A stretch of DNA of 42,650 bases from an uncultured Muribaculaceae bacterium. GTDB taxonomy: Bacteria > Bacillota_I > Bacilli_A > RF39 > UBA660. Made by a program: the position numbers and the translations under genes. The notes beneath the pieces are model-generated. The model ran no database searches. It saw nothing but the letters and a program-made list of their open reading frames with translations, and was not told the DNA's origin. This document shows positions 1-42,650 of this stretch, piece by piece. The stretch spans positions 1 through 42,650 of the forward strand of contig CAYJEL010000002.1 in NCBI GenBank assembly GCA_964369245.1. Direction: 5' to 3'. How positions within the stretch are numbered: position 1 is the first letter of the stretch; every line of letters begins with the position of its first letter.

Positions 1-2
1 TG

Positions 3-107
3 GTTATTGATGTTGAAAATGAAATGAAGGAAGCAGCTAAAAATTTAGATTTTGAAAAAGCTATGGAACTTCGTGATATATTATTTGAATTAAAAAGTGA
101 AATGTAA
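3..107 (+). CDS. uvrB: Excinuclease ABC subunit B, C-terminal fragment (5' end outside window)
   Basis: Frame 3 reads VIDVENEMKEAAKNLDFEKAMELRDILFELKSEM*, the UVR-domain tail typical of UvrB. Stop TAA at 105-107. Confidence 0.75.
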   Translation, partial: VIDVENEMKEAAKNLDFEKAMELRDILFELKSEM

Positions 108-133
108 TATAATTAATAAGGAGGTAGATATTT

Positions 134-949
134 ATGAATCCTATTTTGTTAGATTTAGGTTTTATCCAAATTTATTGGTATTCAATTTTTATTTTATTAG
201 GTGTTGTTATTGGAACTTCATTAATTATGAAGGAATCTAAAAAATTTAATATACCAAAAGATTTTATGGGTAATTTGTTATTTTATACTTTAGTGTTTGG
301 TTTTATTGGCGCTAGGTTATACTATGTAGCATTTAATTGGTCTTATTATAGTAATAATTTAAATGAAATTTTGATGTTTTGGGAAGGTGGCCTTGCTATT
401 CATGGTGGTATTTTATTTGGGTTATTATTTATGGTGTTTTATTGTCGTAAATATAAAGCAACTTTATTTAGAATATTAGATATTAGTGTGATAGGTTTAC
501 TTGTGGGTCAAGCAATTGGAAGATGGGGAAATTTCTTTAATAGTGAAGCCCATGGTCCAACTACGACTGCAGAATTTTTAGAAAGTATATTTATTCCTCA
601 ATTTGTAATTGATGGAATGGAAATTAATGGTGTTTATTATCAACCTACATTTTTATATGAATCGTTATGGTGTATATTAGGGGTAATTATTTTATTATTA
701 ATTAAAAGAACTTATTATTGGAAAATTGGTCAAAGCACAGCATTTTATTTAATATGGTATGGTATTGGTAGATATTTTATTGAATCAATGAGAACTGATA
801 GTTTAATGTTTTTAGACTTAAAAGCAGCACAAGTAGTTTCATTAATTATGGTGATCGCTGGTATTGGTTTATTTATTTATAAAGCCTCAGGATCAAAATT
901 TAGAAATCGATATAATGATAAAGAAAATATAGAAAACATATTGTTTTAG
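134..949 (+). CDS. lgt: Prolipoprotein diacylglyceryl transferase
   Basis: Polytopic membrane protein with the Lgt signature GRWGNFFNSEAHG. RBS AAGGAGG lies upstream of the ATG at 134. Confidence 0.9.
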   Translation: MNPILLDLGFIQIYWYSIFILLGVVIGTSLIMKESKKFNIPKDFMGNLLFYTLVFGFIGARLYYVAFNWSYYSNNLNEILMFWEGGLAIHGGILFGLLFMVFYCRKYKATLFRILDISVIGLLVGQAIGRWGNFFNSEAHGPTTTAEFLESIFIPQFVIDGMEINGVYYQPTFLYESLWCILGVIILLLIKRTYYWKIGQSTAFYLIWYGIGRYFIESMRTDSLMFLDLKAAQVVSLIMVIAGIGLFIYKASGSKFRNRYNDKENIENILF

Positions 950-956
950 GAGAATT

Positions 957-1898
957 ATGAATAAGAAAATTGTAGTCTTAGGTGGTGGAACTGGATTATC
1001 CACAATATTAAGGGGACTTAAAAAATTTCCAGTTGATATAACAGCTATTGTAACTGTATTTGATGATGGTAAAAGTACTGGTAAATTAAGAAAAGAATTT
1101 AATATACCGGCTGTTGGAGATATTAGAAGAGTAATTGTTGCTTTATCAGAAACAGAACCGTTGTTGGAAAAAATTATTAATTATCGATTTCACAATAATT
1201 CTTCTTTAATGGGGCATTCATTAGGAAATTTATTATTAACTAGTTTAATAGATTGTTCTTCTTCTTTTTCTGAAGGTATTAAAGAATTAAGTAAAGTATT
1301 GAATTTAAAAGGGAAAGTTTTACCTTTAACTGAAGATAATGCTATTTTAAAAGCTTTAATGAATGATGGTAATATGATTGTTGGAGAACATAAAATAACT
1401 GAGTATGATTCAACTATTAAAGAAATATCATATGTTAATGAACCTACTATATTACCTGAAGTTATTGAAGAGATAAAAAGTGCTGATATGATTTTACTTA
1501 GTATGGGAAGTTTATATACTAGTGTTGCTTGTAATTTAATTAGTGGTGATATTAAAAATGCTATCGATGAATCAAAAGCTAAAATAATGTATGTTTGTAA
1601 TATGATGACACAACCTGGTGAAACTGAAGGTTTTACTGTTAGTGATCATATTAATGTTTTAAATAGTTATTTGGGTAATAAAAAAATAGATACTTGTGTT
1701 GTTAATAATGGACATATTTCAAATGAGGTTATTAATAGATATAAAGTTTTAGAACAGAAAGATCCTGTTTTATTAGATATAGATAATTTAAAAGATATAA
1801 ATTTCATATTAAATGATTTTGTTATAATTGAAGATGATATGATTAAACATAATACAGTTAAATTGGCTTTTCATATTGTTGCTTCGATGATTGATTAA
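957..1898 (+). CDS. yvcK: YvcK-like gluconeogenesis/cell-shape factor (UPF0052, CofD-like)
   Basis: N-terminal VVLGGGTGLSTILRGLK motif. Sits immediately upstream of whiA, as in other Firmicutes. Confidence 0.85.
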   Translation: MNKKIVVLGGGTGLSTILRGLKKFPVDITAIVTVFDDGKSTGKLRKEFNIPAVGDIRRVIVALSETEPLLEKIINYRFHNNSSLMGHSLGNLLLTSLIDCSSSFSEGIKELSKVLNLKGKVLPLTEDNAILKALMNDGNMIVGEHKITEYDSTIKEISYVNEPTILPEVIEEIKSADMILLSMGSLYTSVACNLISGDIKNAIDESKAKIMYVCNMMTQPGETEGFTVSDHINVLNSYLGNKKIDTCVVNNGHISNEVINRYKVLEQKDPVLLDIDNLKDINFILNDFVIIEDDMIKHNTVKLAFHIVASMID

Positions 1899-2798
1899 AT
1901 GTCATTTACTACTGATGTTAAAAATGAAGTTACTAAATTAGAAACTTCAAAATTTGAAAATATTGCTGAAATTGCTACTATAATAAGTTTATCAAGTATA
2001 AATACTGATGTAATTAAAATTACAACTGAAAATTATAGTGTTGCAAGAAGAGTATTTTCGCTTTTTAAAAATCTTTTAAATATTAATATGTCTATTACGG
2101 TTCGTAAGGGATTTAATTATTCTAAAAAACCTATATTTATTTTACAAACCTCAAAAGTTGATCTAGTTTTAAACGAGTATCCTTTAGAAAATAATTTACC
2201 TAAACAATGTTATATCGAGGATGAAGAGTGTAAAAGGGCTTTTTTAAGAGCAGTATTTGTAATGAATGGTTCAATTAACGATCCTAAAAAATCAAGATAT
2301 CACTTAGAATTTTTATTAAATGATTTTAGTTATGCTGAGTATTTAAATAATTTACTTAACCAATATTATTTAAATAGTAAAATTTTAAAACGTGAGAATA
2401 AATATATGGTTTATATTAAAGAAGCTGAAAAAATAAGTGACTTTTTAAGAATTATAAAATCATTTAATGCTGTTTTATATTATGAAGATATAAGAATTTA
2501 TCGAGATCATAAAAATATGACTAATCGTTTAAATAATTGTGAACAAGCAAATGTTGATAAAATTATAAATACAGCTTTGGAACAAGTTAAACAAATTGAA
2601 GCTATTCAAAATAAGGTTGGACTTGAATTACTTGATGAAAAAGAGCAAGTAGTAGCTTTATATAGACTTAAGTATCCTGAGGTTTCCTTAGTTGAATTAA
2701 GTGAGATTATATCTTTAGAAACTGAGAAGAAAATTACTAAATCTGGTATATACCACAGATTTAAAAAAATTAAAGAACTATATGAGAGAATCAAGTAG
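1899..2798 (+). CDS. whiA: DNA-binding protein WhiA
   Basis: About 300 aa with a degenerate LAGLIDADG-like core and a C-terminal HTH (SGIYHRFKKIKE). Conserved yvcK-whiA synteny. The start abuts the yvcK stop. Confidence 0.9.
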   Translation: MSFTTDVKNEVTKLETSKFENIAEIATIISLSSINTDVIKITTENYSVARRVFSLFKNLLNINMSITVRKGFNYSKKPIFILQTSKVDLVLNEYPLENNLPKQCYIEDEECKRAFLRAVFVMNGSINDPKKSRYHLEFLLNDFSYAEYLNNLLNQYYLNSKILKRENKYMVYIKEAEKISDFLRIIKSFNAVLYYEDIRIYRDHKNMTNRLNNCEQANVDKIINTALEQVKQIEAIQNKVGLELLDEKEQVVALYRLKYPEVSLVELSEIISLETEKKITKSGIYHRFKKIKELYERIK

Positions 2799-2808
2799 TT
2801 CTTTTTTT
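2738..2808 (+). repeat. 71-bp direct repeat, copy A (last ~19 codons of whiA, its stop and its terminator)
   Basis: Base-for-base identical to 3368-3438 (period 630 bp). The flanking bases differ: c/t on the left, c/g on the right. Confidence 0.95.
2773..2808 (+). terminator. Intrinsic terminator of whiA
   Basis: Stem AAGAACTA (2773-2780) pairs with TAGTTCTT (2796-2803) around a 15-nt loop, followed by a T-run to 2808. The whiA stop TAG lies in the descending stem. Confidence 0.6.
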
Positions 2809-2880
2809 CATTGTAGTTGTTTGTATTTATTTGATTATTGTCAAGTAATTATGTATAATATTTTAAAAGGAGGTGTCTTT

Positions 2881-3366
2881 ATGGCAAAGGTAATATTAAT
2901 TTGTGGTAAAATATGTAGTGGTAAAACTTATTATGTTAAACATAACTTGAAGAGTTTCAAAGCAGTTTCTTTATCATGTGATGAATTAGATAATATGGTT
3001 TTTCATAAATCTTTAACTGATACTCATGATGCAGTTTTTAAAGACGTACATAAGTATTTTCACAAAAAAACTGTGGAAATCGTTAATTTAGGTTGTAATG
3101 TAGTTTTGGATTGGGGATTTTGGCTATCTGAACAAAGGAAAGAAGTTACCAAGTATTATAAAGATAACAATATTCAATTTGAATGGCATTACATTGATAT
3201 TAATGATGAACAGTGGATGAAAAATATTGCAACTAGAAATGAATTGATTGAATTGGGAAAATCTGATGATTATTTTGTTGATGAAGGATTATATAATAAA
3301 GTAAATAAACTATTTGATATTCCAACAAGAGAGGAAATTGATATTTGGTATAGAAGTGAAAACTAG
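2881..3366 (+). CDS. Small P-loop NTPase / putative kinase (AAA_33 or zeta-toxin-like fold)
   Basis: Walker A GKICSGKT near the N-terminus and a hydrophobic strand plus Asp (VVLDWGF). RBS AAAGGAGG lies 7 nt before the ATG at 2881. The 2782 ORF start was rejected because it overlaps whiA and lacks an RBS. Confidence 0.6.
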   Translation: MAKVILICGKICSGKTYYVKHNLKSFKAVSLSCDELDNMVFHKSLTDTHDAVFKDVHKYFHKKTVEIVNLGCNVVLDWGFWLSEQRKEVTKYYKDNNIQFEWHYIDINDEQWMKNIATRNELIELGKSDDYFVDEGLYNKVNKLFDIPTREEIDIWYRSEN

Positions 3367-3367
3367 T

Positions 3368-3438
3368 TAAATCTGGTATATACCACAGATTTAAAAAAAT
3401 TAAAGAACTATATGAGAGAATCAAGTAGTTCTTTTTTT
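3368..3438 (+). repeat. 71-bp direct repeat, copy B
   Basis: Identical to 2738-2808. Begins 1 nt after the stop of the P-loop gene. Confidence 0.95.
3403..3438 (+). terminator. Duplicated copy of the whiA terminator, now terminating the inserted P-loop gene
   Basis: Same hairpin and T-run as 2773-2808, carried within repeat copy B. Confidence 0.55.
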
Positions 3439-3527
3439 GATTTTTTTTAAAAATATGGTATAATTAATAATTGTCTAGTGACTTTATATTTTTATAAATT
3501 TATAGTATAATTAATATGGGTGAAAAT

Positions 3528-4493
3528 ATGGACAAAACATTTGAAACATTAACAAAATTAATTAAGGAATCAGATAATGTTATTATTATGACACATAAAT
3601 ATCCTGATTTTGATGGATTGGGTTCTGCTTTTTGTATACAACAAATTATCAATGAATGGAATATTGAAAATTATATAGTTGATAGTATTGATGGTAAATC
3701 TAATTCTATTATCAAAGCATATAGTATGCTAAATGAAAACAAAATTAATTATTTTGTTAAAAGCAAGGGTTTTAAAATTAGTGATAATACATTATTAATA
3801 GTTTTAGATACTCATAAACCTGTCATGGTTGAAAATGAAGAATTGTTATCTTTAGTTAAAAATGTTGTTGTGATTGATCATCACATTAAAAGTAAAGATT
3901 ATATAAAAAATAGTAAGTTTACTTATATTAACTCTAATTTATCTAGTATTGTTGAATTTTCTACATTATATTTAGAATATTTAAATAAAACAATTGATCC
4001 TTTACTTGCTACTTTTATGTTAGTAGGATTAGAGGTTGATACCAATGGATTTAATTTAAAAACTAGTGATAAAACGCATGAAACTGCTGCTTATTTATTT
4101 AAGTTAGGTGCTGATAATATTTTAAAACAGATAATACTTAAAGAATCTATGGAAAATTATATAAAAAGGCATAGAGTAATTGAAAAAAGTATGATGATTA
4201 CTGAAAGTTATGCTTTATGTGTTACAGGTGAAGAAATTTATAGTAAAGTTGATTTGGCACAAATTGCTGAAGAAATGTTACAATTTGAAAATGTTGAAGC
4301 ATCTTTTGTAGTAGGTAGAATAGATGGTAATATGATTGGTATAAGTGCTAGAAGTATTGGTAATGTAAATGTTGAAAAGTTTATGTCTAAGTTAGAGGGT
4401 GGAGGTCATTTGAATGAAGCTGCAACTCAACTTAAATGTAGTTTAAAAGAAGCTGAAAAGAAATTAAGAGAAGTTATTGGAGGTAATGCATGA
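3528..4493 (+). CDS. Stand-alone DHH/DHHA1 phosphoesterase (GdpP/NrnA-like catalytic module)
   Basis: Motifs [18 protein letters not shown] (VIDHHIK) and DHHA1 GGGH. Occupies the gdpP (yybT) position upstream of rplI-dnaB. Start 3528 has a GGGTGA RBS; 3516 is an alternative start. An extended -10 (TGgTATAAT) lies at 3456-3464. Confidence 0.8.
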
Positions 4494-4930
4494 AAGTAAT
4501 TTTTATTAAGGATTTAAAAGGTAAAGGTAAAAAAGGTGAAATTAAAAATGTAGCTGATGGTTATGCTGAAAACTTTTTATGTAAAAATGGATATGCTATT
4601 AAAGCTAATGAAGGTAATTTAAAACAATATAATACTTCTTTAGAAAAACAAAAGGAAAAAGAATTATTAGATATAGAAAAAGCTAAAAAAGAAAAGGAAA
4701 AATTAGAAAAATTAACTATTACAATTGCTGTTAAAACTGGTAGTGGTGATAGGGTATTTGGTAGTGTTAGTACTAAACAAATTGCTACGGAATTAAAAAA
4801 ATTAAATTTTGAAATTGAAAAAAATAAAATAAAGTTAAATGAAAGTTTATCATCTTTAGGAGTACATAATGTAAATGTTGAACTTCACAAAAGTGTAATT
4901 GCTGTTGTAAAAGTTCATTTAGTAAAGTAG
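4490..4930 (+). CDS. rplI: 50S ribosomal protein L9
   Basis: [30 protein letters not shown] is a typical L9 N-terminus. ATGA start/stop overlap with the upstream gene. Confidence 0.95.
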
Positions 4931-4937
4931 GTGAGTT

Positions 4938-6290
4938 ATGAAAGAAAAAGTTATACCACATAGTATAGAAGCAGAACAAGCTGTTTTAGGTTCAATGTTT
5001 CTAACTAAATATGCTCTTCAAAAAAGTATTGAATCATTACATGAATCATTATTTTATTTGGAAGCTCATAGTAAAATATTTACTATTATTAGAGATTTAT
5101 CTGAAGTAGGTGTTCCTATTGATGTTATGACTGTTTCTGAAGAACTTAAAAAAAGAAAATGGCTTAATGTTGTAGGTGGAATAGAAGCTTTAACTGAGAT
5201 TGCTTTAAGTGTTCCTACTGCAGCAAATGTTGATGAATATATAAAAATAGTCGAAGAAAAAGCTGTTTTAAGAAGATTAATAGATAAAGCTACTGATATA
5301 GCAACTAAAGCTTATAATTCAACTGGACAAATTAATGATACATTGGATTATGCTGAAACTGAAATTTTATCTGTTGTAAAAACTCGTAAGGGTTCTGAAT
5401 TTAAAACGATTCAAGATGTTTTATTTAAAGCACAATCTGATTTGGAGAAGCTATCTAAAAATAAAGGTTTAATTACTGGTATTCAAACTGGTTTTAGTAA
5501 GTTAGATAAGTTAACTTCGGGATTACATCCTAATGAGTTAATTATTTTAGCAGCTCGTCCCGGGATGGGGAAAACTGCTATTGCATTAAATTTAGCTACT
5601 AATATAGCTATTGATGATAAAAAAACTGTGGCTTTATTTAATATGGAGATGAGTGCGGAACAGTTAATTACTCGTATGTTAGCTCAAGTTGGTCAAATTC
5701 AAGGTAATAAATTAAAAAATGGTAGTTTACAGCACGATGATTGGCGTAGAGTTAATGAAGCTATTAGTAGGTTAGCAGAAACTAAAATGTATATTGATGA
5801 TACTGCTGGTATGACTATTAGTGAGATTAGAGCTAAATGTCGAAGACTTGCTTCTATGAAAGATGGAATTGATATTGTAATAATAGATTATTTACAGTTA
5901 ATTCAGGGTTCTGATCGTTATAAAGGTAACCGTGTTCAAGAGGTTACTGAAATTTCGAGATCGTTAAAAACTTTAGCTATGGAATTAAAAATTCCTGTTA
6001 TTGCTTTATCTCAGTTATCACGTAGTGTTGAAGGTAAAGGTAGAGCAGATAAAAGACCGATATTAAGTGACTTAAGAGAATCTGGTTCAATAGAACAGGA
6101 TGCCGATATAGTTGCAATGTTACATAGAGAAGATTATTATAACCGTGAATTATTGCAGGGTGATAATATATCTCGAGCTGAGCTTATTATAGCTAAACAC
6201 AGAAATGGGCCAGTTGATACAATACACTTAGCTTTTAAAACTGATACTAGTACATTTAATACTATTGATGAAATAGAAGGTGAAGAATGA
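4938..6290 (+). CDS. dnaB: Replicative DNA helicase
   Basis: DnaB N-terminal domain (IPHSIEAEQAVLGSM), Walker A ARPGMGKT and the IIDYLQL motif. Confidence 0.95.
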   Translation: MKEKVIPHSIEAEQAVLGSMFLTKYALQKSIESLHESLFYLEAHSKIFTIIRDLSEVGVPIDVMTVSEELKKRKWLNVVGGIEALTEIALSVPTAANVDEYIKIVEEKAVLRRLIDKATDIATKAYNSTGQINDTLDYAETEILSVVKTRKGSEFKTIQDVLFKAQSDLEKLSKNKGLITGIQTGFSKLDKLTSGLHPNELIILAARPGMGKTAIALNLATNIAIDDKKTVALFNMEMSAEQLITRMLAQVGQIQGNKLKNGSLQHDDWRRVNEAISRLAETKMYIDDTAGMTISEIRAKCRRLASMKDGIDIVIIDYLQLIQGSDRYKGNRVQEVTEISRSLKTLAMELKIPVIALSQLSRSVEGKGRADKRPILSDLRESGSIEQDADIVAMLHREDYYNRELLQGDNISRAELIIAKHRNGPVDTIHLAFKTDTSTFNTIDEIEGEE

Positions 6291-7861
6291 AAAAAAATAT
6301 AATTATTAGTTTATTTTTAGGACTTATGTTATTTTTTGTTAGTTTTGATTATGGTAAATCGTTATATCCTAATGAATTTTATAATGTTTTTTTAGATGAT
6401 AAACTACTTGGTACAATTTATTCGGAAGAGGAATTGTATAAATATATTGAAGAAAAAACTGATATATATGTAAATGCTGGAACAATTAGTAGAAATTTTT
6501 GTCCTATAGATGATGAAGCTTTGGAATTAATGGAAAATAATCCTTATGAAAAATATAAAAGTAATGGTGTTGATTGTGTTCGTATTGATTTGGAAGATGA
6601 AAGAAAAATTGAGGATGTTTATAATCCTGATGGTTTAACAGTTGAAAAGGTTTTAACTTATGATGTTGATTTATCTAATGTTGAAGAAGTTTATAACTCA
6701 ATGGTTGATATAAAATCATTTAATGTTAAGGGATATCAATTTATTATTCGTGATGAAGAAACTGATATGGTTATTAATGTTTTAGATAAAGATATATTTG
6801 AAACTTCTATTAATGAGATTATCCAAACTTATGTAGGTAGTAATGAATATGAAGCTTATTTAAGTGATAATCAAGTAAAAATAGAAGCTACAGGAAATAT
6901 GATAGAAAATGTTTATATTTCTGAAAACATAACTTTTATTGAAAAAAATATTGCTGTTTCGGAAAGAATTTTTATGGATTCTGATGCTTTATCTCAATAT
7001 TTATTATTTGGTGATAATCCGGTTACTTCAACTTATACAGTAAAAGAAAATGAAGAAGTAGAAACAATAGCTTTTAATAATAAAATATCTATTCAGGAAT
7101 TTTTGATATCAAATCCTAAGTATCAGGATGAGAATGCTTTAATAGGAACTGGAACTATTGTTCAAATTAAAGAAACTAGTCCTAAAATATCTGTTGTTAG
7201 TGAAGAGTTTGAAGTATTTGATAAAGTGAGTGAATATCAAACAGTATATCAATATGATGATACGCAATTGGTAACTTATATAGAAACTATTCAAGATGGT
7301 AGTGATGGATTAGAAAGAATTTCTCAGAGAGTTCAAAAAATAAATGGTAATATTACTTTCGTTGAGCCTGTTTCTAAAGAAGTTTTAAAAGCAACTGTTA
7401 ATGAAATTATTGTTAAAGGTGAAAAAGAAGTTCCTAATGTTGGGTATTTAGATACATGGGCTTGGCCTACTGCATCTGGATGGATTTTGACTCAAGATTA
7501 TGAGTGGAGAATTAATCCTTTATATGGCTATCGTGAATTCCATAGAGCTTTAGATATTGCTGGTACTGGTTATGGTTCTCCAATATATGCTATTAATAAT
7601 GGTACTATTATAACTAAAGAGTATCGTAGTGATTATGGGTATATGATTGTAATAGATCATAATAATGGTTATTATAGTTCTTATTCACATTTAAATGGTT
7701 ATGCTGCTAATATTAATTTAGGTGATACTGTTTCATATGGGCAATTAATTGCTTATATGGGAAGTACTGGATGGTCAACTGGTCCCCATTTACACTTTGA
7801 AGTATGGTATGGATGTGCTAGTAGTAGTAGTTGTCATATCAATCCGTGGTTGATATATTAA
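6287..7861 (+). CDS. Membrane-anchored M23 (LytM-type) peptidoglycan endopeptidase
   Basis: N-terminal TM segment and a C-terminal M23 domain with the canonical HRALDIAG ... SHLNG ... GPHLHFEVW motifs. ATGA overlap with dnaB. Confidence 0.85.
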   Translation: MKKNIIISLFLGLMLFFVSFDYGKSLYPNEFYNVFLDDKLLGTIYSEEELYKYIEEKTDIYVNAGTISRNFCPIDDEALELMENNPYEKYKSNGVDCVRIDLEDERKIEDVYNPDGLTVEKVLTYDVDLSNVEEVYNSMVDIKSFNVKGYQFIIRDEETDMVINVLDKDIFETSINEIIQTYVGSNEYEAYLSDNQVKIEATGNMIENVYISENITFIEKNIAVSERIFMDSDALSQYLLFGDNPVTSTYTVKENEEVETIAFNNKISIQEFLISNPKYQDENALIGTGTIVQIKETSPKISVVSEEFEVFDKVSEYQTVYQYDDTQLVTYIETIQDGSDGLERISQRVQKINGNITFVEPVSKEVLKATVNEIIVKGEKEVPNVGYLDTWAWPTASGWILTQDYEWRINPLYGYREFHRALDIAGTGYGSPIYAINNGTIITKEYRSDYGYMIVIDHNNGYYSSYSHLNGYAANINLGDTVSYGQLIAYMGSTGWSTGPHLHFEVWYGCASSSSCHINPWLIY

Positions 7862-8613
7862 TGAGATTTAGTGTACTTTCTTCTGGTTCTAAGGGTAATT
7901 GTACTTATTTAGAAATAAATGGTAAAAAAATATTAATTGATGTTGGTATTGCCAATGGAAATATTGTTAAAAAGTTAGATGAAATAGGTGTTGATTATAA
8001 TTTAATTGATTATGTGTTTATAACGCATGCTCATTCTGACCATGTATGTGGATTACAAGTTTTTTGTAAAAAAAATAACAGTGAAATATTTGTATGTGAA
8101 GAGATGTTAAAAGATATAAAATTTGATTTCAAATATGAATTATTGGAAGATAGTTTATATTTAGATGGTATAAATATAGAAGTATTAAAATTAAGTCATG
8201 ATTTTTATTGTGTTGGTTATAAATTTAGTTTTGGTGATAAAAGTTTATGTTATATAACTGATACTGGTTATTTAAATAAAAAATATTTTGCTAAATTAAG
8301 TAATTTAGATGCTTATATATTTGAATCTAATCATGATATTAATATGTTAATGGAACATGATTACCCTTATTATACTAAACAAAGAATTAGAGGGGATATT
8401 GGTCATTTATCTAATGAAGATGCTTCTAAACATTTATGTAGTTTAATTGGAGATAAGACTAAAAGTGTTGTTTTAGCTCATGTGTCTGATAATAGTAATA
8501 CTTATGAATTGGCATGTGAAACTTTAATTAATAAATTAAAAGATAAGAAAATATTATTTGATAATGTTAAGGTTGCTAAGCAAAATGAAGTATTGGAGTT
8601 TATTGTAATATGA
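7861..8613 (+). CDS. yycJ: MBL-fold metallo-hydrolase, YycJ/WalJ-like
   Basis: Metallo-beta-lactamase motif ITHAHSDHVCG. The internal ATG at 7861 forms a TAATG overlap with the upstream stop. Lies next to rlmH, as in Bacilli. Confidence 0.8.
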   Translation: MRFSVLSSGSKGNCTYLEINGKKILIDVGIANGNIVKKLDEIGVDYNLIDYVFITHAHSDHVCGLQVFCKKNNSEIFVCEEMLKDIKFDFKYELLEDSLYLDGINIEVLKLSHDFYCVGYKFSFGDKSLCYITDTGYLNKKYFAKLSNLDAYIFESNHDINMLMEHDYPYYTKQRIRGDIGHLSNEDASKHLCSLIGDKTKSVVLAHVSDNSNTYELACETLINKLKDKKILFDNVKVAKQNEVLEFIVI

Positions 8614-9044
8614 TAAAAATTATATGTTGTGGAAAACTAAAAGAAAAATATTTGGTTGATGCAGTACTTGAGTACAGTAAAAGATTATCTAAATATACCA
8701 AATTAAATATAATTGAATTAAAAGATAGTGATATTAATAGTGAAAAAGAAGAAATTTTAAAATATATTGATAAAAAGGATTATGTTGTTACTTTAGAAAT
8801 AGATGGTTTGGAAATGACTTCTGTTAATTTTTCTAAAAAAATAGATAGTATTTTAATAACTAACCCTAATATTACTTTTATAATTGGTGGTTCTTTAGGT
8901 ATACATGATGAAATAAAAGATAAAAGTAACTTAGCTTTATCTTTTTCTAAATTAACATTTCCTCATCAATTATTTAGAGTTATGTTATTGGAACAAATTT
9001 ATAGATGTTTTAAAATAATAAATAATGAAAGTTACCATAAGTAG
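8610..9044 (+). CDS. rlmH: 23S rRNA (pseudouridine1915-N3)-methyltransferase
   Basis: SPOUT-family protein of the size and pattern of RlmH (IIGGSLG ... FPHQLFRVMLLEQIYR). Confidence 0.85.
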   Translation: MIKIICCGKLKEKYLVDAVLEYSKRLSKYTKLNIIELKDSDINSEKEEILKYIDKKDYVVTLEIDGLEMTSVNFSKKIDSILITNPNITFIIGGSLGIHDEIKDKSNLALSFSKLTFPHQLFRVMLLEQIYRCFKIINNESYHK

Positions 9045-9104
9045 CTTTTTTTATTGTTTTATATGGTTTTTATTGTTATAATTATTATGGAAGGTAGGTT
9101 ATTT

Positions 9105-9815
9105 ATGACACCACATATTGAAAGTAAAAAAGAAGATATAGCTAGTATAGTTTTAATGCCAGGAGATCCTTTAAGAGCAAAATATATTGCAGAGAATTTT
9201 TTAACTGATTATAAATTAATAAACGAAGTTAGAAATATGTTTGGATACACTGGTTTTTATAAAGGGAAAAGAATCACTGTTTTCGGTTCGGGAATGGGTA
9301 TTCCTAGTATGAGTATATATGCATATGAATTATATAAGTTTTATGATGTTGAAAATATTATTAGAATTGGTTCATCTGGTAGTTTAGATGAAAGTATTAA
9401 GGTAGGGGATGTAGTTTTATCTACAAGTGTTTATTCTGAGAGTAATTTTGCTTATTCTTATAGTAATATTAAAAGAAATATTGAGTATGCATCAGTTGAT
9501 TTAAATAATATAATTAAAAATGTTGCTTCAGATAGAAATATTAAAATAGTTGAAGGTCAAACTATATGTACTGAAATATTTGATCCATATAGTATGAGTG
9601 ATGCTTTTTCTATTAGAATGAAAGATAAAGGTATTGCAGCTGAGATGGAGGCATTCGCTTTATTTCATTTAGCTGATGTTTTAGAGAAAAAAGCTGCTTG
9701 TTTAATGACTGTTTCTGATTCTTCGTTTGAAGAGCGAAAGTTAACTAGTGAAGAAAGAGAATCTAATTTAAATGATATGATTATTTTAGCTTTAGAAAGT
9801 TGTTTGAAGATATGA
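9105..9815 (+). CDS. deoD: Purine nucleoside phosphorylase DeoD-type
   Basis: MTPHIESKKEDIA..GDPLRAKYIAENFL is a typical DeoD N-terminus. The ATG at 9105 has an upstream GGAAGGTAGG RBS; the ORF-track N-terminal extension was rejected. Confidence 0.85.
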   Translation: MTPHIESKKEDIASIVLMPGDPLRAKYIAENFLTDYKLINEVRNMFGYTGFYKGKRITVFGSGMGIPSMSIYAYELYKFYDVENIIRIGSSGSLDESIKVGDVVLSTSVYSESNFAYSYSNIKRNIEYASVDLNNIIKNVASDRNIKIVEGQTICTEIFDPYSMSDAFSIRMKDKGIAAEMEAFALFHLADVLEKKAACLMTVSDSSFEERKLTSEERESNLNDMIILALESCLKI

Positions 9816-11056
9816 ATATAATTGAAATTATTAATAAGAAAAAAAATAAAGAAGTATTAAGTGAAGATGAAATAAATTATTTTATTTCTAATTTAAATAA
9901 TATTGAATCTTATCAAATTTCTGCTTTGTTGATGGCTATTGTTATAAATGGTATGAATAATGATGAGACTGTTTATTTAACTAATGCTATGGCTAATTCT
10001 GGAGATAAGATCAGTTATGATTTTAATACAGTTGATAAACATTCTACTGGTGGTGTTGGTGATAAGGTTACTTTAATAGTAGGACCTATTGTTGCAGCTT
10101 TGGGGTGTAATGTTGCTAAAATGAGTGGACGTGGTTTAGGTTATACTGGTGGTACTGCTGATAAGTTAGAAAGTATTAGTGGTTTTAAAATTAATTTAAG
10201 TGAAGAGGAATTTGTTAAGCAAATTAATGATATTAATATATCTATAATAACTCAAACAAAAAATATTTCTCCCGCGGATAAGGTTTTATATAGTATTCGT
10301 GATGTTACTGCTACTGTTGAAAGTATTCCTTTAATTGCTGCTTCTATTATGAGCAAGAAAATAGCTAGTGGTTCTAAGAATTTGGTAATTGATGTTAAAG
10401 TAGGTAATGGGGCATTTATGAAAAATAAAAAAGATGCTTTAGAGTTATCTAATTTAATGGTTGAAATTGGTAAGGCATATGGTATTAATACTAGGGCTAT
10501 TTTAACTAATATGGATATTCCTTTAGGAAGTAATGTTGGGAATTTTTTAGAAGTAAAAGAAGTTATTGATATTTTAAAAAACAATACTTTATGTGATTTA
10601 AGGGATGTTAGTATAGAAATTGCTTCTAATATGGTAAGTCTTTATATGAATATTGATGTTTTGGAAGCTAAAAAGAAAGTTATTTCAGTATTAGAAAATG
10701 GTTTAGGATATGATAAGTTTAAAGAATTTATTGAATATCAAAATGGTTGTTTAGATAATTATGATTACGATTATAAATATGAGGTTAAAGCAATTGGTGA
10801 TGGGTATTTAAATATTGATGCTTTAAAAGTTGGTGAATTATCGGTTTTATTAGGGGCAGGAAGATTAAAAAAAGATGATGAGATTGATTATAAGGCTGGT
10901 GTTGTTTTAGTTAAAAAAGTTAATGATTATGTTAATATTGGTGACACTTTAGCTTATTTATATACTGAAAATAATATTGAATTAAGTAGTTTAAATTTAT
11001 TTAGTTATAATAAATCTAAAATAGATTATGAAATGATATATGAGGTTGTATGTTAG
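9812..11056 (+). CDS. pdp: Pyrimidine-nucleoside phosphorylase
   Basis: Motifs HSTGGVGDK and SGRGLGYTGGTADKLE. ATGA overlap with the deoD stop at 9812-9815. Confidence 0.9.
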   Translation: MNIIEIINKKKNKEVLSEDEINYFISNLNNIESYQISALLMAIVINGMNNDETVYLTNAMANSGDKISYDFNTVDKHSTGGVGDKVTLIVGPIVAALGCNVAKMSGRGLGYTGGTADKLESISGFKINLSEEEFVKQINDINISIITQTKNISPADKVLYSIRDVTATVESIPLIAASIMSKKIASGSKNLVIDVKVGNGAFMKNKKDALELSNLMVEIGKAYGINTRAILTNMDIPLGSNVGNFLEVKEVIDILKNNTLCDLRDVSIEIASNMVSLYMNIDVLEAKKKVISVLENGLGYDKFKEFIEYQNGCLDNYDYDYKYEVKAIGDGYLNIDALKVGELSVLLGAGRLKKDDEIDYKAGVVLVKKVNDYVNIGDTLAYLYTENNIELSSLNLFSYNKSKIDYEMIYEVVC

Positions 11057-11490
11057 AGGTTGTTAATAAATTAATTTTAAATAATAAAACTATAGCTACT
11101 ATGGAATCATGTACTGGTGGTAAGATTGTTGATGCTATAACTAGTGTAAAAGGAGCTTCATCTATTTTAAAATATTCTTGTGTTACTTATAGTAATGAGT
11201 TTAAAATTAAGATGGGTGTATCTTCTATGTTGATTGATAAGTATACTGTTTACAGTAAAGAAGTAGCTTGTGATATGGCTTATAAAATAAGTTTATATGC
11301 TTCAAGTGATTATGGTATAGGTATTACTGGTAATTTAACTAATATTGGAGATATTGTATATATTTGTGTATATGATAAAGTCAAGGATGAGTATCACAGT
11401 TTTACTTTTTCATCTTCTGATGATAATAGAAAAGATAATAAAGATATAATATGTGAATTAATTACGAATAAGTTAATTAAGATTGTATAA
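11050..11490 (+). CDS. CinA C-terminal domain protein (nicotinamide-nucleotide amidase PncC-like)
   Basis: 146 aa with the MESCTGG motif characteristic of the CinA/PncC domain. Confidence 0.75.
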   Translation: MLEVVNKLILNNKTIATMESCTGGKIVDAITSVKGASSILKYSCVTYSNEFKIKMGVSSMLIDKYTVYSKEVACDMAYKISLYASSDYGIGITGNLTNIGDIVYICVYDKVKDEYHSFTFSSSDDNRKDNKDIICELITNKLIKIV

Positions 11491-11527
11491 AAAAAATTAA
11501 TATAATCAATACTAAATAGGTGATAAA

Positions 11528-12037
11528 ATGAAAACTTTTATTTGTTTAGTTGTGATTATATTTTTTTATGTTTTATTAGGTAATGTATCTGCTTTAGTGA
11601 TACCGGAGGAAGCATTACGAATAAGAGTAATTCCTCATAGTAATGAGGAAGAAGATGTGGTTATAAAAAATATGGTTAAGGAATCGTTACAATATGATAT
11701 ATATAATTTATTAAAAGATATTGATAAATTGGATGATGCTTCTTTAGTGATTGAAGATAATTTAGATTACATAACTAAAAAGATTGATGATTTATTTACA
11801 CTTAAAAATTATAACTATAGTTACAATATTAACTTTGGATTAAATTACTTTCCTAGCAAAGAATATAAAGGAGTTTTATATGAAGAGGGTTATTATGAAT
11901 CTTTAGTAATTACGATTGGTGATGGCAAAGGAGATAACTGGTGGTGTGTTTTATTTCCACCTTTATGTTTAGTAGAAGAAAATAGTAATTTAGAATATAC
12001 TACATATGTTGCTGAGTTAATAGAAAAATATAGCTAG
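11528..12037 (+). CDS. spoIIR: Stage II sporulation protein R
   Basis: Signal sequence, then RIRVIPHSNEEEDVVIK and DNWWCVLFPPLC, which are SpoIIR family hallmarks. Confidence 0.8.
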   Translation: MKTFICLVVIIFFYVLLGNVSALVIPEEALRIRVIPHSNEEEDVVIKNMVKESLQYDIYNLLKDIDKLDDASLVIEDNLDYITKKIDDLFTLKNYNYSYNINFGLNYFPSKEYKGVLYEEGYYESLVITIGDGKGDNWWCVLFPPLCLVEENSNLEYTTYVAELIEKYS

Positions 12038-12055
12038 TAATTCATATTATTAGAT

Positions 12056-12811
12056 ATGAGAAGAATAAAGAAAAAAATTAAAATTCGTTTAAAGAAATCT
12101 TCAGTTGTTATTTTACTTATTTGTGGTGTATTGATTGGACTATTTTTAGCTTTTGATTATGTTAATAAAATGTTTTTACCAATGCTTGTTAGTTATGCTG
12201 AAATTGAGGCATCTAAATTATCTTCGATTATAATTAATAATGCAGTTGGAAAGTATGTTACTGATAATATTGATATTGATGAATTTTTTATTATAACTAG
12301 AGATAATAACGGTGATATAAAAACTATGGATTTTAATCCATTAACTGTAAATAAAATATTAACTGATGTGACAAATAATATCCAGATTAATTTAAAATAT
12401 ATTGAACAAGGGAGGGTAGATTTGTTAACTATTTCTACTGATTCTTTAATTGATTATGATATTGATAAATTAAAAGAGGGTATTATTTATGAAATTCCTA
12501 GTGGTATTGTAACAGGTAATTCGTTGTTATCTAATATCGGTCCTAAAATACCAATTAGATTTAGTTTGATTGGTAACATTTCATCTTATGTTGCAACTAA
12601 AGTTACTAATTATGGTATTAATAATGCTTTGATTGAAATTAATATTGTTTTGGAGTTGACTGAACAATTAATTTTACCATTTGGAAGTGATAAAATGGTT
12701 TTTGAAACTTCTATACCTGTTGGGTTAAAAATGATTCAAGGTAGTGTTCCTGATTATTATATGAATGGAATGGATACAAACTCACCTCTTTTAACTGTTC
12801 CGATAAATTAA
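12056..12811 (+). CDS. yunB: Sporulation protein YunB
   Basis: About 250 aa with an N-terminal TM and a YunB-like core (EIPSGIVTGNSLLSNIGPKIPIRFSLIG ... VTNYGINNALIEI). Confidence 0.7.
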   Translation: MRRIKKKIKIRLKKSSVVILLICGVLIGLFLAFDYVNKMFLPMLVSYAEIEASKLSSIIINNAVGKYVTDNIDIDEFFIITRDNNGDIKTMDFNPLTVNKILTDVTNNIQINLKYIEQGRVDLLTISTDSLIDYDIDKLKEGIIYEIPSGIVTGNSLLSNIGPKIPIRFSLIGNISSYVATKVTNYGINNALIEINIVLELTEQLILPFGSDKMVFETSIPVGLKMIQGSVPDYYMNGMDTNSPLLTVPIN

Positions 12812-12855
12812 TTGTATTTTTTTGTGAGTGGTGTTATACTATAAGTGGTGATATT

Positions 12856-14553
12856 ATGAAGTCTAAGAAAGTAAAAATTATTATTTTTTTAATTATATGT
12901 TGCATATTAGGTTTTTTGCTTTATATGGTAATTAAGCCAATATTGTTTGAAAATACTATAATTTCAGTTGATAAAAGTAAAAATATGTTTATAGCGTCTG
13001 CTACTGAAAGTGTTATTTTATATGATGTTAATTTTAATGAAAGTTTAAATATAAATGTTTCTCGTGGTTTGGAAATAGTTGTTAATGGAGAAGTGTCTTT
13101 TATAAATGAAAAAGAATATTATTTAGTAAATTACAACGGTGTTGATTATTATATTTTAACTAGTGATTTAGTAGATTCACGTGATGAAGTTGTTAAGGAA
13201 GAGTTATTATATGTTAGAACTTCATTAACTTTTTATGAGAATTCGTCTACTATTGATGTAATTGGAATGATTGATAAAGGTAGTGAGATTAGTATTGTTG
13301 GTCATACTGAAGTTTTAGAAGATGGCAGTGTATTAATGTATAAAGTTAATTATAACAATCAAGAAGGATATGTTTATTCTAAATATTTAGTCGATACTTT
13401 AGAAGAATCTTTATTGCATTATGATGAAGAGAATAATTATTTAATCCACAGTAAAAGAACTGATACTTTGTTAGGTGGTAGTGGTGGTAATTTAGATTTC
13501 TATCCACGAGAAAAGGTTTCTTTTGAAAATAATATAATGCCTAGCTATGTTAAAAGTTATTATATCCCTTCACCTGTTTTATATAATATTGACGCTTATA
13601 TTGAGCAAGCTTTAAAAGATGGTATTAATACTTTTGTTGTTGATATAAAAGATAGTACTGTTCCGGCTTATCCAGCAGAAGCTTTTAAAATTTATAGTCC
13701 TACTAATTATGAAAAAGCTGTTAATAGTTATGAAGAGTACCAAAGTGCTATTAAAAAAATTAAGGATGCTGGTATTTATGTTGTTGGTAGAATATCTGTT
13801 TTTAAAGATAGTTATTATGCTATAGATCATCCTGAAAATACTATTGTCGATAATAATACTGGAACTTCTTTAGTTTATAATTCTTCTAAGTGGCCTACTG
13901 CTTTTAGTAGGGAAGTATGGGAATATAATGTTGCTTTAGCTGTTGAATCTGTAAATAATATGGGATTTAATGAAATTCAATTTGATTATGTAAGATTTCC
14001 TGATGGAACTATTTCTAAGGAAAAAAGAGGTGAGTTGAATTTTCAAAATACTTATGGTGAAGATAAAGCTCAAGCAATTCAAAGATTTTTAATGTATGCT
14101 GCTGATGAGTTACATAAGTTGAATGTTTATGTATCAGCTGATGTATTTGGGGAGGCTGCTCATACATATGTTACAGCTTATGGACAATATTGGCCAGCTA
14201 TATCTAATGTTGTAGATGTTATTAGTGCTATGCCATATCCAGATCATTTTGGTACTTATGAATATGGGTATGATGTTCCTGTATGGACTATTCCTTATCA
14301 GTTATTAACTACTTGGGGTGGATTTGCTTATGATAGACAAATGGAAACTCCAACTCCTGCTGTTGTTAGAACGTGGATTCAAGCTTATGATGCTTATAAA
14401 TCTCCAAAGGTTACATATGATTCGGCAATGATTACTCAACAATTAGATGCTTTATATGAAAGTGGATTAACCGGTGGTTTTATGCCTTGGAATGCTAGTG
14501 GAAGTTTAATAAGATACACTAATTTAGGTGATGCATTCGGAAAGGATTATTAA
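12856..14553 (+). CDS. Membrane-anchored putative glycoside hydrolase (DUF4015-like)
   Basis: N-terminal TM, SH3-like repeats and a TIM-barrel-like C-terminal half with GFNEIQFDYVRFPDG. The family assignment is from memory of that motif. Confidence 0.55.
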   Translation: MKSKKVKIIIFLIICCILGFLLYMVIKPILFENTIISVDKSKNMFIASATESVILYDVNFNESLNINVSRGLEIVVNGEVSFINEKEYYLVNYNGVDYYILTSDLVDSRDEVVKEELLYVRTSLTFYENSSTIDVIGMIDKGSEISIVGHTEVLEDGSVLMYKVNYNNQEGYVYSKYLVDTLEESLLHYDEENNYLIHSKRTDTLLGGSGGNLDFYPREKVSFENNIMPSYVKSYYIPSPVLYNIDAYIEQALKDGINTFVVDIKDSTVPAYPAEAFKIYSPTNYEKAVNSYEEYQSAIKKIKDAGIYVVGRISVFKDSYYAIDHPENTIVDNNTGTSLVYNSSKWPTAFSREVWEYNVALAVESVNNMGFNEIQFDYVRFPDGTISKEKRGELNFQNTYGEDKAQAIQRFLMYAADELHKLNVYVSADVFGEAAHTYVTAYGQYWPAISNVVDVISAMPYPDHFGTYEYGYDVPVWTIPYQLLTTWGGFAYDRQMETPTPAVVRTWIQAYDAYKSPKVTYDSAMITQQLDALYESGLTGGFMPWNASGSLIRYTNLGDAFGKDY

Positions 14554-14840
14554 TGAAAAAAGTTATATTAGATAATATAAGTTATGAAATATATAAGGAT
14601 TATAAAAATGGTTTTATTTTAGAAGAATTAGAAAAAAGATATACTGATTTTTTTAATGATTATGATTATATTTTAGGTGATTGGTCATATGGTAAATTAA
14701 GATTAAAGGGTTTTTGTGGTAAAAAAAATTCTTTATATAATAAAATAAATGATTTTAATAAAATTGATGATTATATAAAAAACAATTGCGCTTATGATTG
14801 TAGATATTTTGTAATTAAAAAAATAATGGAAAAGCAGTGA
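14553..14840 (+). CDS. yutD: YutD family protein (DUF1027)
   Basis: 95 aa with the ILGDWSYGKLRLKGF motif typical of YutD. Confidence 0.7.
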   Translation: MKKVILDNISYEIYKDYKNGFILEELEKRYTDFFNDYDYILGDWSYGKLRLKGFCGKKNSLYNKINDFNKIDDYIKNNCAYDCRYFVIKKIMEKQ

Positions 14841-14859
14841 AAGTAATTGCTTTTTTTTT
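14831..14859 (+). terminator. Possible weak intrinsic terminator after yutD
   Basis: AAAGCA pairs with TGCTTT around an 11-nt loop, followed by a T-run. The stem is short and AT-rich. Confidence 0.35.
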
Positions 14860-14891
14860 GAAAAGAAACTATACTATATACGAGGTGTATT

Positions 14892-16220
14892 ATGAAAAAA
14901 GTAAAAGACTTTATTTCTAATATTTGTGATAATGAAAAATTAGTTATTGCTGTATCGGGTGGAATGGATTCTATTTTATTATTACACCTGTTGATAGAAG
15001 TAAAAAATGTTAAAAATTTAATTGTAGCTCATGTTAATCATAATAAAAGAGAAGAAAGTAATGAAGAAGCTTTGTTTGTTGAGAAGTTATGTAATGATAA
15101 TAATATTGTTTTTGAATATAAAATAATAGAGGAATATAATTCTGGTAATTTTCACGATGTTGCTAGAAAGATTAGATATGATTTCTTTAAGGATATTATG
15201 AAAAAACATAACAGTAAAATATTATTAACTGCTCACCATGGTGATGATTTAATTGAAACTATTATGATGCGTATTGTTAGAGGTTCGAATTTAAAAGGAT
15301 ATAGTGGTTTTAGGGAAATGGATAGGTTTTCTGATTATACTTTATATAGACCTTTAATATTTGTTTCTAAAGATGAAATTAAAAATTATGTTATTTCAAA
15401 TAAAATTGAGTATCGTGAGGATAGTTCAAATTTTAAAGATATTTATACTAGAAATAGATTTAGAAGTAATGTTTTACCTTTTTTGAAACAAGAGGATGAA
15501 GAAGTATGTGATAAGTTTTATAATTTTAGTAAAAATATTTATGATAATTATTTATTCATTAATAAAATAACTAATAATTATTTGGATGTTTGTTATAAGA
15601 ATAGTTGTTTGGATTTAAGTTTGTTTTGTGAATATGATGAAGTCATTAAAGATAATATTTTAAATAATATTTTATCTTTAATATATAAAGACAGTATTAA
15701 TTTAATTAATTCTAAACATATTATTTTAATAAAAGAGTTTCTTGATATTAACTCAGGTTATTTAGATTTACCTAAGGGTATTAAGTTGTGTAAATCTTAT
15801 AATAAATTATTTTTTAATATAATAAGTGATGAAGGGTACCAATTTGAATTAAATAAAGAGTTTAAATATTTAAATTATGAAATTAATTTTATAAATAAAA
15901 CTGAATTAAATGGAAATGATATTTGTAGAATTAATTATGATGATGTGACATTACCTCTTATAGTTAGAAGTAAACAAGATGGTGATAGAATAAGTCTTAA
16001 AGGTTTAAATGGAAGTAAAAAGGTTTCAGATATATTTGTTGAAAAGAAAATAAATTTATTGGAGCGAAATAGTTATCCTATTGTTTGTGATAGTGCTGGT
16101 AAATTAATTTGGATTCCAGGTTTAAAAAAATCTAAAATTTGTAGGGAAAATTCTGAAAAATATGATATAATATTTAAGTATAATTATAAGGAGGAAAATA
16201 ATGAATATAAAAGATACTAA
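14892..16220 (+). CDS. tilS: tRNA(Ile)-lysidine synthase
   Basis: PP-loop SGGMDS near the N-terminus. Correct length and position upstream of ftsH. Confidence 0.9.
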   Translation: MKKVKDFISNICDNEKLVIAVSGGMDSILLLHLLIEVKNVKNLIVAHVNHNKREESNEEALFVEKLCNDNNIVFEYKIIEEYNSGNFHDVARKIRYDFFKDIMKKHNSKILLTAHHGDDLIETIMMRIVRGSNLKGYSGFREMDRFSDYTLYRPLIFVSKDEIKNYVISNKIEYREDSSNFKDIYTRNRFRSNVLPFLKQEDEEVCDKFYNFSKNIYDNYLFINKITNNYLDVCYKNSCLDLSLFCEYDEVIKDNILNNILSLIYKDSINLINSKHIILIKEFLDINSGYLDLPKGIKLCKSYNKLFFNIISDEGYQFELNKEFKYLNYEINFINKTELNGNDICRINYDDVTLPLIVRSKQDGDRISLKGLNGSKKVSDIFVEKKINLLERNSYPIVCDSAGKLIWIPGLKKSKICRENSEKYDIIFKYNYKEENNEYKRY

Positions 16221-18045
16221 AAAAGGTTTATTACCTTATGCGTTATTAATTTTAGCGTGTTTATTAATTTTATTTTTTTTCAATTTGTCAAATAATGTTG
16301 TTAATGATATAACTTATGATGAGTTTTTAAAAAATATGGAAGAGAAAAATATAACTGAAGTTGAAATCACGCCTAGAAATAGTGCTGGTGTGTATGAAAT
16401 TAGTGGTAAATTAAATGGTTATGAAGATGGGGAAACTTTTTATTTAAAATTACCTTTATCAAATGAGGTTGTTGCTCAAATATTAAGTAGTGAAAATGAA
16501 TTTGCTTTAACTACAAATTCTGATCCTGAATCAAATGGATTTTTGATTTTATTAGTTAACTTTTTACCAACTATTTTAATTTTAGGAGTAGGTTTTTATT
16601 TTATAACTAGACAAATGGGAGCTGCTAATAAATCTATGGATTTTGGACGTAGTCGTGCTAGATTAAATAGTGATAAAAATAAAGTTAATTTTTCTAATGT
16701 TGCTGGTTTAGAGGAAGAAAAAGAAGAAGTTGCTGAATTAATTGACTTTTTAAAAAATCCTAAAAAATTCCAAAAATTAGGCGCTCGTATTCCTAAGGGT
16801 GTTTTATTAGTAGGTCCTCCGGGAACAGGTAAAACTTTACTTGCTAAAGCTGTTGCTGGTGAGGCTAATGTACCATTTTATTATATAAGTGGATCTGAAT
16901 TTGTTGAATTATTTGTTGGGGTTGGTGCATCACGTGTTCGTGATATGTTTAAAGAAGCTAAAAGAACTGCTCCATGTTTAATATTTATTGATGAAATTGA
17001 TGCTGTTGGGCGTCAAAGGGGTGCTGGTTTAGGTGGAGGTCACGATGAACGTGAACAAACTTTAAATCAATTATTAACTGAAATGGATGGTTTTGGTGCT
17101 AATGAAGGTATCATTATTATTGCAGCTACTAATAGACCTGATGTATTAGATCCAGCGTTACTTCGACCAGGTAGATTTGATCGTCAAGTTCAAGTTAATT
17201 TGCCAGATGTTAAAGGTCGTGAAGAAATTTTAGGTGTTCATGCTAAAGGTAAAACTTTATCTAAAGGTGTAACTTTAAAAAATATTGCGACAAGAACTGT
17301 TGGTTTTTCTGGAGCTGATTTGGAAAATTTATTAAATGAGGCAGCATTACTAGCTGTTAGAAGAAATCGTAATTCTATATCTATGAATGAAATAGATGAA
17401 GCTCATGATCGTGTATTAATGGGACCTGCTAAAAGATCTAAAAAATATACAGAACAAGATAAGAAATTGGTTGCTTATCACGAAGCTGGTCATGCTGTTT
17501 TAGGTATAAAATTAGATGGTGCGAATGATGTTCAAAAGATTACTATTATACCTCGTGGGTATGCTGGTGGTTATACTATGATGTTACCAAAAGAAGAAAG
17601 ATTTACAGCTACTAAAAAAGAGTTAACTGAAAGAATTATTGGTTTATTAGGTGGTAGAGTTGCTGAAGAAATCATATTTGATGAAGTAACTACTGGTGCT
17701 CATAATGATTTTGAACAAGCTACTAAAATAGCTCGTGCTATGGTTTGTGAATATGGAATGAGTTCTTTAGGACCACTTCAATTAGAACAAAATGAAGGTA
17801 GTGTATTCTTGGGTAGAGATTATAATAAAGTAAGAAATTTCTCTTCACAAGTTGCTTTTGAAATTGATCAAGAAATGAGAAAAATCATTGATGATTGTTA
17901 TAAAGAAGCTACTAATATAATTAAGAAAAATAAAAAATTGTTAGATTTATTAGCTGACACTTTACTTGTTAAAGAAACTTTAACTAAAGAAGAAATTGAT
18001 TATTTAGTAGAACATGGTAAATTACCTGAAGAAATGGAAGACTAG
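16201..18045 (+). CDS. ftsH: ATP-dependent zinc metalloprotease FtsH
   Basis: Two TM segments, AAA Walker A GPPGTGKT and zinc motif HEAGHA. RBS AAGGAGG lies inside the tilS 3' end (20-nt overlap). Confidence 0.97.
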
Positions 18046-18058
18046 AAATAGTCTTTTT
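18040..18058 (+). terminator. Possible weak terminator after ftsH
   Basis: GACTA-gaaa-TAGTC followed by TTTTT. The stem is only 5 bp. Confidence 0.3.
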
Positions 18059-18061
18059 AAT

Positions 18062-18090
18062 TTGACAATTTATTTGGTTGGTGCTATTAT
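18062..18090 (+). promoter_or_regulatory. Putative sigma-A promoter for the 18114 gene
   Basis: TTGACA (18062-18067), a 17-nt spacer ending in TGc, then TATTAT (18085-18090). Confidence 0.45.
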
Positions 18091-18113
18091 AATTCACGAA
18101 ATGAGGGAATTTT

Positions 18114-19118
18114 GTGGATAAAAAAGATTTAGAATTAAAAATCAAAATTGGAAAATTGAATTATTTTATTGAGTTATTTGATAGAGAAAGAGATGATTTG
18201 ATTAAGGCAACTGAGGTTTTTAAAGTTTATAATACCCCTCGTAAATTTATTTTAGCTTATAAGTCTATTATAGATTTTGGTAAAGAAAATCCTTTGTTAA
18301 AAGATAAAATACCTTCTATTATTGATATATATGAAGAATTATTGAAGTTTGAAAAAAATGGTATATATAAAGATAACTTTGCTATTTTAAAAAATAAACC
18401 TAAGACATATGAATATTATTCAGAAGTTATGAAACATTATCTAAAAGATAATATTAGTTATAATAGTTTTATTTTTTATGATAAATTAAATATAAATAAA
18501 TCTATATTCAATTCAGCTGTTAGAAATATTAAAGTGAAGGATACTGAACTTTATAATTTGTATTTATCAAAAGTTGAAGAAAATAAAGAAAAAAAATATA
18601 AAAAAGCTATTTTTGATTTTAGTGAAATAGCTAAAGGAATTAAAACTGGATTCTTATCTAATGATGAAGTATTTGATTTATGTATGTTTTGGAAATTAGT
18701 GCCATTCAAGTATAGTGATGGATTAAAAAATGATTTTTTAGATTTTAAAAAATTTAATAATAAAATTTTGTTTTCTAGTGGTTCATTTTATAAACAGGTT
18801 AGTAGCTTTGTTAGAGCAACTTTGCCAGATGATTGTGATGTAGTTTTAAATTATATGAAGGAAAATAAGTTATTTAATTATATTTATATTAGTTTATCTA
18901 ATTTTAGGTTTGATTCTAATTGTTGTATTTTTTATGGTAAAAATGAGGTTTTTTATAATGAAGTATTTAGTTTAAATGAAGATGAAGTCGTTTTAATACT
19001 TAATTATTTAAAAGATAACGATTTACCTCCTTTATTATCTATATTTAAAATTATGTACATTAAATATATAAATGGTGAGATTGACTTTAGTGTTAAAAAA
19101 ATTGAATTAAAAAAATAA
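18114..19118 (+). CDS. Hypothetical protein (334 aa, no recognisable domain)
   Basis: Long ORF with a GTG start 5 nt after a GAGGGA RBS. No TM or signal sequence and no motif I recognise. Confidence 0.6.
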   Translation: MDKKDLELKIKIGKLNYFIELFDRERDDLIKATEVFKVYNTPRKFILAYKSIIDFGKENPLLKDKIPSIIDIYEELLKFEKNGIYKDNFAILKNKPKTYEYYSEVMKHYLKDNISYNSFIFYDKLNINKSIFNSAVRNIKVKDTELYNLYLSKVEENKEKKYKKAIFDFSEIAKGIKTGFLSNDEVFDLCMFWKLVPFKYSDGLKNDFLDFKKFNNKILFSSGSFYKQVSSFVRATLPDDCDVVLNYMKENKLFNYIYISLSNFRFDSNCCIFYGKNEVFYNEVFSLNEDEVVLILNYLKDNDLPPLLSIFKIMYIKYINGEIDFSVKKIELKK

Positions 19119-19136
19119 CTCGATTACTCGAGTTTT
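19112..19136 (+). repeat. 25-bp direct repeat copy A, containing a terminator hairpin
   Basis: aaaataactcgattactcgagtttt is identical to 20884-20908. The hairpin AACTCG-attact-CGAGTT plus T-run contains the stop codon of the 18114 gene. Confidence 0.9.
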
Positions 19137-19610
19137 TTATATTAAATTGAAGTTGAGGTAATCTTTTGAAAATTGTGATAAAATTTAAATTAGGGATAAA
19201 TCATATTATTTTAGCTAAATTATAATACATCACTAGTTTGTTTAAAATATTAATAGTATCATTTGAAAATTTAGAGAGATAAGCAATGTTCTATATAGAA
19301 AATAAAAATTATCATAGTTGATGAAGATGGTAATTTATGAAATATTATTTGTTTTTACTTATTTTGTTATTAAATTATCTTTTTCTAAAATTAAATAAGA
19401 ATGTTATAGTAATTTATTTAATTTGAATCTAAGAGCAATTTATTAAGAAAAAGAACAAAATATAGATTATATTTAACTGAGGTGAATTTTTTTAATTTTA
19501 ATTAATATTGAAAAAGTCAATATAGTGTCTATTTACTTTTAAACAATATCAAATTTTCTTGTTAAAAAAAATAAAATATGTTAAACTTTTTATAAGATAG
19601 AGGTGTATAT

Positions 19611-20765
19611 ATGAAAAAAAATGGATTCACTTTAATAGAGCTTTTAGCAGTAATTATTATACTAGCTATTGTTGCTTTAATAGCAACTCCAATTATACTA
19701 AATGTAATAGAGGATTCAAGAAAATCGGCTAATAAATCACAGATTGAATTATTATTAGGAGGTTTGGAGCAATTATATGCAAGTAATATGCTAAGTGAAA
19801 ATTTAGAGTTAAGTGAAAAAATCAATAATGAAGAAGATGTTTACGATTTAATTCCGACAACAAATGAAAAACCGGCTAATGGTTTTGGAAAAATAAACAA
19901 TGAAGGAAAAGTAGCTATAGCAGTAGAAATAGACAGAGTATGCTATTCTAAAAACTTCGATGATAGTGAATTGAAGATTTATGAATTACTTGACGGAGAT
20001 AATTGTATATTGCCACCTGGTGTAGGAGAATATTTATATCAGTGTAGGTATTATCAATTTTGGAAAGATGAGGCAAATCCTGAAAGTGATTTTCTTTTTG
20101 ATAAATTAACGGGAAAAATTTTAAGCTATATAGGGACAGACACTGAAGTGATTATACCTTGTGAATATGATGGTGTTCCGGTTGAAGTTATAGGAAATCA
20201 TACTAATATCGGTGCTTTTTATGGTAAGAATGTTACTTCAGTAATTATACCGGATTCTATATATAAGATTGAAAATAGCGCTTTTAGAGAATCGAAGTTA
20301 ATAAGTATTATAATACCTAATAGTGTTACGACAATAGAACATAGTGCTTTTTATGGAATTGAAAGTTTGATTAATATAGATTTAGGAGATGGGGTAGAAT
20401 TTTTAGGGAATAGTTCTTTAGAAAAAACCTCTGTAGTTGAATTAACTTTACCAGCTTCTCTTAAAACATTAGAAGCTCAAGGTTGGATGGATGACTTAAA
20501 AATTTTAATTATTGAAGAGGGGAAGTTAACATATTTACCTAGAGATAGCTTTTGGATTTCTCCTAAAACTACTTATTATGAAAAAGTAGTAATTCCTTCT
20601 AATATTACTAGTATACATGAAGCAGCATTTAAAGAGATTAGTGATGGTTGGGGATTAAAGTCAGAAGTAATAGTTTTTACCAATTCTGATAAATTAAGAA
20701 ATGTTGAAGGAGATTTGGGAACTGATTGGTACTATGATGTGAAAAAGTTTGAATTTGAACCATAG
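19611..20765 (+). CDS. Prepilin-type N-terminal domain protein fused to BspA-type leucine-rich repeats (modular type IV pilin-like)
   Basis: MKKNG/FTLIELLAVIIILAIVALIATP is a class III signal peptide (G-1, E+5). The C-terminal half carries LRR_5-like repeats (IIPDSIYKIENSAFRES.., IIPNSVTTIEHSAFYG.., VIPSNITSIHEAAFKE). RBS AGAGGTG. Confidence 0.75.
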   Translation: MKKNGFTLIELLAVIIILAIVALIATPIILNVIEDSRKSANKSQIELLLGGLEQLYASNMLSENLELSEKINNEEDVYDLIPTTNEKPANGFGKINNEGKVAIAVEIDRVCYSKNFDDSELKIYELLDGDNCILPPGVGEYLYQCRYYQFWKDEANPESDFLFDKLTGKILSYIGTDTEVIIPCEYDGVPVEVIGNHTNIGAFYGKNVTSVIIPDSIYKIENSAFRESKLISIIIPNSVTTIEHSAFYGIESLINIDLGDGVEFLGNSSLEKTSVVELTLPASLKTLEAQGWMDDLKILIIEEGKLTYLPRDSFWISPKTTYYEKVVIPSNITSIHEAAFKEISDGWGLKSEVIVFTNSDKLRNVEGDLGTDWYYDVKKFEFEP

Positions 20766-20883
20766 TCGTAAACTAACATTTTTTGTCGAATTGTGTTGTT
20801 GAAATCAAAAACTAATGATGAATGAAATATGGAATAAAAATAATTTAATCTTATGATTCATTAACTTTATTTATTATAGAACT

Positions 20884-20908
20884 AAAATAACTCGATTACT
20901 CGAGTTTT
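20884..20908 (+). repeat. 25-bp direct repeat copy B, serving as terminator of the pilin-LRR gene
   Basis: Identical to 19112-19136, with the same AACTCG/CGAGTT hairpin followed by a T-rich tract. Confidence 0.9.
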
Positions 20909-20916
20909 ATTTTGGA

Positions 20917-20944
20917 CAAAAAAATAAGAGTTTTAAACTCTTAT
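20917..20944 (-). terminator. Intrinsic terminator of rpsD
   Basis: On the - strand, ATAAGAGT-ttaaa-ACTCTTAT (8-bp stem overlapping the stop codon) is followed by T7. Confidence 0.6.
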
Positions 20945-21543
20945 CTGTTATAGAATTCTACGATTAATGATTCATTAATTTCAGCATTTAATTCGTTTCT
21001 TTCTGGATATCTTACATAAGTTCCAGTCATTTTACTTTCATCGAAAGTTACAAACTCAACTCTGTTTAATAAAGCTTCAACCGAAGTTTTAATAATTGAC
21101 ATGTTTTTATCAGATTCTTTAACTGCAATAACATCACCTGGTTTACAAGTGTATGATGGAATGTCTACTTTTTTTCCATTAACAGTTATATGTCCGTGGT
21201 TAACTAATTGTCTAGCTCCACGTCTAGTAGTTGAGAATCCTAATCTGTACACTAAGTTATCTAAACGAGATTCTAATAATTTGAATAAGTTATCTCCGTG
21301 TACACCTTTCATCTTACCAGCTTTATTAAATAATGCGTGGAATTGTTTTTCATTCATTCCGTACATAAATCTAACTTTTTGTTTTTCTTGTAATTGAACA
21401 CCGTAGTTAGATAATTTTTTAGCTCTTTTTCCACCATGTTGTCCTGGTTTAGTAGGTCTTTTAGCTAAATCTTTTCCATTTTCTAAAACTGAGAAAGATA
21501 AGTGACGAGATTTACGATTGATAGGTCCTGTATATCTTGCCAT
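20941..21543 (-). CDS. rpsD: 30S ribosomal protein S4
   Basis: MARYTGP... N-terminus and an S4 RNA-binding domain ([28 protein letters not shown]). Confidence 0.97.
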
Positions 21544-21699
21544 AAATTCACTCCTTTCTGGTATAAGCTACCTAAAGGTTATTAAGCCAAAGTAATAGGG
21601 TGTTTATTTCAAATGTGAATAAGTAAGCAGCAAAAGTACTCACAACCTCTAAAAGTAATAAACACATTATTAAAATTCTTAATAACGCTGCTTAGATGC
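21544..21699 (-). promoter_or_regulatory. Long 5' leader of rpsD (candidate S4 autoregulatory leader)
   Basis: About 155 nt lie between the predicted promoter and the RBS. This segment is visibly less AT-rich than other intergenic DNA here. The function is inferred from known S4 autoregulation. Confidence 0.4.
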
Positions 21700-21705
21700 A
21701 CACAT

Positions 21706-21735
21706 ATTATATTATAACCGATATTTAAAAGTCAA
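21706..21735 (-). promoter_or_regulatory. Putative sigma-A promoter of rpsD
   Basis: On the - strand: TTGACT (21735-21730), an 18-nt spacer, then TATAAT (21711-21706). Confidence 0.55.
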
Positions 21736-21820
21736 TATTAAATGTGTAAATTTATCAAAAATATTTATTAAGTGTCGATATTTATCACATTTTGTGATAC
21801 AATTATAATGGTGATGATAG

Positions 21821-23530
21821 ATGAATATTATAATTTTGAATATAGCTATATATATTATAACTATTGTTTTAATAATTATTTCATTATATACAATTAGAAA
21901 AATTAACACAAAAAGTTATAAAGTTATTTTAGATAATTTAGAAATAGAAAAAAATGTTATAGATAGTGTGCCTATAATGGCTGAAATATCTAAAATTCGT
22001 TCTTTTTTAAGAAACGATAAATTGGATGATGTTTTAAATGAATGGGAAGATAAATTTAAAGATATAAGAAACAATCATATTCCTAAAGTAACTGATATGA
22101 TTTTAGAAGCTGAATATTCTTTAACGCAAAATGATTATAAAGCTATGATATATAAAATAGCAAAATTGGAAATGGAACTTTATAAAATTAGGTCTAGTAG
22201 TGATAATCTGTTATCTGAAATCAAGGAGATTACAACTAGTGAAGAGAGAAATCGTGCTATTATGACTAAATTCAAATTAACTTATAGAGAGTTATATGAA
22301 AAGTTTAATAATACAAAAAAAGAATATGGCGAAATTACAGAATCAATTGTTTTACAATTTGAAAATATTGCTAAAAGATTTGAATTATTTGAAATTACTA
22401 TGGAAAATAATGATTATCAAGAAGTTACTAAAATAATTAAATCTATTGATGAAATGTTAAAACATATGGAAATTGTGTTAGAGGAAGTTCCTTCAATTAT
22501 TTTAATGGCATGTAATATTTTACCTTTAAAAATTAAGGAAATTAATGAAATGTATTATGATATGAAAAAAGGTGGTTATCCTTTAGATTATTTAAATGTT
22601 GAATACAATATTGAAGAAGCTAATAAAAAAATAATTGATGTTTTAAAAAGAACTGCTATTTTGAATTTAGAAGATAGTTTATTCGAACTTAAAGTGTTGT
22701 TAGACTATGTAGATTCTTTATTTGTTGATTTTGATAAGGAAATAAATGATCGTAAAGTTTATCACGAAACTAGTAATACTTTTAAACGAAGAATTGATAA
22801 AATCATTGGTTTAGTTGGTGATATATTTGTTCAAATGGATCATATAAAAAATGTTTATGATTTATCTGAAAAAGATATTAAATTTTTAGAAGAAGTTAAG
22901 GGCGAAATCAATTTATTAAATAAAGATTATGAAATTTTAATTAATCATACTTCTAGTAATGCTTTTGCATTTTCTAAATTAATTAAAGAAATAGAAAATT
23001 TAAGTGTTAGATTAAATTATATTGAAGAAAAAATGGATAATTCATTGGATGCTTTAGATACTATGAAGGAAGATGAATTAAGAGCTCGTCAACAATTAGA
23101 TGAAGTAAAAGAAATATTAAAAATATCTAAGTTGAAAATGCGTGAATATAATTTACCGATAATACCTAAATATTATTTTACTGAGTTAAATGAAGCAGCG
23201 ATGGCTATTAAAGAAATAGTTAAAGAGTTAGATAAAAAACCAATTGCAATTAATACATTAAATACAAGAGTTGATACTGCTCGCGATTTAGCTTTGAAAG
23301 TTTATTCAAGAACTAAAGAATTGCTTAAGAATGCTAAATTTGCAGAGGTAGCTATTGTTTATGGAAATAAATATAGATCGAAATCAGATGAGATTGAAAA
23401 AAGTTTAAATAATTCTGAAATTTTGTTTTTTAAAGGTGAATATCAAAAGTCTTTAGAATTAACAATTACCTCGTTAAATAAAATTGAACCAGGTATTTAT
23501 AATCGTTTAACAAAATTATATGATAAGTAA
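21821..23530 (+). CDS. ezrA: Septation ring formation regulator EzrA
   Basis: 569 aa with a single N-terminal TM followed by long coiled-coil repeats. EzrA-like length and architecture. Confidence 0.8.
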   Translation: MNIIILNIAIYIITIVLIIISLYTIRKINTKSYKVILDNLEIEKNVIDSVPIMAEISKIRSFLRNDKLDDVLNEWEDKFKDIRNNHIPKVTDMILEAEYSLTQNDYKAMIYKIAKLEMELYKIRSSSDNLLSEIKEITTSEERNRAIMTKFKLTYRELYEKFNNTKKEYGEITESIVLQFENIAKRFELFEITMENNDYQEVTKIIKSIDEMLKHMEIVLEEVPSIILMACNILPLKIKEINEMYYDMKKGGYPLDYLNVEYNIEEANKKIIDVLKRTAILNLEDSLFELKVLLDYVDSLFVDFDKEINDRKVYHETSNTFKRRIDKIIGLVGDIFVQMDHIKNVYDLSEKDIKFLEEVKGEINLLNKDYEILINHTSSNAFAFSKLIKEIENLSVRLNYIEEKMDNSLDALDTMKEDELRARQQLDEVKEILKISKLKMREYNLPIIPKYYFTELNEAAMAIKEIVKELDKKPIAINTLNTRVDTARDLALKVYSRTKELLKNAKFAEVAIVYGNKYRSKSDEIEKSLNNSEILFFKGEYQKSLELTITSLNKIEPGIYNRLTKLYDK

Positions 23531-23557
23531 ATGTAGAAATGTTCTACATTTTTTTTA
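23531..23557 (+). terminator. Intrinsic terminator of ezrA
   Basis: ATGTAGAA-atg-TTCTACAT (8-bp stem) followed by T8. Confidence 0.7.
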
Positions 23558-23608
23558 TTTAAGTTGATTTAATGTTGTTTTTATTATAAAATTATAGTAG
23601 GTGATAAA

Positions 23609-24643
23609 ATGAAGAAAGCGTTTACTTTAGTGGAATTACTTGCAATCATTGTTATATTAGGTGTTATTGCAATAGTTAGTATTCCAGCTATAAATGATAT
23701 GTTAGAAAGTCAAAAGGAAGATGAATACGATAAGTTTGTTAAAGACTTGTATTTAGTGGCAGAAAATTACGTAACTATAGAAAGTAGTATTAAAGCTAAC
23801 TTAAATAAAAATGATAATATTTTTATAAATATTGGTGATTTAATAAATGAAGGTTATATTACTCACGAGATTGTTAATCCAAAAACAGAGGAAGTAATTG
23901 ATAGTTCTGATACTATTAAAGTGATTAAAAATGATGATAATAGTTTATCATTTGAGTATTATGATTTTGATATTACAACTGATGCTTATCCACAAAATGG
24001 ACTTGTATTACACTTAGATGGATATACTAAACCAGATAATAATGTTTGGACAGATTTAAGTGGTAATGGTAATGCTGTATTAAATAATATAGCTAGTGAC
24101 GCATGGGATGGAAATTCAATTACTTTTGATGGGGTTAATGATTATGCTATTATTAGTGGTTTTGGAAGTAATATTACTGAATCAATGAGTGTAGTAGTAA
24201 CTTTTAAAGGTTTAAAAAATAATATATGGGGTTCTGGAATTTTAGGTTCTAATCATACAAGTCAAGGTCGTTTATATATTTCAGGTGGAGATAAGTTTGG
24301 TTTTAATTTTACTACTCCTTCTATTGATGCATGGACAACTACCTCAACTGTTATAACTCCTAATAATATATATAATAATGTTACGGTATTTGATCGTACT
24401 ACTAACAATAATAATATTATTTATGTTAATGGAGAGAGTGTTTATAGTGATACTAGGGGACTTGATGTTACTTGGAATGTTGGAGATTTAACTATTGGAA
24501 AAGCATTTGGAATAAATAGTTATTTATCTAATCATCCATATAATAATTCTTCTGTATATGATGTATTAATATATGATAGAGTTTTAAGTGAGGAAGAAGT
24601 TAAATCTATATATACTATAAGTAGTACTAGAATTGGAGAATAA
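23609..24643 (+). CDS. Prepilin-type N-terminal domain protein fused to a LamG/concanavalin-A-like lectin domain (modular type IV pilin-like)
   Basis: MKKA/FTLVELLAIIVILGVIAIVSIPA has E+5 but Ala rather than Gly at -1. The C-terminal ~200 aa look like Laminin_G_3 (LVLHLDG.., WTDLSGNGN.., ITFDGVNDYAII, ..VLIYDRVLSEEEV). Confidence 0.75.
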   Translation: MKKAFTLVELLAIIVILGVIAIVSIPAINDMLESQKEDEYDKFVKDLYLVAENYVTIESSIKANLNKNDNIFINIGDLINEGYITHEIVNPKTEEVIDSSDTIKVIKNDDNSLSFEYYDFDITTDAYPQNGLVLHLDGYTKPDNNVWTDLSGNGNAVLNNIASDAWDGNSITFDGVNDYAIISGFGSNITESMSVVVTFKGLKNNIWGSGILGSNHTSQGRLYISGGDKFGFNFTTPSIDAWTTTSTVITPNNIYNNVTVFDRTTNNNNIIYVNGESVYSDTRGLDVTWNVGDLTIGKAFGINSYLSNHPYNNSSVYDVLIYDRVLSEEEVKSIYTISSTRIGE

Positions 24644-24644
24644 T

Positions 24645-25796
24645 ATGAAAACAATTAGAGATTTAAGTATAAGTGGTAAAAAATTAATTATTAGAGTTGA
24701 TTTTAATGTTCCTATGAAAGATGGAATTATTAAAGATGATACAAGAATTGTTGAAAGTTTAGAAACTATTAAATATGCTATTGATAATGGTGCTAAAGTG
24801 ATTTTATTAAGTCATTTAGGTAGAGTTAAAACGGAAGAAGATTTATCAAAAAGTTTAAAACCTGTTGCTTTAAGATTAAGTGAATTATTAAATAAAAGTG
24901 TAATTTTTGTTAATGAAACTAGAGGTTTGGCTTTAGAAAGTGCAGTTGATAATTTAAATAATGGTGAGGTATTACTAATTGAAAATACTCGTTTTGAGGA
25001 TTTGGATGGTAAAAAAGAAAGTAAGAATGATAGTGAATTAGGTAAATACTGGGCTTCACTTGGGGATTTATTTGTTAATGATGCTTTTGGAACCTCGCAT
25101 AGGGAACATGCTTCTAATGTAGGTATTGCGAGTAATTTAGATAGTGGGATTGGTTTTTTAGTTGAAAAGGAATTAGAAAATTTGAGTATTGCTTTAGAAA
25201 ATCCTGAAAGACCTTTTGGAATTATATTGGGTGGAGCTAAAGTGGTTGATAAAATTACTTTAATTGAAAATTTAGTAAAAAAAGTTGATTATTTATTTAT
25301 TGGTGGAGGAATGGCATTTACTTTTTTAAAGGCGATGGGTATTGAAGTAGGCCAATCTTTATTAGATGAGGAAAGTATTGATTTTTGTCAAAATATTTTG
25401 AGTAATTACAAAGATAAAATTATATTGCCAATTGATGTTATATTAGATAATAAAAAATGTGTTTTTATAAATGAAATAGATGGTGATAAAAAGGGATTAG
25501 ACATTGGAAATCAGACTTTAAAAGTTTTTAAGCAGTATTTAAGTGAATGTAAAACTATTGTTTGGAATGGTCCTGTTGGTTTATTTGAAGAGGATGATTT
25601 TTCTTTTGGAACTAAGGGCGTTTGTGAGATACTTAAAAATATTGATGGTGTTAAGATAATTGGTGGTGGTGATACTGCTAGTGCTGTTAACAAGTTTGGG
25701 TATAAAGAATATATGACTCATATTTCAACTGGTGGTGGAGCTAGTTTAGAACTTTTAGAAGGTAAAAAATTACCGGGAATTGAGGTTATTAAATGA
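24645..25796 (+). CDS. pgk: Phosphoglycerate kinase
   Basis: Motifs RVDFNVP, SHLGR and GGGDTA. The ATG at 24645 follows a GGAGAA RBS and lies 1 nt after the upstream stop. Confidence 0.95.
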   Translation: MKTIRDLSISGKKLIIRVDFNVPMKDGIIKDDTRIVESLETIKYAIDNGAKVILLSHLGRVKTEEDLSKSLKPVALRLSELLNKSVIFVNETRGLALESAVDNLNNGEVLLIENTRFEDLDGKKESKNDSELGKYWASLGDLFVNDAFGTSHREHASNVGIASNLDSGIGFLVEKELENLSIALENPERPFGIILGGAKVVDKITLIENLVKKVDYLFIGGGMAFTFLKAMGIEVGQSLLDEESIDFCQNILSNYKDKIILPIDVILDNKKCVFINEIDGDKKGLDIGNQTLKVFKQYLSECKTIVWNGPVGLFEEDDFSFGTKGVCEILKNIDGVKIIGGGDTASAVNKFGYKEYMTHISTGGGASLELLEGKKLPGIEVIK

Positions 25797-26446
25797 GATT
25801 ATATGCTAATTTGAAAATGAATATGGATTATAATGAAATTGTTGCTTATAAAAATGGTTTGGCAAGTAATGATTTTGTTGTTATTCCTAGTTCTTTATTT
25901 ATAAGTCAGTTTAGTGATTTTGAAGTAGGTGCCCAAGATGTATCTATATATAAGAAGGGATCTTATACGGGGGATATAAGTGGTGTACAATTAAAATCTT
26001 TAGGTGTTAAATATTGTTTAATTGGTCATAGTGAAAGAAGAAAGTATTATGGTGAAGGTAATGATGTTTTACAGTTAAAATTAAATAATTTAGTGGAAAA
26101 TGATATTATTCCTATAGTTTGTGTTGGGGAAAATAGTGGTGATGATAAGTTTAAAATTTTAGATGAACAGTTATCTGTAATTACTAATTTATCTGAGTGT
26201 ATTATTGCTTATGAACCAGTATGGGCAATTGGAACTGGGGTTGTACCAACTGTATCTGAGATAGAAGAAACTATTACTTATATTAAAAATAAGTTTAATT
26301 TTTCTGTTTTATATGGGGGAAGTGTTGATGAAAATAATATTGATGAATTAGTGACTATAAAAAATGTTGATGGTTTTTTAGTTGGTAAAGCATCATGTGA
26401 TTTTGTAAAAGTTAATAAAATGGTAGAAGTCATTCGACAAAATTAG
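25793..26446 (+). CDS. tpiA: Triosephosphate isomerase (short form, 217 aa)
   Basis: Motifs IGHSERR, AYEPVWAIGTG and YGGSV. ATGA overlap with pgk. Confidence 0.9.
   Translation: MRLYANLKMNMDYNEIVAYKNGLASNDFVVIPSSLFISQFSDFEVGAQDVSIYKKGSYTGDISGVQLKSLGVKYCLIGHSERRKYYGEGNDVLQLKLNNLVENDIIPIVCVGENSGDDKFKILDEQLSVITNLSECIIAYEPVWAIGTGVVPTVSEIEETITYIKNKFNFSVLYGGSVDENNIDELVTIKNVDGFLVGKASCDFVKVNKMVEVIRQN
26433..26439 (-). promoter_or_regulatory. Perfect 0A-box heptamer (TGTCGAA on the - strand) upstream of the spo0A promoter
   Basis: TTCGACA on the + strand, 22 nt upstream of the putative -35. A single heptamer like this could also occur by chance. Confidence 0.3.
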
Positions 26447-26460
26447 CTATTTTTAGCTAT

Positions 26461-26488
26461 TTGAAAAATTTGTAAAATATTATATAAT
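26461..26488 (+). promoter_or_regulatory. Putative sigma-A type promoter of spo0A
   Basis: TTGAAA (26461-26466), a 16-nt spacer, then TATAAT (26483-26488). RBS GAGGAG at 26513-26518. Confidence 0.4.
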
Positions 26489-26525
26489 TTAATTACAGCA
26501 GTAAATATATATGAGGAGAACTTAA

Positions 26526-27287
26526 ATGAACAATGTAAAAGTCTTAATGATAGACGATAATGTGAAGTTAGTTGAAGCTGTAAAAGAGTATTTTAAAAAT
26601 AAAAATATCCAAATTGTTGATGAGGCCTATGATGGGTTTGATGGTTTTTTAAAACTATCAGAAAATTTTGATAATTATGATTTAGTTTTATTAGATTTAA
26701 TTATGCCTAAAAAAGATGGTATGTATGTATTAGAACAAATGAAGTTAAATAATTTAGAGAAAAAAATAATTGTTGAAACTAGTTATAATTCAAATGAAAC
26801 TATTAAGCAAGTATCTGATTATAATGTTGATTATTTTTTATTAAAACCATTTGATTTGGAAGATTTAGAAAAGAAGATTAATAATATTTTTAATCGTCAA
26901 GATGGTGGAAATATAGATTTTTATAATAGTAATATCCAAACGGCAATTAGTAAACTGTTGCATAATTTAGGTATTCCCTCTCATATTAAGGGATATCAAT
27001 TTATTAGAGAATCTGTTAGTATGATGTTTGAAAATCCTAATATTATTGGTGGTATAACTAAAGATTTATATCCGGAATTAGCACGGAAATTTGATACTAC
27101 AGTGTCTCGAGTAGAACGTGCTATACGACATGCGATTGAGGTTAGTTGGAATCGTGGTGATATTGATTTGATGGAAAATATTTTTGGTCATAGTGTCGAT
27201 ATAGATAAATCAAAACCAACTAATTCAGAGTTTATAGTGACGGTTGCTGATAAATTAAGATTAGATTTTCACAAAGTTGGTGTGTAA
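26526..27287 (+). CDS. spo0A: Sporulation master regulator Spo0A
   Basis: Receiver domain (LLDLIMPKKDG) plus the Spo0A-specific C-terminal DNA-binding domain (SHIKGYQFIRESV ... TTVSRVERAIRHAIEVSW). Confidence 0.92.
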   Translation: MNNVKVLMIDDNVKLVEAVKEYFKNKNIQIVDEAYDGFDGFLKLSENFDNYDLVLLDLIMPKKDGMYVLEQMKLNNLEKKIIVETSYNSNETIKQVSDYNVDYFLLKPFDLEDLEKKINNIFNRQDGGNIDFYNSNIQTAISKLLHNLGIPSHIKGYQFIRESVSMMFENPNIIGGITKDLYPELARKFDTTVSRVERAIRHAIEVSWNRGDIDLMENIFGHSVDIDKSKPTNSEFIVTVADKLRLDFHKVGV

Positions 27288-27314
27288 ATCTTTTTTGTTA
27301 GTGGGAAGTGAAAT

Positions 27315-28157
27315 ATGTTAAAAAGAATTGTAAATATATTATTATTTGGTAGTTTAGTTTTAGTATTATTAATTATGTTTTTTTTCGTAACTAATTATAA
27401 CTTAGTTAGTGAGAATAATTTAAATAAATATATTAAAGATGCTGATATTTTAAATATAAAGGCTAGTTATATTTTAAATGTTAGTGATGATATTACTGTA
27501 ATTGAAAAGTTAGAGAATATGGCTTTAGAGTTAAATATCCCTGAGGAAATTATTGTAGATATTTTAGATAGTGAAGAGTTAAAATTTTTATTGGTTGAGT
27601 ATTTTGAAAGAAGTTTGAATTCTTATTATGATGATGTTACTATATCTCAAAATACTATTGATAAGATGATTGATTCGGCTCATATTTCTAGTATGGATCA
27701 TTTGAGTGTTGTCATTAGTGATGAAGAATTGGAATATTTAATTATTGAATATTGTAATAATATTCAGCAGTTGATGCCTGAAAAATTAGAAGTAATTGGT
27801 AATTCTACTATTTTAAAAGTATGGAATTATACATTTGATTATAGTTTTGTGAATTATATATTAATTATTTTAGTTTTAATTGTTATTGTTACATTAATTA
27901 ATAAAGATTTTAAAATATCTATAAAGTATATAGGTTTGGGGATGTTAATTTCTGGAGTTATATATGTATTATTAGGTTCTTTAGATAATGTCATTAATAC
28001 TTATTTAACTAATGAGCTGGATGGAATTAAAGTTATTTTATCGCCTTTAATAACACAATTAACTACTATTTGGTTCCAAACAGGTTTCTTATTATCCTTT
28101 TCCGGGGTCTTTATATATTTAATATTTGTATTTATAAAAAGAATTGAAGCTAAGTAA
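27315..28157 (+). CDS. Hypothetical polytopic membrane protein
   Basis: N-terminal TM, an acidic extracytoplasmic middle region and 3-4 C-terminal TM segments. No motif recognised. Confidence 0.55.
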   Translation: MLKRIVNILLFGSLVLVLLIMFFFVTNYNLVSENNLNKYIKDADILNIKASYILNVSDDITVIEKLENMALELNIPEEIIVDILDSEELKFLLVEYFERSLNSYYDDVTISQNTIDKMIDSAHISSMDHLSVVISDEELEYLIIEYCNNIQQLMPEKLEVIGNSTILKVWNYTFDYSFVNYILIILVLIVIVTLINKDFKISIKYIGLGMLISGVIYVLLGSLDNVINTYLTNELDGIKVILSPLITQLTTIWFQTGFLLSFSGVFIYLIFVFIKRIEAK

Positions 28158-28548
28158 CAGGATTTTCAAGTTCTCCGAAGTCGTTTTCTTCATTGAAAGT
28201 TTCTATTACTATTAATAAAATAATTAATCCAGCAACTACATTTAGAATTGAAGCAAATATATTTTTAATAAATATTTCTGTGTCAATTCTTTTTTCTTTG
28301 GCTAAATTATATGTTTGGTAATTAATATATAAAATAGAGATCAATATTAGAAATCCTACTATTCTATTTAATAGATTTAAGTTTCTATCGAATTCACTTG
28401 TGGTGAATGTTTTTTTATTTAATAGTTGAAGTTGTTCATTATAAGTTAAATATATTGAAATTAAAAGGGTTAATATAAAAAAAATTGACATTAAATTTTG
28501 TTTTTTTAACAAATATACTTCTTTAAAAATTATTGGTGATACTCTCAT
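28150..28548 (-). CDS. Hypothetical small membrane protein (about 3 TM)
   Basis: Hydrophobic ORF convergent with the previous gene and overlapping it by 8 nt. The start codon is uncertain. Confidence 0.45.
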   Translation of the reverse strand: MRVSPIIFKEVYLLKKQNLMSIFFILTLLISIYLTYNEQLQLLNKKTFTTSEFDRNLNLLNRIVGFLILISILYINYQTYNLAKEKRIDTEIFIKNIFASILNVVAGLIILLIVIETFNEENDFGELENPVT

Positions 28549-28635
28549 AGTAAAGTATATTTTAGTGTATTGATGTTTAGTAGTAAAACTGTTTATTTAT
28601 TTTTGTAAATGTGGTAAAATTAGGGTGGTGATACT

Positions 28636-29199
28636 ATGAATGCTTTTGATTTTGATAATACAATATATGATGGAGAGAGTTTATTTGATTTTTTTGTCTT
28701 TTGTTTGAAAAAAAAATTTAGATTACTTAAGTTTATGCCGCATTCGATGTGGATTTTATTTTTATATAAAATTAATAAATTGGATTTAAATAAATTAAAA
28801 AATCAAATTGAAAAAATAGTTAAAAGTTCTATTGATATTAAGAATTATGAACAGTTTGTTGAATTATTTTGGAAAGAAAATATTCATAAATTAAAACCTG
28901 AATTTATTCATATGTTAAAAGAAGATGATTTAATTATTACTGGTTGTCCTGATATATTATTTAATTACATTAAAGATAAAATTGTAGTTAAAAATATTAT
29001 TTGTTCTGAATTTGATTTAAAGAAAAATGAAATAAAATTTTTATGTTTAGGTGAAAATAAAGTTTTGGCTTTAAAAGAAAAGTATCCCGATATTTCTATA
29101 AGTCAGTTTTACACAGATTCTAAAATGGATCAGCCTCTAATGGATTTATCAAAGGAAGTTTTTTTGGTAAAAAAAAATCATATCTATAAGATAAAATAA
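28636..29199 (+). CDS. HAD-IB family hydrolase
   Basis: Motif I DFDNT at residues 5-9, motif II ITGCP and motif IV YTDSKMDQPL. Confidence 0.7.
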   Translation: MNAFDFDNTIYDGESLFDFFVFCLKKKFRLLKFMPHSMWILFLYKINKLDLNKLKNQIEKIVKSSIDIKNYEQFVELFWKENIHKLKPEFIHMLKEDDLIITGCPDILFNYIKDKIVVKNIICSEFDLKKNEIKFLCLGENKVLALKEKYPDISISQFYTDSKMDQPLMDLSKEVFLVKKNHIYKIK

Positions 29200-29244
29200 T
29201 ATAAAAATGTATAATGTGTGGTAAAATAAGAGAAGGTGATTTGT

Positions 29245-30319
29245 ATGGAAAGTAATGAGATTATAAATATATATAATAATTATGATAAACGATTAAAAGA
29301 ACTTGGGAGGTTACTTTGAAGTTGATTTAAAAAATAGTCGAATTCTTGAGTTAGAAAATATTATTAATGATGTGTCATTTTGGTCTAATCAAGATAGGAA
29401 AGTTATCGATGAATTAAGTGATTTAAAAAGAACTTTATCAAATTATAAAAATTTAGAAAATAGTTTAGATTTAGAACTTTTAAATTATTTGGAAGATGAA
29501 GAGGTCAAAAGTTTATTAATTTCTGAGGTTTATGAGATTGAGAATAAAATCAATGAGTTAGAAATTGAAATTTTATTAAATGGTGAATATGATAAGGGTG
29601 ATGCTATTTTAGAAATTCATCCTGGAGCTGGTGGTACTGAAAGTTGTGACTGGGCTTTAATGTTATATCGTATGTATACTAGATGGTGTGAGGATAAAAA
29701 TTATAATTATGATATTTTGGATTATCAAAAAGGTGATGAGGCAGGAATCAAATCTGTATCTATTCTTGTTCATGGTATAAATTGTTTTGGATATTTAAAA
29801 AATGAAAAAGGTGTTCATAGGCTAGTTCGTATATCTCCTTTTGATTCTAATTCGAGAAGACACACTTCATTTGCTTCGGTTGAGGTTATACCGTATATTG
29901 ATAGTAAAACTGTTGTACTTGATATAAAAGATGTTGATTTAAAAATTGATGTTTATAGAAGTAGTGGTGCGGGAGGTCAAAGTGTTAATACGACTGATTC
30001 AGCTGTACGTATAACTCATTTACCAACAAAAACTGTTGTTACTTGTCAAAATGAAAGAAGTCAGATCAAAAATAAGGAAAAAGCAATGGAAATACTTTTA
30101 AATAAGTTATACTTATTGGAAGAAGAAAAAAAACAAAAAGAGTTGAATGATTTAAAAGGTGTTCAAACTGAAATTAATTTTGGTTCACAGATTAGAAGTT
30201 ATGTAATGCATCCTTATTCTATGGTTAAGGATCATCGTACTGGAGCTGAAACTAGTAATGTTTTAAAAGTATTAGATGGTGATATAGATTTATTTATAAA
30301 TAAAAGTTTGAAAGGTTAG
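29245..30319 (+). CDS. prfB: Peptide chain release factor 2 (programmed +1 frameshift at 29314-29320)
   Basis: Frame 0 runs ATG 29245 ... GGGAGG TTA CTT TGA, with the in-frame stop at 29317-29319. The +1 frame continues GAA GTT GAT... to 30319. The SD-like GGGAGG lies 3 nt before CTT. The RF2 SPF and GGQ motifs are present downstream. Confidence 0.9.
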
Positions 30320-30322
30320 TGT

Positions 30323-31183
30323 ATGAAGGTATTAAAAAAAGATGTTTTTAAAGTTGATAAACATAGTTTATTTGACTTTGCTATTTTATTGTTAGGTGCT
30401 ACTATAATGGCTTTGGCATTTAATATATTTTTTATAACAAATGAAATTGTTGTAGGTTTTAGTGGGTTGTCTGTAGTTGCTAATCAATTATGGGGAATAA
30501 AACCTTCAGTTTTTATGGCTTGTGGTTATGCTATATTAATAGTATTAAGTTTGATTATTCTAGGATGGAAATCAACCCGCAGATCAGTGATTGGAAGTAT
30601 TTTATATCCTTTATTGGTTGAAGTAACTTCTTATTTAGCAGCTTATATAGTATTCAAAGATGTTGAAGTAATTTTATTAGTTTTATTTGGGGCTGTTGCT
30701 ATGGGATTTGGTTCTGGGCTTGTTTATAAAGTTAATTATTCAACTGGGGGAAGTGATATTATAAATCAAATCATTTCTAAATTTATTAAAAGACCTATTG
30801 GTTATAGTATGATATTATCAAATTGTTTTATTATAAGTGTTGGTTTTTTCACATTTGGATTTAATTCAGTTATTTATTCTTTATTGGCTGTTTATGTTAT
30901 GAGTATAGTGGTTGACAAAGTTATGATAGGAATTTCTGAATCTAAGAATTTTAGAATTATTACTGAATGTGAAACTGAAGTTAAAAAGTTTTTAATTAGT
31001 AGTTTAAGTCATGGTGTAACTGTTACTGAAGGACGTGGTGGTTATACTGGTAATGTTGTTAAAATAATTATGTGTGTTATTCCTACTAAGGAATATATGG
31101 TGGTAAAAGAAGGTATATTGAAAATTGATAAAAATGCTTTAATTTTGGTATCTGATGTTTATGAAGTAGTTGGAAATAAATAA
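30323..31183 (+). CDS. YitT family membrane protein (DUF2179 C-terminal domain)
   Basis: Five or six TM segments plus the C-terminal GVTVTEGRGGYTG motif. Confidence 0.8.
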   Translation: MKVLKKDVFKVDKHSLFDFAILLLGATIMALAFNIFFITNEIVVGFSGLSVVANQLWGIKPSVFMACGYAILIVLSLIILGWKSTRRSVIGSILYPLLVEVTSYLAAYIVFKDVEVILLVLFGAVAMGFGSGLVYKVNYSTGGSDIINQIISKFIKRPIGYSMILSNCFIISVGFFTFGFNSVIYSLLAVYVMSIVVDKVMIGISESKNFRIITECETEVKKFLISSLSHGVTVTEGRGGYTGNVVKIIMCVIPTKEYMVVKEGILKIDKNALILVSDVYEVVGNK

Positions 31184-31196
31184 AAGGGGTGAGGAT

Positions 31197-31892
31197 ATGA
31201 GTTTAATTCAAGTTAAGAATGTTAAAAAGACTTATAAAACTGGTGTGACAGCAGTTCATGATATGAGTTTAAGTATAAATAAAGGAGAATTTGTTTTTAT
31301 AATTGGTTCCACTGGATGTGGTAAATCAACTTTAATAAAAATGTTATATCGTGAGGAAAAACCTACATCTGGAATTATTAATATTGGAGGAATCAATGTT
31401 GGTAAATTAAGAAATTCTAAAGTATTTAAGATAAGAAGAAAAATTGGAGTAGTGTTTCAAGATTTTAAATTATTATCTAAGTCAACTGCTTATGAGAATG
31501 TAGCTTTTGCTTTAGAGATATTTGGTTTACCTAAATCGGAAATACATGCTAAAGTTGTAAAAGCGCTAGATTTGGTAGGTCTTAAAAATAAATCGAAAAG
31601 TTATCCAAATCAACTATCTGGTGGTGAACAACAAAGGGTTGCGATAGCAAGAGCAATTGTAAATGGACCAAAATTATTAATATGTGATGAGCCTACAGGT
31701 AACTTAGATGAAAATACTAGTATGGAAATAATGAAGGTTTTGGATGAAATTAGTAAATTGGGAACAACAATTATAATGGTTACTCATGATAAGGATATTG
31801 TTAATAAAATGAAAAAAAGAGTTATTTTATTAGATTCTGGACGTATTGTTAAGGATTTTTCAGAAGGGGAGTATAGCAATGAAAGTATTTAG
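31197..31892 (+). CDS. ftsE: Cell division ATP-binding protein FtsE
   Basis: Walker A GSTGCGKST, signature LSGGEQQRVAIARA and Walker B LLICDEPTGNLD. The ATG at 31197 follows RBS AAGGGGTGAGGA. Confidence 0.92.
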   Translation: MSLIQVKNVKKTYKTGVTAVHDMSLSINKGEFVFIIGSTGCGKSTLIKMLYREEKPTSGIINIGGINVGKLRNSKVFKIRRKIGVVFQDFKLLSKSTAYENVAFALEIFGLPKSEIHAKVVKALDLVGLKNKSKSYPNQLSGGEQQRVAIARAIVNGPKLLICDEPTGNLDENTSMEIMKVLDEISKLGTTIIMVTHDKDIVNKMKKRVILLDSGRIVKDFSEGEYSNESI

Positions 31893-32781
31893 GATTTTAT
31901 TTAGAAATATAAGAGATTCTTTCAAAAGTATTTTTAGGAATTTTTCATTGTCTTTAGCTTCGTTAATTAGTATTATAATTACTTTATTAGTTGTTGCATT
32001 ATCAATTATTTTATCTTTAAATATAAATAATTTTACTAGAGAAGTTGAAAAAGATTTAACTATTGTTGTTTTTTTAGATGCTGATGTTAGTTTAGAAAGA
32101 ATAGATGAAATAGATGATGAGATTAAATTATTAAATAATATTTCTAGTTATGAATTTATTGATAAAATGCAAGTTCGTGATGAAATGATGGCTAGTAGTG
32201 AAGCTTATGAAAGTTTATTAGCTAAGTATGAAACAAGAGAAGAAAATCCTTTATCTGATTCTTATAATGTTAAAGTTGTTGATGTTAATAGTTTAGAAAG
32301 TGTTGCTTTAGAATTAATGGAAATTGATGATGTTATAAGTGTTAAATATGGAGAGGGATTAATTGAACAACTTATTTCTGTATTTACTACTATCAGAACT
32401 GTTAGTTTATGGGTTGTTGTTTCATTAGTAGCAGTTACAGCATTTTTAATTACTAATACTATTAAAATAACTATTTTTTCAAGAAAAAGGGAAATTGAAA
32501 TTATGCGTTTAGTTGGTGCTTCTAATATAAATATTAAAATTCCATTTATTTTAGAAGGTTTATTTATTGGTTTATTTGGATCTATTATTCCAATAATAGC
32601 TACAATAATTGGTTATGAAAAATTTTATGTAGCATTTAGTCTACAAGATATTTCACCTTTTATAAAATTGTTAGAACCAATGCCATTTTCTTTAATGGTA
32701 TCAGGAATATTACTAGTTATAGGAGTATTTGTTGGTATGATTGGATCATGGTTAGCGGTAAGAAAACACTTAAAAGTTTAG
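31879..32781 (+). CDS. ftsX: Cell division permease-like protein FtsX
   Basis: TM1, a ~110-aa extracellular loop domain, then three C-terminal TM segments. Overlaps ftsE by 14 nt. Confidence 0.88.
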   Translation: MKVFRILFRNIRDSFKSIFRNFSLSLASLISIIITLLVVALSIILSLNINNFTREVEKDLTIVVFLDADVSLERIDEIDDEIKLLNNISSYEFIDKMQVRDEMMASSEAYESLLAKYETREENPLSDSYNVKVVDVNSLESVALELMEIDDVISVKYGEGLIEQLISVFTTIRTVSLWVVVSLVAVTAFLITNTIKITIFSRKREIEIMRLVGASNINIKIPFILEGLFIGLFGSIIPIIATIIGYEKFYVAFSLQDISPFIKLLEPMPFSLMVSGILLVIGVFVGMIGSWLAVRKHLKV

Positions 32782-32793
32782 GAGAGTGATTTT

Positions 32794-34044
32794 ATGGATA
32801 TTTGTAATAATCCAGATGTTTTATCTATATTTTATATTATTACAACGTTTGTTGAAATAGCTATGTTTGCAGCACCTGTTATTTTAATTATTTTGATTAT
32901 GATTGATTTAATTAAAGGTATAGCAGGTGATCCTGATAAAATGAAAAGTACTAGAAAAAATATCATAACTAGAATTATAGCTGTTGTTATTTTGTTATTA
33001 GTACCTTTAACTATTGAGTTTTCACAAGGTTTAATGGGAGAAACAGAATTAGAGTATTTACAATGTTTTACGAATGCTAATATAGATGAGATAAATGATA
33101 TTAGATATTCACAAGCAGAGGAAGCTTTAGCTTTAGCGGAAAGTAAACAAACTAGATATTATTATGATGCGGCTTCTTTATTGGTAGCTAAAATAACTGA
33201 TAGTGATGATAAGGATGATTTTACTAATCGTTTGGAAACTTTAAATAATATTATCACTTCTATTGAACAAGGTAAATTAAAACCTTTCACATCTGAAGAT
33301 TTAATTTTTGGTAATACTGGAAATGTTGGTGGAACTGGTAGTTTAACTGTTTCTGGTTATTATACTGATGGTAAAGCTTCTGGGTGTACTGGTGGAGGAG
33401 CTTTGTATACCAAACAACCAGATCCTGCGATAGCAATTAATTATTGGGATGAACAAGGTTTACTTGATGCGTCTGATTTTATTTATCCGGAAGCAACGGA
33501 TGGGACATCTTTAGGAGCTTGGCCAGCTAATTTTAGAGAAATACCTGAACAACTTACAAATATGACTTTTTATAATGGAAATATTATTTGGCCGGTTGAA
33601 CCTTTAAATGGTATAGTTGCAGGTAATTATGGTCATAATGGACCTGAATATGGTTATGATATTACCACTGAAATGGGAGCACCAGTATATGCGCCTGCAT
33701 CCGGAACTCTAGTTTACTCAGAATGGGGAAATACAACTTATAGGAGGTGTCAAGATACAGCTTATTCAGTAAGGATTGAACTTGATACTCCTGTACAAAT
33801 CGATGATGTTTATGTTGAATATATTTTTATAACTCATTTAATGGGAATTGTACAACATTGTCCAAGAAGTACTTGTGAAACTCAAGTAAAAGTAGGTCAA
33901 TTAATCGGATTTGCTGGACATGCAAATGAGCCACATTTACATTTAACTTTTTATGATAAAAATATAAAACGCGGTGTGAATAGTGACTTTTTTGACACTT
34001 TTTATAATACTGATCAAGGTCTTGAAAAAGGAGTTGGTCAATAA
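32794..34044 (+). CDS. Membrane-anchored M23/LytM-domain peptidase paralog 1 (2-TM hairpin, helical stalk, M23 domain)
   Basis: Two N-terminal TM helices flank a K/R-rich loop, followed by a helical region. The C-terminal M23 motifs are HNGPEYGYD, GAPVYAPASG, FITHLMG and PHLHLTFY. Starts 12 nt after ftsX. Confidence 0.8.
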   Translation: MDICNNPDVLSIFYIITTFVEIAMFAAPVILIILIMIDLIKGIAGDPDKMKSTRKNIITRIIAVVILLLVPLTIEFSQGLMGETELEYLQCFTNANIDEINDIRYSQAEEALALAESKQTRYYYDAASLLVAKITDSDDKDDFTNRLETLNNIITSIEQGKLKPFTSEDLIFGNTGNVGGTGSLTVSGYYTDGKASGCTGGGALYTKQPDPAIAINYWDEQGLLDASDFIYPEATDGTSLGAWPANFREIPEQLTNMTFYNGNIIWPVEPLNGIVAGNYGHNGPEYGYDITTEMGAPVYAPASGTLVYSEWGNTTYRRCQDTAYSVRIELDTPVQIDDVYVEYIFITHLMGIVQHCPRSTCETQVKVGQLIGFAGHANEPHLHLTFYDKNIKRGVNSDFFDTFYNTDQGLEKGVGQ

Positions 34045-34712
34045 TGGATAAAAAAATTAAATTAATGTTGATAGTGTTAGGTGTATTTGTTGTAATAGTT
34101 TTATCTTTGTCTTTTATTGGTTCTCTTTATAATAGAGATGTTAAATATTATAAAAATATTTCTGATATAGTTATTGGAATGTATAGAAGTCCTGAGTATG
34201 ATAATTCTGGTATTTCAAAAGAAGATAAAAAGTATTTAGAAAGTTACTTAGCAACATTAACTCATGAAAATCATATTGTTGATTTAAGTAAGTTTATGGA
34301 AGGTGCGGATAGTACTAGTGCTTCTAATTCTCCTAATGTTTTTATAGAAAATAATAAGTGTTTTATAAAATATGATGATTTAAATTTTGTATATGAATAT
34401 AACGATGAAGAAGATTTCGAACAAGGACATAATCATGGAACTTCTGATCAGTTAATAATACTTAATTGTATGGGCAAAGAGCTTTTGATTAATAATTATG
34501 ACTTTTATCCTGAGTATAATGAGACTTTAGAAAATCCGTTGTATGATTACAATTTTATTGGTTATACTGAAGAAGATAATATATTTAATTCTTTTTATAG
34601 ATCAATTTATAACGGTTCTACTGTTATATTAGAAATTAAGTTAAATAATAATGATATTGAAAGTATAGAAGTTAGGCCTGTAAATATTAATAATTATGAA
34701 ATAATAAATTAA
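34044..34712 (+). CDS. Partner protein 1: N-terminally anchored extracytoplasmic protein of unrecognised family
   Basis: TAATG overlap with paralog 1. One N-terminal TM. Motifs shared with the other two partners: YYKNIS, YL.TLTHEN, PEY.ETLENP..DY..IGY and FYRSIY. Confidence 0.75.
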   Translation: MDKKIKLMLIVLGVFVVIVLSLSFIGSLYNRDVKYYKNISDIVIGMYRSPEYDNSGISKEDKKYLESYLATLTHENHIVDLSKFMEGADSTSASNSPNVFIENNKCFIKYDDLNFVYEYNDEEDFEQGHNHGTSDQLIILNCMGKELLINNYDFYPEYNETLENPLYDYNFIGYTEEDNIFNSFYRSIYNGSTVILEIKLNNNDIESIEVRPVNINNYEIIN

Positions 34713-34723
34713 GGAGTGTGTTT

Positions 34724-35983
34724 ATGGAAATCTGTAATAATCCAGATGTTTTATCTATATTTTATATAATTACAACGTTTGTTGAAATAGCTATGTTTGC
34801 AGCACCTGTTATTTTAATTATTTTGATTATGATTGATTTAATTAAAGGTATAGCAGGTGATCCTGATAAAATGAAAAGTACTAGAAAGAATATTATAACT
34901 AGAATTATAGCGGTTGTAATATTGTTGTTAGTACCATTAACTATTGAGTTCTCGCAGAATTTAATGGGAGAAACAGAATTAGAGTATTTACAATGTTTTA
35001 CGAATGCGAATATAGATGAGATAAATGATATTAGATATTCACTAGCAGAGGAAGCTTTATCTTTAGCTGAAAGTAAACAAACGAGATATTATTATGATGC
35101 TGCTTCTTTATTAGTAGCTAAAATAACTGATAGTGATGATAAGGATGATTTTACTAATCGTTTGGAAACTTTAAATAATATTATAACTTCTATTGAAAAT
35201 GATAAGTTGAAGCCTTTTACTTCTGAAGATTTAATTTTTGGTAATACTGGTAATGTCGGTGGTGAAGGTAGTTTAGATGTTGTGGGTTATGGAAGTGATG
35301 GTAAAGATTATGGTTGTACTAGTGGTGGACAATTAAGTTCTGAACCTGATCCGTCACAAGTTATTAATTACTGGGATAGTAAAGGAATGTTAGATGCAGA
35401 TGATTATATTTACCCAGCTGTTAATGGAGAGCTTTATGGTGCATGGCCTGCAAATTATAAAGAATATCCATCACAATTAACTAATGTTAAAACATATAAT
35501 GGTTTAAGTTATCCAATAACTTCTGATTATCATGGTACAGAAGGGAAGTACCAATTCGTATATCAACACAATGGAATTGATTTTATGTCTTCAATTGGAA
35601 CACCTGTTTATTCACCAGTTGATGGTACTTTAGAATACTCTGAGTGGGGACATACAACATATCGTGGGTGTGATGAAAATGCTTATTCTATTACTATTAA
35701 TATGGATGAATCTGTAACTTTTAATGGCTATACTTTTGATACGGTGTTTTTAACTCATTTAAGTGGAATAGTTTTTAGATGTTCAAGAAATGAGTGTAAT
35801 CAAGAAATTAAAGCTGGTCAATTGATTGGATTTGTTGGTAATGCTGTTGGTGGTTTTGGAGGTTATGCTCCACATTTACATATGACTTTATATGGTGGAA
35901 GTTATAGTTCTGGGTTGAAATCTACTGTTATTGAAAATTTATATGATATAACTTCTGGTGATATTAGGATGGCTGGTGAATAA
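34724..35983 (+). CDS. Membrane-anchored M23/LytM-domain peptidase paralog 2
   Basis: The N-terminal ~178 aa are nearly identical to paralog 1. The divergent M23 domain has the canonical HNGID, then GTPVYSPVDG, LTHLSG and PHLHMTLY. The ATG at 34724 lies 7 nt after AAGGAG. Confidence 0.8.
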   Translation: MEICNNPDVLSIFYIITTFVEIAMFAAPVILIILIMIDLIKGIAGDPDKMKSTRKNIITRIIAVVILLLVPLTIEFSQNLMGETELEYLQCFTNANIDEINDIRYSLAEEALSLAESKQTRYYYDAASLLVAKITDSDDKDDFTNRLETLNNIITSIENDKLKPFTSEDLIFGNTGNVGGEGSLDVVGYGSDGKDYGCTSGGQLSSEPDPSQVINYWDSKGMLDADDYIYPAVNGELYGAWPANYKEYPSQLTNVKTYNGLSYPITSDYHGTEGKYQFVYQHNGIDFMSSIGTPVYSPVDGTLEYSEWGHTTYRGCDENAYSITINMDESVTFNGYTFDTVFLTHLSGIVFRCSRNECNQEIKAGQLIGFVGNAVGGFGGYAPHLHMTLYGGSYSSGLKSTVIENLYDITSGDIRMAGE

Positions 35984-36624
35984 TGGAAAAAAATATTAAA
36001 AGACTTTTAATTGCGTTTGGTATTGTTGTTTTAATATTAGTTATTTTGTTATTGTTAAATTTTGTTTACAAAAGAGATGAAAAGTATTATAAAAATATAT
36101 CTGAGGTAGTTATTTCATTATTTGATAGTAGTGATTATTCTACATCAGGTATCAATAAAAGTGATATTATTAAAATAGATGAGTATTTATCAACTTTAAC
36201 ACATGAAAATGAGTTAGTTAATTTAAATAAGTTTATTGATGATAATACTGATTATAATAAAAATTGGAATAATTCAGAGGGAGTTATTGTTGAGAATAAT
36301 GTGTGTTATATTTATTATGGTGATATTGATTTTAAGTTGATAGAAGATGTGACAGTAGAAAATTCAGCTGTTATATATTGTGATGGTTATCAAATTAAAA
36401 TTTATGAAGATAGCTTTATGCCAGAATATTCGGAAACTTTAGAAAATCCTGTTCATGATTATGTTTATATTGGATATAATTTTACTTTAGATAATTACAT
36501 TGGTTTTTATCGTTCTATATATGATGGTAGTGAGATTGGTGTTTTTATTAATTTAAGTGATACTGAAATAGATGTTATTGAAGTTAATGGTGTTAATTTT
36601 AATGATTATAATATTATAAAATAA
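35983..36624 (+). CDS. Partner protein 2
   Basis: TAATG overlap with paralog 2. Same architecture and motifs as partners 1 and 3, but it is the most divergent of the three. Confidence 0.75.
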   Translation: MEKNIKRLLIAFGIVVLILVILLLLNFVYKRDEKYYKNISEVVISLFDSSDYSTSGINKSDIIKIDEYLSTLTHENELVNLNKFIDDNTDYNKNWNNSEGVIVENNVCYIYYGDIDFKLIEDVTVENSAVIYCDGYQIKIYEDSFMPEYSETLENPVHDYVYIGYNFTLDNYIGFYRSIYDGSEIGVFINLSDTEIDVIEVNGVNFNDYNIIK

Positions 36625-36635
36625 GGGGTGTATGT

Positions 36636-37973
36636 ATGAGTATTTGTTCTGATCCAGATGTGTTATCAATATTTTATATCATAACAGCATTTGTTAATAT
36701 TGCTATGTTTGTAGCTCCTGTTTTATTAATTGTTTTAACTATGGTTGATTTAATAAAAGGTATTAGTGGTGATGAAAGCAAGTTAAAAAATATTAGAAAA
36801 TCTATAATTACTAGAATTGTAGCTTTAGTAATTTTATTGTTAGTTCCTTTAACAATTGAATTTTCTCAAGGCTTAATGGGGGATAATGAATTAGAATATT
36901 TGAAGTGTTTTACTGATGCTAATGCTGATGACATAGGTGATATAAGATATGATTTAGCTGAAGATGCTTTATTGGATGCTGAATTAAAGCAAAATAGATA
37001 TTATTATGATAAAGCATCATTATTAGTAGCTAAAGTTACTGATAAAGATGATAAAGAAGAATTGGAAGAAAGATTAGATGAGTTAGATAATATTATAACT
37101 CAAATTGAACAAGGTAAATTACCTCAAATTACTACTGATGATTTAGCTTTTGATGGTTTGGGAGCTCCTTCTAAGCATTATTCTAATTTAGCTAATAAAA
37201 ATGCTGCTGTTTGTGTAGCTGGAACTGAATATGAATATGCTCCACAGCCTGATTTAGCTTTAAATTTTTGGGAAGGTGGAAAAAGCGTTACTGAATGGCA
37301 TGGAGATGCATGGGTAGTTGATTCTGAAGACTATTATTATCCTGCTACAGCTCAAGGTGTTTCTTTAGGAGCATGGCCTAAAATTGATGATTATCCTTTA
37401 CAGTTGGAAAATCCTAAAATTTATTTTGATAATTTCATTTGGCCTGTTGATACTGCTGGAGGTTATAGTGGGAATTATGTTCATAATGGACCTGAATATG
37501 GTATGGATATTTTGACTTATATGGGAACTCCAGTATATGCTCCTGCTAGTGGAGTTTTGGAATATTCTGAATATGGTCATACTGGTCTTATTGATTGTCA
37601 AGATACAGCTTATAGTGTTAGAATTAGATTAGATGAACCTGTACGATTTAATGGAGTAGTTGATCCAAATCCTAATAATGAAACTTATGATCCACCGGTA
37701 AATGTTGATATTGAGGTAATATTTATTACACATTTAATGGGTATTCGTTATTATTGTCCTGAGGATAGTTGTTATATGCGTGTTGAAGCTGGTGAGTTGA
37801 TTGGATTTAGTGGAACTGCGGGAGGAATTAGTTCTGAAACAGGTAAACCACGATTTGCACCACATTTACATATGACTTTTTATGATGATATTATCGTTAA
37901 TGGGGTAGCTAGTTTTGATTTTAATCATATTTATAGCATTGATGAGGGCGATAAAAGAATGGCTGGTGAATAA
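36636..37973 (+). CDS. Membrane-anchored M23/LytM-domain peptidase paralog 3
   Basis: Same architecture. The N-terminal module is roughly 75% identical to paralogs 1 and 2. The M23 core is closest to paralog 1 (HNGPEYGMD, GTPVYAPASG, CQDTAYSVRI, FITHLMG, PHLHMTFY). Confidence 0.8.
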   Translation: MSICSDPDVLSIFYIITAFVNIAMFVAPVLLIVLTMVDLIKGISGDESKLKNIRKSIITRIVALVILLLVPLTIEFSQGLMGDNELEYLKCFTDANADDIGDIRYDLAEDALLDAELKQNRYYYDKASLLVAKVTDKDDKEELEERLDELDNIITQIEQGKLPQITTDDLAFDGLGAPSKHYSNLANKNAAVCVAGTEYEYAPQPDLALNFWEGGKSVTEWHGDAWVVDSEDYYYPATAQGVSLGAWPKIDDYPLQLENPKIYFDNFIWPVDTAGGYSGNYVHNGPEYGMDILTYMGTPVYAPASGVLEYSEYGHTGLIDCQDTAYSVRIRLDEPVRFNGVVDPNPNNETYDPPVNVDIEVIFITHLMGIRYYCPEDSCYMRVEAGELIGFSGTAGGISSETGKPRFAPHLHMTFYDDIIVNGVASFDFNHIYSIDEGDKRMAGE

Positions 37974-38620
37974 TGAAAAAGAAAGTTATTATAGGTGGTA
38001 TATCTTTTATTGTAGTAATGTTTTTAATTATTAGTATTAATAACATTTTAAAAAGAGATGTGAATTATTATACTAATATAAGTGATGTTGTAATAAGTAT
38101 GTATAGAAGTCCTGATTATGACAAAAGTGGAATATCTAAAGAAGATAAATTATACTTAGATAAATATTTATCAACTTTGACTCATGAAAATCATGTTGTT
38201 GATTTAACTGAATTTATTGATTATTCAAAAAATACTTCTAAAGCAAATTCAGATTATGTTTTTGTTGAAGATGGAGTTTGTAAAATTGATTATAACAATT
38301 TAGATTTGGTTAATGAAACGTATAAAAATGATTCTCTCCATGAAACTACTGATAAGATAATTGTTCTATATTGTAATGGTAAGGTAATATATATTGATAA
38401 TTTTGTTTTTGAACCTGATTATGAGATAACTAAAAATAATCCTTTTTATGATTATGCTTATGTAGGTTATGCTGAGGAAGGTAGTAGTTTTTTAGGTTTT
38501 TATCGTTCTTTATATGATTTTAGTACGGTGAGAGTTAAAATAGATGTTGATTATGATGGTAATATTGAGAATATAGATGTAAAACCTGTAGATTTTTATG
38601 ATTATGAAATTATTAAATGA
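37973..38620 (+). CDS. Partner protein 3
   Basis: TAATG overlap with paralog 3. Closest to partner 1 (MYRSP.YD.SGISKEDK.YL..YL.TLTHENH.VDL). Confidence 0.75.
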   Translation: MKKKVIIGGISFIVVMFLIISINNILKRDVNYYTNISDVVISMYRSPDYDKSGISKEDKLYLDKYLSTLTHENHVVDLTEFIDYSKNTSKANSDYVFVEDGVCKIDYNNLDLVNETYKNDSLHETTDKIIVLYCNGKVIYIDNFVFEPDYEITKNNPFYDYAYVGYAEEGSSFLGFYRSLYDFSTVRVKIDVDYDGNIENIDVKPVDFYDYEIIK

Positions 38621-38680
38621 TTTATTTAATAATTTTTTTGTTTTAAAAGGAAAAGTTTATTTTGTGGTCTATATTATATA

Positions 38681-38709
38681 ATGACAAGCAAAAAAATGTT
38701 TGCTATAAT
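38681..38709 (+). promoter_or_regulatory. Putative promoter of recG
   Basis: ATGACA (38681-38686), a 17-nt spacer ending in TGc, then TATAAT (38704-38709), i.e. an extended -10. Confidence 0.45.
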
Positions 38710-38729
38710 ATAAGAAGAAGGTGAACTAA

Positions 38730-40661
38730 ATGGAAATAGAAAAAGTGAAAAGTGTTGGTCCTAAAATGTTGAATGAACTAAAAAAATTAGGTATTAATAA
38801 TAGTGATGAATTAATTAATTATTATCCTTATAAATATAATTATATATCTAATACTGGTTTAGTAGATAATGAAATGTGCGTAGTGGAAGGTATTGTAATT
38901 AGGGACTCTGTGGTAAGATATTTGAAAAATAGAAGAGAAATGATGGAGTTTACAGTTGAAGTAGATAATGTTTTTGTTAAATGTATTATATATAATAGGG
39001 GTTATTTAAAAGATAAAATTAAAATTGGATCTGCACTTACATTAATTGGTAAATATACAAGAAAAGATAATAAATTAATGGTTAATGAGCTTAGGTTTGA
39101 AAGTTTAGGAAACAAAACTATAATTGAACCTTGTTATCACGCAACTAAATCTTTAACTTCAAATAAAATAAATAGTTTAATTAATAGTTTAGGATTTTTG
39201 TGTGAAGATGTAATACCTCATGAATTAATTTGTAAATATAATTTTATTTCTAGAAGTAATGCTTTACAGGAAATACATAATCCAACTACTAAGTTAAATA
39301 AAGCTATTGAGCATTTAAAATATGAAGAATTATTTTTGTTTATGTTAAAAATAAATTATTTAAAATCTAAAAGACATGATAAAGGGTTAAAAAGAGATGT
39401 TGATTTTAAGTTTATTGATGAATTTATAAATACTTTACCATTTACTTTAACTGTTGATCAGATTAGTTGTGTTGATGAAATATATAAAGATTTAACTAAT
39501 GAAAAAAGAATGAATAGGTTATTACAGGGAGATGTTGGGAGTGGTAAAACTATTGTATCTTTTATAGCTTTATATATTAATTATTTAAGTGGTTATCAAG
39601 GGGCTTTAATGGCTCCGACTGAAATTTTAGCTTTACAACATTTTGAAAATTTTAAGAAGTTATTTCCTAATATAAGAGTTTGTTTGTTAACTGGGAAAAT
39701 TAGTAGTAAAGTAAAAGTACATAATATGATTAAAAGTGGTGAATATGATGTTATTATTGGAACACATGCTTTAACTAGTGAGAAGGTTAGTTATAATAAT
39801 TTGGGATTAGTTATTACTGATGAGCAACATCGGTTTGGAGTTAATCAAAGAAGTGTTTTTAGAAATAAAGGTATTAAACCAGATATTTTATATATGAGTG
39901 CAACTCCAATACCTAGAACATATGCTATTACGTTATTTGGTGATATGGATATTTCAGTTATTAAAACAAAACCTAGTGGTCGAAAAGAAATTATTTCTGT
40001 TTTGAAAAATTCTAAAACAATTAAGGATGTTTTGCAAATTATGTATGAGCAAATAAAAAAGGGTCATCAGGTTTATGTTATAGCACCTTTAATTGAAGAA
40101 AGTGATAAAATTGAGTTAGAAAATGTTGAAGGTTTAAAAAATAAGTTAACATTAGCTTTTGGGAAGATTTGTAAAATTGGTGTTATGCATGGAAAGTTAT
40201 CTAATAAAGAAAAAGAAGAAGTTATGGATAAGTTTTTGAAAAATGAATTTCAAATTTTAATTTCTACAACTGTTATAGAAGTTGGAGTTGATGTTAAAAA
40301 TGCCACTTGTTTGGTTGTTTTTGATAGTAATCGTTTTGGTTTATCAACTTTACATCAATTAAGAGGAAGAATAGGTAGAAATGATTTACAATCATATTTT
40401 GTAATGATAAGTGATAATGAAACAGAAAGATTAAATATTATGACAAAAACTAATGATGGTTTTGAAATTAGTAATCATGATTTAGATTTAAGAGGTAGTG
40501 GTGATTTATTTGGGATAAGACAAAGTGGGGATATGCAGTTTAAGTTGGCTGATTTAAAAAAGGATTTCAAATTGCTAGAACAGGCAAAAATTGATAGTTT
40601 AAATTATATTAATGATGTTAATATAAAAAAATTACTTAGTGATGTAAGTAATTTAGATTAA
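38730..40661 (+). CDS. recG: ATP-dependent DNA helicase RecG
   Basis: N-terminal wedge/OB region, Walker A GDVGSGKT, DEQH box (TDEQHRFG), SATPIPRT and QLRGRIGRN. Confidence 0.92.
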   Translation: MEIEKVKSVGPKMLNELKKLGINNSDELINYYPYKYNYISNTGLVDNEMCVVEGIVIRDSVVRYLKNRREMMEFTVEVDNVFVKCIIYNRGYLKDKIKIGSALTLIGKYTRKDNKLMVNELRFESLGNKTIIEPCYHATKSLTSNKINSLINSLGFLCEDVIPHELICKYNFISRSNALQEIHNPTTKLNKAIEHLKYEELFLFMLKINYLKSKRHDKGLKRDVDFKFIDEFINTLPFTLTVDQISCVDEIYKDLTNEKRMNRLLQGDVGSGKTIVSFIALYINYLSGYQGALMAPTEILALQHFENFKKLFPNIRVCLLTGKISSKVKVHNMIKSGEYDVIIGTHALTSEKVSYNNLGLVITDEQHRFGVNQRSVFRNKGIKPDILYMSATPIPRTYAITLFGDMDISVIKTKPSGRKEIISVLKNSKTIKDVLQIMYEQIKKGHQVYVIAPLIEESDKIELENVEGLKNKLTLAFGKICKIGVMHGKLSNKEKEEVMDKFLKNEFQILISTTVIEVGVDVKNATCLVVFDSNRFGLSTLHQLRGRIGRNDLQSYFVMISDNETERLNIMTKTNDGFEISNHDLDLRGSGDLFGIRQSGDMQFKLADLKKDFKLLEQAKIDSLNYINDVNIKKLLSDVSNLD

Positions 40662-40662
40662 A

Positions 40663-40692
40663 TTGACACTTAAGTATTATTTATTGTATAAT
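40663..40692 (+). promoter_or_regulatory. Orphan near-consensus sigma-A promoter directly after recG
   Basis: TTGACA (40663-40668), an 18-nt spacer, then TATAAT (40687-40692). Confidence 0.5.
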
Positions 40693-40698
40693 TATAAG

Positions 40699-40782
40699 TG
40701 CGTAGGATCTACGCTTGAATTTATCACGATATAAATGTGATTTAATTCAACCCCCAGATGTGGAGCTTTTAGCTCCTTTTTT
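40699..40782 (+). ncRNA. Candidate small RNA (~85 nt, three hairpins, unpaired C5 tract)
   Basis: Lies between the promoter above and the terminator below. Hairpin 1 is GCGTAG-gat-CTACGC (40700-40714). Hairpin 2 is TTGAAT..ATCAC-gatataaat-GTGAT..ATTCAA (40715-40750). A single-stranded CCCCC follows (40751-40755), then the terminator hairpin. There is no ORF and no downstream + strand gene. Confidence 0.4.
40762..40782 (+). terminator. Intrinsic terminator
   Basis: GGAGCT-ttt-AGCTCC followed by T6. The T-run overlaps the stop codon of the convergent - strand gene. Confidence 0.65.
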
Positions 40783-41602
40783 ATTTGATAAAAGAATCAA
40801 AGTCTTCTAGGGTATCTATGGTATTTGGATTTTTAAAGAAACGGTGAATTTTTTCAGATTTCTTTGAAGTTTTTTTAATATCGCTCGTTAGTAGTTTAGT
40901 TATTTTTAATTCATTAATATAATAGTTTATTTTTTCTTTGCATATTTCAATTAAATTTGCTTCTTGTTTTGATATTTCTTTTTTTTGTTGGGTAATATAT
41001 ATATAATCTAATAATCTTATAATTTCAGTTGTATTAAAAATGTTTTGATATTTATCCAATTCTTGTATTAATGTTTTTAAATCGCATGAAAAAAATAGTT
41101 GTTGCATTAAGTTTATTCCAATTATAAATTCTAGCTTTCTTGTTATATCTTTAAAATAGTTTTTTTCTTCTTTTTTAAAAACGTGTTGTTCGATTAAACT
41201 TTTATATCCATAGGTTAATGCTTGTCCTATATTTTCATTATTCTTTTGGGTAAATCCTTCAAAGTCTTTATAATTATAGTTCATTTCAATCATTTCTCTG
41301 ATTAAAGTAGGTTTTTGTTTTTGTTTTTCTAAGTTGTAATCTAAAATTTCATAAGATATTGTTGGAAATTTGTATGAAATATGGTTTTTAAATACTTCAT
41401 AATTTTTATCACTTATTGTTTTTGTAATGGTAGGTTTATTTTGTATTTTTAAAGTTGCTTTTGTCTTAGTTTTAAAATCTTTGTTAATTTTATATTTGTT
41501 TAATATTTTTTTGCTTATATTTGTAATTGTATATAGGCCTATGCAAGTTGTACTTAAGATGATTACTGAGTTTTCATATGATAAAAAATCCTTAATAGTC
41601 AT
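40781..41602 (-). CDS. Hypothetical protein (273 aa, one N-terminal TM)
   Basis: Long ORF with a strong RBS (AAGGAGA 7 nt upstream on the - strand). Lys-rich. No recognisable motif. Confidence 0.6.
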   Translation of the reverse strand: MTIKDFLSYENSVIILSTTCIGLYTITNISKKILNKYKINKDFKTKTKATLKIQNKPTITKTISDKNYEVFKNHISYKFPTISYEILDYNLEKQKQKPTLIREMIEMNYNYKDFEGFTQKNNENIGQALTYGYKSLIEQHVFKKEEKNYFKDITRKLEFIIGINLMQQLFFSCDLKTLIQELDKYQNIFNTTEIIRLLDYIYITQQKKEISKQEANLIEICKEKINYYINELKITKLLTSDIKKTSKKSEKIHRFFKNPNTIDTLEDFDSFIK

Positions 41603-41828
41603 AGTGTCTCCTTTTTTTAAATATATTATAATGTATATTTTTTTTTATTGCAAGTTTGAATTTGACAAATTACAATAAATATTATAAAATAGTGTCTATG
41701 TGAGGAGATATAAGCATTTTGTGAGCTATCTCGGGATAAATTCCTACACGATTATTCAAAGTCGGAGTCACTTAGTTTTAAGAGAATCAGACTTTTTTTT
41801 GAGCAATAAAAATAGAAGGGAATGTTAT

Positions 41829-42350
41829 ATGGAAAATATTTATTATGAAAAATATAAAAAGAAAATTGCTGATTATAAATGTCATAATAAGGGTGAATTA
41901 TTTATTGATTCTCCATTATTAGCTAATTTTTATAATTATAATGAAATTAGCGCATCTGTTAATGAAAAATTAATGTATAGTACTTTGAAGTATTTACATG
42001 AAAAAGGTTTTTTATTACAAAGGTTGGGAACACATTTATATGCTAGGTTAATTAATAATATTATTAGTAATTTTAATAGTTATTTAGATACTGAATCTTT
42101 TCTTTCTGATATTATAGTTAACTATAGTGATCCTTATTCAGATAAATTTAGGGAATTTGCTAGAGATGATGAAGAGGTAGGGATAACTTCTTTTCACACT
42201 CTAATTTGTGCTGGATATAAAGGTGAGGGCGAATTATTTTTACCTAATGAAATAGTTAAAGATATTTCAGAATTATTACCTTATTATATAAAAAATGGTT
42301 TGGATATGAGTAAAAGTGAAAGTAGTAAAACTTTAGCTAAAATTGGTTAA
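41829..42350 (+). CDS. Hypothetical protein (173 aa)
   Basis: The ATG at 41829 lies 8 nt after a GAAGGG RBS. The upstream GTG at 41700 offered by the ORF track has no RBS and lies in a probable leader. Confidence 0.55.
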   Translation: MENIYYEKYKKKIADYKCHNKGELFIDSPLLANFYNYNEISASVNEKLMYSTLKYLHEKGFLLQRLGTHLYARLINNIISNFNSYLDTESFLSDIIVNYSDPYSDKFREFARDDEEVGITSFHTLICAGYKGEGELFLPNEIVKDISELLPYYIKNGLDMSKSESSKTLAKIG

Positions 42351-42406
42351 AGTTTTTTTATTGCTTTGGTAGTCTTTATTATGGTATACTTTATATAGGT
42401 GATGAT

Positions 42407-42650
42407 ATGGATATAATCATAATTGCTTTATTAGTGGTTATACTAATAGTAGTTATATTTTTATTAACTAAAGGTGTAAATGAGTCTAATATTACTGAGA
42501 GGTTGGGTAAATTAGAAACTGGACTTGTAAGAGAAATTGGTGATTTTAAATCTTCTTTTAGTAAGGAGTTAAATGAAGATTTTATTAAGTTAAATGATAA
42601 AATAGAAAATAGACTTAATATTATAAGTGATAAGGTTAATGAGAGACTGG
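42407..42650 (+). CDS. RmuC-like DNA recombination protein, N-terminal fragment (3' end outside window)
   Basis: Open frame from ATG 42407 (RBS AGGTGATGA) to the window edge: MDIIIIALLVVILIVVIFLL (TM) followed by a coiled-coil-like segment, as in RmuC N-termini. The assignment is tentative. Confidence 0.4.
   Translation, partial: MDIIIIALLVVILIVVIFLLTKGVNESNITERLGKLETGLVREIGDFKSSFSKELNEDFIKLNDKIENRLNIISDKVNERL

Follow-up and report, generated by a model that had tools for sequence, protein, structure and literature searches.

The 42,650-nt stretch of DNA analysed here (the window) carries, directly behind ftsEX, a previously undescribed gene pair repeated three times in tandem: an M23-type peptidase gene (A) followed by a small partner gene (B). 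Are these cell-wall hydrolases coupled to FtsEX, as the original prediction proposed, or does the pair belong to something else? The predicted layout was reproduced: the last base of ftsX is 32781, and behind it come three collinear A-B pairs; the gaps before A1, A2 and A3 measure 12, 11 and 11 nt when the start of A2 is placed at ATG 34724. A Shine-Dalgarno sequence is present within every one of these gaps, and in all three pairs the start of B overlaps the stop of the preceding A (TAATG). The array measures 5.8 kb and lies between ftsX and the recG side, with the following features.

31170-31892, + strand: ftsE (Pfam ABC_tran, 7e-38); upstream neighbour, outside the conserved module
31846-32781, + strand: ftsX (Pfam FtsX_ECD, 4e-14; FtsX, 1e-11); upstream neighbour, outside the conserved module
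32794-34044, + strand: A1, 416 aa; hairpin, stalk, Gly-rich linker and pre-domain/M23
34044-34712, + strand: B1, 222 aa; N-terminal membrane anchor and extracytoplasmic alpha+beta domain, two conserved Cys
34724-35983 (alternative GTG 34718), + strand: A2, 419 aa from ATG, 421 aa from GTG
35983-36624, + strand: B2, 213 aa
36636-37973, + strand: A3, 445 aa; GPEY insertion as in A1, extra loop in the M23 domain
37973-38620, + strand: B3, 215 aa
38681-38709, + strand: promoter-like site of recG, ATGACA-17-TATAAT with TG; motif conserved after ftsX in relatives

Pairwise identity is 58-68% among the A proteins and 44-48% among the B proteins, so the copies are diverged paralogues and do not stem from an assembly artefact. 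Divergence is uneven along A: within the window the N-terminal module (N-module) is 70-96% identical between copies, against 45-51% for the catalytic half. A1 and A2 have undergone gene conversion over the 5' 500 bp, and their N-modules are 96% identical. The identity of the B copies in the window (45-49%) tracks that of the catalytic half of A and not that of the N-module, a pattern that would also fit pairing of B with the catalytic domain.

The anatomy proposed for A was right. In A1, a pilin-like hairpin of two transmembrane (TM) helices (residues 1-79) is followed by a three-helix stalk (85-158), a Gly-rich linker (160-205) and a pre-domain plus M23 domain (205-416). The hairpin loop is rich in basic residues (6 K/R within residues 41-60), and the topology is N-out/C-out. 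Across 23 A-family proteins the only invariant residues are C4, the conserved cysteine noted originally, P71 and C91; the two cysteines lie on either side of the hairpin and are probably joined by a disulfide on the outside. For the C-terminal part, Pfam PF01551 (M23; cutoff 28.7 bits) scores 33.3, 37.4 and 28.5 bits on the three copies, and Foldseek finds an M23 fold in the A1 domain, matching LytM, lysostaphin and StM23 at 4e-6 to 3e-4. The claim that the metal-binding motifs are kept stood in part. HxH is retained in A1, A2 and A3 (as HLH in A2), but canonical HxxxD (HNGID) occurs in A2 only; in A1 and A3 it is interrupted by a four-residue insertion, GPEY (HNGPEYGYD), which was found in no other homologue compared. 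Given this interruption and a degenerate, dead M23 (LytM) domain in one relative (L020), catalysis by the A proteins is not guaranteed.

The four closest contigs read prfB-yitT-ftsE-ftsX-recG. Because recG lies immediately 3' of ftsX in these relatives, the array is a lineage-specific insertion between the two genes; the recG promoter motif, retained after B3, marks its downstream edge. Neither A nor B follows ftsX in any of 50 informative FtsX loci (0/50; at least 1.5 kb of downstream sequence each), and ftsEX was not found within 10 kb of any other A-type cassette in the flanks retrieved from relatives. As the adjacency is confined to this genome, a functional link of the pair to ftsEX is not supported, and the survey of relatives turned against the lead inference of the original prediction. 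The position behind ftsEX is a transcript to ride on and no evidence of FtsX coupling. Co-transcription is plausible, the sole ground being the absence of intergenic space: 12 nt after ftsX leave no room for a separate promoter. Promoter-like sites occur at chance level (132 found, 125 +/- 10 expected) and the one weak hairpin of the terminator scan lies inside A3; whether promoters and terminators are absent around the array would not be decidable by sequence scanning.

Coupling would mean that the stalk of A docks on the extracellular domain of FtsX and that ATP hydrolysis by FtsE activates the M23 domain, with B as co-regulator. We regard this as improbable, though not negligible. A has its own two-TM anchor, whereas the known partners are secreted and tethered through FtsX; its helical region (residues 97-158) comprises three short helices, about 60 residues, and no long coiled coil, as against a coiled coil of about 200 aa. 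Linkage is not decisive, since pcsB, cwlO and envC likewise lie apart from ftsEX and coupling is compatible with its lack. The known partners PcsB, CwlO, RipC and EnvC likewise vary in catalytic domain, which favours coupling, as do the likely co-transcription of the array with ftsEX, the FtsX_ECD domain of FtsX and the A-B pairs that follow ftsK in three relatives. Also in its favour, the ancestor of RFN20/RF39/ML615J-28 is predicted to have lost most lyt/cwl endopeptidases (PMC10868615).

Comparison with relatives shows the pair to be a two-gene module that is chromosomal and conserved among uncultured gut Bacilli (RF39-like), and it is not a routinely annotated system, as had been supposed; one carrier is Candidatus Faecisoma (GTDB order RF39). 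B lies directly after A in 22/22 cassettes with a readable downstream gene, the three window copies included. These cassettes come from about 17 genomes, and the order is strict across at least 17 species-level genomes. The sole exception (L023) has B replaced by a lipoprotein homologous to one of a type IV secretion system (T4SS) cluster (hhalign probability 99.1). Most genomes carry a single copy in a housekeeping context; elsewhere A-type cassettes sit after polA, ftsK, mscL, dnaE, obg and similar genes, inserted seamlessly. B forms a small orphan family of 53 clusters, mostly lipoproteins: it is a lipoprotein in most relatives and signal-anchored in the window copies. In keeping with its description as an unassignable anchored extracytoplasmic protein, B received no Pfam, PDB or fold assignment; neither PepSY nor another recognised domain was found in it with Pfam and NCBIfam, and its predicted model, of moderate confidence (pLDDT 71), gave no significant fold match.

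A conserved N-terminus with a variable C-terminus, as first described, does extend across genomes. The catalytic domain is interchangeable on one N-module, being M23 in the window, NlpC/P60 in two relatives (L012, L016) and Peptidase_C39_2 in two others (L025, L028), and a B-family gene still follows A in these fusions. Swapped hydrolase domains, a small exported gene immediately downstream of A every time, and tandem diversified copies with A1/A2 gene conversion would suit a polymorphic peptidoglycan effector, delivered to competitors (possibly by a T4SS-like route) while B protects the producer; tandem diversified VirB2-like arrays are known in Patescibacteria (10.1101/2025.01.22.634366). 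We nevertheless consider such an effector-immunity system quite unlikely, as three unrelated catalytic folds share a single B family and the B phylogeny follows that of the N-module (the main clades of the AN tree match those of the B tree, with the window copies monophyletic). An immunity protein normally changes along with its toxin domain; the constant presence of B behind A, irrespective of the catalytic domain, speaks against a classical immunity role. In addition, A is an integral membrane protein, the pair is mostly single-copy among housekeeping genes, the surroundings of the chromosomal cassettes contain no secretion ATPase, relaxase or integrase, and orphan toxin-tip/immunity cassettes are absent.

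Spo0A, SpoIIR and YunB are encoded on the same contig, within the window, which bears out the description of the host as a spore-former, and SpoIVA lies 7 kb upstream of the cassette in one relative. A is a membrane-anchored protein of LytM type, degenerate in L020, with a partner of about 215 aa. It is still very doubtful that the pair is sporulation machinery, either a SpoIIQ-SpoIIIAH analogue or engulfment or cortex hydrolases with a YpeB-like partner. The former analogy found no sequence support, and Pfam and NCBIfam gave no SpoIIQ, SpoIIIAH or PepSY/YpeB match at E <= 1. A is anchored by a two-TM hairpin instead of a single anchor, the two proteins would share one membrane if co-expressed from one transcript, NlpC/P60 or C39_2 replaces the catalytic domain in relatives, and the array seems to share its transcript with vegetative genes (prfB, ftsEX).

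The original prediction overlooked a kinship of the hairpin and M23 domain to conjugative T4SS components. With an HMM of the N-module, four tandem small ORFs score 1e-13 to 1e-16; they belong to a monoderm T4SS cluster that also holds VirB4, TrbL_4, PrgI_like and TraC-like genes. Pfam T4SS_pilin matches 10/23 A proteins at E <= 0.01 but below its gathering score (about 20 bits against 26.6), and the NCBIfam matches of A lie far below their cutoffs. The 717-aa hydrolase of the cluster is 38% identical to A3 (M23 half) over 62% of its length, and a second element of the same T4SS type (L024) occurs in a Bacilli MAG from rabbit gut. The A-B module shares ancestry with T4SS components. That the cassettes are what is left of a degenerating integrated conjugative element, or belong to a dispersed T4SS that still works, is scarcely likely, for although these homologies, the second element and the T4SS-type lipoprotein of L023 would suit it, the reading frames of the array are all intact, the pair is conserved in strict order, its insertions are seamless, and neither the window nor the chromosomal A-B loci contain VirB4, VirB6, a coupling protein, a relaxase or an integrase.

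We favour, at a probability of roughly 0.55, the reading that A is a self-anchored autolysin related to T4SS components and B a partner serving its constant module. On this view the array is a triplication, specific to the lineage, of a two-gene module conserved in uncultured, reduced-genome gut Bacilli (RF39-like). A would be a peptidoglycan hydrolase anchored by a membrane hairpin with both ends outside, resembling the small pilin-like proteins of monoderm conjugative T4SSs, and its three-helix stalk and flexible Gly-rich tether would keep the interchangeable catalytic domain positioned at the wall. B is translationally coupled to A and tethered to the membrane on its outer side; since it stays with A whatever the catalytic domain, we infer that it helps to assemble, stabilise or regulate A by way of the hairpin-stalk module, rather than inhibiting the active site. 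The module would most likely serve the cell's own wall remodelling in growth, division or sporulation, a housekeeping role suggested by genomic context and the published gene-loss prediction (PMC10868615).

Among known systems, VirB2/TrbC-type pilin-like proteins (PF18895 T4SS_pilin; NCBIfam Mbov_0395 family) share with A a two-helix hairpin, a basic loop and a Cys before helix 1 and after helix 2. Unlike them, A carries 250-350 aa of stalk and enzyme behind its hairpin and scores below the curated cutoffs of these families, the likeness being one of sequence. The wall hydrolases of monoderm conjugative T4SSs, PrgK (pCF10), CwlT (ICEBs1), TraG (pIP501) and TcpG (pCW3), are like A membrane-anchored and modular, whereas A-B cassettes lie in the core chromosome with no T4SS genes nearby, and a pilin-like hairpin anchors A where the T4SS enzyme has a single TM segment. 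The T4SS-cluster hydrolase is encoded right after VirB4, and the gene behind it specifies a lipoprotein of about 220 aa, an order comparable to A then B, although B and this lipoprotein have no detectable homology beyond the signal and lipobox region. Operons such as sleB-ypeB, and LytM factors with their regulators, similarly pair an enzyme with a co-transcribed, membrane-tethered extracytoplasmic partner; there the two are apparently co-dependent, while the likeness of A-B is one of gene arrangement and B has no PepSY or other recognised domain. Finally, A differs from PcsB, CwlO, RipC and EnvC in its own anchor, its short helical bundle and a linkage to ftsEX that is not conserved, and resembles them in having a helical N-terminal part, then a linker, then a hydrolase or LytM domain that varies.

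Three copies of a two-gene cassette lie end to end between ftsX and recG, each consisting of a hydrolase gene (A1-A3) and a partner gene (B1-B3). The gene coordinates reproduce the layout of three collinear pairs behind ftsX given in the original prediction.

Genes of the array and conserved C-terminal tails of the hydrolases (window coordinates)
31170-31892: ftsE
31846-32781: ftsX (Pfam FtsX_ECD and FtsX)
32794-34044: A1
34027-34041: conserved C-terminal tail of A1
34044-34712: B1
34724 (ATG; or GTG at 34718) to 35983: A2
35966-35980: conserved C-terminal tail of A2
35983-36624: B2
36636-37973: A3
37956-37970: conserved C-terminal tail of A3
37973-38620: B3

The spacers before A1, A2 and A3 are 12, 11 and 11 nt long, each with a Shine-Dalgarno sequence, and in all three pairs the start of B overlaps the stop of its own A (TAATG), which suggests translational coupling. 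Promoter and terminator scanning was uninformative at 25% GC. By sequence comparison the copies are real, diverged paralogues; identity among them is 58-68% for the A proteins and 44-48% for the B proteins. Residues 1-165 of A1 and A2 are 96% identical (51% in the remainder of A; 45% between B1 and B2), and synonymous codon identity is 0.86 in this N-terminal region against 0.6-0.7 elsewhere. Cassettes 1 and 3 are sisters in the B tree and a GPEY insertion is common to A1 and A3; taken together, these observations indicate that gene conversion has probably homogenised A1 and A2 over their 5' 500 bp. Trees of the constant N-terminal module of A and of B have their main clades in common, and in them the window copies are monophyletic, so the triplication is lineage-specific.

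The window is core chromosome (lgt, whiA, dnaB, tilS, ftsH, ezrA, pgk, tpi), and the presence of spoIIR, yunB and spo0A bears out its earlier description as that of a spore-former. A classical site for programmed +1 frameshifting lies in prfB (29246-30319), where CTT TGA at about 29314-29320 follows an SD-like GGGAGG; this is why the ORF finder gives only the downstream frame (start 29303). Four ORFs of 273-344 aa in this otherwise well-annotated region (18114-19118, 23609-24643, 27315-28157 and, on the minus strand, 40781-41602) had no Pfam match at 1e-5. The product of 19611-20765 has a prepilin-type methylation motif (N_methyl) at its N-terminus fused to BspA-type leucine-rich repeats; similar N_methyl proteins occur near the A-B pair in two other loci (L006 and L013). 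Directly 3' of dnaB, a second M23 peptidase unrelated to A (6287-7861; 524 aa; G5 domain and M23, 5.6e-27) is a candidate for an ordinary secreted-type wall hydrolase of the same genome.

Judged by Pfam and by predicted fold, the C-terminal half of A is an M23 peptidase. A1 and A2 score 33.3 and 37.4 bits against PF01551 (cutoff 28.7), with A3 marginally below at 28.5, and Foldseek matched the modelled domain to LytM (4e-6), StM23, lysostaphin, EnpA, zoocin A and the LytM domain of EnvC (4e-6 to 3e-4). The metal ligands had been described as kept throughout; this holds for the HxH motif (HLH), intact with the middle His (THL) in all three copies, but of the HxxxD motifs that of A2 alone has the canonical form (HNGID). 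The four-residue GPEY insertion interrupts the motif in A1 and A3 (HNGPEYGYD); this insertion is absent from every other homologue compared and lies in a segment with pLDDT below 50 in the AlphaFold2 model. In one homologue from another genome (L020, 9947-11281) the M23 domain is degenerate, with the HxxxD His gone, HLH changed to SVR and THL to SNL, so that all metal ligands are missing; its B partner is nevertheless retained, implying that the pair can persist without M23 catalysis. A C-terminal tail, ...[KR]xxAG[EGQN], is kept in nearly all A proteins and in T4SS-encoded hydrolases. Three matches were set aside: P0012, an M23 protein in a phage-tail-like context in which only the catalytic domain matches (1.9e-5), and L026 and L027 from Neisseria, which are generic M23 matches.

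On sequence grounds, the nearest relatives of both halves of A are found in monoderm type IV secretion system (T4SS) gene clusters. A search of 5.8 billion proteins gave few homologues of A3. Among these is the 717-aa protein P0010, which shows 38% identity to A3 over 62% of its length and is encoded directly 3' of a VirB4-type ATPase gene, in a cluster (L007) that also contains TrbL_4 (VirB6-like), PrgI_like and TraC-like genes. An HMM of the N-module, the constant hairpin and stalk of A, matches four small tandem ORFs of this cluster at 1e-13 to 1e-16. Their alignment with the N-module has in common the motifs P.xL...MxDLxKAV..EDEIKK...FxKRLIAA..VFFV, a Cys before helix 1 and C..CF.N after helix 2. 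A second T4SS element of this type (L024), with a VirB4 fragment 94% identical, comes from a rabbit-gut Bacilli MAG. At L024 1769-3514 a second large hydrolase-like protein (581 aa) follows the M23 enzyme, and the pieces are fused in L007 into the single 717-aa protein.

The hairpin itself matches the Pfam T4SS_pilin profile (PF18895) at 19.7-20.4 bits, below the 26.6 cutoff; 10 of the 23 A-family members match at E <= 0.01 (best 2.2e-5), and there is a weak match to the NCBIfam Mbov_0395 pilin-like conjugal transfer family. The homology to the T4SS-cluster proteins independently confirms what these weak but recurring matches suggest. PF18895 has been used as a VirB2-like profile, and tandem, diversified VirB2-like arrays are reported in Patescibacteria (10.1101/2025.01.22.634366). 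No VirB4, VirB6, T4CP or relaxase gene was found in the window or in any chromosomal A-B locus. Tblastn against PLSDB plasmids returned no match for B, the N-module or the pilin-like protein of the T4SS cluster, and for the M23 half of A2 only weak matches to three Rhodococcus plasmid M23 genes. C4, P71 and C91 are the only residues shared by all 23 A-family proteins. The two TM helices enclose a basic loop (six K/R in residues 41-60; residues 1-10 have none), so the positive-inside rule agrees with the predicted topology, both ends outside; in the AlphaFold2 model three short helices (97-118, 121-131 and 137-158) follow. Three further loci (L080 14661-15362, L084 14661-15608, L087 16022-16723) encode a signal peptide, a pilin-like hairpin and a Cys-rich tail, with neither hydrolase domain nor B gene. 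They sit between polA and serS, where L009 has an A-B pair; identity to the L009 genes is 68% for polA and 76% for serS.

Among GTDB species representatives, 17 loci were found in gut 'Bacilli bacterium' MAGs, one of them in Candidatus Faecisoma merdavium, which belongs to GTDB order RF39, family CAG-822 (PMC8035907). A B-family gene directly follows A in all 22 readable cassettes, the three window copies counted; the one exception is L023. There a hybrid cassette (6796-8684), located after dnaE, combines an A gene (pilin-like module and M23) with a T4SS-type lipoprotein gene in place of B; the product of this gene is a homologue of the lipoprotein encoded behind the T4SS hydrolase (hhalign probability 99.1; BLASTP 4e-18). 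Three genomes have two cassettes, in which the second A keeps the same N-module and carries another catalytic domain, NlpC/P60 in L012 and L016 and Peptidase_C39_2 in L025. The 643-647 aa product encoded after the two-cassette loci is of gyrB/parE type; an identification of its gene as recG was rejected. The M23, NlpC/P60 and C39_2 versions of A alike have a B-family gene downstream, and the closest non-paralogous B (P0015, in L028) sits after a C39_2-type A. The literature searched contains no description of the hairpin-hydrolase fusion or of the A-B pair.

This swapping bears on the suggested analogy with polymorphic toxin-immunity arrays. The part that stands is the architecture: such toxins join an unchanging trafficking module at the N-terminus to a toxin domain that varies, and the A-family alignment, with the Pfam assignments of the variable domains, shows the same constant-variable pattern in A. 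In those systems, however, the family of the immunity protein changes along with that of the toxin domain, whereas here a single B family accompanies three catalytic folds.

In line with the original prediction, B falls in no recognised family. Pfam, NCBIfam and PHROGs gave no assignment, and a word-indexed search recovered its own paralogues only. When 1.84 billion cluster representatives were searched exhaustively with a profile, 53 clusters of 93-249 aa were obtained. Most family members are lipoproteins with an LxGC lipobox (11 of 49 match LPAM_1) and many have a C-terminal TM anchor; B1-B3 of the window have no Cys in the N-terminal region and no lipobox, and are apparently signal-anchored. 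The AlphaFold2 model (pLDDT 71) predicts a TM helix, two helices and a curved antiparallel sheet. A profile of 49 members found nothing relevant among PDB sequences, and Foldseek of the model found nothing at E <= 0.001 in the PDB or among viral structures. Resemblance to designed or generic NTF2-like proteins was weak (E >= 0.1, TM 0.2-0.35) and no VirB8-like entry was among the best 50 matches. These results give no support to a VirB8-like identity for B (an NTF2-like fold as in PrgL, TraM and TcpC). Membership of the T4SS-cluster lipoprotein family was also considered; the hhalign alignment is confined to the signal, the lipobox and some 40 residues more, and homology is not demonstrable beyond the signal region.

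The position behind ftsX had suggested FtsEX-coupled hydrolases, a claim that the survey of relatives does not support. Elsewhere the pairs follow polA (five genomes), ftsK and a small gene, before gyrB/parE- and gyrA/parC-type genes (three), mscL (three), a CDP-alcohol phosphatidyltransferase gene (possibly pgsA) and a TPR gene (two), and, in one genome each, dnaE, obg or a tyrosine-recombinase gene of xerC/D size; in another genome the pair precedes pcrA. No ftsE or ftsX lies within the fetched flanks of these loci. Scanning metagenome contigs with the window FtsX gave 80 loci (51-66% identity; 50 reach at least 1.5 kb downstream), and in none of the 80 is ftsX followed by A or B. In the four closest contigs the order is still HAD-prfB-yitT-ftsE-ftsX-recG, with recG directly 3' of ftsX, and a recG promoter-like motif, GACAAnCAAAAAnATGTTTGnTATAAT, lies after ftsX in the closest contigs and after B3 in the window. 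The 5.8-kb array has thus been inserted between ftsX and the recG promoter in this lineage specifically. Here and elsewhere the cassettes begin within a few nucleotides of a housekeeping gene upstream, whose transcript they probably use.

The sole evidence for the FtsEX link is thereby removed, and with it the tempting claim of a new FtsEX-hydrolase arrangement. Missing linkage does not disprove a functional connection, since pcsB, cwlO and envC are likewise unlinked to ftsEX. FtsEX-controlled hydrolases (PcsB, CwlO, RipC, EnvC) resemble A superficially in the order of parts and differ in their defining features: a long N-terminal coiled coil inserts into the FtsX extracellular domain, whereas three short helices are modelled in A, and they are secreted, soluble and tethered through FtsX alone, whereas A has its own anchor of two TM helices. 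An analogy with SpoIIQ-SpoIIIAH has no sequence support: no A or B matches either family in Pfam or NCBIfam at E <= 1.

We rate the A-B pair as a putative membrane-anchored autolysin with its partner, in which T4SS-related parts are combined with a partner from a new orphan family. A would be a self-anchored hydrolase with both hairpin ends outside, the hairpin probably clamped by a C4-C91 disulfide, as their invariance suggests, and the enzyme hung on a short stalk and a Gly-rich tether. Since B is kept with A across three unrelated catalytic folds, it would act via the constant module, serving assembly or regulation rather than inhibiting the active site. Among the window copies, B diverges in step with the catalytic half of A, so a cassette-specific contact between B and the enzyme may also exist.

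RF39-like Bacilli are abundant uncultured gut bacteria whose walls are predicted to be thin and whose usual autolysins are predicted to be lost; the conserved pair, a self-anchored hydrolase and its dedicated partner, offers a concrete candidate for the way they open their wall. Loss of most lyt/cwl endopeptidases is predicted for the ancestor of RFN20/RF39/ML615J-28 (PMC10868615), which makes a housekeeping autolysin role plausible. A more far-reaching reading, to which we give roughly one chance in four, is that the pair is an exaptation of conjugative T4SS parts (pilin-like hairpin and wall hydrolase) that now serves as the main growth or division autolysin system of RF39-like reduced-genome Bacilli, which lost LytE/CwlO-type enzymes, with B a new class of hydrolase-control lipoprotein acting through the pilin-like membrane module. 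Bolder still, oligomers of the pilin-like domains might present the enzymes on a filament or channel. B is in any case an orphan partner family now defined and open to testing.

Among known systems, the wall hydrolases of monoderm T4SSs share with A-B the catalytic-domain lineage and the hydrolase-plus-lipoprotein layout; they are encoded within a T4SS or conjugation cluster, whereas the A-B pair lies outside any such cluster. VirB2-like pilin proteins have a hairpin homologous to that of A, with a match below curated thresholds, and in A this pilin domain is fused to an enzyme. The architecture shows conjugation-machine parts, the pilin-like hairpin and the T4SS hydrolase, reused in a chromosomal, apparently housekeeping setting.

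Follow-up and report, generated by a model that had tools for sequence, protein, structure and literature searches.

The M23 endopeptidases of the LytM/lysostaphin type, such as MepM, ShyA-C and LytU, carry a PF01551 domain, are extracytoplasmic and occur as several paralogues per genome. In the FtsEX modules (FtsEX-EnvC/PcsB/CwlO/RipC), a hydrolase gene lies directly 3' of ftsEX, and its product has a helical N-terminal region before the catalytic domain. Small membrane-anchored extracytoplasmic proteins beside, or acting on, a peptidoglycan hydrolase are known as wall-hydrolase cofactors (GerS-CwlD, IseA, NlpI-MepS). The VirB2-like pilins of PF18895, from the type IV secretion systems (T4SS) of monoderms and Patescibacteria, form a hairpin of two hydrophobic helices with a positive cytoplasmic loop and occur as tandem divergent copies. 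At the level of the DNA, gene conversion between tandem paralogues and module shuffling in polymorphic toxins leave a sharp tract of near-identity in old paralogues, with the tract edge at a domain junction and a variable part that travels with an adjacent small gene.

Each of these traits recurs in the array described here, the likeness to PF18895 extending to profile matches that range from weak to significant across the family. The recombination that has shaped the array is an ordinary process; the family of membrane-hairpin hydrolases to which its enzymes belong is new and previously unannotated.

Layout of the array

The window (the whole stretch of DNA that was analysed, 42,650 nucleotides) holds three tandem two-gene cassettes, at 32794-34712, 34724-36624 and 36636-38620, each encoding an enzyme (E1-E3) and a partner (P1-P3), between ftsX and recG. 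All genes, tracts and motifs given here lie on the plus strand. Upstream, open reading frames and their translations place ftsE at 31170-31892 and ftsX at 31846-32781 (FtsX was used as a search query), and E1 begins only 12 nt beyond the stop of ftsX. E1 (416 aa, 32794-34044) is followed by P1 (222 aa, 34044-34712), whose start overlaps the E1 stop as TAATG; stop and start codons overlap in all three enzyme-partner gene pairs. The second cassette consists of E2 (419 aa, 34724-35983), with the architecture of E1, and P2 (213 aa, 35983-36624), the third of E3 (445 aa, 36636-37973), with a linker unlike that of E1 and E2, and P3 (215 aa, 37973-38620); P2 and P3 are assigned from their reading frames and from sequence comparison. 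The downstream flank is recG (38730-40661), with a promoter-like site 5' of it at 38681-38709, found in a scan whose sites are no commoner than in shuffled sequence. From ftsX through P3 there are no terminator-like sites.

Hydropathy gives the order of the N-terminal module of E1: putative transmembrane segments at residues ~8-47 and ~54-82, a helical region that extends to residue ~160, and then, at residues 173-180, the Gly-rich linker GNTGNVGG (33310-33333), beyond which lie a middle region and the M23 domain. The E proteins have two predicted membrane helices with the catalytic part outside the cell. Cys4 and Cys91 of E1 make up a pair that is nearly invariant family-wide. P1 combines an N-terminal membrane anchor with an extracytoplasmic domain of ~190 aa, whose predicted position is on the outer side of the membrane, next to the wall.

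The catalytic domains of E1 and E2 score 33.3 and 37.4 bits against PF01551 and pass its cut-off of 28.7, and E3 gives a partial match just under it, at 28.5 bits. M23 identity is 58% for E1-E3, 46% for E2-E3 and 41% for E1-E2, and at 58% E3 is clearly a homologue of E1. Aligned to lysostaphin, E2 has the complete canonical M23 set: HxxxD (HNGID, 35567-35581), the middle His (THL, 35753-35761) and HxH (PHLH, 35870-35881). E1 and E3 keep THL (33832-33840 in E1) and HxH (PHLH, 33931-33942 in E1 and 37860-37871 in E3), their first motif being HNGPEYG[YM]D (HNGPEYGYD, 33634-33660, and HNGPEYGMD, 37482-37508). The insertion of four residues into the HxxxD zinc motif is common to E1 and E3 and derived; elsewhere it occurs in one of 20 relatives, which acquired it independently. 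In the Pfam alignment, Glu285 of E1 and Glu287 of E3 are aligned with the His that is the first zinc ligand in E2. This motif, with Glu for His after the insertion, is a testable candidate for changed metal coordination or lost activity in an M23 domain.

A recent horizontal import of the whole array was considered and rejected, as the GC3 of the cassettes (0.09-0.14) is the same as that of the flanking genes and the genome. An assembly artefact was likewise rejected: the two N-modules have their differences scattered along the tract, most of them synonymous, none of the six reading frames is disrupted, and each of the three downstream parts, like each junction, is a unique sequence.

Divergence between the copies and the breakpoint

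The near-identity of E1 and E2 is confined to their 5' parts. A tract comprising the ribosome-binding site and codons 1-180 of E1 (32784-33333) has 94% nucleotide identity to the corresponding ribosome-binding site and codons 1-180 of E2 (34714-35263). The two genes differ by 6.1% in the first 539 nt and by 40.7% from codon 180, with a sharp breakpoint at that codon, which is the end of the GNTGNVGG linker (33333 in E1, 35263 in E2). Here, the maximum chi-squared statistic reaches 191, against a largest value of 18.6 in 300 permutations. Uniform divergence along the two genes, the pattern that the preliminary description had set against its own proposal, is excluded by this breakpoint and by the contrast in rates on its two sides.

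Most of the figures obtained by eye in that description agree with the computed ones. It had put the N-module differences at about 34 in ~540 positions (~94% identity), and the count is 33 in 539, or 37 in 552 over 32794-33345 and 34724-35275 (93.3% identity). It had called most changes synonymous, with 6 amino acid differences in ~178 residues, where 7 in 184, or 6 in 172, are found, and the 40-50% protein identity estimated past the linker is measured as 47.7% (60% at the nucleotide level). A long identical run is also present (permutation P = 0.007), but at 119 nt it falls short of the 'more than 120' that had been reported; the run hints that more than one conversion event may have taken place. 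The value of ~75% protein identity for the N-module of copy 3 was too high, the measured identity being 69-70% (74% at the nucleotide level).

Synonymous rates separate the two parts of the genes further. Between E1 and E2, dS is 0.26 and dN 0.02 in the tract, and dS is at least 0.8, near saturation, beyond codon 180. In the same N-terminal region the pairs with E3 have dS values of 0.83-0.93, so constraint alone is insufficient to explain the near-identity of E1 and E2. The neighbour-joining tree of the N-module groups E1 with E2 at 97% bootstrap (18-19 taxa), and outgroup-rooted informative sites favour this grouping by 4-8 : 0 : 0. The M23 domain gives the opposite rooting: as had been noted from its core motif, copy 3 is closest to copy 1, with 100% bootstrap for (E1,E3) whether 7, 8 or 19 taxa are used, and with 9-12 outgroup-rooted informative sites for that grouping vs 2-4 and 0-2. 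The site patterns of the two regions differ (Fisher P = 0.0007-0.03). From codon 181 to about codon 255, E1 and E2 are 50-63% identical and the quartet counts give no clear split.

A single bifurcating history cannot fit these data. What is found is a bounded tract of low dS that ends in a jump at codon 180 and, outside it, an M23 domain whose rooted topology conflicts with that of the tract; this supports the earlier proposal of recombination or gene conversion at the linker. The C-terminal tail GD.RMAGE is present in copies 2 and 3 only, as had been described, but the link drawn from it between these copies does not hold: relatives in other organisms carry ..RKAGE, ..IKAGG or ..KAGG, so the tail is ancestral and was lost in E1, and it does not amount to a third incongruent history. 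The M23 domains of the three copies are no closer to each other than are those of different organisms. Since their monophyly against other organisms is not recovered (5% bootstrap, 19 taxa), a catalytic-partner module may have been imported from elsewhere.

In the favoured explanation, each cassette encodes a peptidoglycan endopeptidase tethered to the membrane and, with it, an extracytoplasmic partner that carries a membrane anchor. The enzyme begins with a pilin-like hairpin of two helices, both ends of which are extracellular; a stalk of helical structure, the Gly-rich linker and the M23 domain follow in this order. In their older parts, copies 1 and 3 have a common derived catalytic core that includes the 4-residue insertion. 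Long after the divergence of the catalytic and partner parts, a tract of ~550 bp that starts at the ribosome-binding site and stops at the linker end would have been copied between cassettes 1 and 2 by intra-array homologous recombination, through gene conversion or unequal crossover. Family-wide, this junction is where the N-module is attached to many different hydrolases, which makes it a point at which hybrid genes remain functional. Three copies, saturated at synonymous sites, do not reveal in which order or direction the events took place; the pattern would be the same if the 3' two-thirds of one cassette had been replaced as if its 5' third had been converted.

The N-terminal module and its family

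Word-indexed protein searches outside the window return one M23 relative (P0004), one partner relative (P0008) and no relative of the N-module. The N-module family is visible only by exhaustive profile search, which yields at least 1688 clusters at 50% identity. A domain census covered the best 145 of these at least 1688 clusters. Among them the C-terminal domain is M23 in 24, C39_2 in 14, GDSL (Lipase_GDSL_2) in 9, M15_4 or VanY in 7, NlpC/P60 in 5 and CHAP in 5, and esterases, NAGPA and glucosaminidase are found too, so that the 145 proteins combine a constant N-module with at least ten C-terminal Pfam families. Some of the short stand-alone N-module matches are contig-end fragments (P0020), and their count is not relied on. 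The closest relative, L003, has a complete stand-alone N-module gene (L003N, L003:10948-11406) in the corresponding position after ftsX. A search of viral contigs gave no relatives of enzyme or partner, and a literature search found no description of the hairpin-hydrolase-partner architecture. Tandem diversified pairs, a high dN (0.39-0.54) of the catalytic and partner regions and a C-terminus that is polymorphic across the family are features that would also fit antagonism.

Against PF18895 (T4SS_pilin, cut-off 26.6), the window proteins score 19.7-20.4 bits (E1, 20.3), below the cut-off. The relatives L003N (33.0) and P0021 (26.9) are above it, and 25 of the best 145 family members match at E <=0.001. 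Homology of the N-module to this pilin family appears plausible, through such intermediates only. VirB2 pilins are not known to carry, subunit by subunit, a globular C-terminal addition of 240-270 residues, which counts against a pilus built from the E proteins.

Partner proteins and the function of the array

The three partners are about equally related (P1-P3 48%, P1-P2 44%, P2-P3 44-45% identity), and their quartet site counts are about equal among the groupings. The closeness of P1 to P3, with P2 as the outlier, which had been reported earlier, persists as a tendency only (bootstrap 47% with distant outgroups, 76% with a closer one). P1 has no match in Pfam, NCBIfam or PHROG, and the partner and N-module profiles return nothing, or transmembrane noise, from PDB sequences. 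For P1, an AlphaFold2 model (pLDDT 72.7) gives no significant match in a fold search against the PDB (best Foldseek E-value 0.067, TM-scores of at most 0.2). NTF2-like and LolA-like matches of the partner model were dismissed as too weak to serve as evidence, and the AlphaFold2 model of E1, from an alignment of four sequences, was unusable (pLDDT 43).

Genes of the partner family also follow N-module genes whose products have Peptidase_C39_2 or NlpC/P60 instead of M23 (L088, L091, L095), so that N-module fusions with three peptidase families (M23, C39-like, NlpC/P60) have such a gene 3' of them. The family is absent beside P0004, a protein without an N-module that has 52-56% identity to E2 in the M23 domain. 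The suggestion that each partner co-varies with its enzyme as a cognate pair, either enzyme-inhibitor or effector-immunity, is not upheld by this distribution or by the poorly resolved partner tree, and the family does not behave as immunity proteins specific to one toxin family. The converted tract includes neither the partner nor the catalytic domain, so plain linkage explains any history that these two share. Going by this sequence evidence, the partner is most likely a regulator or helper of N-module endopeptidases at large and not a fold-specific immunity protein.

The two predicted membrane helices, the outside catalytic part, the housekeeping contexts and the lack of secretion genes at the loci searched point to a role in the producing cell. 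The three enzymes most likely act on its own wall, as paralogues that differ in specificity or timing. The reading favoured here, with moderate confidence, combines intra-array recombination, membrane-tethered endopeptidases of the own wall and a partner that is a general regulator or helper.

A polymorphic effector-immunity array would have the N-module deliver or display M23 domains that are wall toxins in an arms race, with the partner as cognate immunity and recombination at the linker shuffling the modules. It would account for tandem enzyme-partner pairs with overlapping codons, for a conserved N-terminus with variable C-terminal hydrolases of kinds used as antibacterial effectors, for the dN of 0.32-0.54 in the catalytic and partner parts, for an outward partner domain near the wall and for a breakpoint exactly at the module junction. 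We consider it unlikely. No secretion genes are found in the 42.6-kb window or at about ten other loci, where the contexts are housekeeping, and the E proteins, as predicted two-pass membrane proteins, would stay in the producer rather than be exported. A single partner family serves one metallopeptidase and two cysteine-peptidase folds and is missing beside the close M23 relative that has no N-module, and there is no clear correspondence between the trees of the partners and of the M23 domains. Most related organisms, moreover, have just one cassette, which is conserved both in itself and in its position (L083, L086, L087).

It is rather improbable that the enzymes are FtsEX-coupled division hydrolases, like EnvC, PcsB, CwlO and RipC, with helical N-modules that dock on the extracellular domain of FtsX and are kept alike by a common FtsX. 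The array does start 12 nt after ftsX with no terminator between, the closest relative has its stand-alone N-module gene after ftsX, and the N-modules are 69-97% identical within the array and 25-35% identical to any other family member, which is not so for the M23 domains. However, linkage of the cassettes to ftsEX is not conserved: recG lies close downstream of ftsX in 19 related genomes (~100-140 bp in several, up to ~900 bp in L005), and single-copy cassettes of other organisms follow recX, ftsK, ksgA, rbfA or a XerC-like gene. In addition, the N-module is embedded in the membrane, whereas the coiled coils of EnvC and PcsB are soluble.

A more speculative possibility, and one that we hold to be quite unlikely, is that the cassette serves gut Bacilli with small genomes as an undescribed weapon or means of attachment at the cell surface, independent of any secretion system. 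The VirB2-like hairpin would display swappable envelope-degrading domains to neighbours, the partner would shield the producer, and recombination at the linker would move enzyme-partner modules onto a lineage-specific display module. Finally, a pilus-like or T4SS-related surface structure, in which the VirB2-like N-module polymerises or joins an apparatus and carries hydrolases outward for DNA transfer or cell attachment, the copies being variant pilins, can draw on the PF18895 matches of L003N and 25 of the 145 members and on the arrays of divergent VirB2-like pilins in Patescibacteria (PMC12102498), but is very improbable, with window proteins under the Pfam cut-off and with VirB4, VirB6, the coupling protein (VirD4) and all other T4SS genes absent both from the window and from the fetched family loci (L083-L097).

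Under the favoured reading of own-wall endopeptidases recombining within the array, the recombination itself is textbook, and its value lies in a clean, well-bounded conversion that ends at a domain junction. The main gain is an unnamed family from uncultured low-GC gut Bacilli, with at least 1688 clusters, that joins a pilin-like membrane hairpin to interchangeable envelope hydrolases. Its endopeptidase members, at least, are accompanied by a conserved, uncharacterised extracytoplasmic partner. If this partner is a general regulator, it would represent a new control of wall hydrolysis in bacteria without the usual wall-binding modules.

The array departs from each of the systems that it resembles. 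Unlike polymorphic toxin loci, it has neither orphan or truncated modules nor a secretion apparatus; its constant module is a membrane hairpin and not a known trafficking domain, and its adjacent gene belongs to one family whatever the catalytic fold. In contrast with the FtsEX modules, its adjacency to ftsEX is peculiar to the genome of the window, its N-module is membrane-embedded, and its partner has no counterpart there, bar a loose analogy to SweC and SweD. To GerS-CwlD, IseA and NlpI-MepS, the partner shows no sequence or significant fold similarity. MepM, ShyA-C and LytU are anchored by a single helix, LysM or SH3b, whereas the E proteins have a two-helix pilin-like hairpin with a helical stalk; E1 and E3 add an insertion with Glu at the first zinc-ligand column, and each enzyme has a dedicated downstream partner gene. 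The E proteins differ from the PF18895 pilins in having no nearby T4SS genes and no signal peptide, and their family is set apart by large enzymatic C-termini and a nearly invariant Cys4-Cys91 pair.

Tandem cassettes between ftsX and recG

The window (25.8% G+C) is chromosomal core sequence from a low-GC spore-former of the Bacilli, with genes that include lgt, whiA, dnaB, ftsH, ezrA, pgk, tpi, spo0A, spoIIR and yunB. The best match to its FtsX, 82% identical, comes from an uncultured gut MAG in a species-representative genome collection, and the matches ranking next are MAGs labelled Bacilli, Tenericutes, Candidatus Faecisoma and Candidatus Fimihabitans. Genes run in the order prfB, a YitT-like gene, ftsE, ftsX, three cassettes of enzyme (E) and partner (P) genes, and recG. 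The cassettes are E1 (32794-34044) with P1 (34044-34712), E2 (34724-35983) with P2 (35983-36624), and E3 (36636-37973) with P3 (37973-38620). Spacers of 12, 11 and 11 nt precede them, and in all three the partner start overlaps the enzyme stop. A scan of the array found no terminator-like sites within it, and the sole strong promoter-like site lies upstream of recG. In the closest genome, a complete 152-aa gene (L003:10948-11406) occupies exactly this place between ftsX and recG; it is a stand-alone relative of the enzymes' N-terminal module (N-module) with neither a catalytic domain nor a partner gene. In other relatives with recG nearby, recG follows close 3' of ftsX, usually no more than about 100-350 bp away; the array is thus a lineage-specific expansion at this site.

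The window has several other features. The release factor 2 gene prfB (29246-30319) has a canonical +1 programmed frameshift site: its frame-0 short ORF stops at CTT TGA A (about 29313-29319), with a Shine-Dalgarno-like GGGAGG upstream. The gene at 6287-7861, immediately 3' of dnaB, encodes another, unrelated M23 peptidase that carries a G5 domain, and the gene at 19611-20765 joins an N-terminal methylation motif like that of type IV pilins to BspA-type leucine-rich repeats. Downstream of recG, at 40781-42350, each strand has one ORF (273 and 216 aa), and neither matches Pfam.

Mosaic histories of the enzyme genes

The mosaic structure of the enzyme genes is real and statistically solid. The difference counts of the preliminary description were correct within small errors: E1 and E2 differ at 37 positions over 552 nt, or 33 over the first 539 nt, with six amino-acid changes in 172 codons. 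The long identical run is also there, at 119 nt, not more than 120. The similarity starts some 10 nt 5' of the start codon, at the ribosome-binding site, and a maximum chi-square scan places a single sharp breakpoint at codon 180 (33333 in E1, 35263 in E2), the final codon of the GNTGNVGG linker. The difference rate is 6.1% to its left and 40.7% to its right (chi-square 191; the highest value among 300 permutations was 18.6). By the Nei-Gojobori method, dS and dN in the N-module are 0.26 and 0.02 for E1-E2, against 0.83 and 0.23 for E1-E3 and 0.93 and 0.24 for E2-E3; 3' of the linker, dS is about 0.8 or more for every pair, near saturation at a GC3 near 0.12. The near-identity of the E1 and E2 N-modules thus reflects age, not constraint. 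From codon 181 to about 255, E1 and E2 are 50-63% identical, E3 has indels of its own and quartet counts are ambiguous.

To root these comparisons, metagenome contigs were scanned with the partner alignment, yielding five loci (L083-L087) of which L083 and L084 are identical in sequence; each of the four distinct loci has one cassette of the same architecture. On a short contig (L001), a further relative, P0004, pairs an M23 domain from this subfamily with an N-terminus of another, dockerin-like kind. Informative sites in the N-module group copies 1 and 2 (4-8 sites) and no other pair. In the M23 region 9-12 sites group copies 1 and 3, 2-4 group copies 1 and 2, and 0-2 group copies 2 and 3 (Fisher P = 0.0007-0.03, varying with the outgroup). 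Neighbour-joining gives (E1,E2) a bootstrap of 97% for the N-module, and (E1,E3) 100% for the M23 region with 7, 8 or 19 taxa.

E1 and E3 alone also have in common a rare four-residue insertion in the HxxxD zinc motif, HNGPEYG[YM]D (33634-33660 and 37482-37508), where 17 of 20 relatives, E2 included, have H-x-G-x-D. With the opposed site splits and bootstraps, this insertion shows that the N-module and M23 histories truly conflict, so that both the recombination proposed at the linker and the kinship of the copy 1 and copy 3 M23 domains stand. The C-terminal GD.RMAGE tail, taken earlier as a link between copies 2 and 3, is not one: relatives in other organisms end in ..RKAGE, ..IKAGG, ..KAGG or ..KAGE, and the tail is ancestral, kept in copies 2 and 3 and lost from E1, with no third history.

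In the Pfam alignment, Glu285 of E1 and Glu287 of E3 fall in the column of the E2 histidine. In an unrelated member (L092:1479-2750) this position holds another insertion, HSLPDGGID, which suggests that metal-site variants recur in the family. The altered site of E1 and E3 may change metal use or specificity, or may abolish catalysis.

The N-module and partner families

The enzymes have two long hydrophobic segments, at about residues 8-47 and 54-82, followed by a helical region up to about residue 160 (predicted from secondary structure only, the E1 model being poor), the Gly-rich linker, a middle region and the M23 domain. By inspection, the loop between the hydrophobic segments is positive and the flanks are acidic, so both ends of the hairpin are predicted to face outward. 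Cys4, Cys91, Pro28 and Pro71 (E1 numbering) are nearly invariant in 145 family members; with both cysteines predicted outside the membrane, a Cys4-Cys91 disulfide could plausibly link the N-terminus to the stretch that follows helix two.

An exhaustive profile search (E of 0.001 or better) matched the N-module in at least 1688 clusters. The C-terminal domains that Pfam identifies among the top 145 members vary: Peptidase_M23 (24), Peptidase_C39_2 (14), GDSL (Lipase_GDSL_2; 9), M15_4 or VanY (7), NlpC/P60 (5), CHAP (5), several esterases, NAGPA, one glucosaminidase and one GDPD. The T4SS_pilin family PF18895 (cut-off 26.6 bits) matches all three copies and the outgroups below threshold, at 19.7-22.8 bits, and the stand-alone relative in the closest genome above it, at 33.0 bits. 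A T4SS or pilus-related structure has some support, but at least one of its testable defining features failed.

The N-module is less conserved than the M23 region when organisms are compared, yet among the three copies here it is much the more similar of the two. Identities among E1, E2 and E3 are 69-97% for the N-module and 42-56% for the M23 region, against 25-35% and 35-56% to other family members. The M23 region of E2 is closer to several foreign domains (56, 55 and 54%) than to E3 (45%) or E1 (42%), and the clade of all three copies has a bootstrap of only 5% there, against 100% for the N-module. The N-modules (within 32794-37151) thus look either homogenised or co-constrained. Repeated homogenisation, with copy 3 missing the last round, fits these data, as does a within-cell need for the three to remain alike; synonymous sites, being saturated, do not separate the two.

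Each of P1-P3 is anchored in the membrane at its N-terminus and exposes a domain of ~190 residues on the outside; their relatives are lipoproteins with an extra C-terminal anchor. Searches of Pfam, NCBIfam, PHROGs and PDB sequences gave no match for them, and a fold search with a medium-confidence model (pLDDT 72.7) returned nothing significant. Partner 3 had been described as closest to partner 1. It has a slight lead in identity (48%, against 44% for P1-P2 and 44-45% for P2-P3), but the grouping is not firm: quartet counts are about equal, and bootstrap support is 47% when the outgroups are distant and 76% when a closer one is used.

Copying within the array and the role of its products

The co-variation of partner and catalytic domain had been read as the mark of a cognate pair such as effector and immunity protein, and an antagonistic array of this kind has some support. 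Both lie outside the converted tract, however, so physical linkage explains whatever history they share and no interaction is required. Partner genes also lie directly 3' of N-module fusions to Peptidase_C39_2 (L088, E = 6e-55; L095, E = 2e-31), to NlpC/P60 (L091, E = 2e-29) and to another M23 domain (L091 and L092, E = 1e-55), and in the partner tree the partner of a C39-type enzyme in a sister MAG joins P1-P3 with 95% support. No homologue was detectable downstream of the M15_4 (L093), GDSL (L089) and GDPD (L097) fusions, or of P0004, which has M23 without the N-module (hhalign probabilities 1.7% and 17%). It is these contexts that decide how the partner is read. A partner shared by three enzyme folds and undetected beside P0004 is unlikely to be a fold-specific inhibitor or immunity protein; a factor working with N-module endopeptidases in general fits better. 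Cassette contexts are all housekeeping, and no secretion genes were seen in the window or the fetched loci. The effector-immunity reading is not supported, and the antagonistic array fails on at least one testable defining feature. The same holds for hydrolases docked on FtsEX, which have some support.

In another organism ftsK is followed by an array of two cassettes with different catalytic domains, M23 then NlpC/P60, with a partner homologue behind each catalytic gene (L091:3173-6744, L092:1479-6744) and, in L092, an IS110-family transposase between the cassettes. In L085:10755-15759, four tandem paralogues of ~400 aa follow a single cassette.

There is high confidence that ~550 bp were copied between cassettes 1 and 2 by homologous recombination within the array, ending at the linker, either by unequal crossover or as a non-reciprocal conversion. 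The identical block of 119 nt is not random, which hints that copying happened more than once. Hybrid genes persist since the linker forms a neutral junction where modules that fold independently meet; the exchange of C-terminal domains at this position throughout the family shows as much. With moderate confidence, the enzymes would be endopeptidases tethered to the membrane that work on the cell's own wall; of the three variants, one has a canonical zinc site and two have an altered one. The partner, with similar confidence, would be a regulator or cofactor. Gene conversion between tandem paralogues is in itself ordinary; the interest lies in the undescribed N-module protein family and its partner, met while the mosaic was being checked.

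What the first reader, a model, noticed from the sequence alone, without database searches (positions are those of the whole stretch)
34044..34712. Partner proteins look like a new membrane-anchored extracytoplasmic family, coupled to each peptidase by a TAATG overlap
The three partners lie at 34044-34712, 35983-36624 and 37973-38620.
- Each starts on the A of the peptidase stop codon (TAATG in all three junctions). This argues for translational coupling and matched stoichiometry.
- Each has a short basic N-terminus, one TM helix and then a ~185-aa domain.
- Conserved blocks are (R/K)RD..YY.NIS..VI, SGI.K.D, YL.TLTHEN..V.L..F, PEY.ET..NP..DY..[IV]GY, FYRS[IL]Y and a C-terminal Y[EN]II.
- Two Cys are invariant (C.I.Y and [LIV].C.G), suggesting an extracellular disulfide.
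- I recognise no catalytic or known-domain signature.

Extracytoplasmic anchoring is what one would expect for an inhibitor or immunity factor acting on an exported peptidoglycan hydrolase.
Basis: partly seen in the sequence, partly recalled or inferred. Interest (0 to 1): 0.7.

Follow-up and report, generated by a model that had tools for sequence, protein, structure and literature searches.

The report
New partner family for membrane-tethered wall hydrolases
The three small genes are real and encode an undescribed outer-face membrane protein with no known fold relative, always found directly after an equally undescribed membrane-anchored cell-wall-cutting enzyme, so it is most likely that enzyme's dedicated regulatory subunit.

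Summary
Three paralogous ORFs (34044-34712, 35983-36624, 37973-38620) share 45-52% identity. Each starts on the last base of the preceding M23 gene's stop codon (TAATG).

- **New family.** There is no Pfam, NCBIfam, PADLOC, PHROG or PDB match. An exhaustive HMMER scan of 1.84 billion proteins gave only 64 relatives, all from uncultured gut "Bacilli/Mollicutes" assemblies and unnamed. With 52 homologues AlphaFold2 gives pLDDT 93.6, and Foldseek finds no significant PDB or viral neighbour.
- **Location.** Most homologues carry a lipoprotein signal, so the domain lies outside the membrane.
- **The upstream enzyme is not freely exported.** It carries a conserved N-terminal two-helix membrane hairpin and helical stalk. 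This module is fused in different genomes to M23, NlpC/P60, C39-like or VanY domains.
- **Pairing.** The partner followed 22 of 22 non-VanY hairpin hydrolases with contig room. It followed 0 of 64 generic M23 control loci and 0 of 2 related M23 genes lacking the hairpin.
- **Specificity.** Partner subtypes follow the catalytic domain type, while hairpin modules are homogenised within a genome.

Best reading: a cognate tethered regulatory subunit, probably a latch holding the catalytic head inactive. An activator role is nearly as likely. Classical immunity is unlikely.

The parts
31170..32781 (+). ftsE (31170-31892) and ftsX (31846-32781), immediately upstream of the first cassette with a 12-nt gap
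   Evidence: Pfam ABC_tran at 7e-38; FtsX_ECD at 4e-14 and FtsX at 1e-11. Among the related loci recovered, ftsEX adjacency is seen only in this window.
32794..34044 (+). Hydrolase A. Hairpin and stalk module at aa 1-165, then a linker, then an M23 domain. The HxxxD zinc motif carries a 4-aa insertion (HNGPEYGYD).
   Evidence: Peptidase_M23 at 5.8e-8 and sub-threshold T4SS_pilin at 5.8e-4. TM helices at 22-40 and 56-74 with a positively charged loop. Alignment.
34044..34712 (+). Partner A (222 aa), the finding itself. N-terminal membrane anchor at aa 7-25; ectodomain at aa 29-222 (34128-34709).
   Evidence: Family HMM E = 1.4e-61. AF2 pLDDT 93.6.
34718..35983 (+). Hydrolase B. Same architecture as A, with the canonical HNGID and PHLHMT motifs. 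The likely start is the ATG at 34724.
   Evidence: Peptidase_M23 at 3e-9. Alignment. Motif check.
35983..36624 (+). Partner B (213 aa)
   Evidence: HMM E = 1.5e-62.
36636..37973 (+). Hydrolase C. Same architecture as A; its HxxxD motif also carries the GPEY insertion.
   Evidence: Peptidase_M23 at 1.7e-6, 28.5 bits against a 28.7-bit cut-off. Alignment.
37973..38620 (+). Partner C (215 aa)
   Evidence: HMM E = 7.4e-56.
32794..33333 (+). 5' tract of hydrolase A that is 87-98% identical at DNA level to 34724-35263 of hydrolase B. Beyond it identity falls to about 60%. This looks like a gene-conversion tract covering only the hairpin and stalk module.
   Evidence: Sliding DNA identity in 90-nt windows.

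Best explanation
The three ORFs encode a previously undescribed family of membrane-tethered proteins on the outer face of the membrane. Each is the cognate partner subunit of the hydrolase encoded just upstream.

**The hydrolases.** They form a second undescribed family.
- An N-out/C-out two-helix membrane hairpin and a helical stalk of about 75 aa, with two invariant outer-face Cys, carry the enzyme.
- A flexible linker follows.
- An interchangeable peptidoglycan-cleaving head sits at the end: M23 here, and NlpC/P60 or C39-like elsewhere.

**Expression.** Partner and enzyme are made together from overlapping or abutting genes.

**Mechanism I commit to (inferred, not shown).** The partner sits flat on the membrane. 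In most homologues it is tethered at both ends, by a lipid or N-terminal helix and by a C-terminal helix. It binds its own type of catalytic head and holds it inactive at the membrane surface. Release occurs where wall cleavage is needed. In this genome the release signal may come from the FtsEX complex encoded directly upstream.

**Likelihoods.** 'Dedicated cognate subunit of a tethered wall hydrolase' is about 0.85 likely. The specific inhibitory-latch direction is about 0.4 likely.
For: **Shown**
- The genes are real and conserved, and the predicted fold is confident.
- The domain is extracytoplasmic, because most homologues have lipoprotein signals. The hydrolase hairpin topology follows the positive-inside rule.
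- Pairing is strict. 22 of 22 non-VanY hairpin hydrolases with contig room are followed by a partner within -4 to +19 nt. There were 0 partner hits in 64 generic M23 control loci.
- The partner is absent after related M23 heads that lack the hairpin (L002; L029).
- The pair keeps together across at least five chromosomal contexts: recX, ftsK to parE, veg to spoVG, a short FtsK-like gene, and ftsEX.
- Partner subtype follows head type. In L007 and L019, the partners of the M23 and NlpC/P60 cassettes in one genome are 25-28% identical. Partners of the same head type in other genomes are mostly 36-49% identical; one divergent locus, L022, falls to 29%. Hairpin modules show the reverse: 52-53% within a genome against 29-41% between genomes.
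- In the window, gene conversion has homogenised only the hairpin module of A and B (97% aa). The heads (44%) and partners (46%) stay distinct.
- The Shine-Dalgarno sequence for the partner lies in the last codons of the hydrolase.

**Inferred**
- Long Gly/Ser/Asn linkers, for example in L008, would let a head reach back to a membrane-surface partner.
Against: - No binding, inhibition or structural-complex evidence was obtainable.
- One partner family accompanies three unrelated catalytic folds, which is unusual for an active-site-directed inhibitor.
- Within the long-M23 type, partner divergence correlates equally with head and hairpin divergence (r = 0.85 for each). Co-evolution analysis therefore does not single out the head.
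- The subtype-follows-head pattern could simply reflect physical linkage at the 3' end of an old duplicated cassette.
- A 1:1 co-expressed inhibitor needs a release mechanism, and there is no evidence for one.
- ftsEX adjacency occurs only in this window.
Confidence: 0.4

Rival explanations
1. Activator or cofactor. The partner is required for hydrolase activity, as ActH is for the amidase LytH, where the partner stabilises the metal cofactor. It would complete or stabilise the active site, or present substrate.
For: - Obligate 1:1 co-expression suits a required cofactor better than a constitutive inhibitor.
- Hydrolases A and C have a 4-aa insertion inside the HxxxD zinc motif, so their metal site may need help.
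- Many long-M23-type partners conserve T-H-(E/D/N)-N just after helix 2. These residues could be metal ligands.
- Precedent: partner-dependent metal stabilisation in LytH-ActH (PMC9245657).
Against: - The same family also serves cysteine peptidases (NlpC/P60, C39-like), which have no metal.
- The THEN motif is missing in some long-M23 partners, for example P0033.
- Most hydrolases in the family have canonical motifs.
- No direct test was possible.
Confidence: 0.3
2. Assembly, stability or localisation subunit of the hairpin and stalk anchor. The partner would help membrane insertion, protect from proteolysis, or recruit the enzyme to the divisome. It would have no direct effect on catalysis.
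For: - The partner is present only when the hairpin module is present. It is absent after related M23 heads that lack it.
- Many partners are membrane-tethered at both ends, so they sit next to the hairpin.
- Division-related neighbours (ftsEX, ftsK) occur in several loci.
Against: - Hairpin-VanY fusions have a different, non-homologous downstream protein.
- Partner subtypes follow head type rather than hairpin similarity.
Confidence: 0.17
3. Classical immunity protein that protects the producer or its kin from a wall-degrading toxin used against competitors, as in polymorphic-toxin loci.
For: - Toxin-then-immunity gene order.
- Tandem diversified cassettes, three here.
- Interchangeable C-terminal heads on a constant N-terminal module.
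- Lipoprotein immunity proteins are known for peptidoglycan-hydrolase effectors (PMC3391265, PMC10933484).
Against: - The enzyme is membrane-anchored by two helices and has no recognisable secretion or trafficking domain.
- One 'immunity' family would cover three unrelated toxin folds.
- Contexts are housekeeping, and there are no phage, plasmid or viral-contig matches.
- No PADLOC hits, that is, no match to any known anti-phage defence protein.
Confidence: 0.08

Closest known systems
IseA (YoeB), proteinaceous inhibitor of the D,L-endopeptidases LytE/LytF/CwlO in Bacillus subtilis (PMC7299342)
   Same: A small extracytoplasmic protein in a Bacillota member that acts on the cell's own wall endopeptidases. 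It is the closest functional precedent for the latch reading.
   Different: - IseA is secreted rather than membrane-tethered.
- It is encoded away from its targets and regulated separately by WalRK.
- It acts on NlpC/P60 enzymes only.
- No sequence or fold similarity to any solved structure was found for the partner.
LytH-ActH and SagB-SpdC of Staphylococcus aureus: membrane-anchored hydrolases that need a membrane-protein partner (PMC9245657, PMC9616470)
   Same: A membrane-tethered wall hydrolase working as a two-protein complex with a dedicated membrane partner. The partner controls activity at the membrane-proximal wall.
   Different: - Those partners are polytopic membrane proteins unrelated in sequence.
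- Here the partner is a single-domain ectoprotein. Here the two genes form a tight cassette, and the enzyme anchor is a two-helix hairpin.
- From my own knowledge, not checked here: the S. aureus genes are not arranged as an overlapping cassette.
FtsEX-controlled hydrolases (PcsB, CwlO, RipC, EnvC-amidases) and the CwlO cofactors SweC/SweD (PMC6705773, PMC10694151)
   Same: In this window the cassettes directly follow ftsEX, and the hydrolases have a helical region after the anchor. Small bitopic cofactors are needed in the B. subtilis system.
   Different: - The functional domains of SweC/SweD are cytoplasmic, whereas the partner is outside.
- The stalk is about 75 aa, far shorter than the PcsB/CwlO/EnvC coiled coils.
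- ftsEX adjacency is not conserved in the other loci.
Peptidoglycan-hydrolase effector and immunity pairs (Tse1-Tsi1; Xanthomonas T4SS X-Tfe/X-Tfi; TelC-TipC) (PMC3391265, PMC10933484, PMC6193138)
   Same: Bicistronic hydrolase-then-partner order, partners that are often lipoproteins or membrane-anchored, and modular enzymes with exchangeable heads.
   Different: - There is no secretion-system targeting domain and no secretion-system genes nearby.
- The enzyme is membrane-anchored.
- One partner family spans three catalytic folds.
VirB2/TrbC-like 'T4SS_pilin' hairpins (Pfam PF18895)
   Same: The hydrolase N-terminal module has the same two-helix hairpin layout. 5 of 11 members hit PF18895 over almost the whole model, with a best E of 3.4e-5.
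   Different: - The two hits whose scores were listed (20.3 and 22.5 bits) are below the 26.6-bit gathering score; the other members' scores were not shown.
- No conjugation genes are nearby.
- This concerns the enzyme, not the partner.

Membership tests
Any curated protein family (Pfam-A, NCBIfam, PADLOC, PHROGs) | A score above the family's threshold for the partner protein | tested here: not met
   For the three window partners there were no hits above cut-off. Among 52 family members scanned against Pfam, only the lipoprotein signal model LPAM_1 recurs, in 6 members.
Any solved structure, including inhibitors such as IseA, cystatins and lysozyme inhibitors | Significant sequence-profile or fold similarity | tested here: not met
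   The 52-sequence profile against PDB sequences gave a best E of 0.027 to a de novo design. Foldseek of the pLDDT 93.6 model against PDB gave a best E of 0.1 and TM 0.2-0.35, with only partial NTF2/cystatin-like curved sheets. The BFVD search gave a best E of 0.05. No AlphaFold DB search was available.
Bacterial lipoprotein | Signal peptide ending in a lipobox L-x-[GAS]-C | tested here: not met
   The three window partners have no Cys near the N-terminal helix, so they have an uncleaved anchor. At least 42 of the 66 proteins classified do carry a lipobox, and many also have a C-terminal helix.
Toxin-immunity (polymorphic toxin) pair | Adjacent cognate gene downstream of the toxin | tested here: met
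   22 of 22 cassettes.
Toxin-immunity (polymorphic toxin) pair | The toxin carries a secretion or trafficking domain, or lies with a secretion system | tested here: not met
   Only a two-helix membrane hairpin was found. The RHS/YD hits at E of about 0.07 are noise. Neighbours are housekeeping genes.
Toxin-immunity (polymorphic toxin) pair | The immunity family is specific to one toxin fold | tested here: not met
   The same partner family follows M23, NlpC/P60 and Peptidase_C39_2 heads.
FtsEX-regulated hydrolase system | Conserved linkage to ftsEX | tested here: not met
   Linkage is present in the window only. No FtsE or FtsX homologue was found in the other family loci. Flanks were limited to 4-10 kb, so genome-wide presence of ftsEX is unknown.
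FtsEX-regulated hydrolase system | A coiled-coil domain that binds the FtsX extracellular domain | not testable with these tools
   A helical stalk of about 75 aa exists, but no complex prediction or binding test was available.
Active M23 (LytM-type) metallopeptidase, for the upstream enzymes | HxxxD and HxH zinc/catalytic motifs | tested here: inconclusive
   HxH (PHLH) and the THL/THM histidine are present in all three. HxxxD is canonical in B (HNGID). In A and C it is interrupted by GPEY, giving HNGPEYG[YM]D.
T4SS_pilin PF18895, for the enzyme's hairpin | A score above the gathering threshold of 26.6 bits | tested here: not met
   20.3 bits for the full-length protein and 22.5 bits for the isolated N-module (E = 5.8e-4 and 1.2e-4). 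The best E among 11 members was 3.4e-5, with 5 of 11 hitting. The resemblance is suggestive only.

The most novel reading that the evidence does not exclude
The hairpin-stalk anchor and the partner together form a previously unrecognised portable chassis for membrane-tethered autolysins in uncultured gut Bacilli.
- One constant anchor carries interchangeable catalytic heads: M23, NlpC/P60 and C39-like.
- Each head is gated by a matched ecto-subunit with a new fold.
- In this genome three such cassettes lie directly downstream of ftsEX, apparently in the same operon (not shown). This would be a new route by which cells license wall cleavage from the membrane.
Probability: 0.3. Interest if true: 0.75.

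Novelty: new variant of a known kind. Interest (0 to 1): 0.58.

Why it matters
How bacteria keep their own wall-cutting enzymes from killing them is a central open question, and these enzymes are potential antibiotic targets. Known answers involve a handful of regulator types: FtsEX, LytM factors, IseA, ActH and SpdC.

This locus adds a compact two-gene solution made of two families with no annotation. One is a hairpin-anchored enzyme chassis with exchangeable heads. The other is a matched ecto-subunit whose confidently predicted fold has no solved relative.

Three diverged cognate pairs sit side by side in one operon. That offers a natural specificity-swap experiment. The system is also small enough to reconstitute from synthetic genes, even though the host organisms are uncultured.

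Tried and rejected
**Searches that found little or nothing**
- The word-indexed protein search, with either the partner profile or hydrolase A, found only the window's own proteins plus one outsider each. The family only became visible with the exhaustive HMMER scan.
- The same limitation hit the hairpin-module profile, which gave 4 hits.
I scanned with the M23 alignment instead.
- The first AF2 run, with 4 sequences, was mediocre at pLDDT 70.8 and was not used.
- Foldseek against PDB and BFVD found no significant neighbour.
- The viral-contig scan and tblastn against phage and plasmid collections found nothing.
- Rfam and tRNA scans of the window were empty.

**Tests that were negative or uninformative**
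- hhalign of the family profile found no real homology to the proteins downstream of the VanY fusions. For the protein downstream of the dockerin-M23 gene, only the signal peptide aligned.
- Mirror-tree correlation within the long-M23 type gave r = 0.85 for both head and hairpin, so it did not discriminate.
- The promoter and terminator scan was uninformative in this AT-rich DNA.

**Ideas rejected**
- A phage lysis cassette or mobile-element cargo: no support.
- A lipobox at the hydrolase N-terminal Cys: no signal peptide precedes it.
- An invariant disulfide: the Cys pair is absent from 16 of 52 members.
Full report
**1. The observation**

The window is a chromosomal stretch of about 25% G+C with nearly all genes on the + strand. 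Between ftsX (ends 32781) and recG (starts 38730) lie three repeats of a large gene followed by a small gene.

| Cassette | Hydrolase | Partner |
|---|---|---|
| A | 32794-34044 | 34044-34712 |
| B | 34718-35983 | 35983-36624 |
| C | 36636-37973 | 37973-38620 |

- All three junctions read TAATG, so the stop and start codons share one base.
- The small proteins are 45-52% identical to one another.
- Each has a basic N-tail, one strongly hydrophobic helix and a domain of about 185 aa.

Overlapping start and stop codons are common in this genome, including another 1-nt overlap at 14553. The overlap alone is weak evidence of anything special.

**2. A real but very small and unannotated family**

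- No Pfam, NCBIfam, PADLOC or PHROG model matches the partners.
- A word-indexed search of 5.8 billion proteins found only one outside relative, P0004.
- An exhaustive HMMER scan of 1.84 billion cluster representatives found 64 proteins at E ≤ 1e-3, of which 49 were at E ≤ 1e-10.
- Where a source name exists, it is "hypothetical protein [Bacilli bacterium]".
- Genome records carrying the family are MAGs labelled uncultured Bacilli or Mollicutes, and several come from gut samples.

The window itself encodes Spo0A, EzrA, FtsH, TilS, PGK, TIM, RF2, FtsEX and RecG. It is therefore ordinary chromosome from a walled Bacillota lineage with sporulation-type regulators. No relative was found in phage, plasmid or viral-contig collections.

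**3. Location and fold**

At least 42 of the 66 proteins classified (the four found by the first search and the HMMER hits) begin with a lipoprotein signal (L-x-G-C) where the window's copies have an uncleaved helix. Many also end in a second hydrophobic helix. A lipoprotein of a single-membrane bacterium sits on the outer face, so the conserved domain is extracytoplasmic. In many members it is pinned to the membrane at both ends.

With a 52-sequence alignment, AlphaFold2 gives pLDDT 93.6 and pTM 0.85. The model has two N-terminal helices followed by a mostly-β domain of about ten strands.

- Foldseek found no match with E below 0.001 in PDB. The best was E = 0.1 with TM 0.2-0.35, a partial overlap with NTF2/cystatin-like curved sheets.
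- Foldseek found no such match in BFVD either.
- A profile search of PDB sequences found nothing.

The two Cys co-vary across the family: 33 members have both, 16 have neither, 3 have only the second and none has only the first. They lie in or at the end of two β-strands of the model (residues 78 and 114). A disulfide is plausible but is not a family invariant.

**4. The upstream enzymes are themselves a new, modular, membrane-anchored family**

Each window hydrolase starts with a short acidic tail bearing an invariant Cys. Two hydrophobic helices follow (about 22-40 and 56-74), separated by a loop with 5 K/R. Then comes an acidic segment with a second invariant Cys and a helical stalk of about 75 aa. 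The charge distribution predicts N-out/C-out topology, which places both Cys and the catalytic domain outside.

This module weakly resembles Pfam T4SS_pilin. 5 of 11 members hit it, with a best E of 3.4e-5; the two scores listed (20.3 and 22.5 bits) are below the 26.6-bit cut-off.

In other genomes the same module is fused to different catalytic heads.

| Head | Locus |
|---|---|
| Long M23 subtype | most loci |
| Short canonical M23 | L009 |
| NlpC/P60 | L007, L019, L026 |
| Peptidase_C39_2-like | L010 |
| VanY | L012, L013, L014; P0073 |

**5. Co-occurrence**

I built HMMs of the partner family and of the hairpin module. I searched all ORFs of every locus fetched. This included 80 metagenome loci found with an M23 alignment. 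16 of those belong to the long-M23 subfamily, and 64 are generic M23 genes that serve as controls.

- Every non-VanY hairpin hydrolase with contig room downstream (22 of 22) is followed by a partner gene starting -4 to +19 nt from its stop.
- The two without a partner end within 75 nt of the contig edge.
- None of the 64 control loci has a partner or a hairpin module.
- Two genes with a long-M23 head but no hairpin are followed by unrelated proteins. These are the dockerin-M23 gene P0008 in L002 and the gene in L029.
- Hairpin-VanY fusions are followed by a different membrane protein of 236-237 aa with no detectable homology.

The pair travels together through different neighbourhoods.

| Neighbourhood | Loci |
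|---|---|
| recX | 7 |
| ftsK to parE | 4 |
| veg to spoVG | 3 |
| a short FtsK-like gene | 2 |
| ftsEX | this window only |

**6. What the partner follows**

- **Between cassette types in one genome.** In L007 and L019 an M23 cassette and an NlpC/P60 cassette sit side by side. Their hairpin modules are 52-53% identical, against 29-41% for hairpins of the same head type in other genomes. Their partners are only 25-28% identical. Partners of M23 cassettes in other genomes are mostly 36-49% identical; the divergent L022 partner falls to 29%.
- **Cys pair.** In the cassettes examined it occurs only in partners of the long-M23 type. Partners of the NlpC/P60, C39-like and short-M23 heads lack both Cys. 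The long-M23 partners in L003 and L006 have only one.
- **Within the window.** The first 540 nt of hydrolases A and B are 87-98% identical in DNA. Identity then drops to about 60%. This is a gene-conversion tract confined to the hairpin module. The heads (44% aa) and partners (46%) have stayed apart.

So the partner requires the hairpin-anchored form, but its subtype matches the catalytic head. Within the long-M23 type alone, partner divergence correlates equally with head and hairpin divergence (r = 0.85 each). Finer co-evolution analysis does not discriminate.

**7. Mechanism**

*Shown:* the two proteins are co-encoded, both are tethered on the outer face of the membrane, their pairing is obligate, and partner subtype matches head type.

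*Inferred:* they form a complex. I commit to a latch model.
- The membrane-surface partner binds its cognate head and keeps it inactive near the membrane.
- The head is joined to the stalk by a flexible linker, which is very long and Gly/Asn-rich in L008.
- The head is released when cleavage is licensed. Here that signal may come from FtsEX, whose genes directly precede the array.

I put this at about 0.4.

The main rival, at 0.3, is an activator of the LytH-ActH kind (PMC9245657).
- *For:* co-expression is obligate. Hydrolases A and C, alone among the 9 long-M23 hydrolases whose motif was read out, have a GPEY insertion inside the HxxxD zinc motif. Many long-M23 partners conserve T-H-E-N just after helix 2.
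- *Against:* the same family serves metal-free cysteine peptidases.

A purely structural or localising subunit of the anchor is possible, at about 0.17.

Classical immunity, at about 0.08, is disfavoured for three reasons.
- The enzyme is membrane-bound and has no trafficking domain.
- One partner family spans three unrelated folds.
- The context is housekeeping.

**8. Comparison with known systems**

In function this resembles known ways of controlling a cell's own wall hydrolases with a dedicated protein.
- The secreted inhibitor IseA (PMC7299342).
- The membrane partners ActH and SpdC (PMC9245657, PMC9616470).
- FtsEX with coiled-coil hydrolases and the cofactors SweC/SweD (PMC6705773). The functional domains of SweC/SweD are cytoplasmic.

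In gene layout it resembles effector-immunity pairs (PMC3391265, PMC10933484, PMC6193138). It is a member of none of these. Homology to every curated family and solved structure was tested and not found, and the defining features of toxin-immunity and FtsEX systems were mostly not met (see the membership table).

**9. Verdict**

This is a real, new protein family with a confidently predicted fold that has no solved relative. It is strictly paired with a new family of hairpin-anchored, head-swappable wall hydrolases. The kind of system, a wall hydrolase with a dedicated protein partner, is known. The parts and their modular arrangement are new, so I rate it a new variant of a known kind.

The inhibitor/immunity idea is half-plausible: a cognate inhibitor is possible, but immunity is unlikely.

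Interest is moderate to high, at 0.58. The topic is active and the system is compact and testable. However, the direction of regulation is unproven and the hosts are uncultured.

Noticed in passing
window 33634-33660 and 37482-37508: Hydrolases A and C carry a 4-aa insertion (GPEY) inside the M23 HxxxD zinc-binding motif, giving HNGPEYG[YM]D. Hydrolase B and the six other long-M23 relatives whose motif was read out have HNGID or HTGID. Hydrolase A also has GNT in place of the conserved GHT. Activity may be altered or may depend on the partner.
   Followed up: partly
window 32794-33333 versus 34724-35263: There is a sharp-edged tract of 87-98% DNA identity between the 5' parts of hydrolase genes A and B, with about 60% identity beyond it. 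This looks like recent gene conversion confined to the hairpin and stalk module.
   Followed up: yes
L012 2606-4307; L013 4871-6527; L014: The same hairpin and stalk module is fused to a VanY-type domain. It is intact in P0073 and split in L012. It is followed by an unrelated membrane protein of 236-237 aa with no Pfam match, which may be an analogous partner of a different family.
   Followed up: partly
L002 690-2472; L029 32-1360: Two genes carry a long-M23 catalytic domain without the hairpin module. One has dockerin repeats. The other has a different N-terminus and appears frameshifted. Neither is followed by the partner family. L002 instead has an unrelated lipoprotein with a C-terminal helix.
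   Followed up: partly
L007 1071-4759; L019 4001-7707; L026: A recurrent tandem of an M23 cassette and an NlpC/P60 cassette, each with its own partner. In L007 and L019 it lies between ftsK and parE.
   Followed up: yes
window 29246-30319: prfB shows the classic programmed +1 frameshift site. A short frame-0 ORF (ATG at 29246) ends in CTT TGA, preceded by an internal GGGAGG. The main RF2 frame continues from there.
   Followed up: partly
window 19611-20765: An ORF combines a prepilin-type N-terminal methylation motif (N_methyl, 2e-7) with BspA-type leucine-rich repeats (LRR_5, 3e-21). This is an unusual pilin-like protein with an LRR head.
   Followed up: no
window 1-42650: GC skew is very strong and uniform (0.3-0.5) with nearly all genes on the + strand. 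It dips to about 0.13 around 20-22 kb, where rpsD lies on the - strand.
   Followed up: no
window 23609-24643, 27315-28157, 40781-41602 (-), 41700-42350: Four sizeable ORFs have no Pfam match at E ≤ 1e-4. The two after recG are lysine- and asparagine-rich and lie in the lowest-GC part of the window.
   Followed up: no
hydrolase residues C4 and C91 (window 32803-32805, 33064-33066) and equivalents: Two Cys are invariant in all 11 hairpin modules aligned, one before helix 1 and one after helix 2. Both are predicted to lie outside. With the paired Cys in the M23 head (RYRCxxxxC) and in the partner, this hints at extracytoplasmic disulfide formation in these anaerobes.
   Followed up: partly
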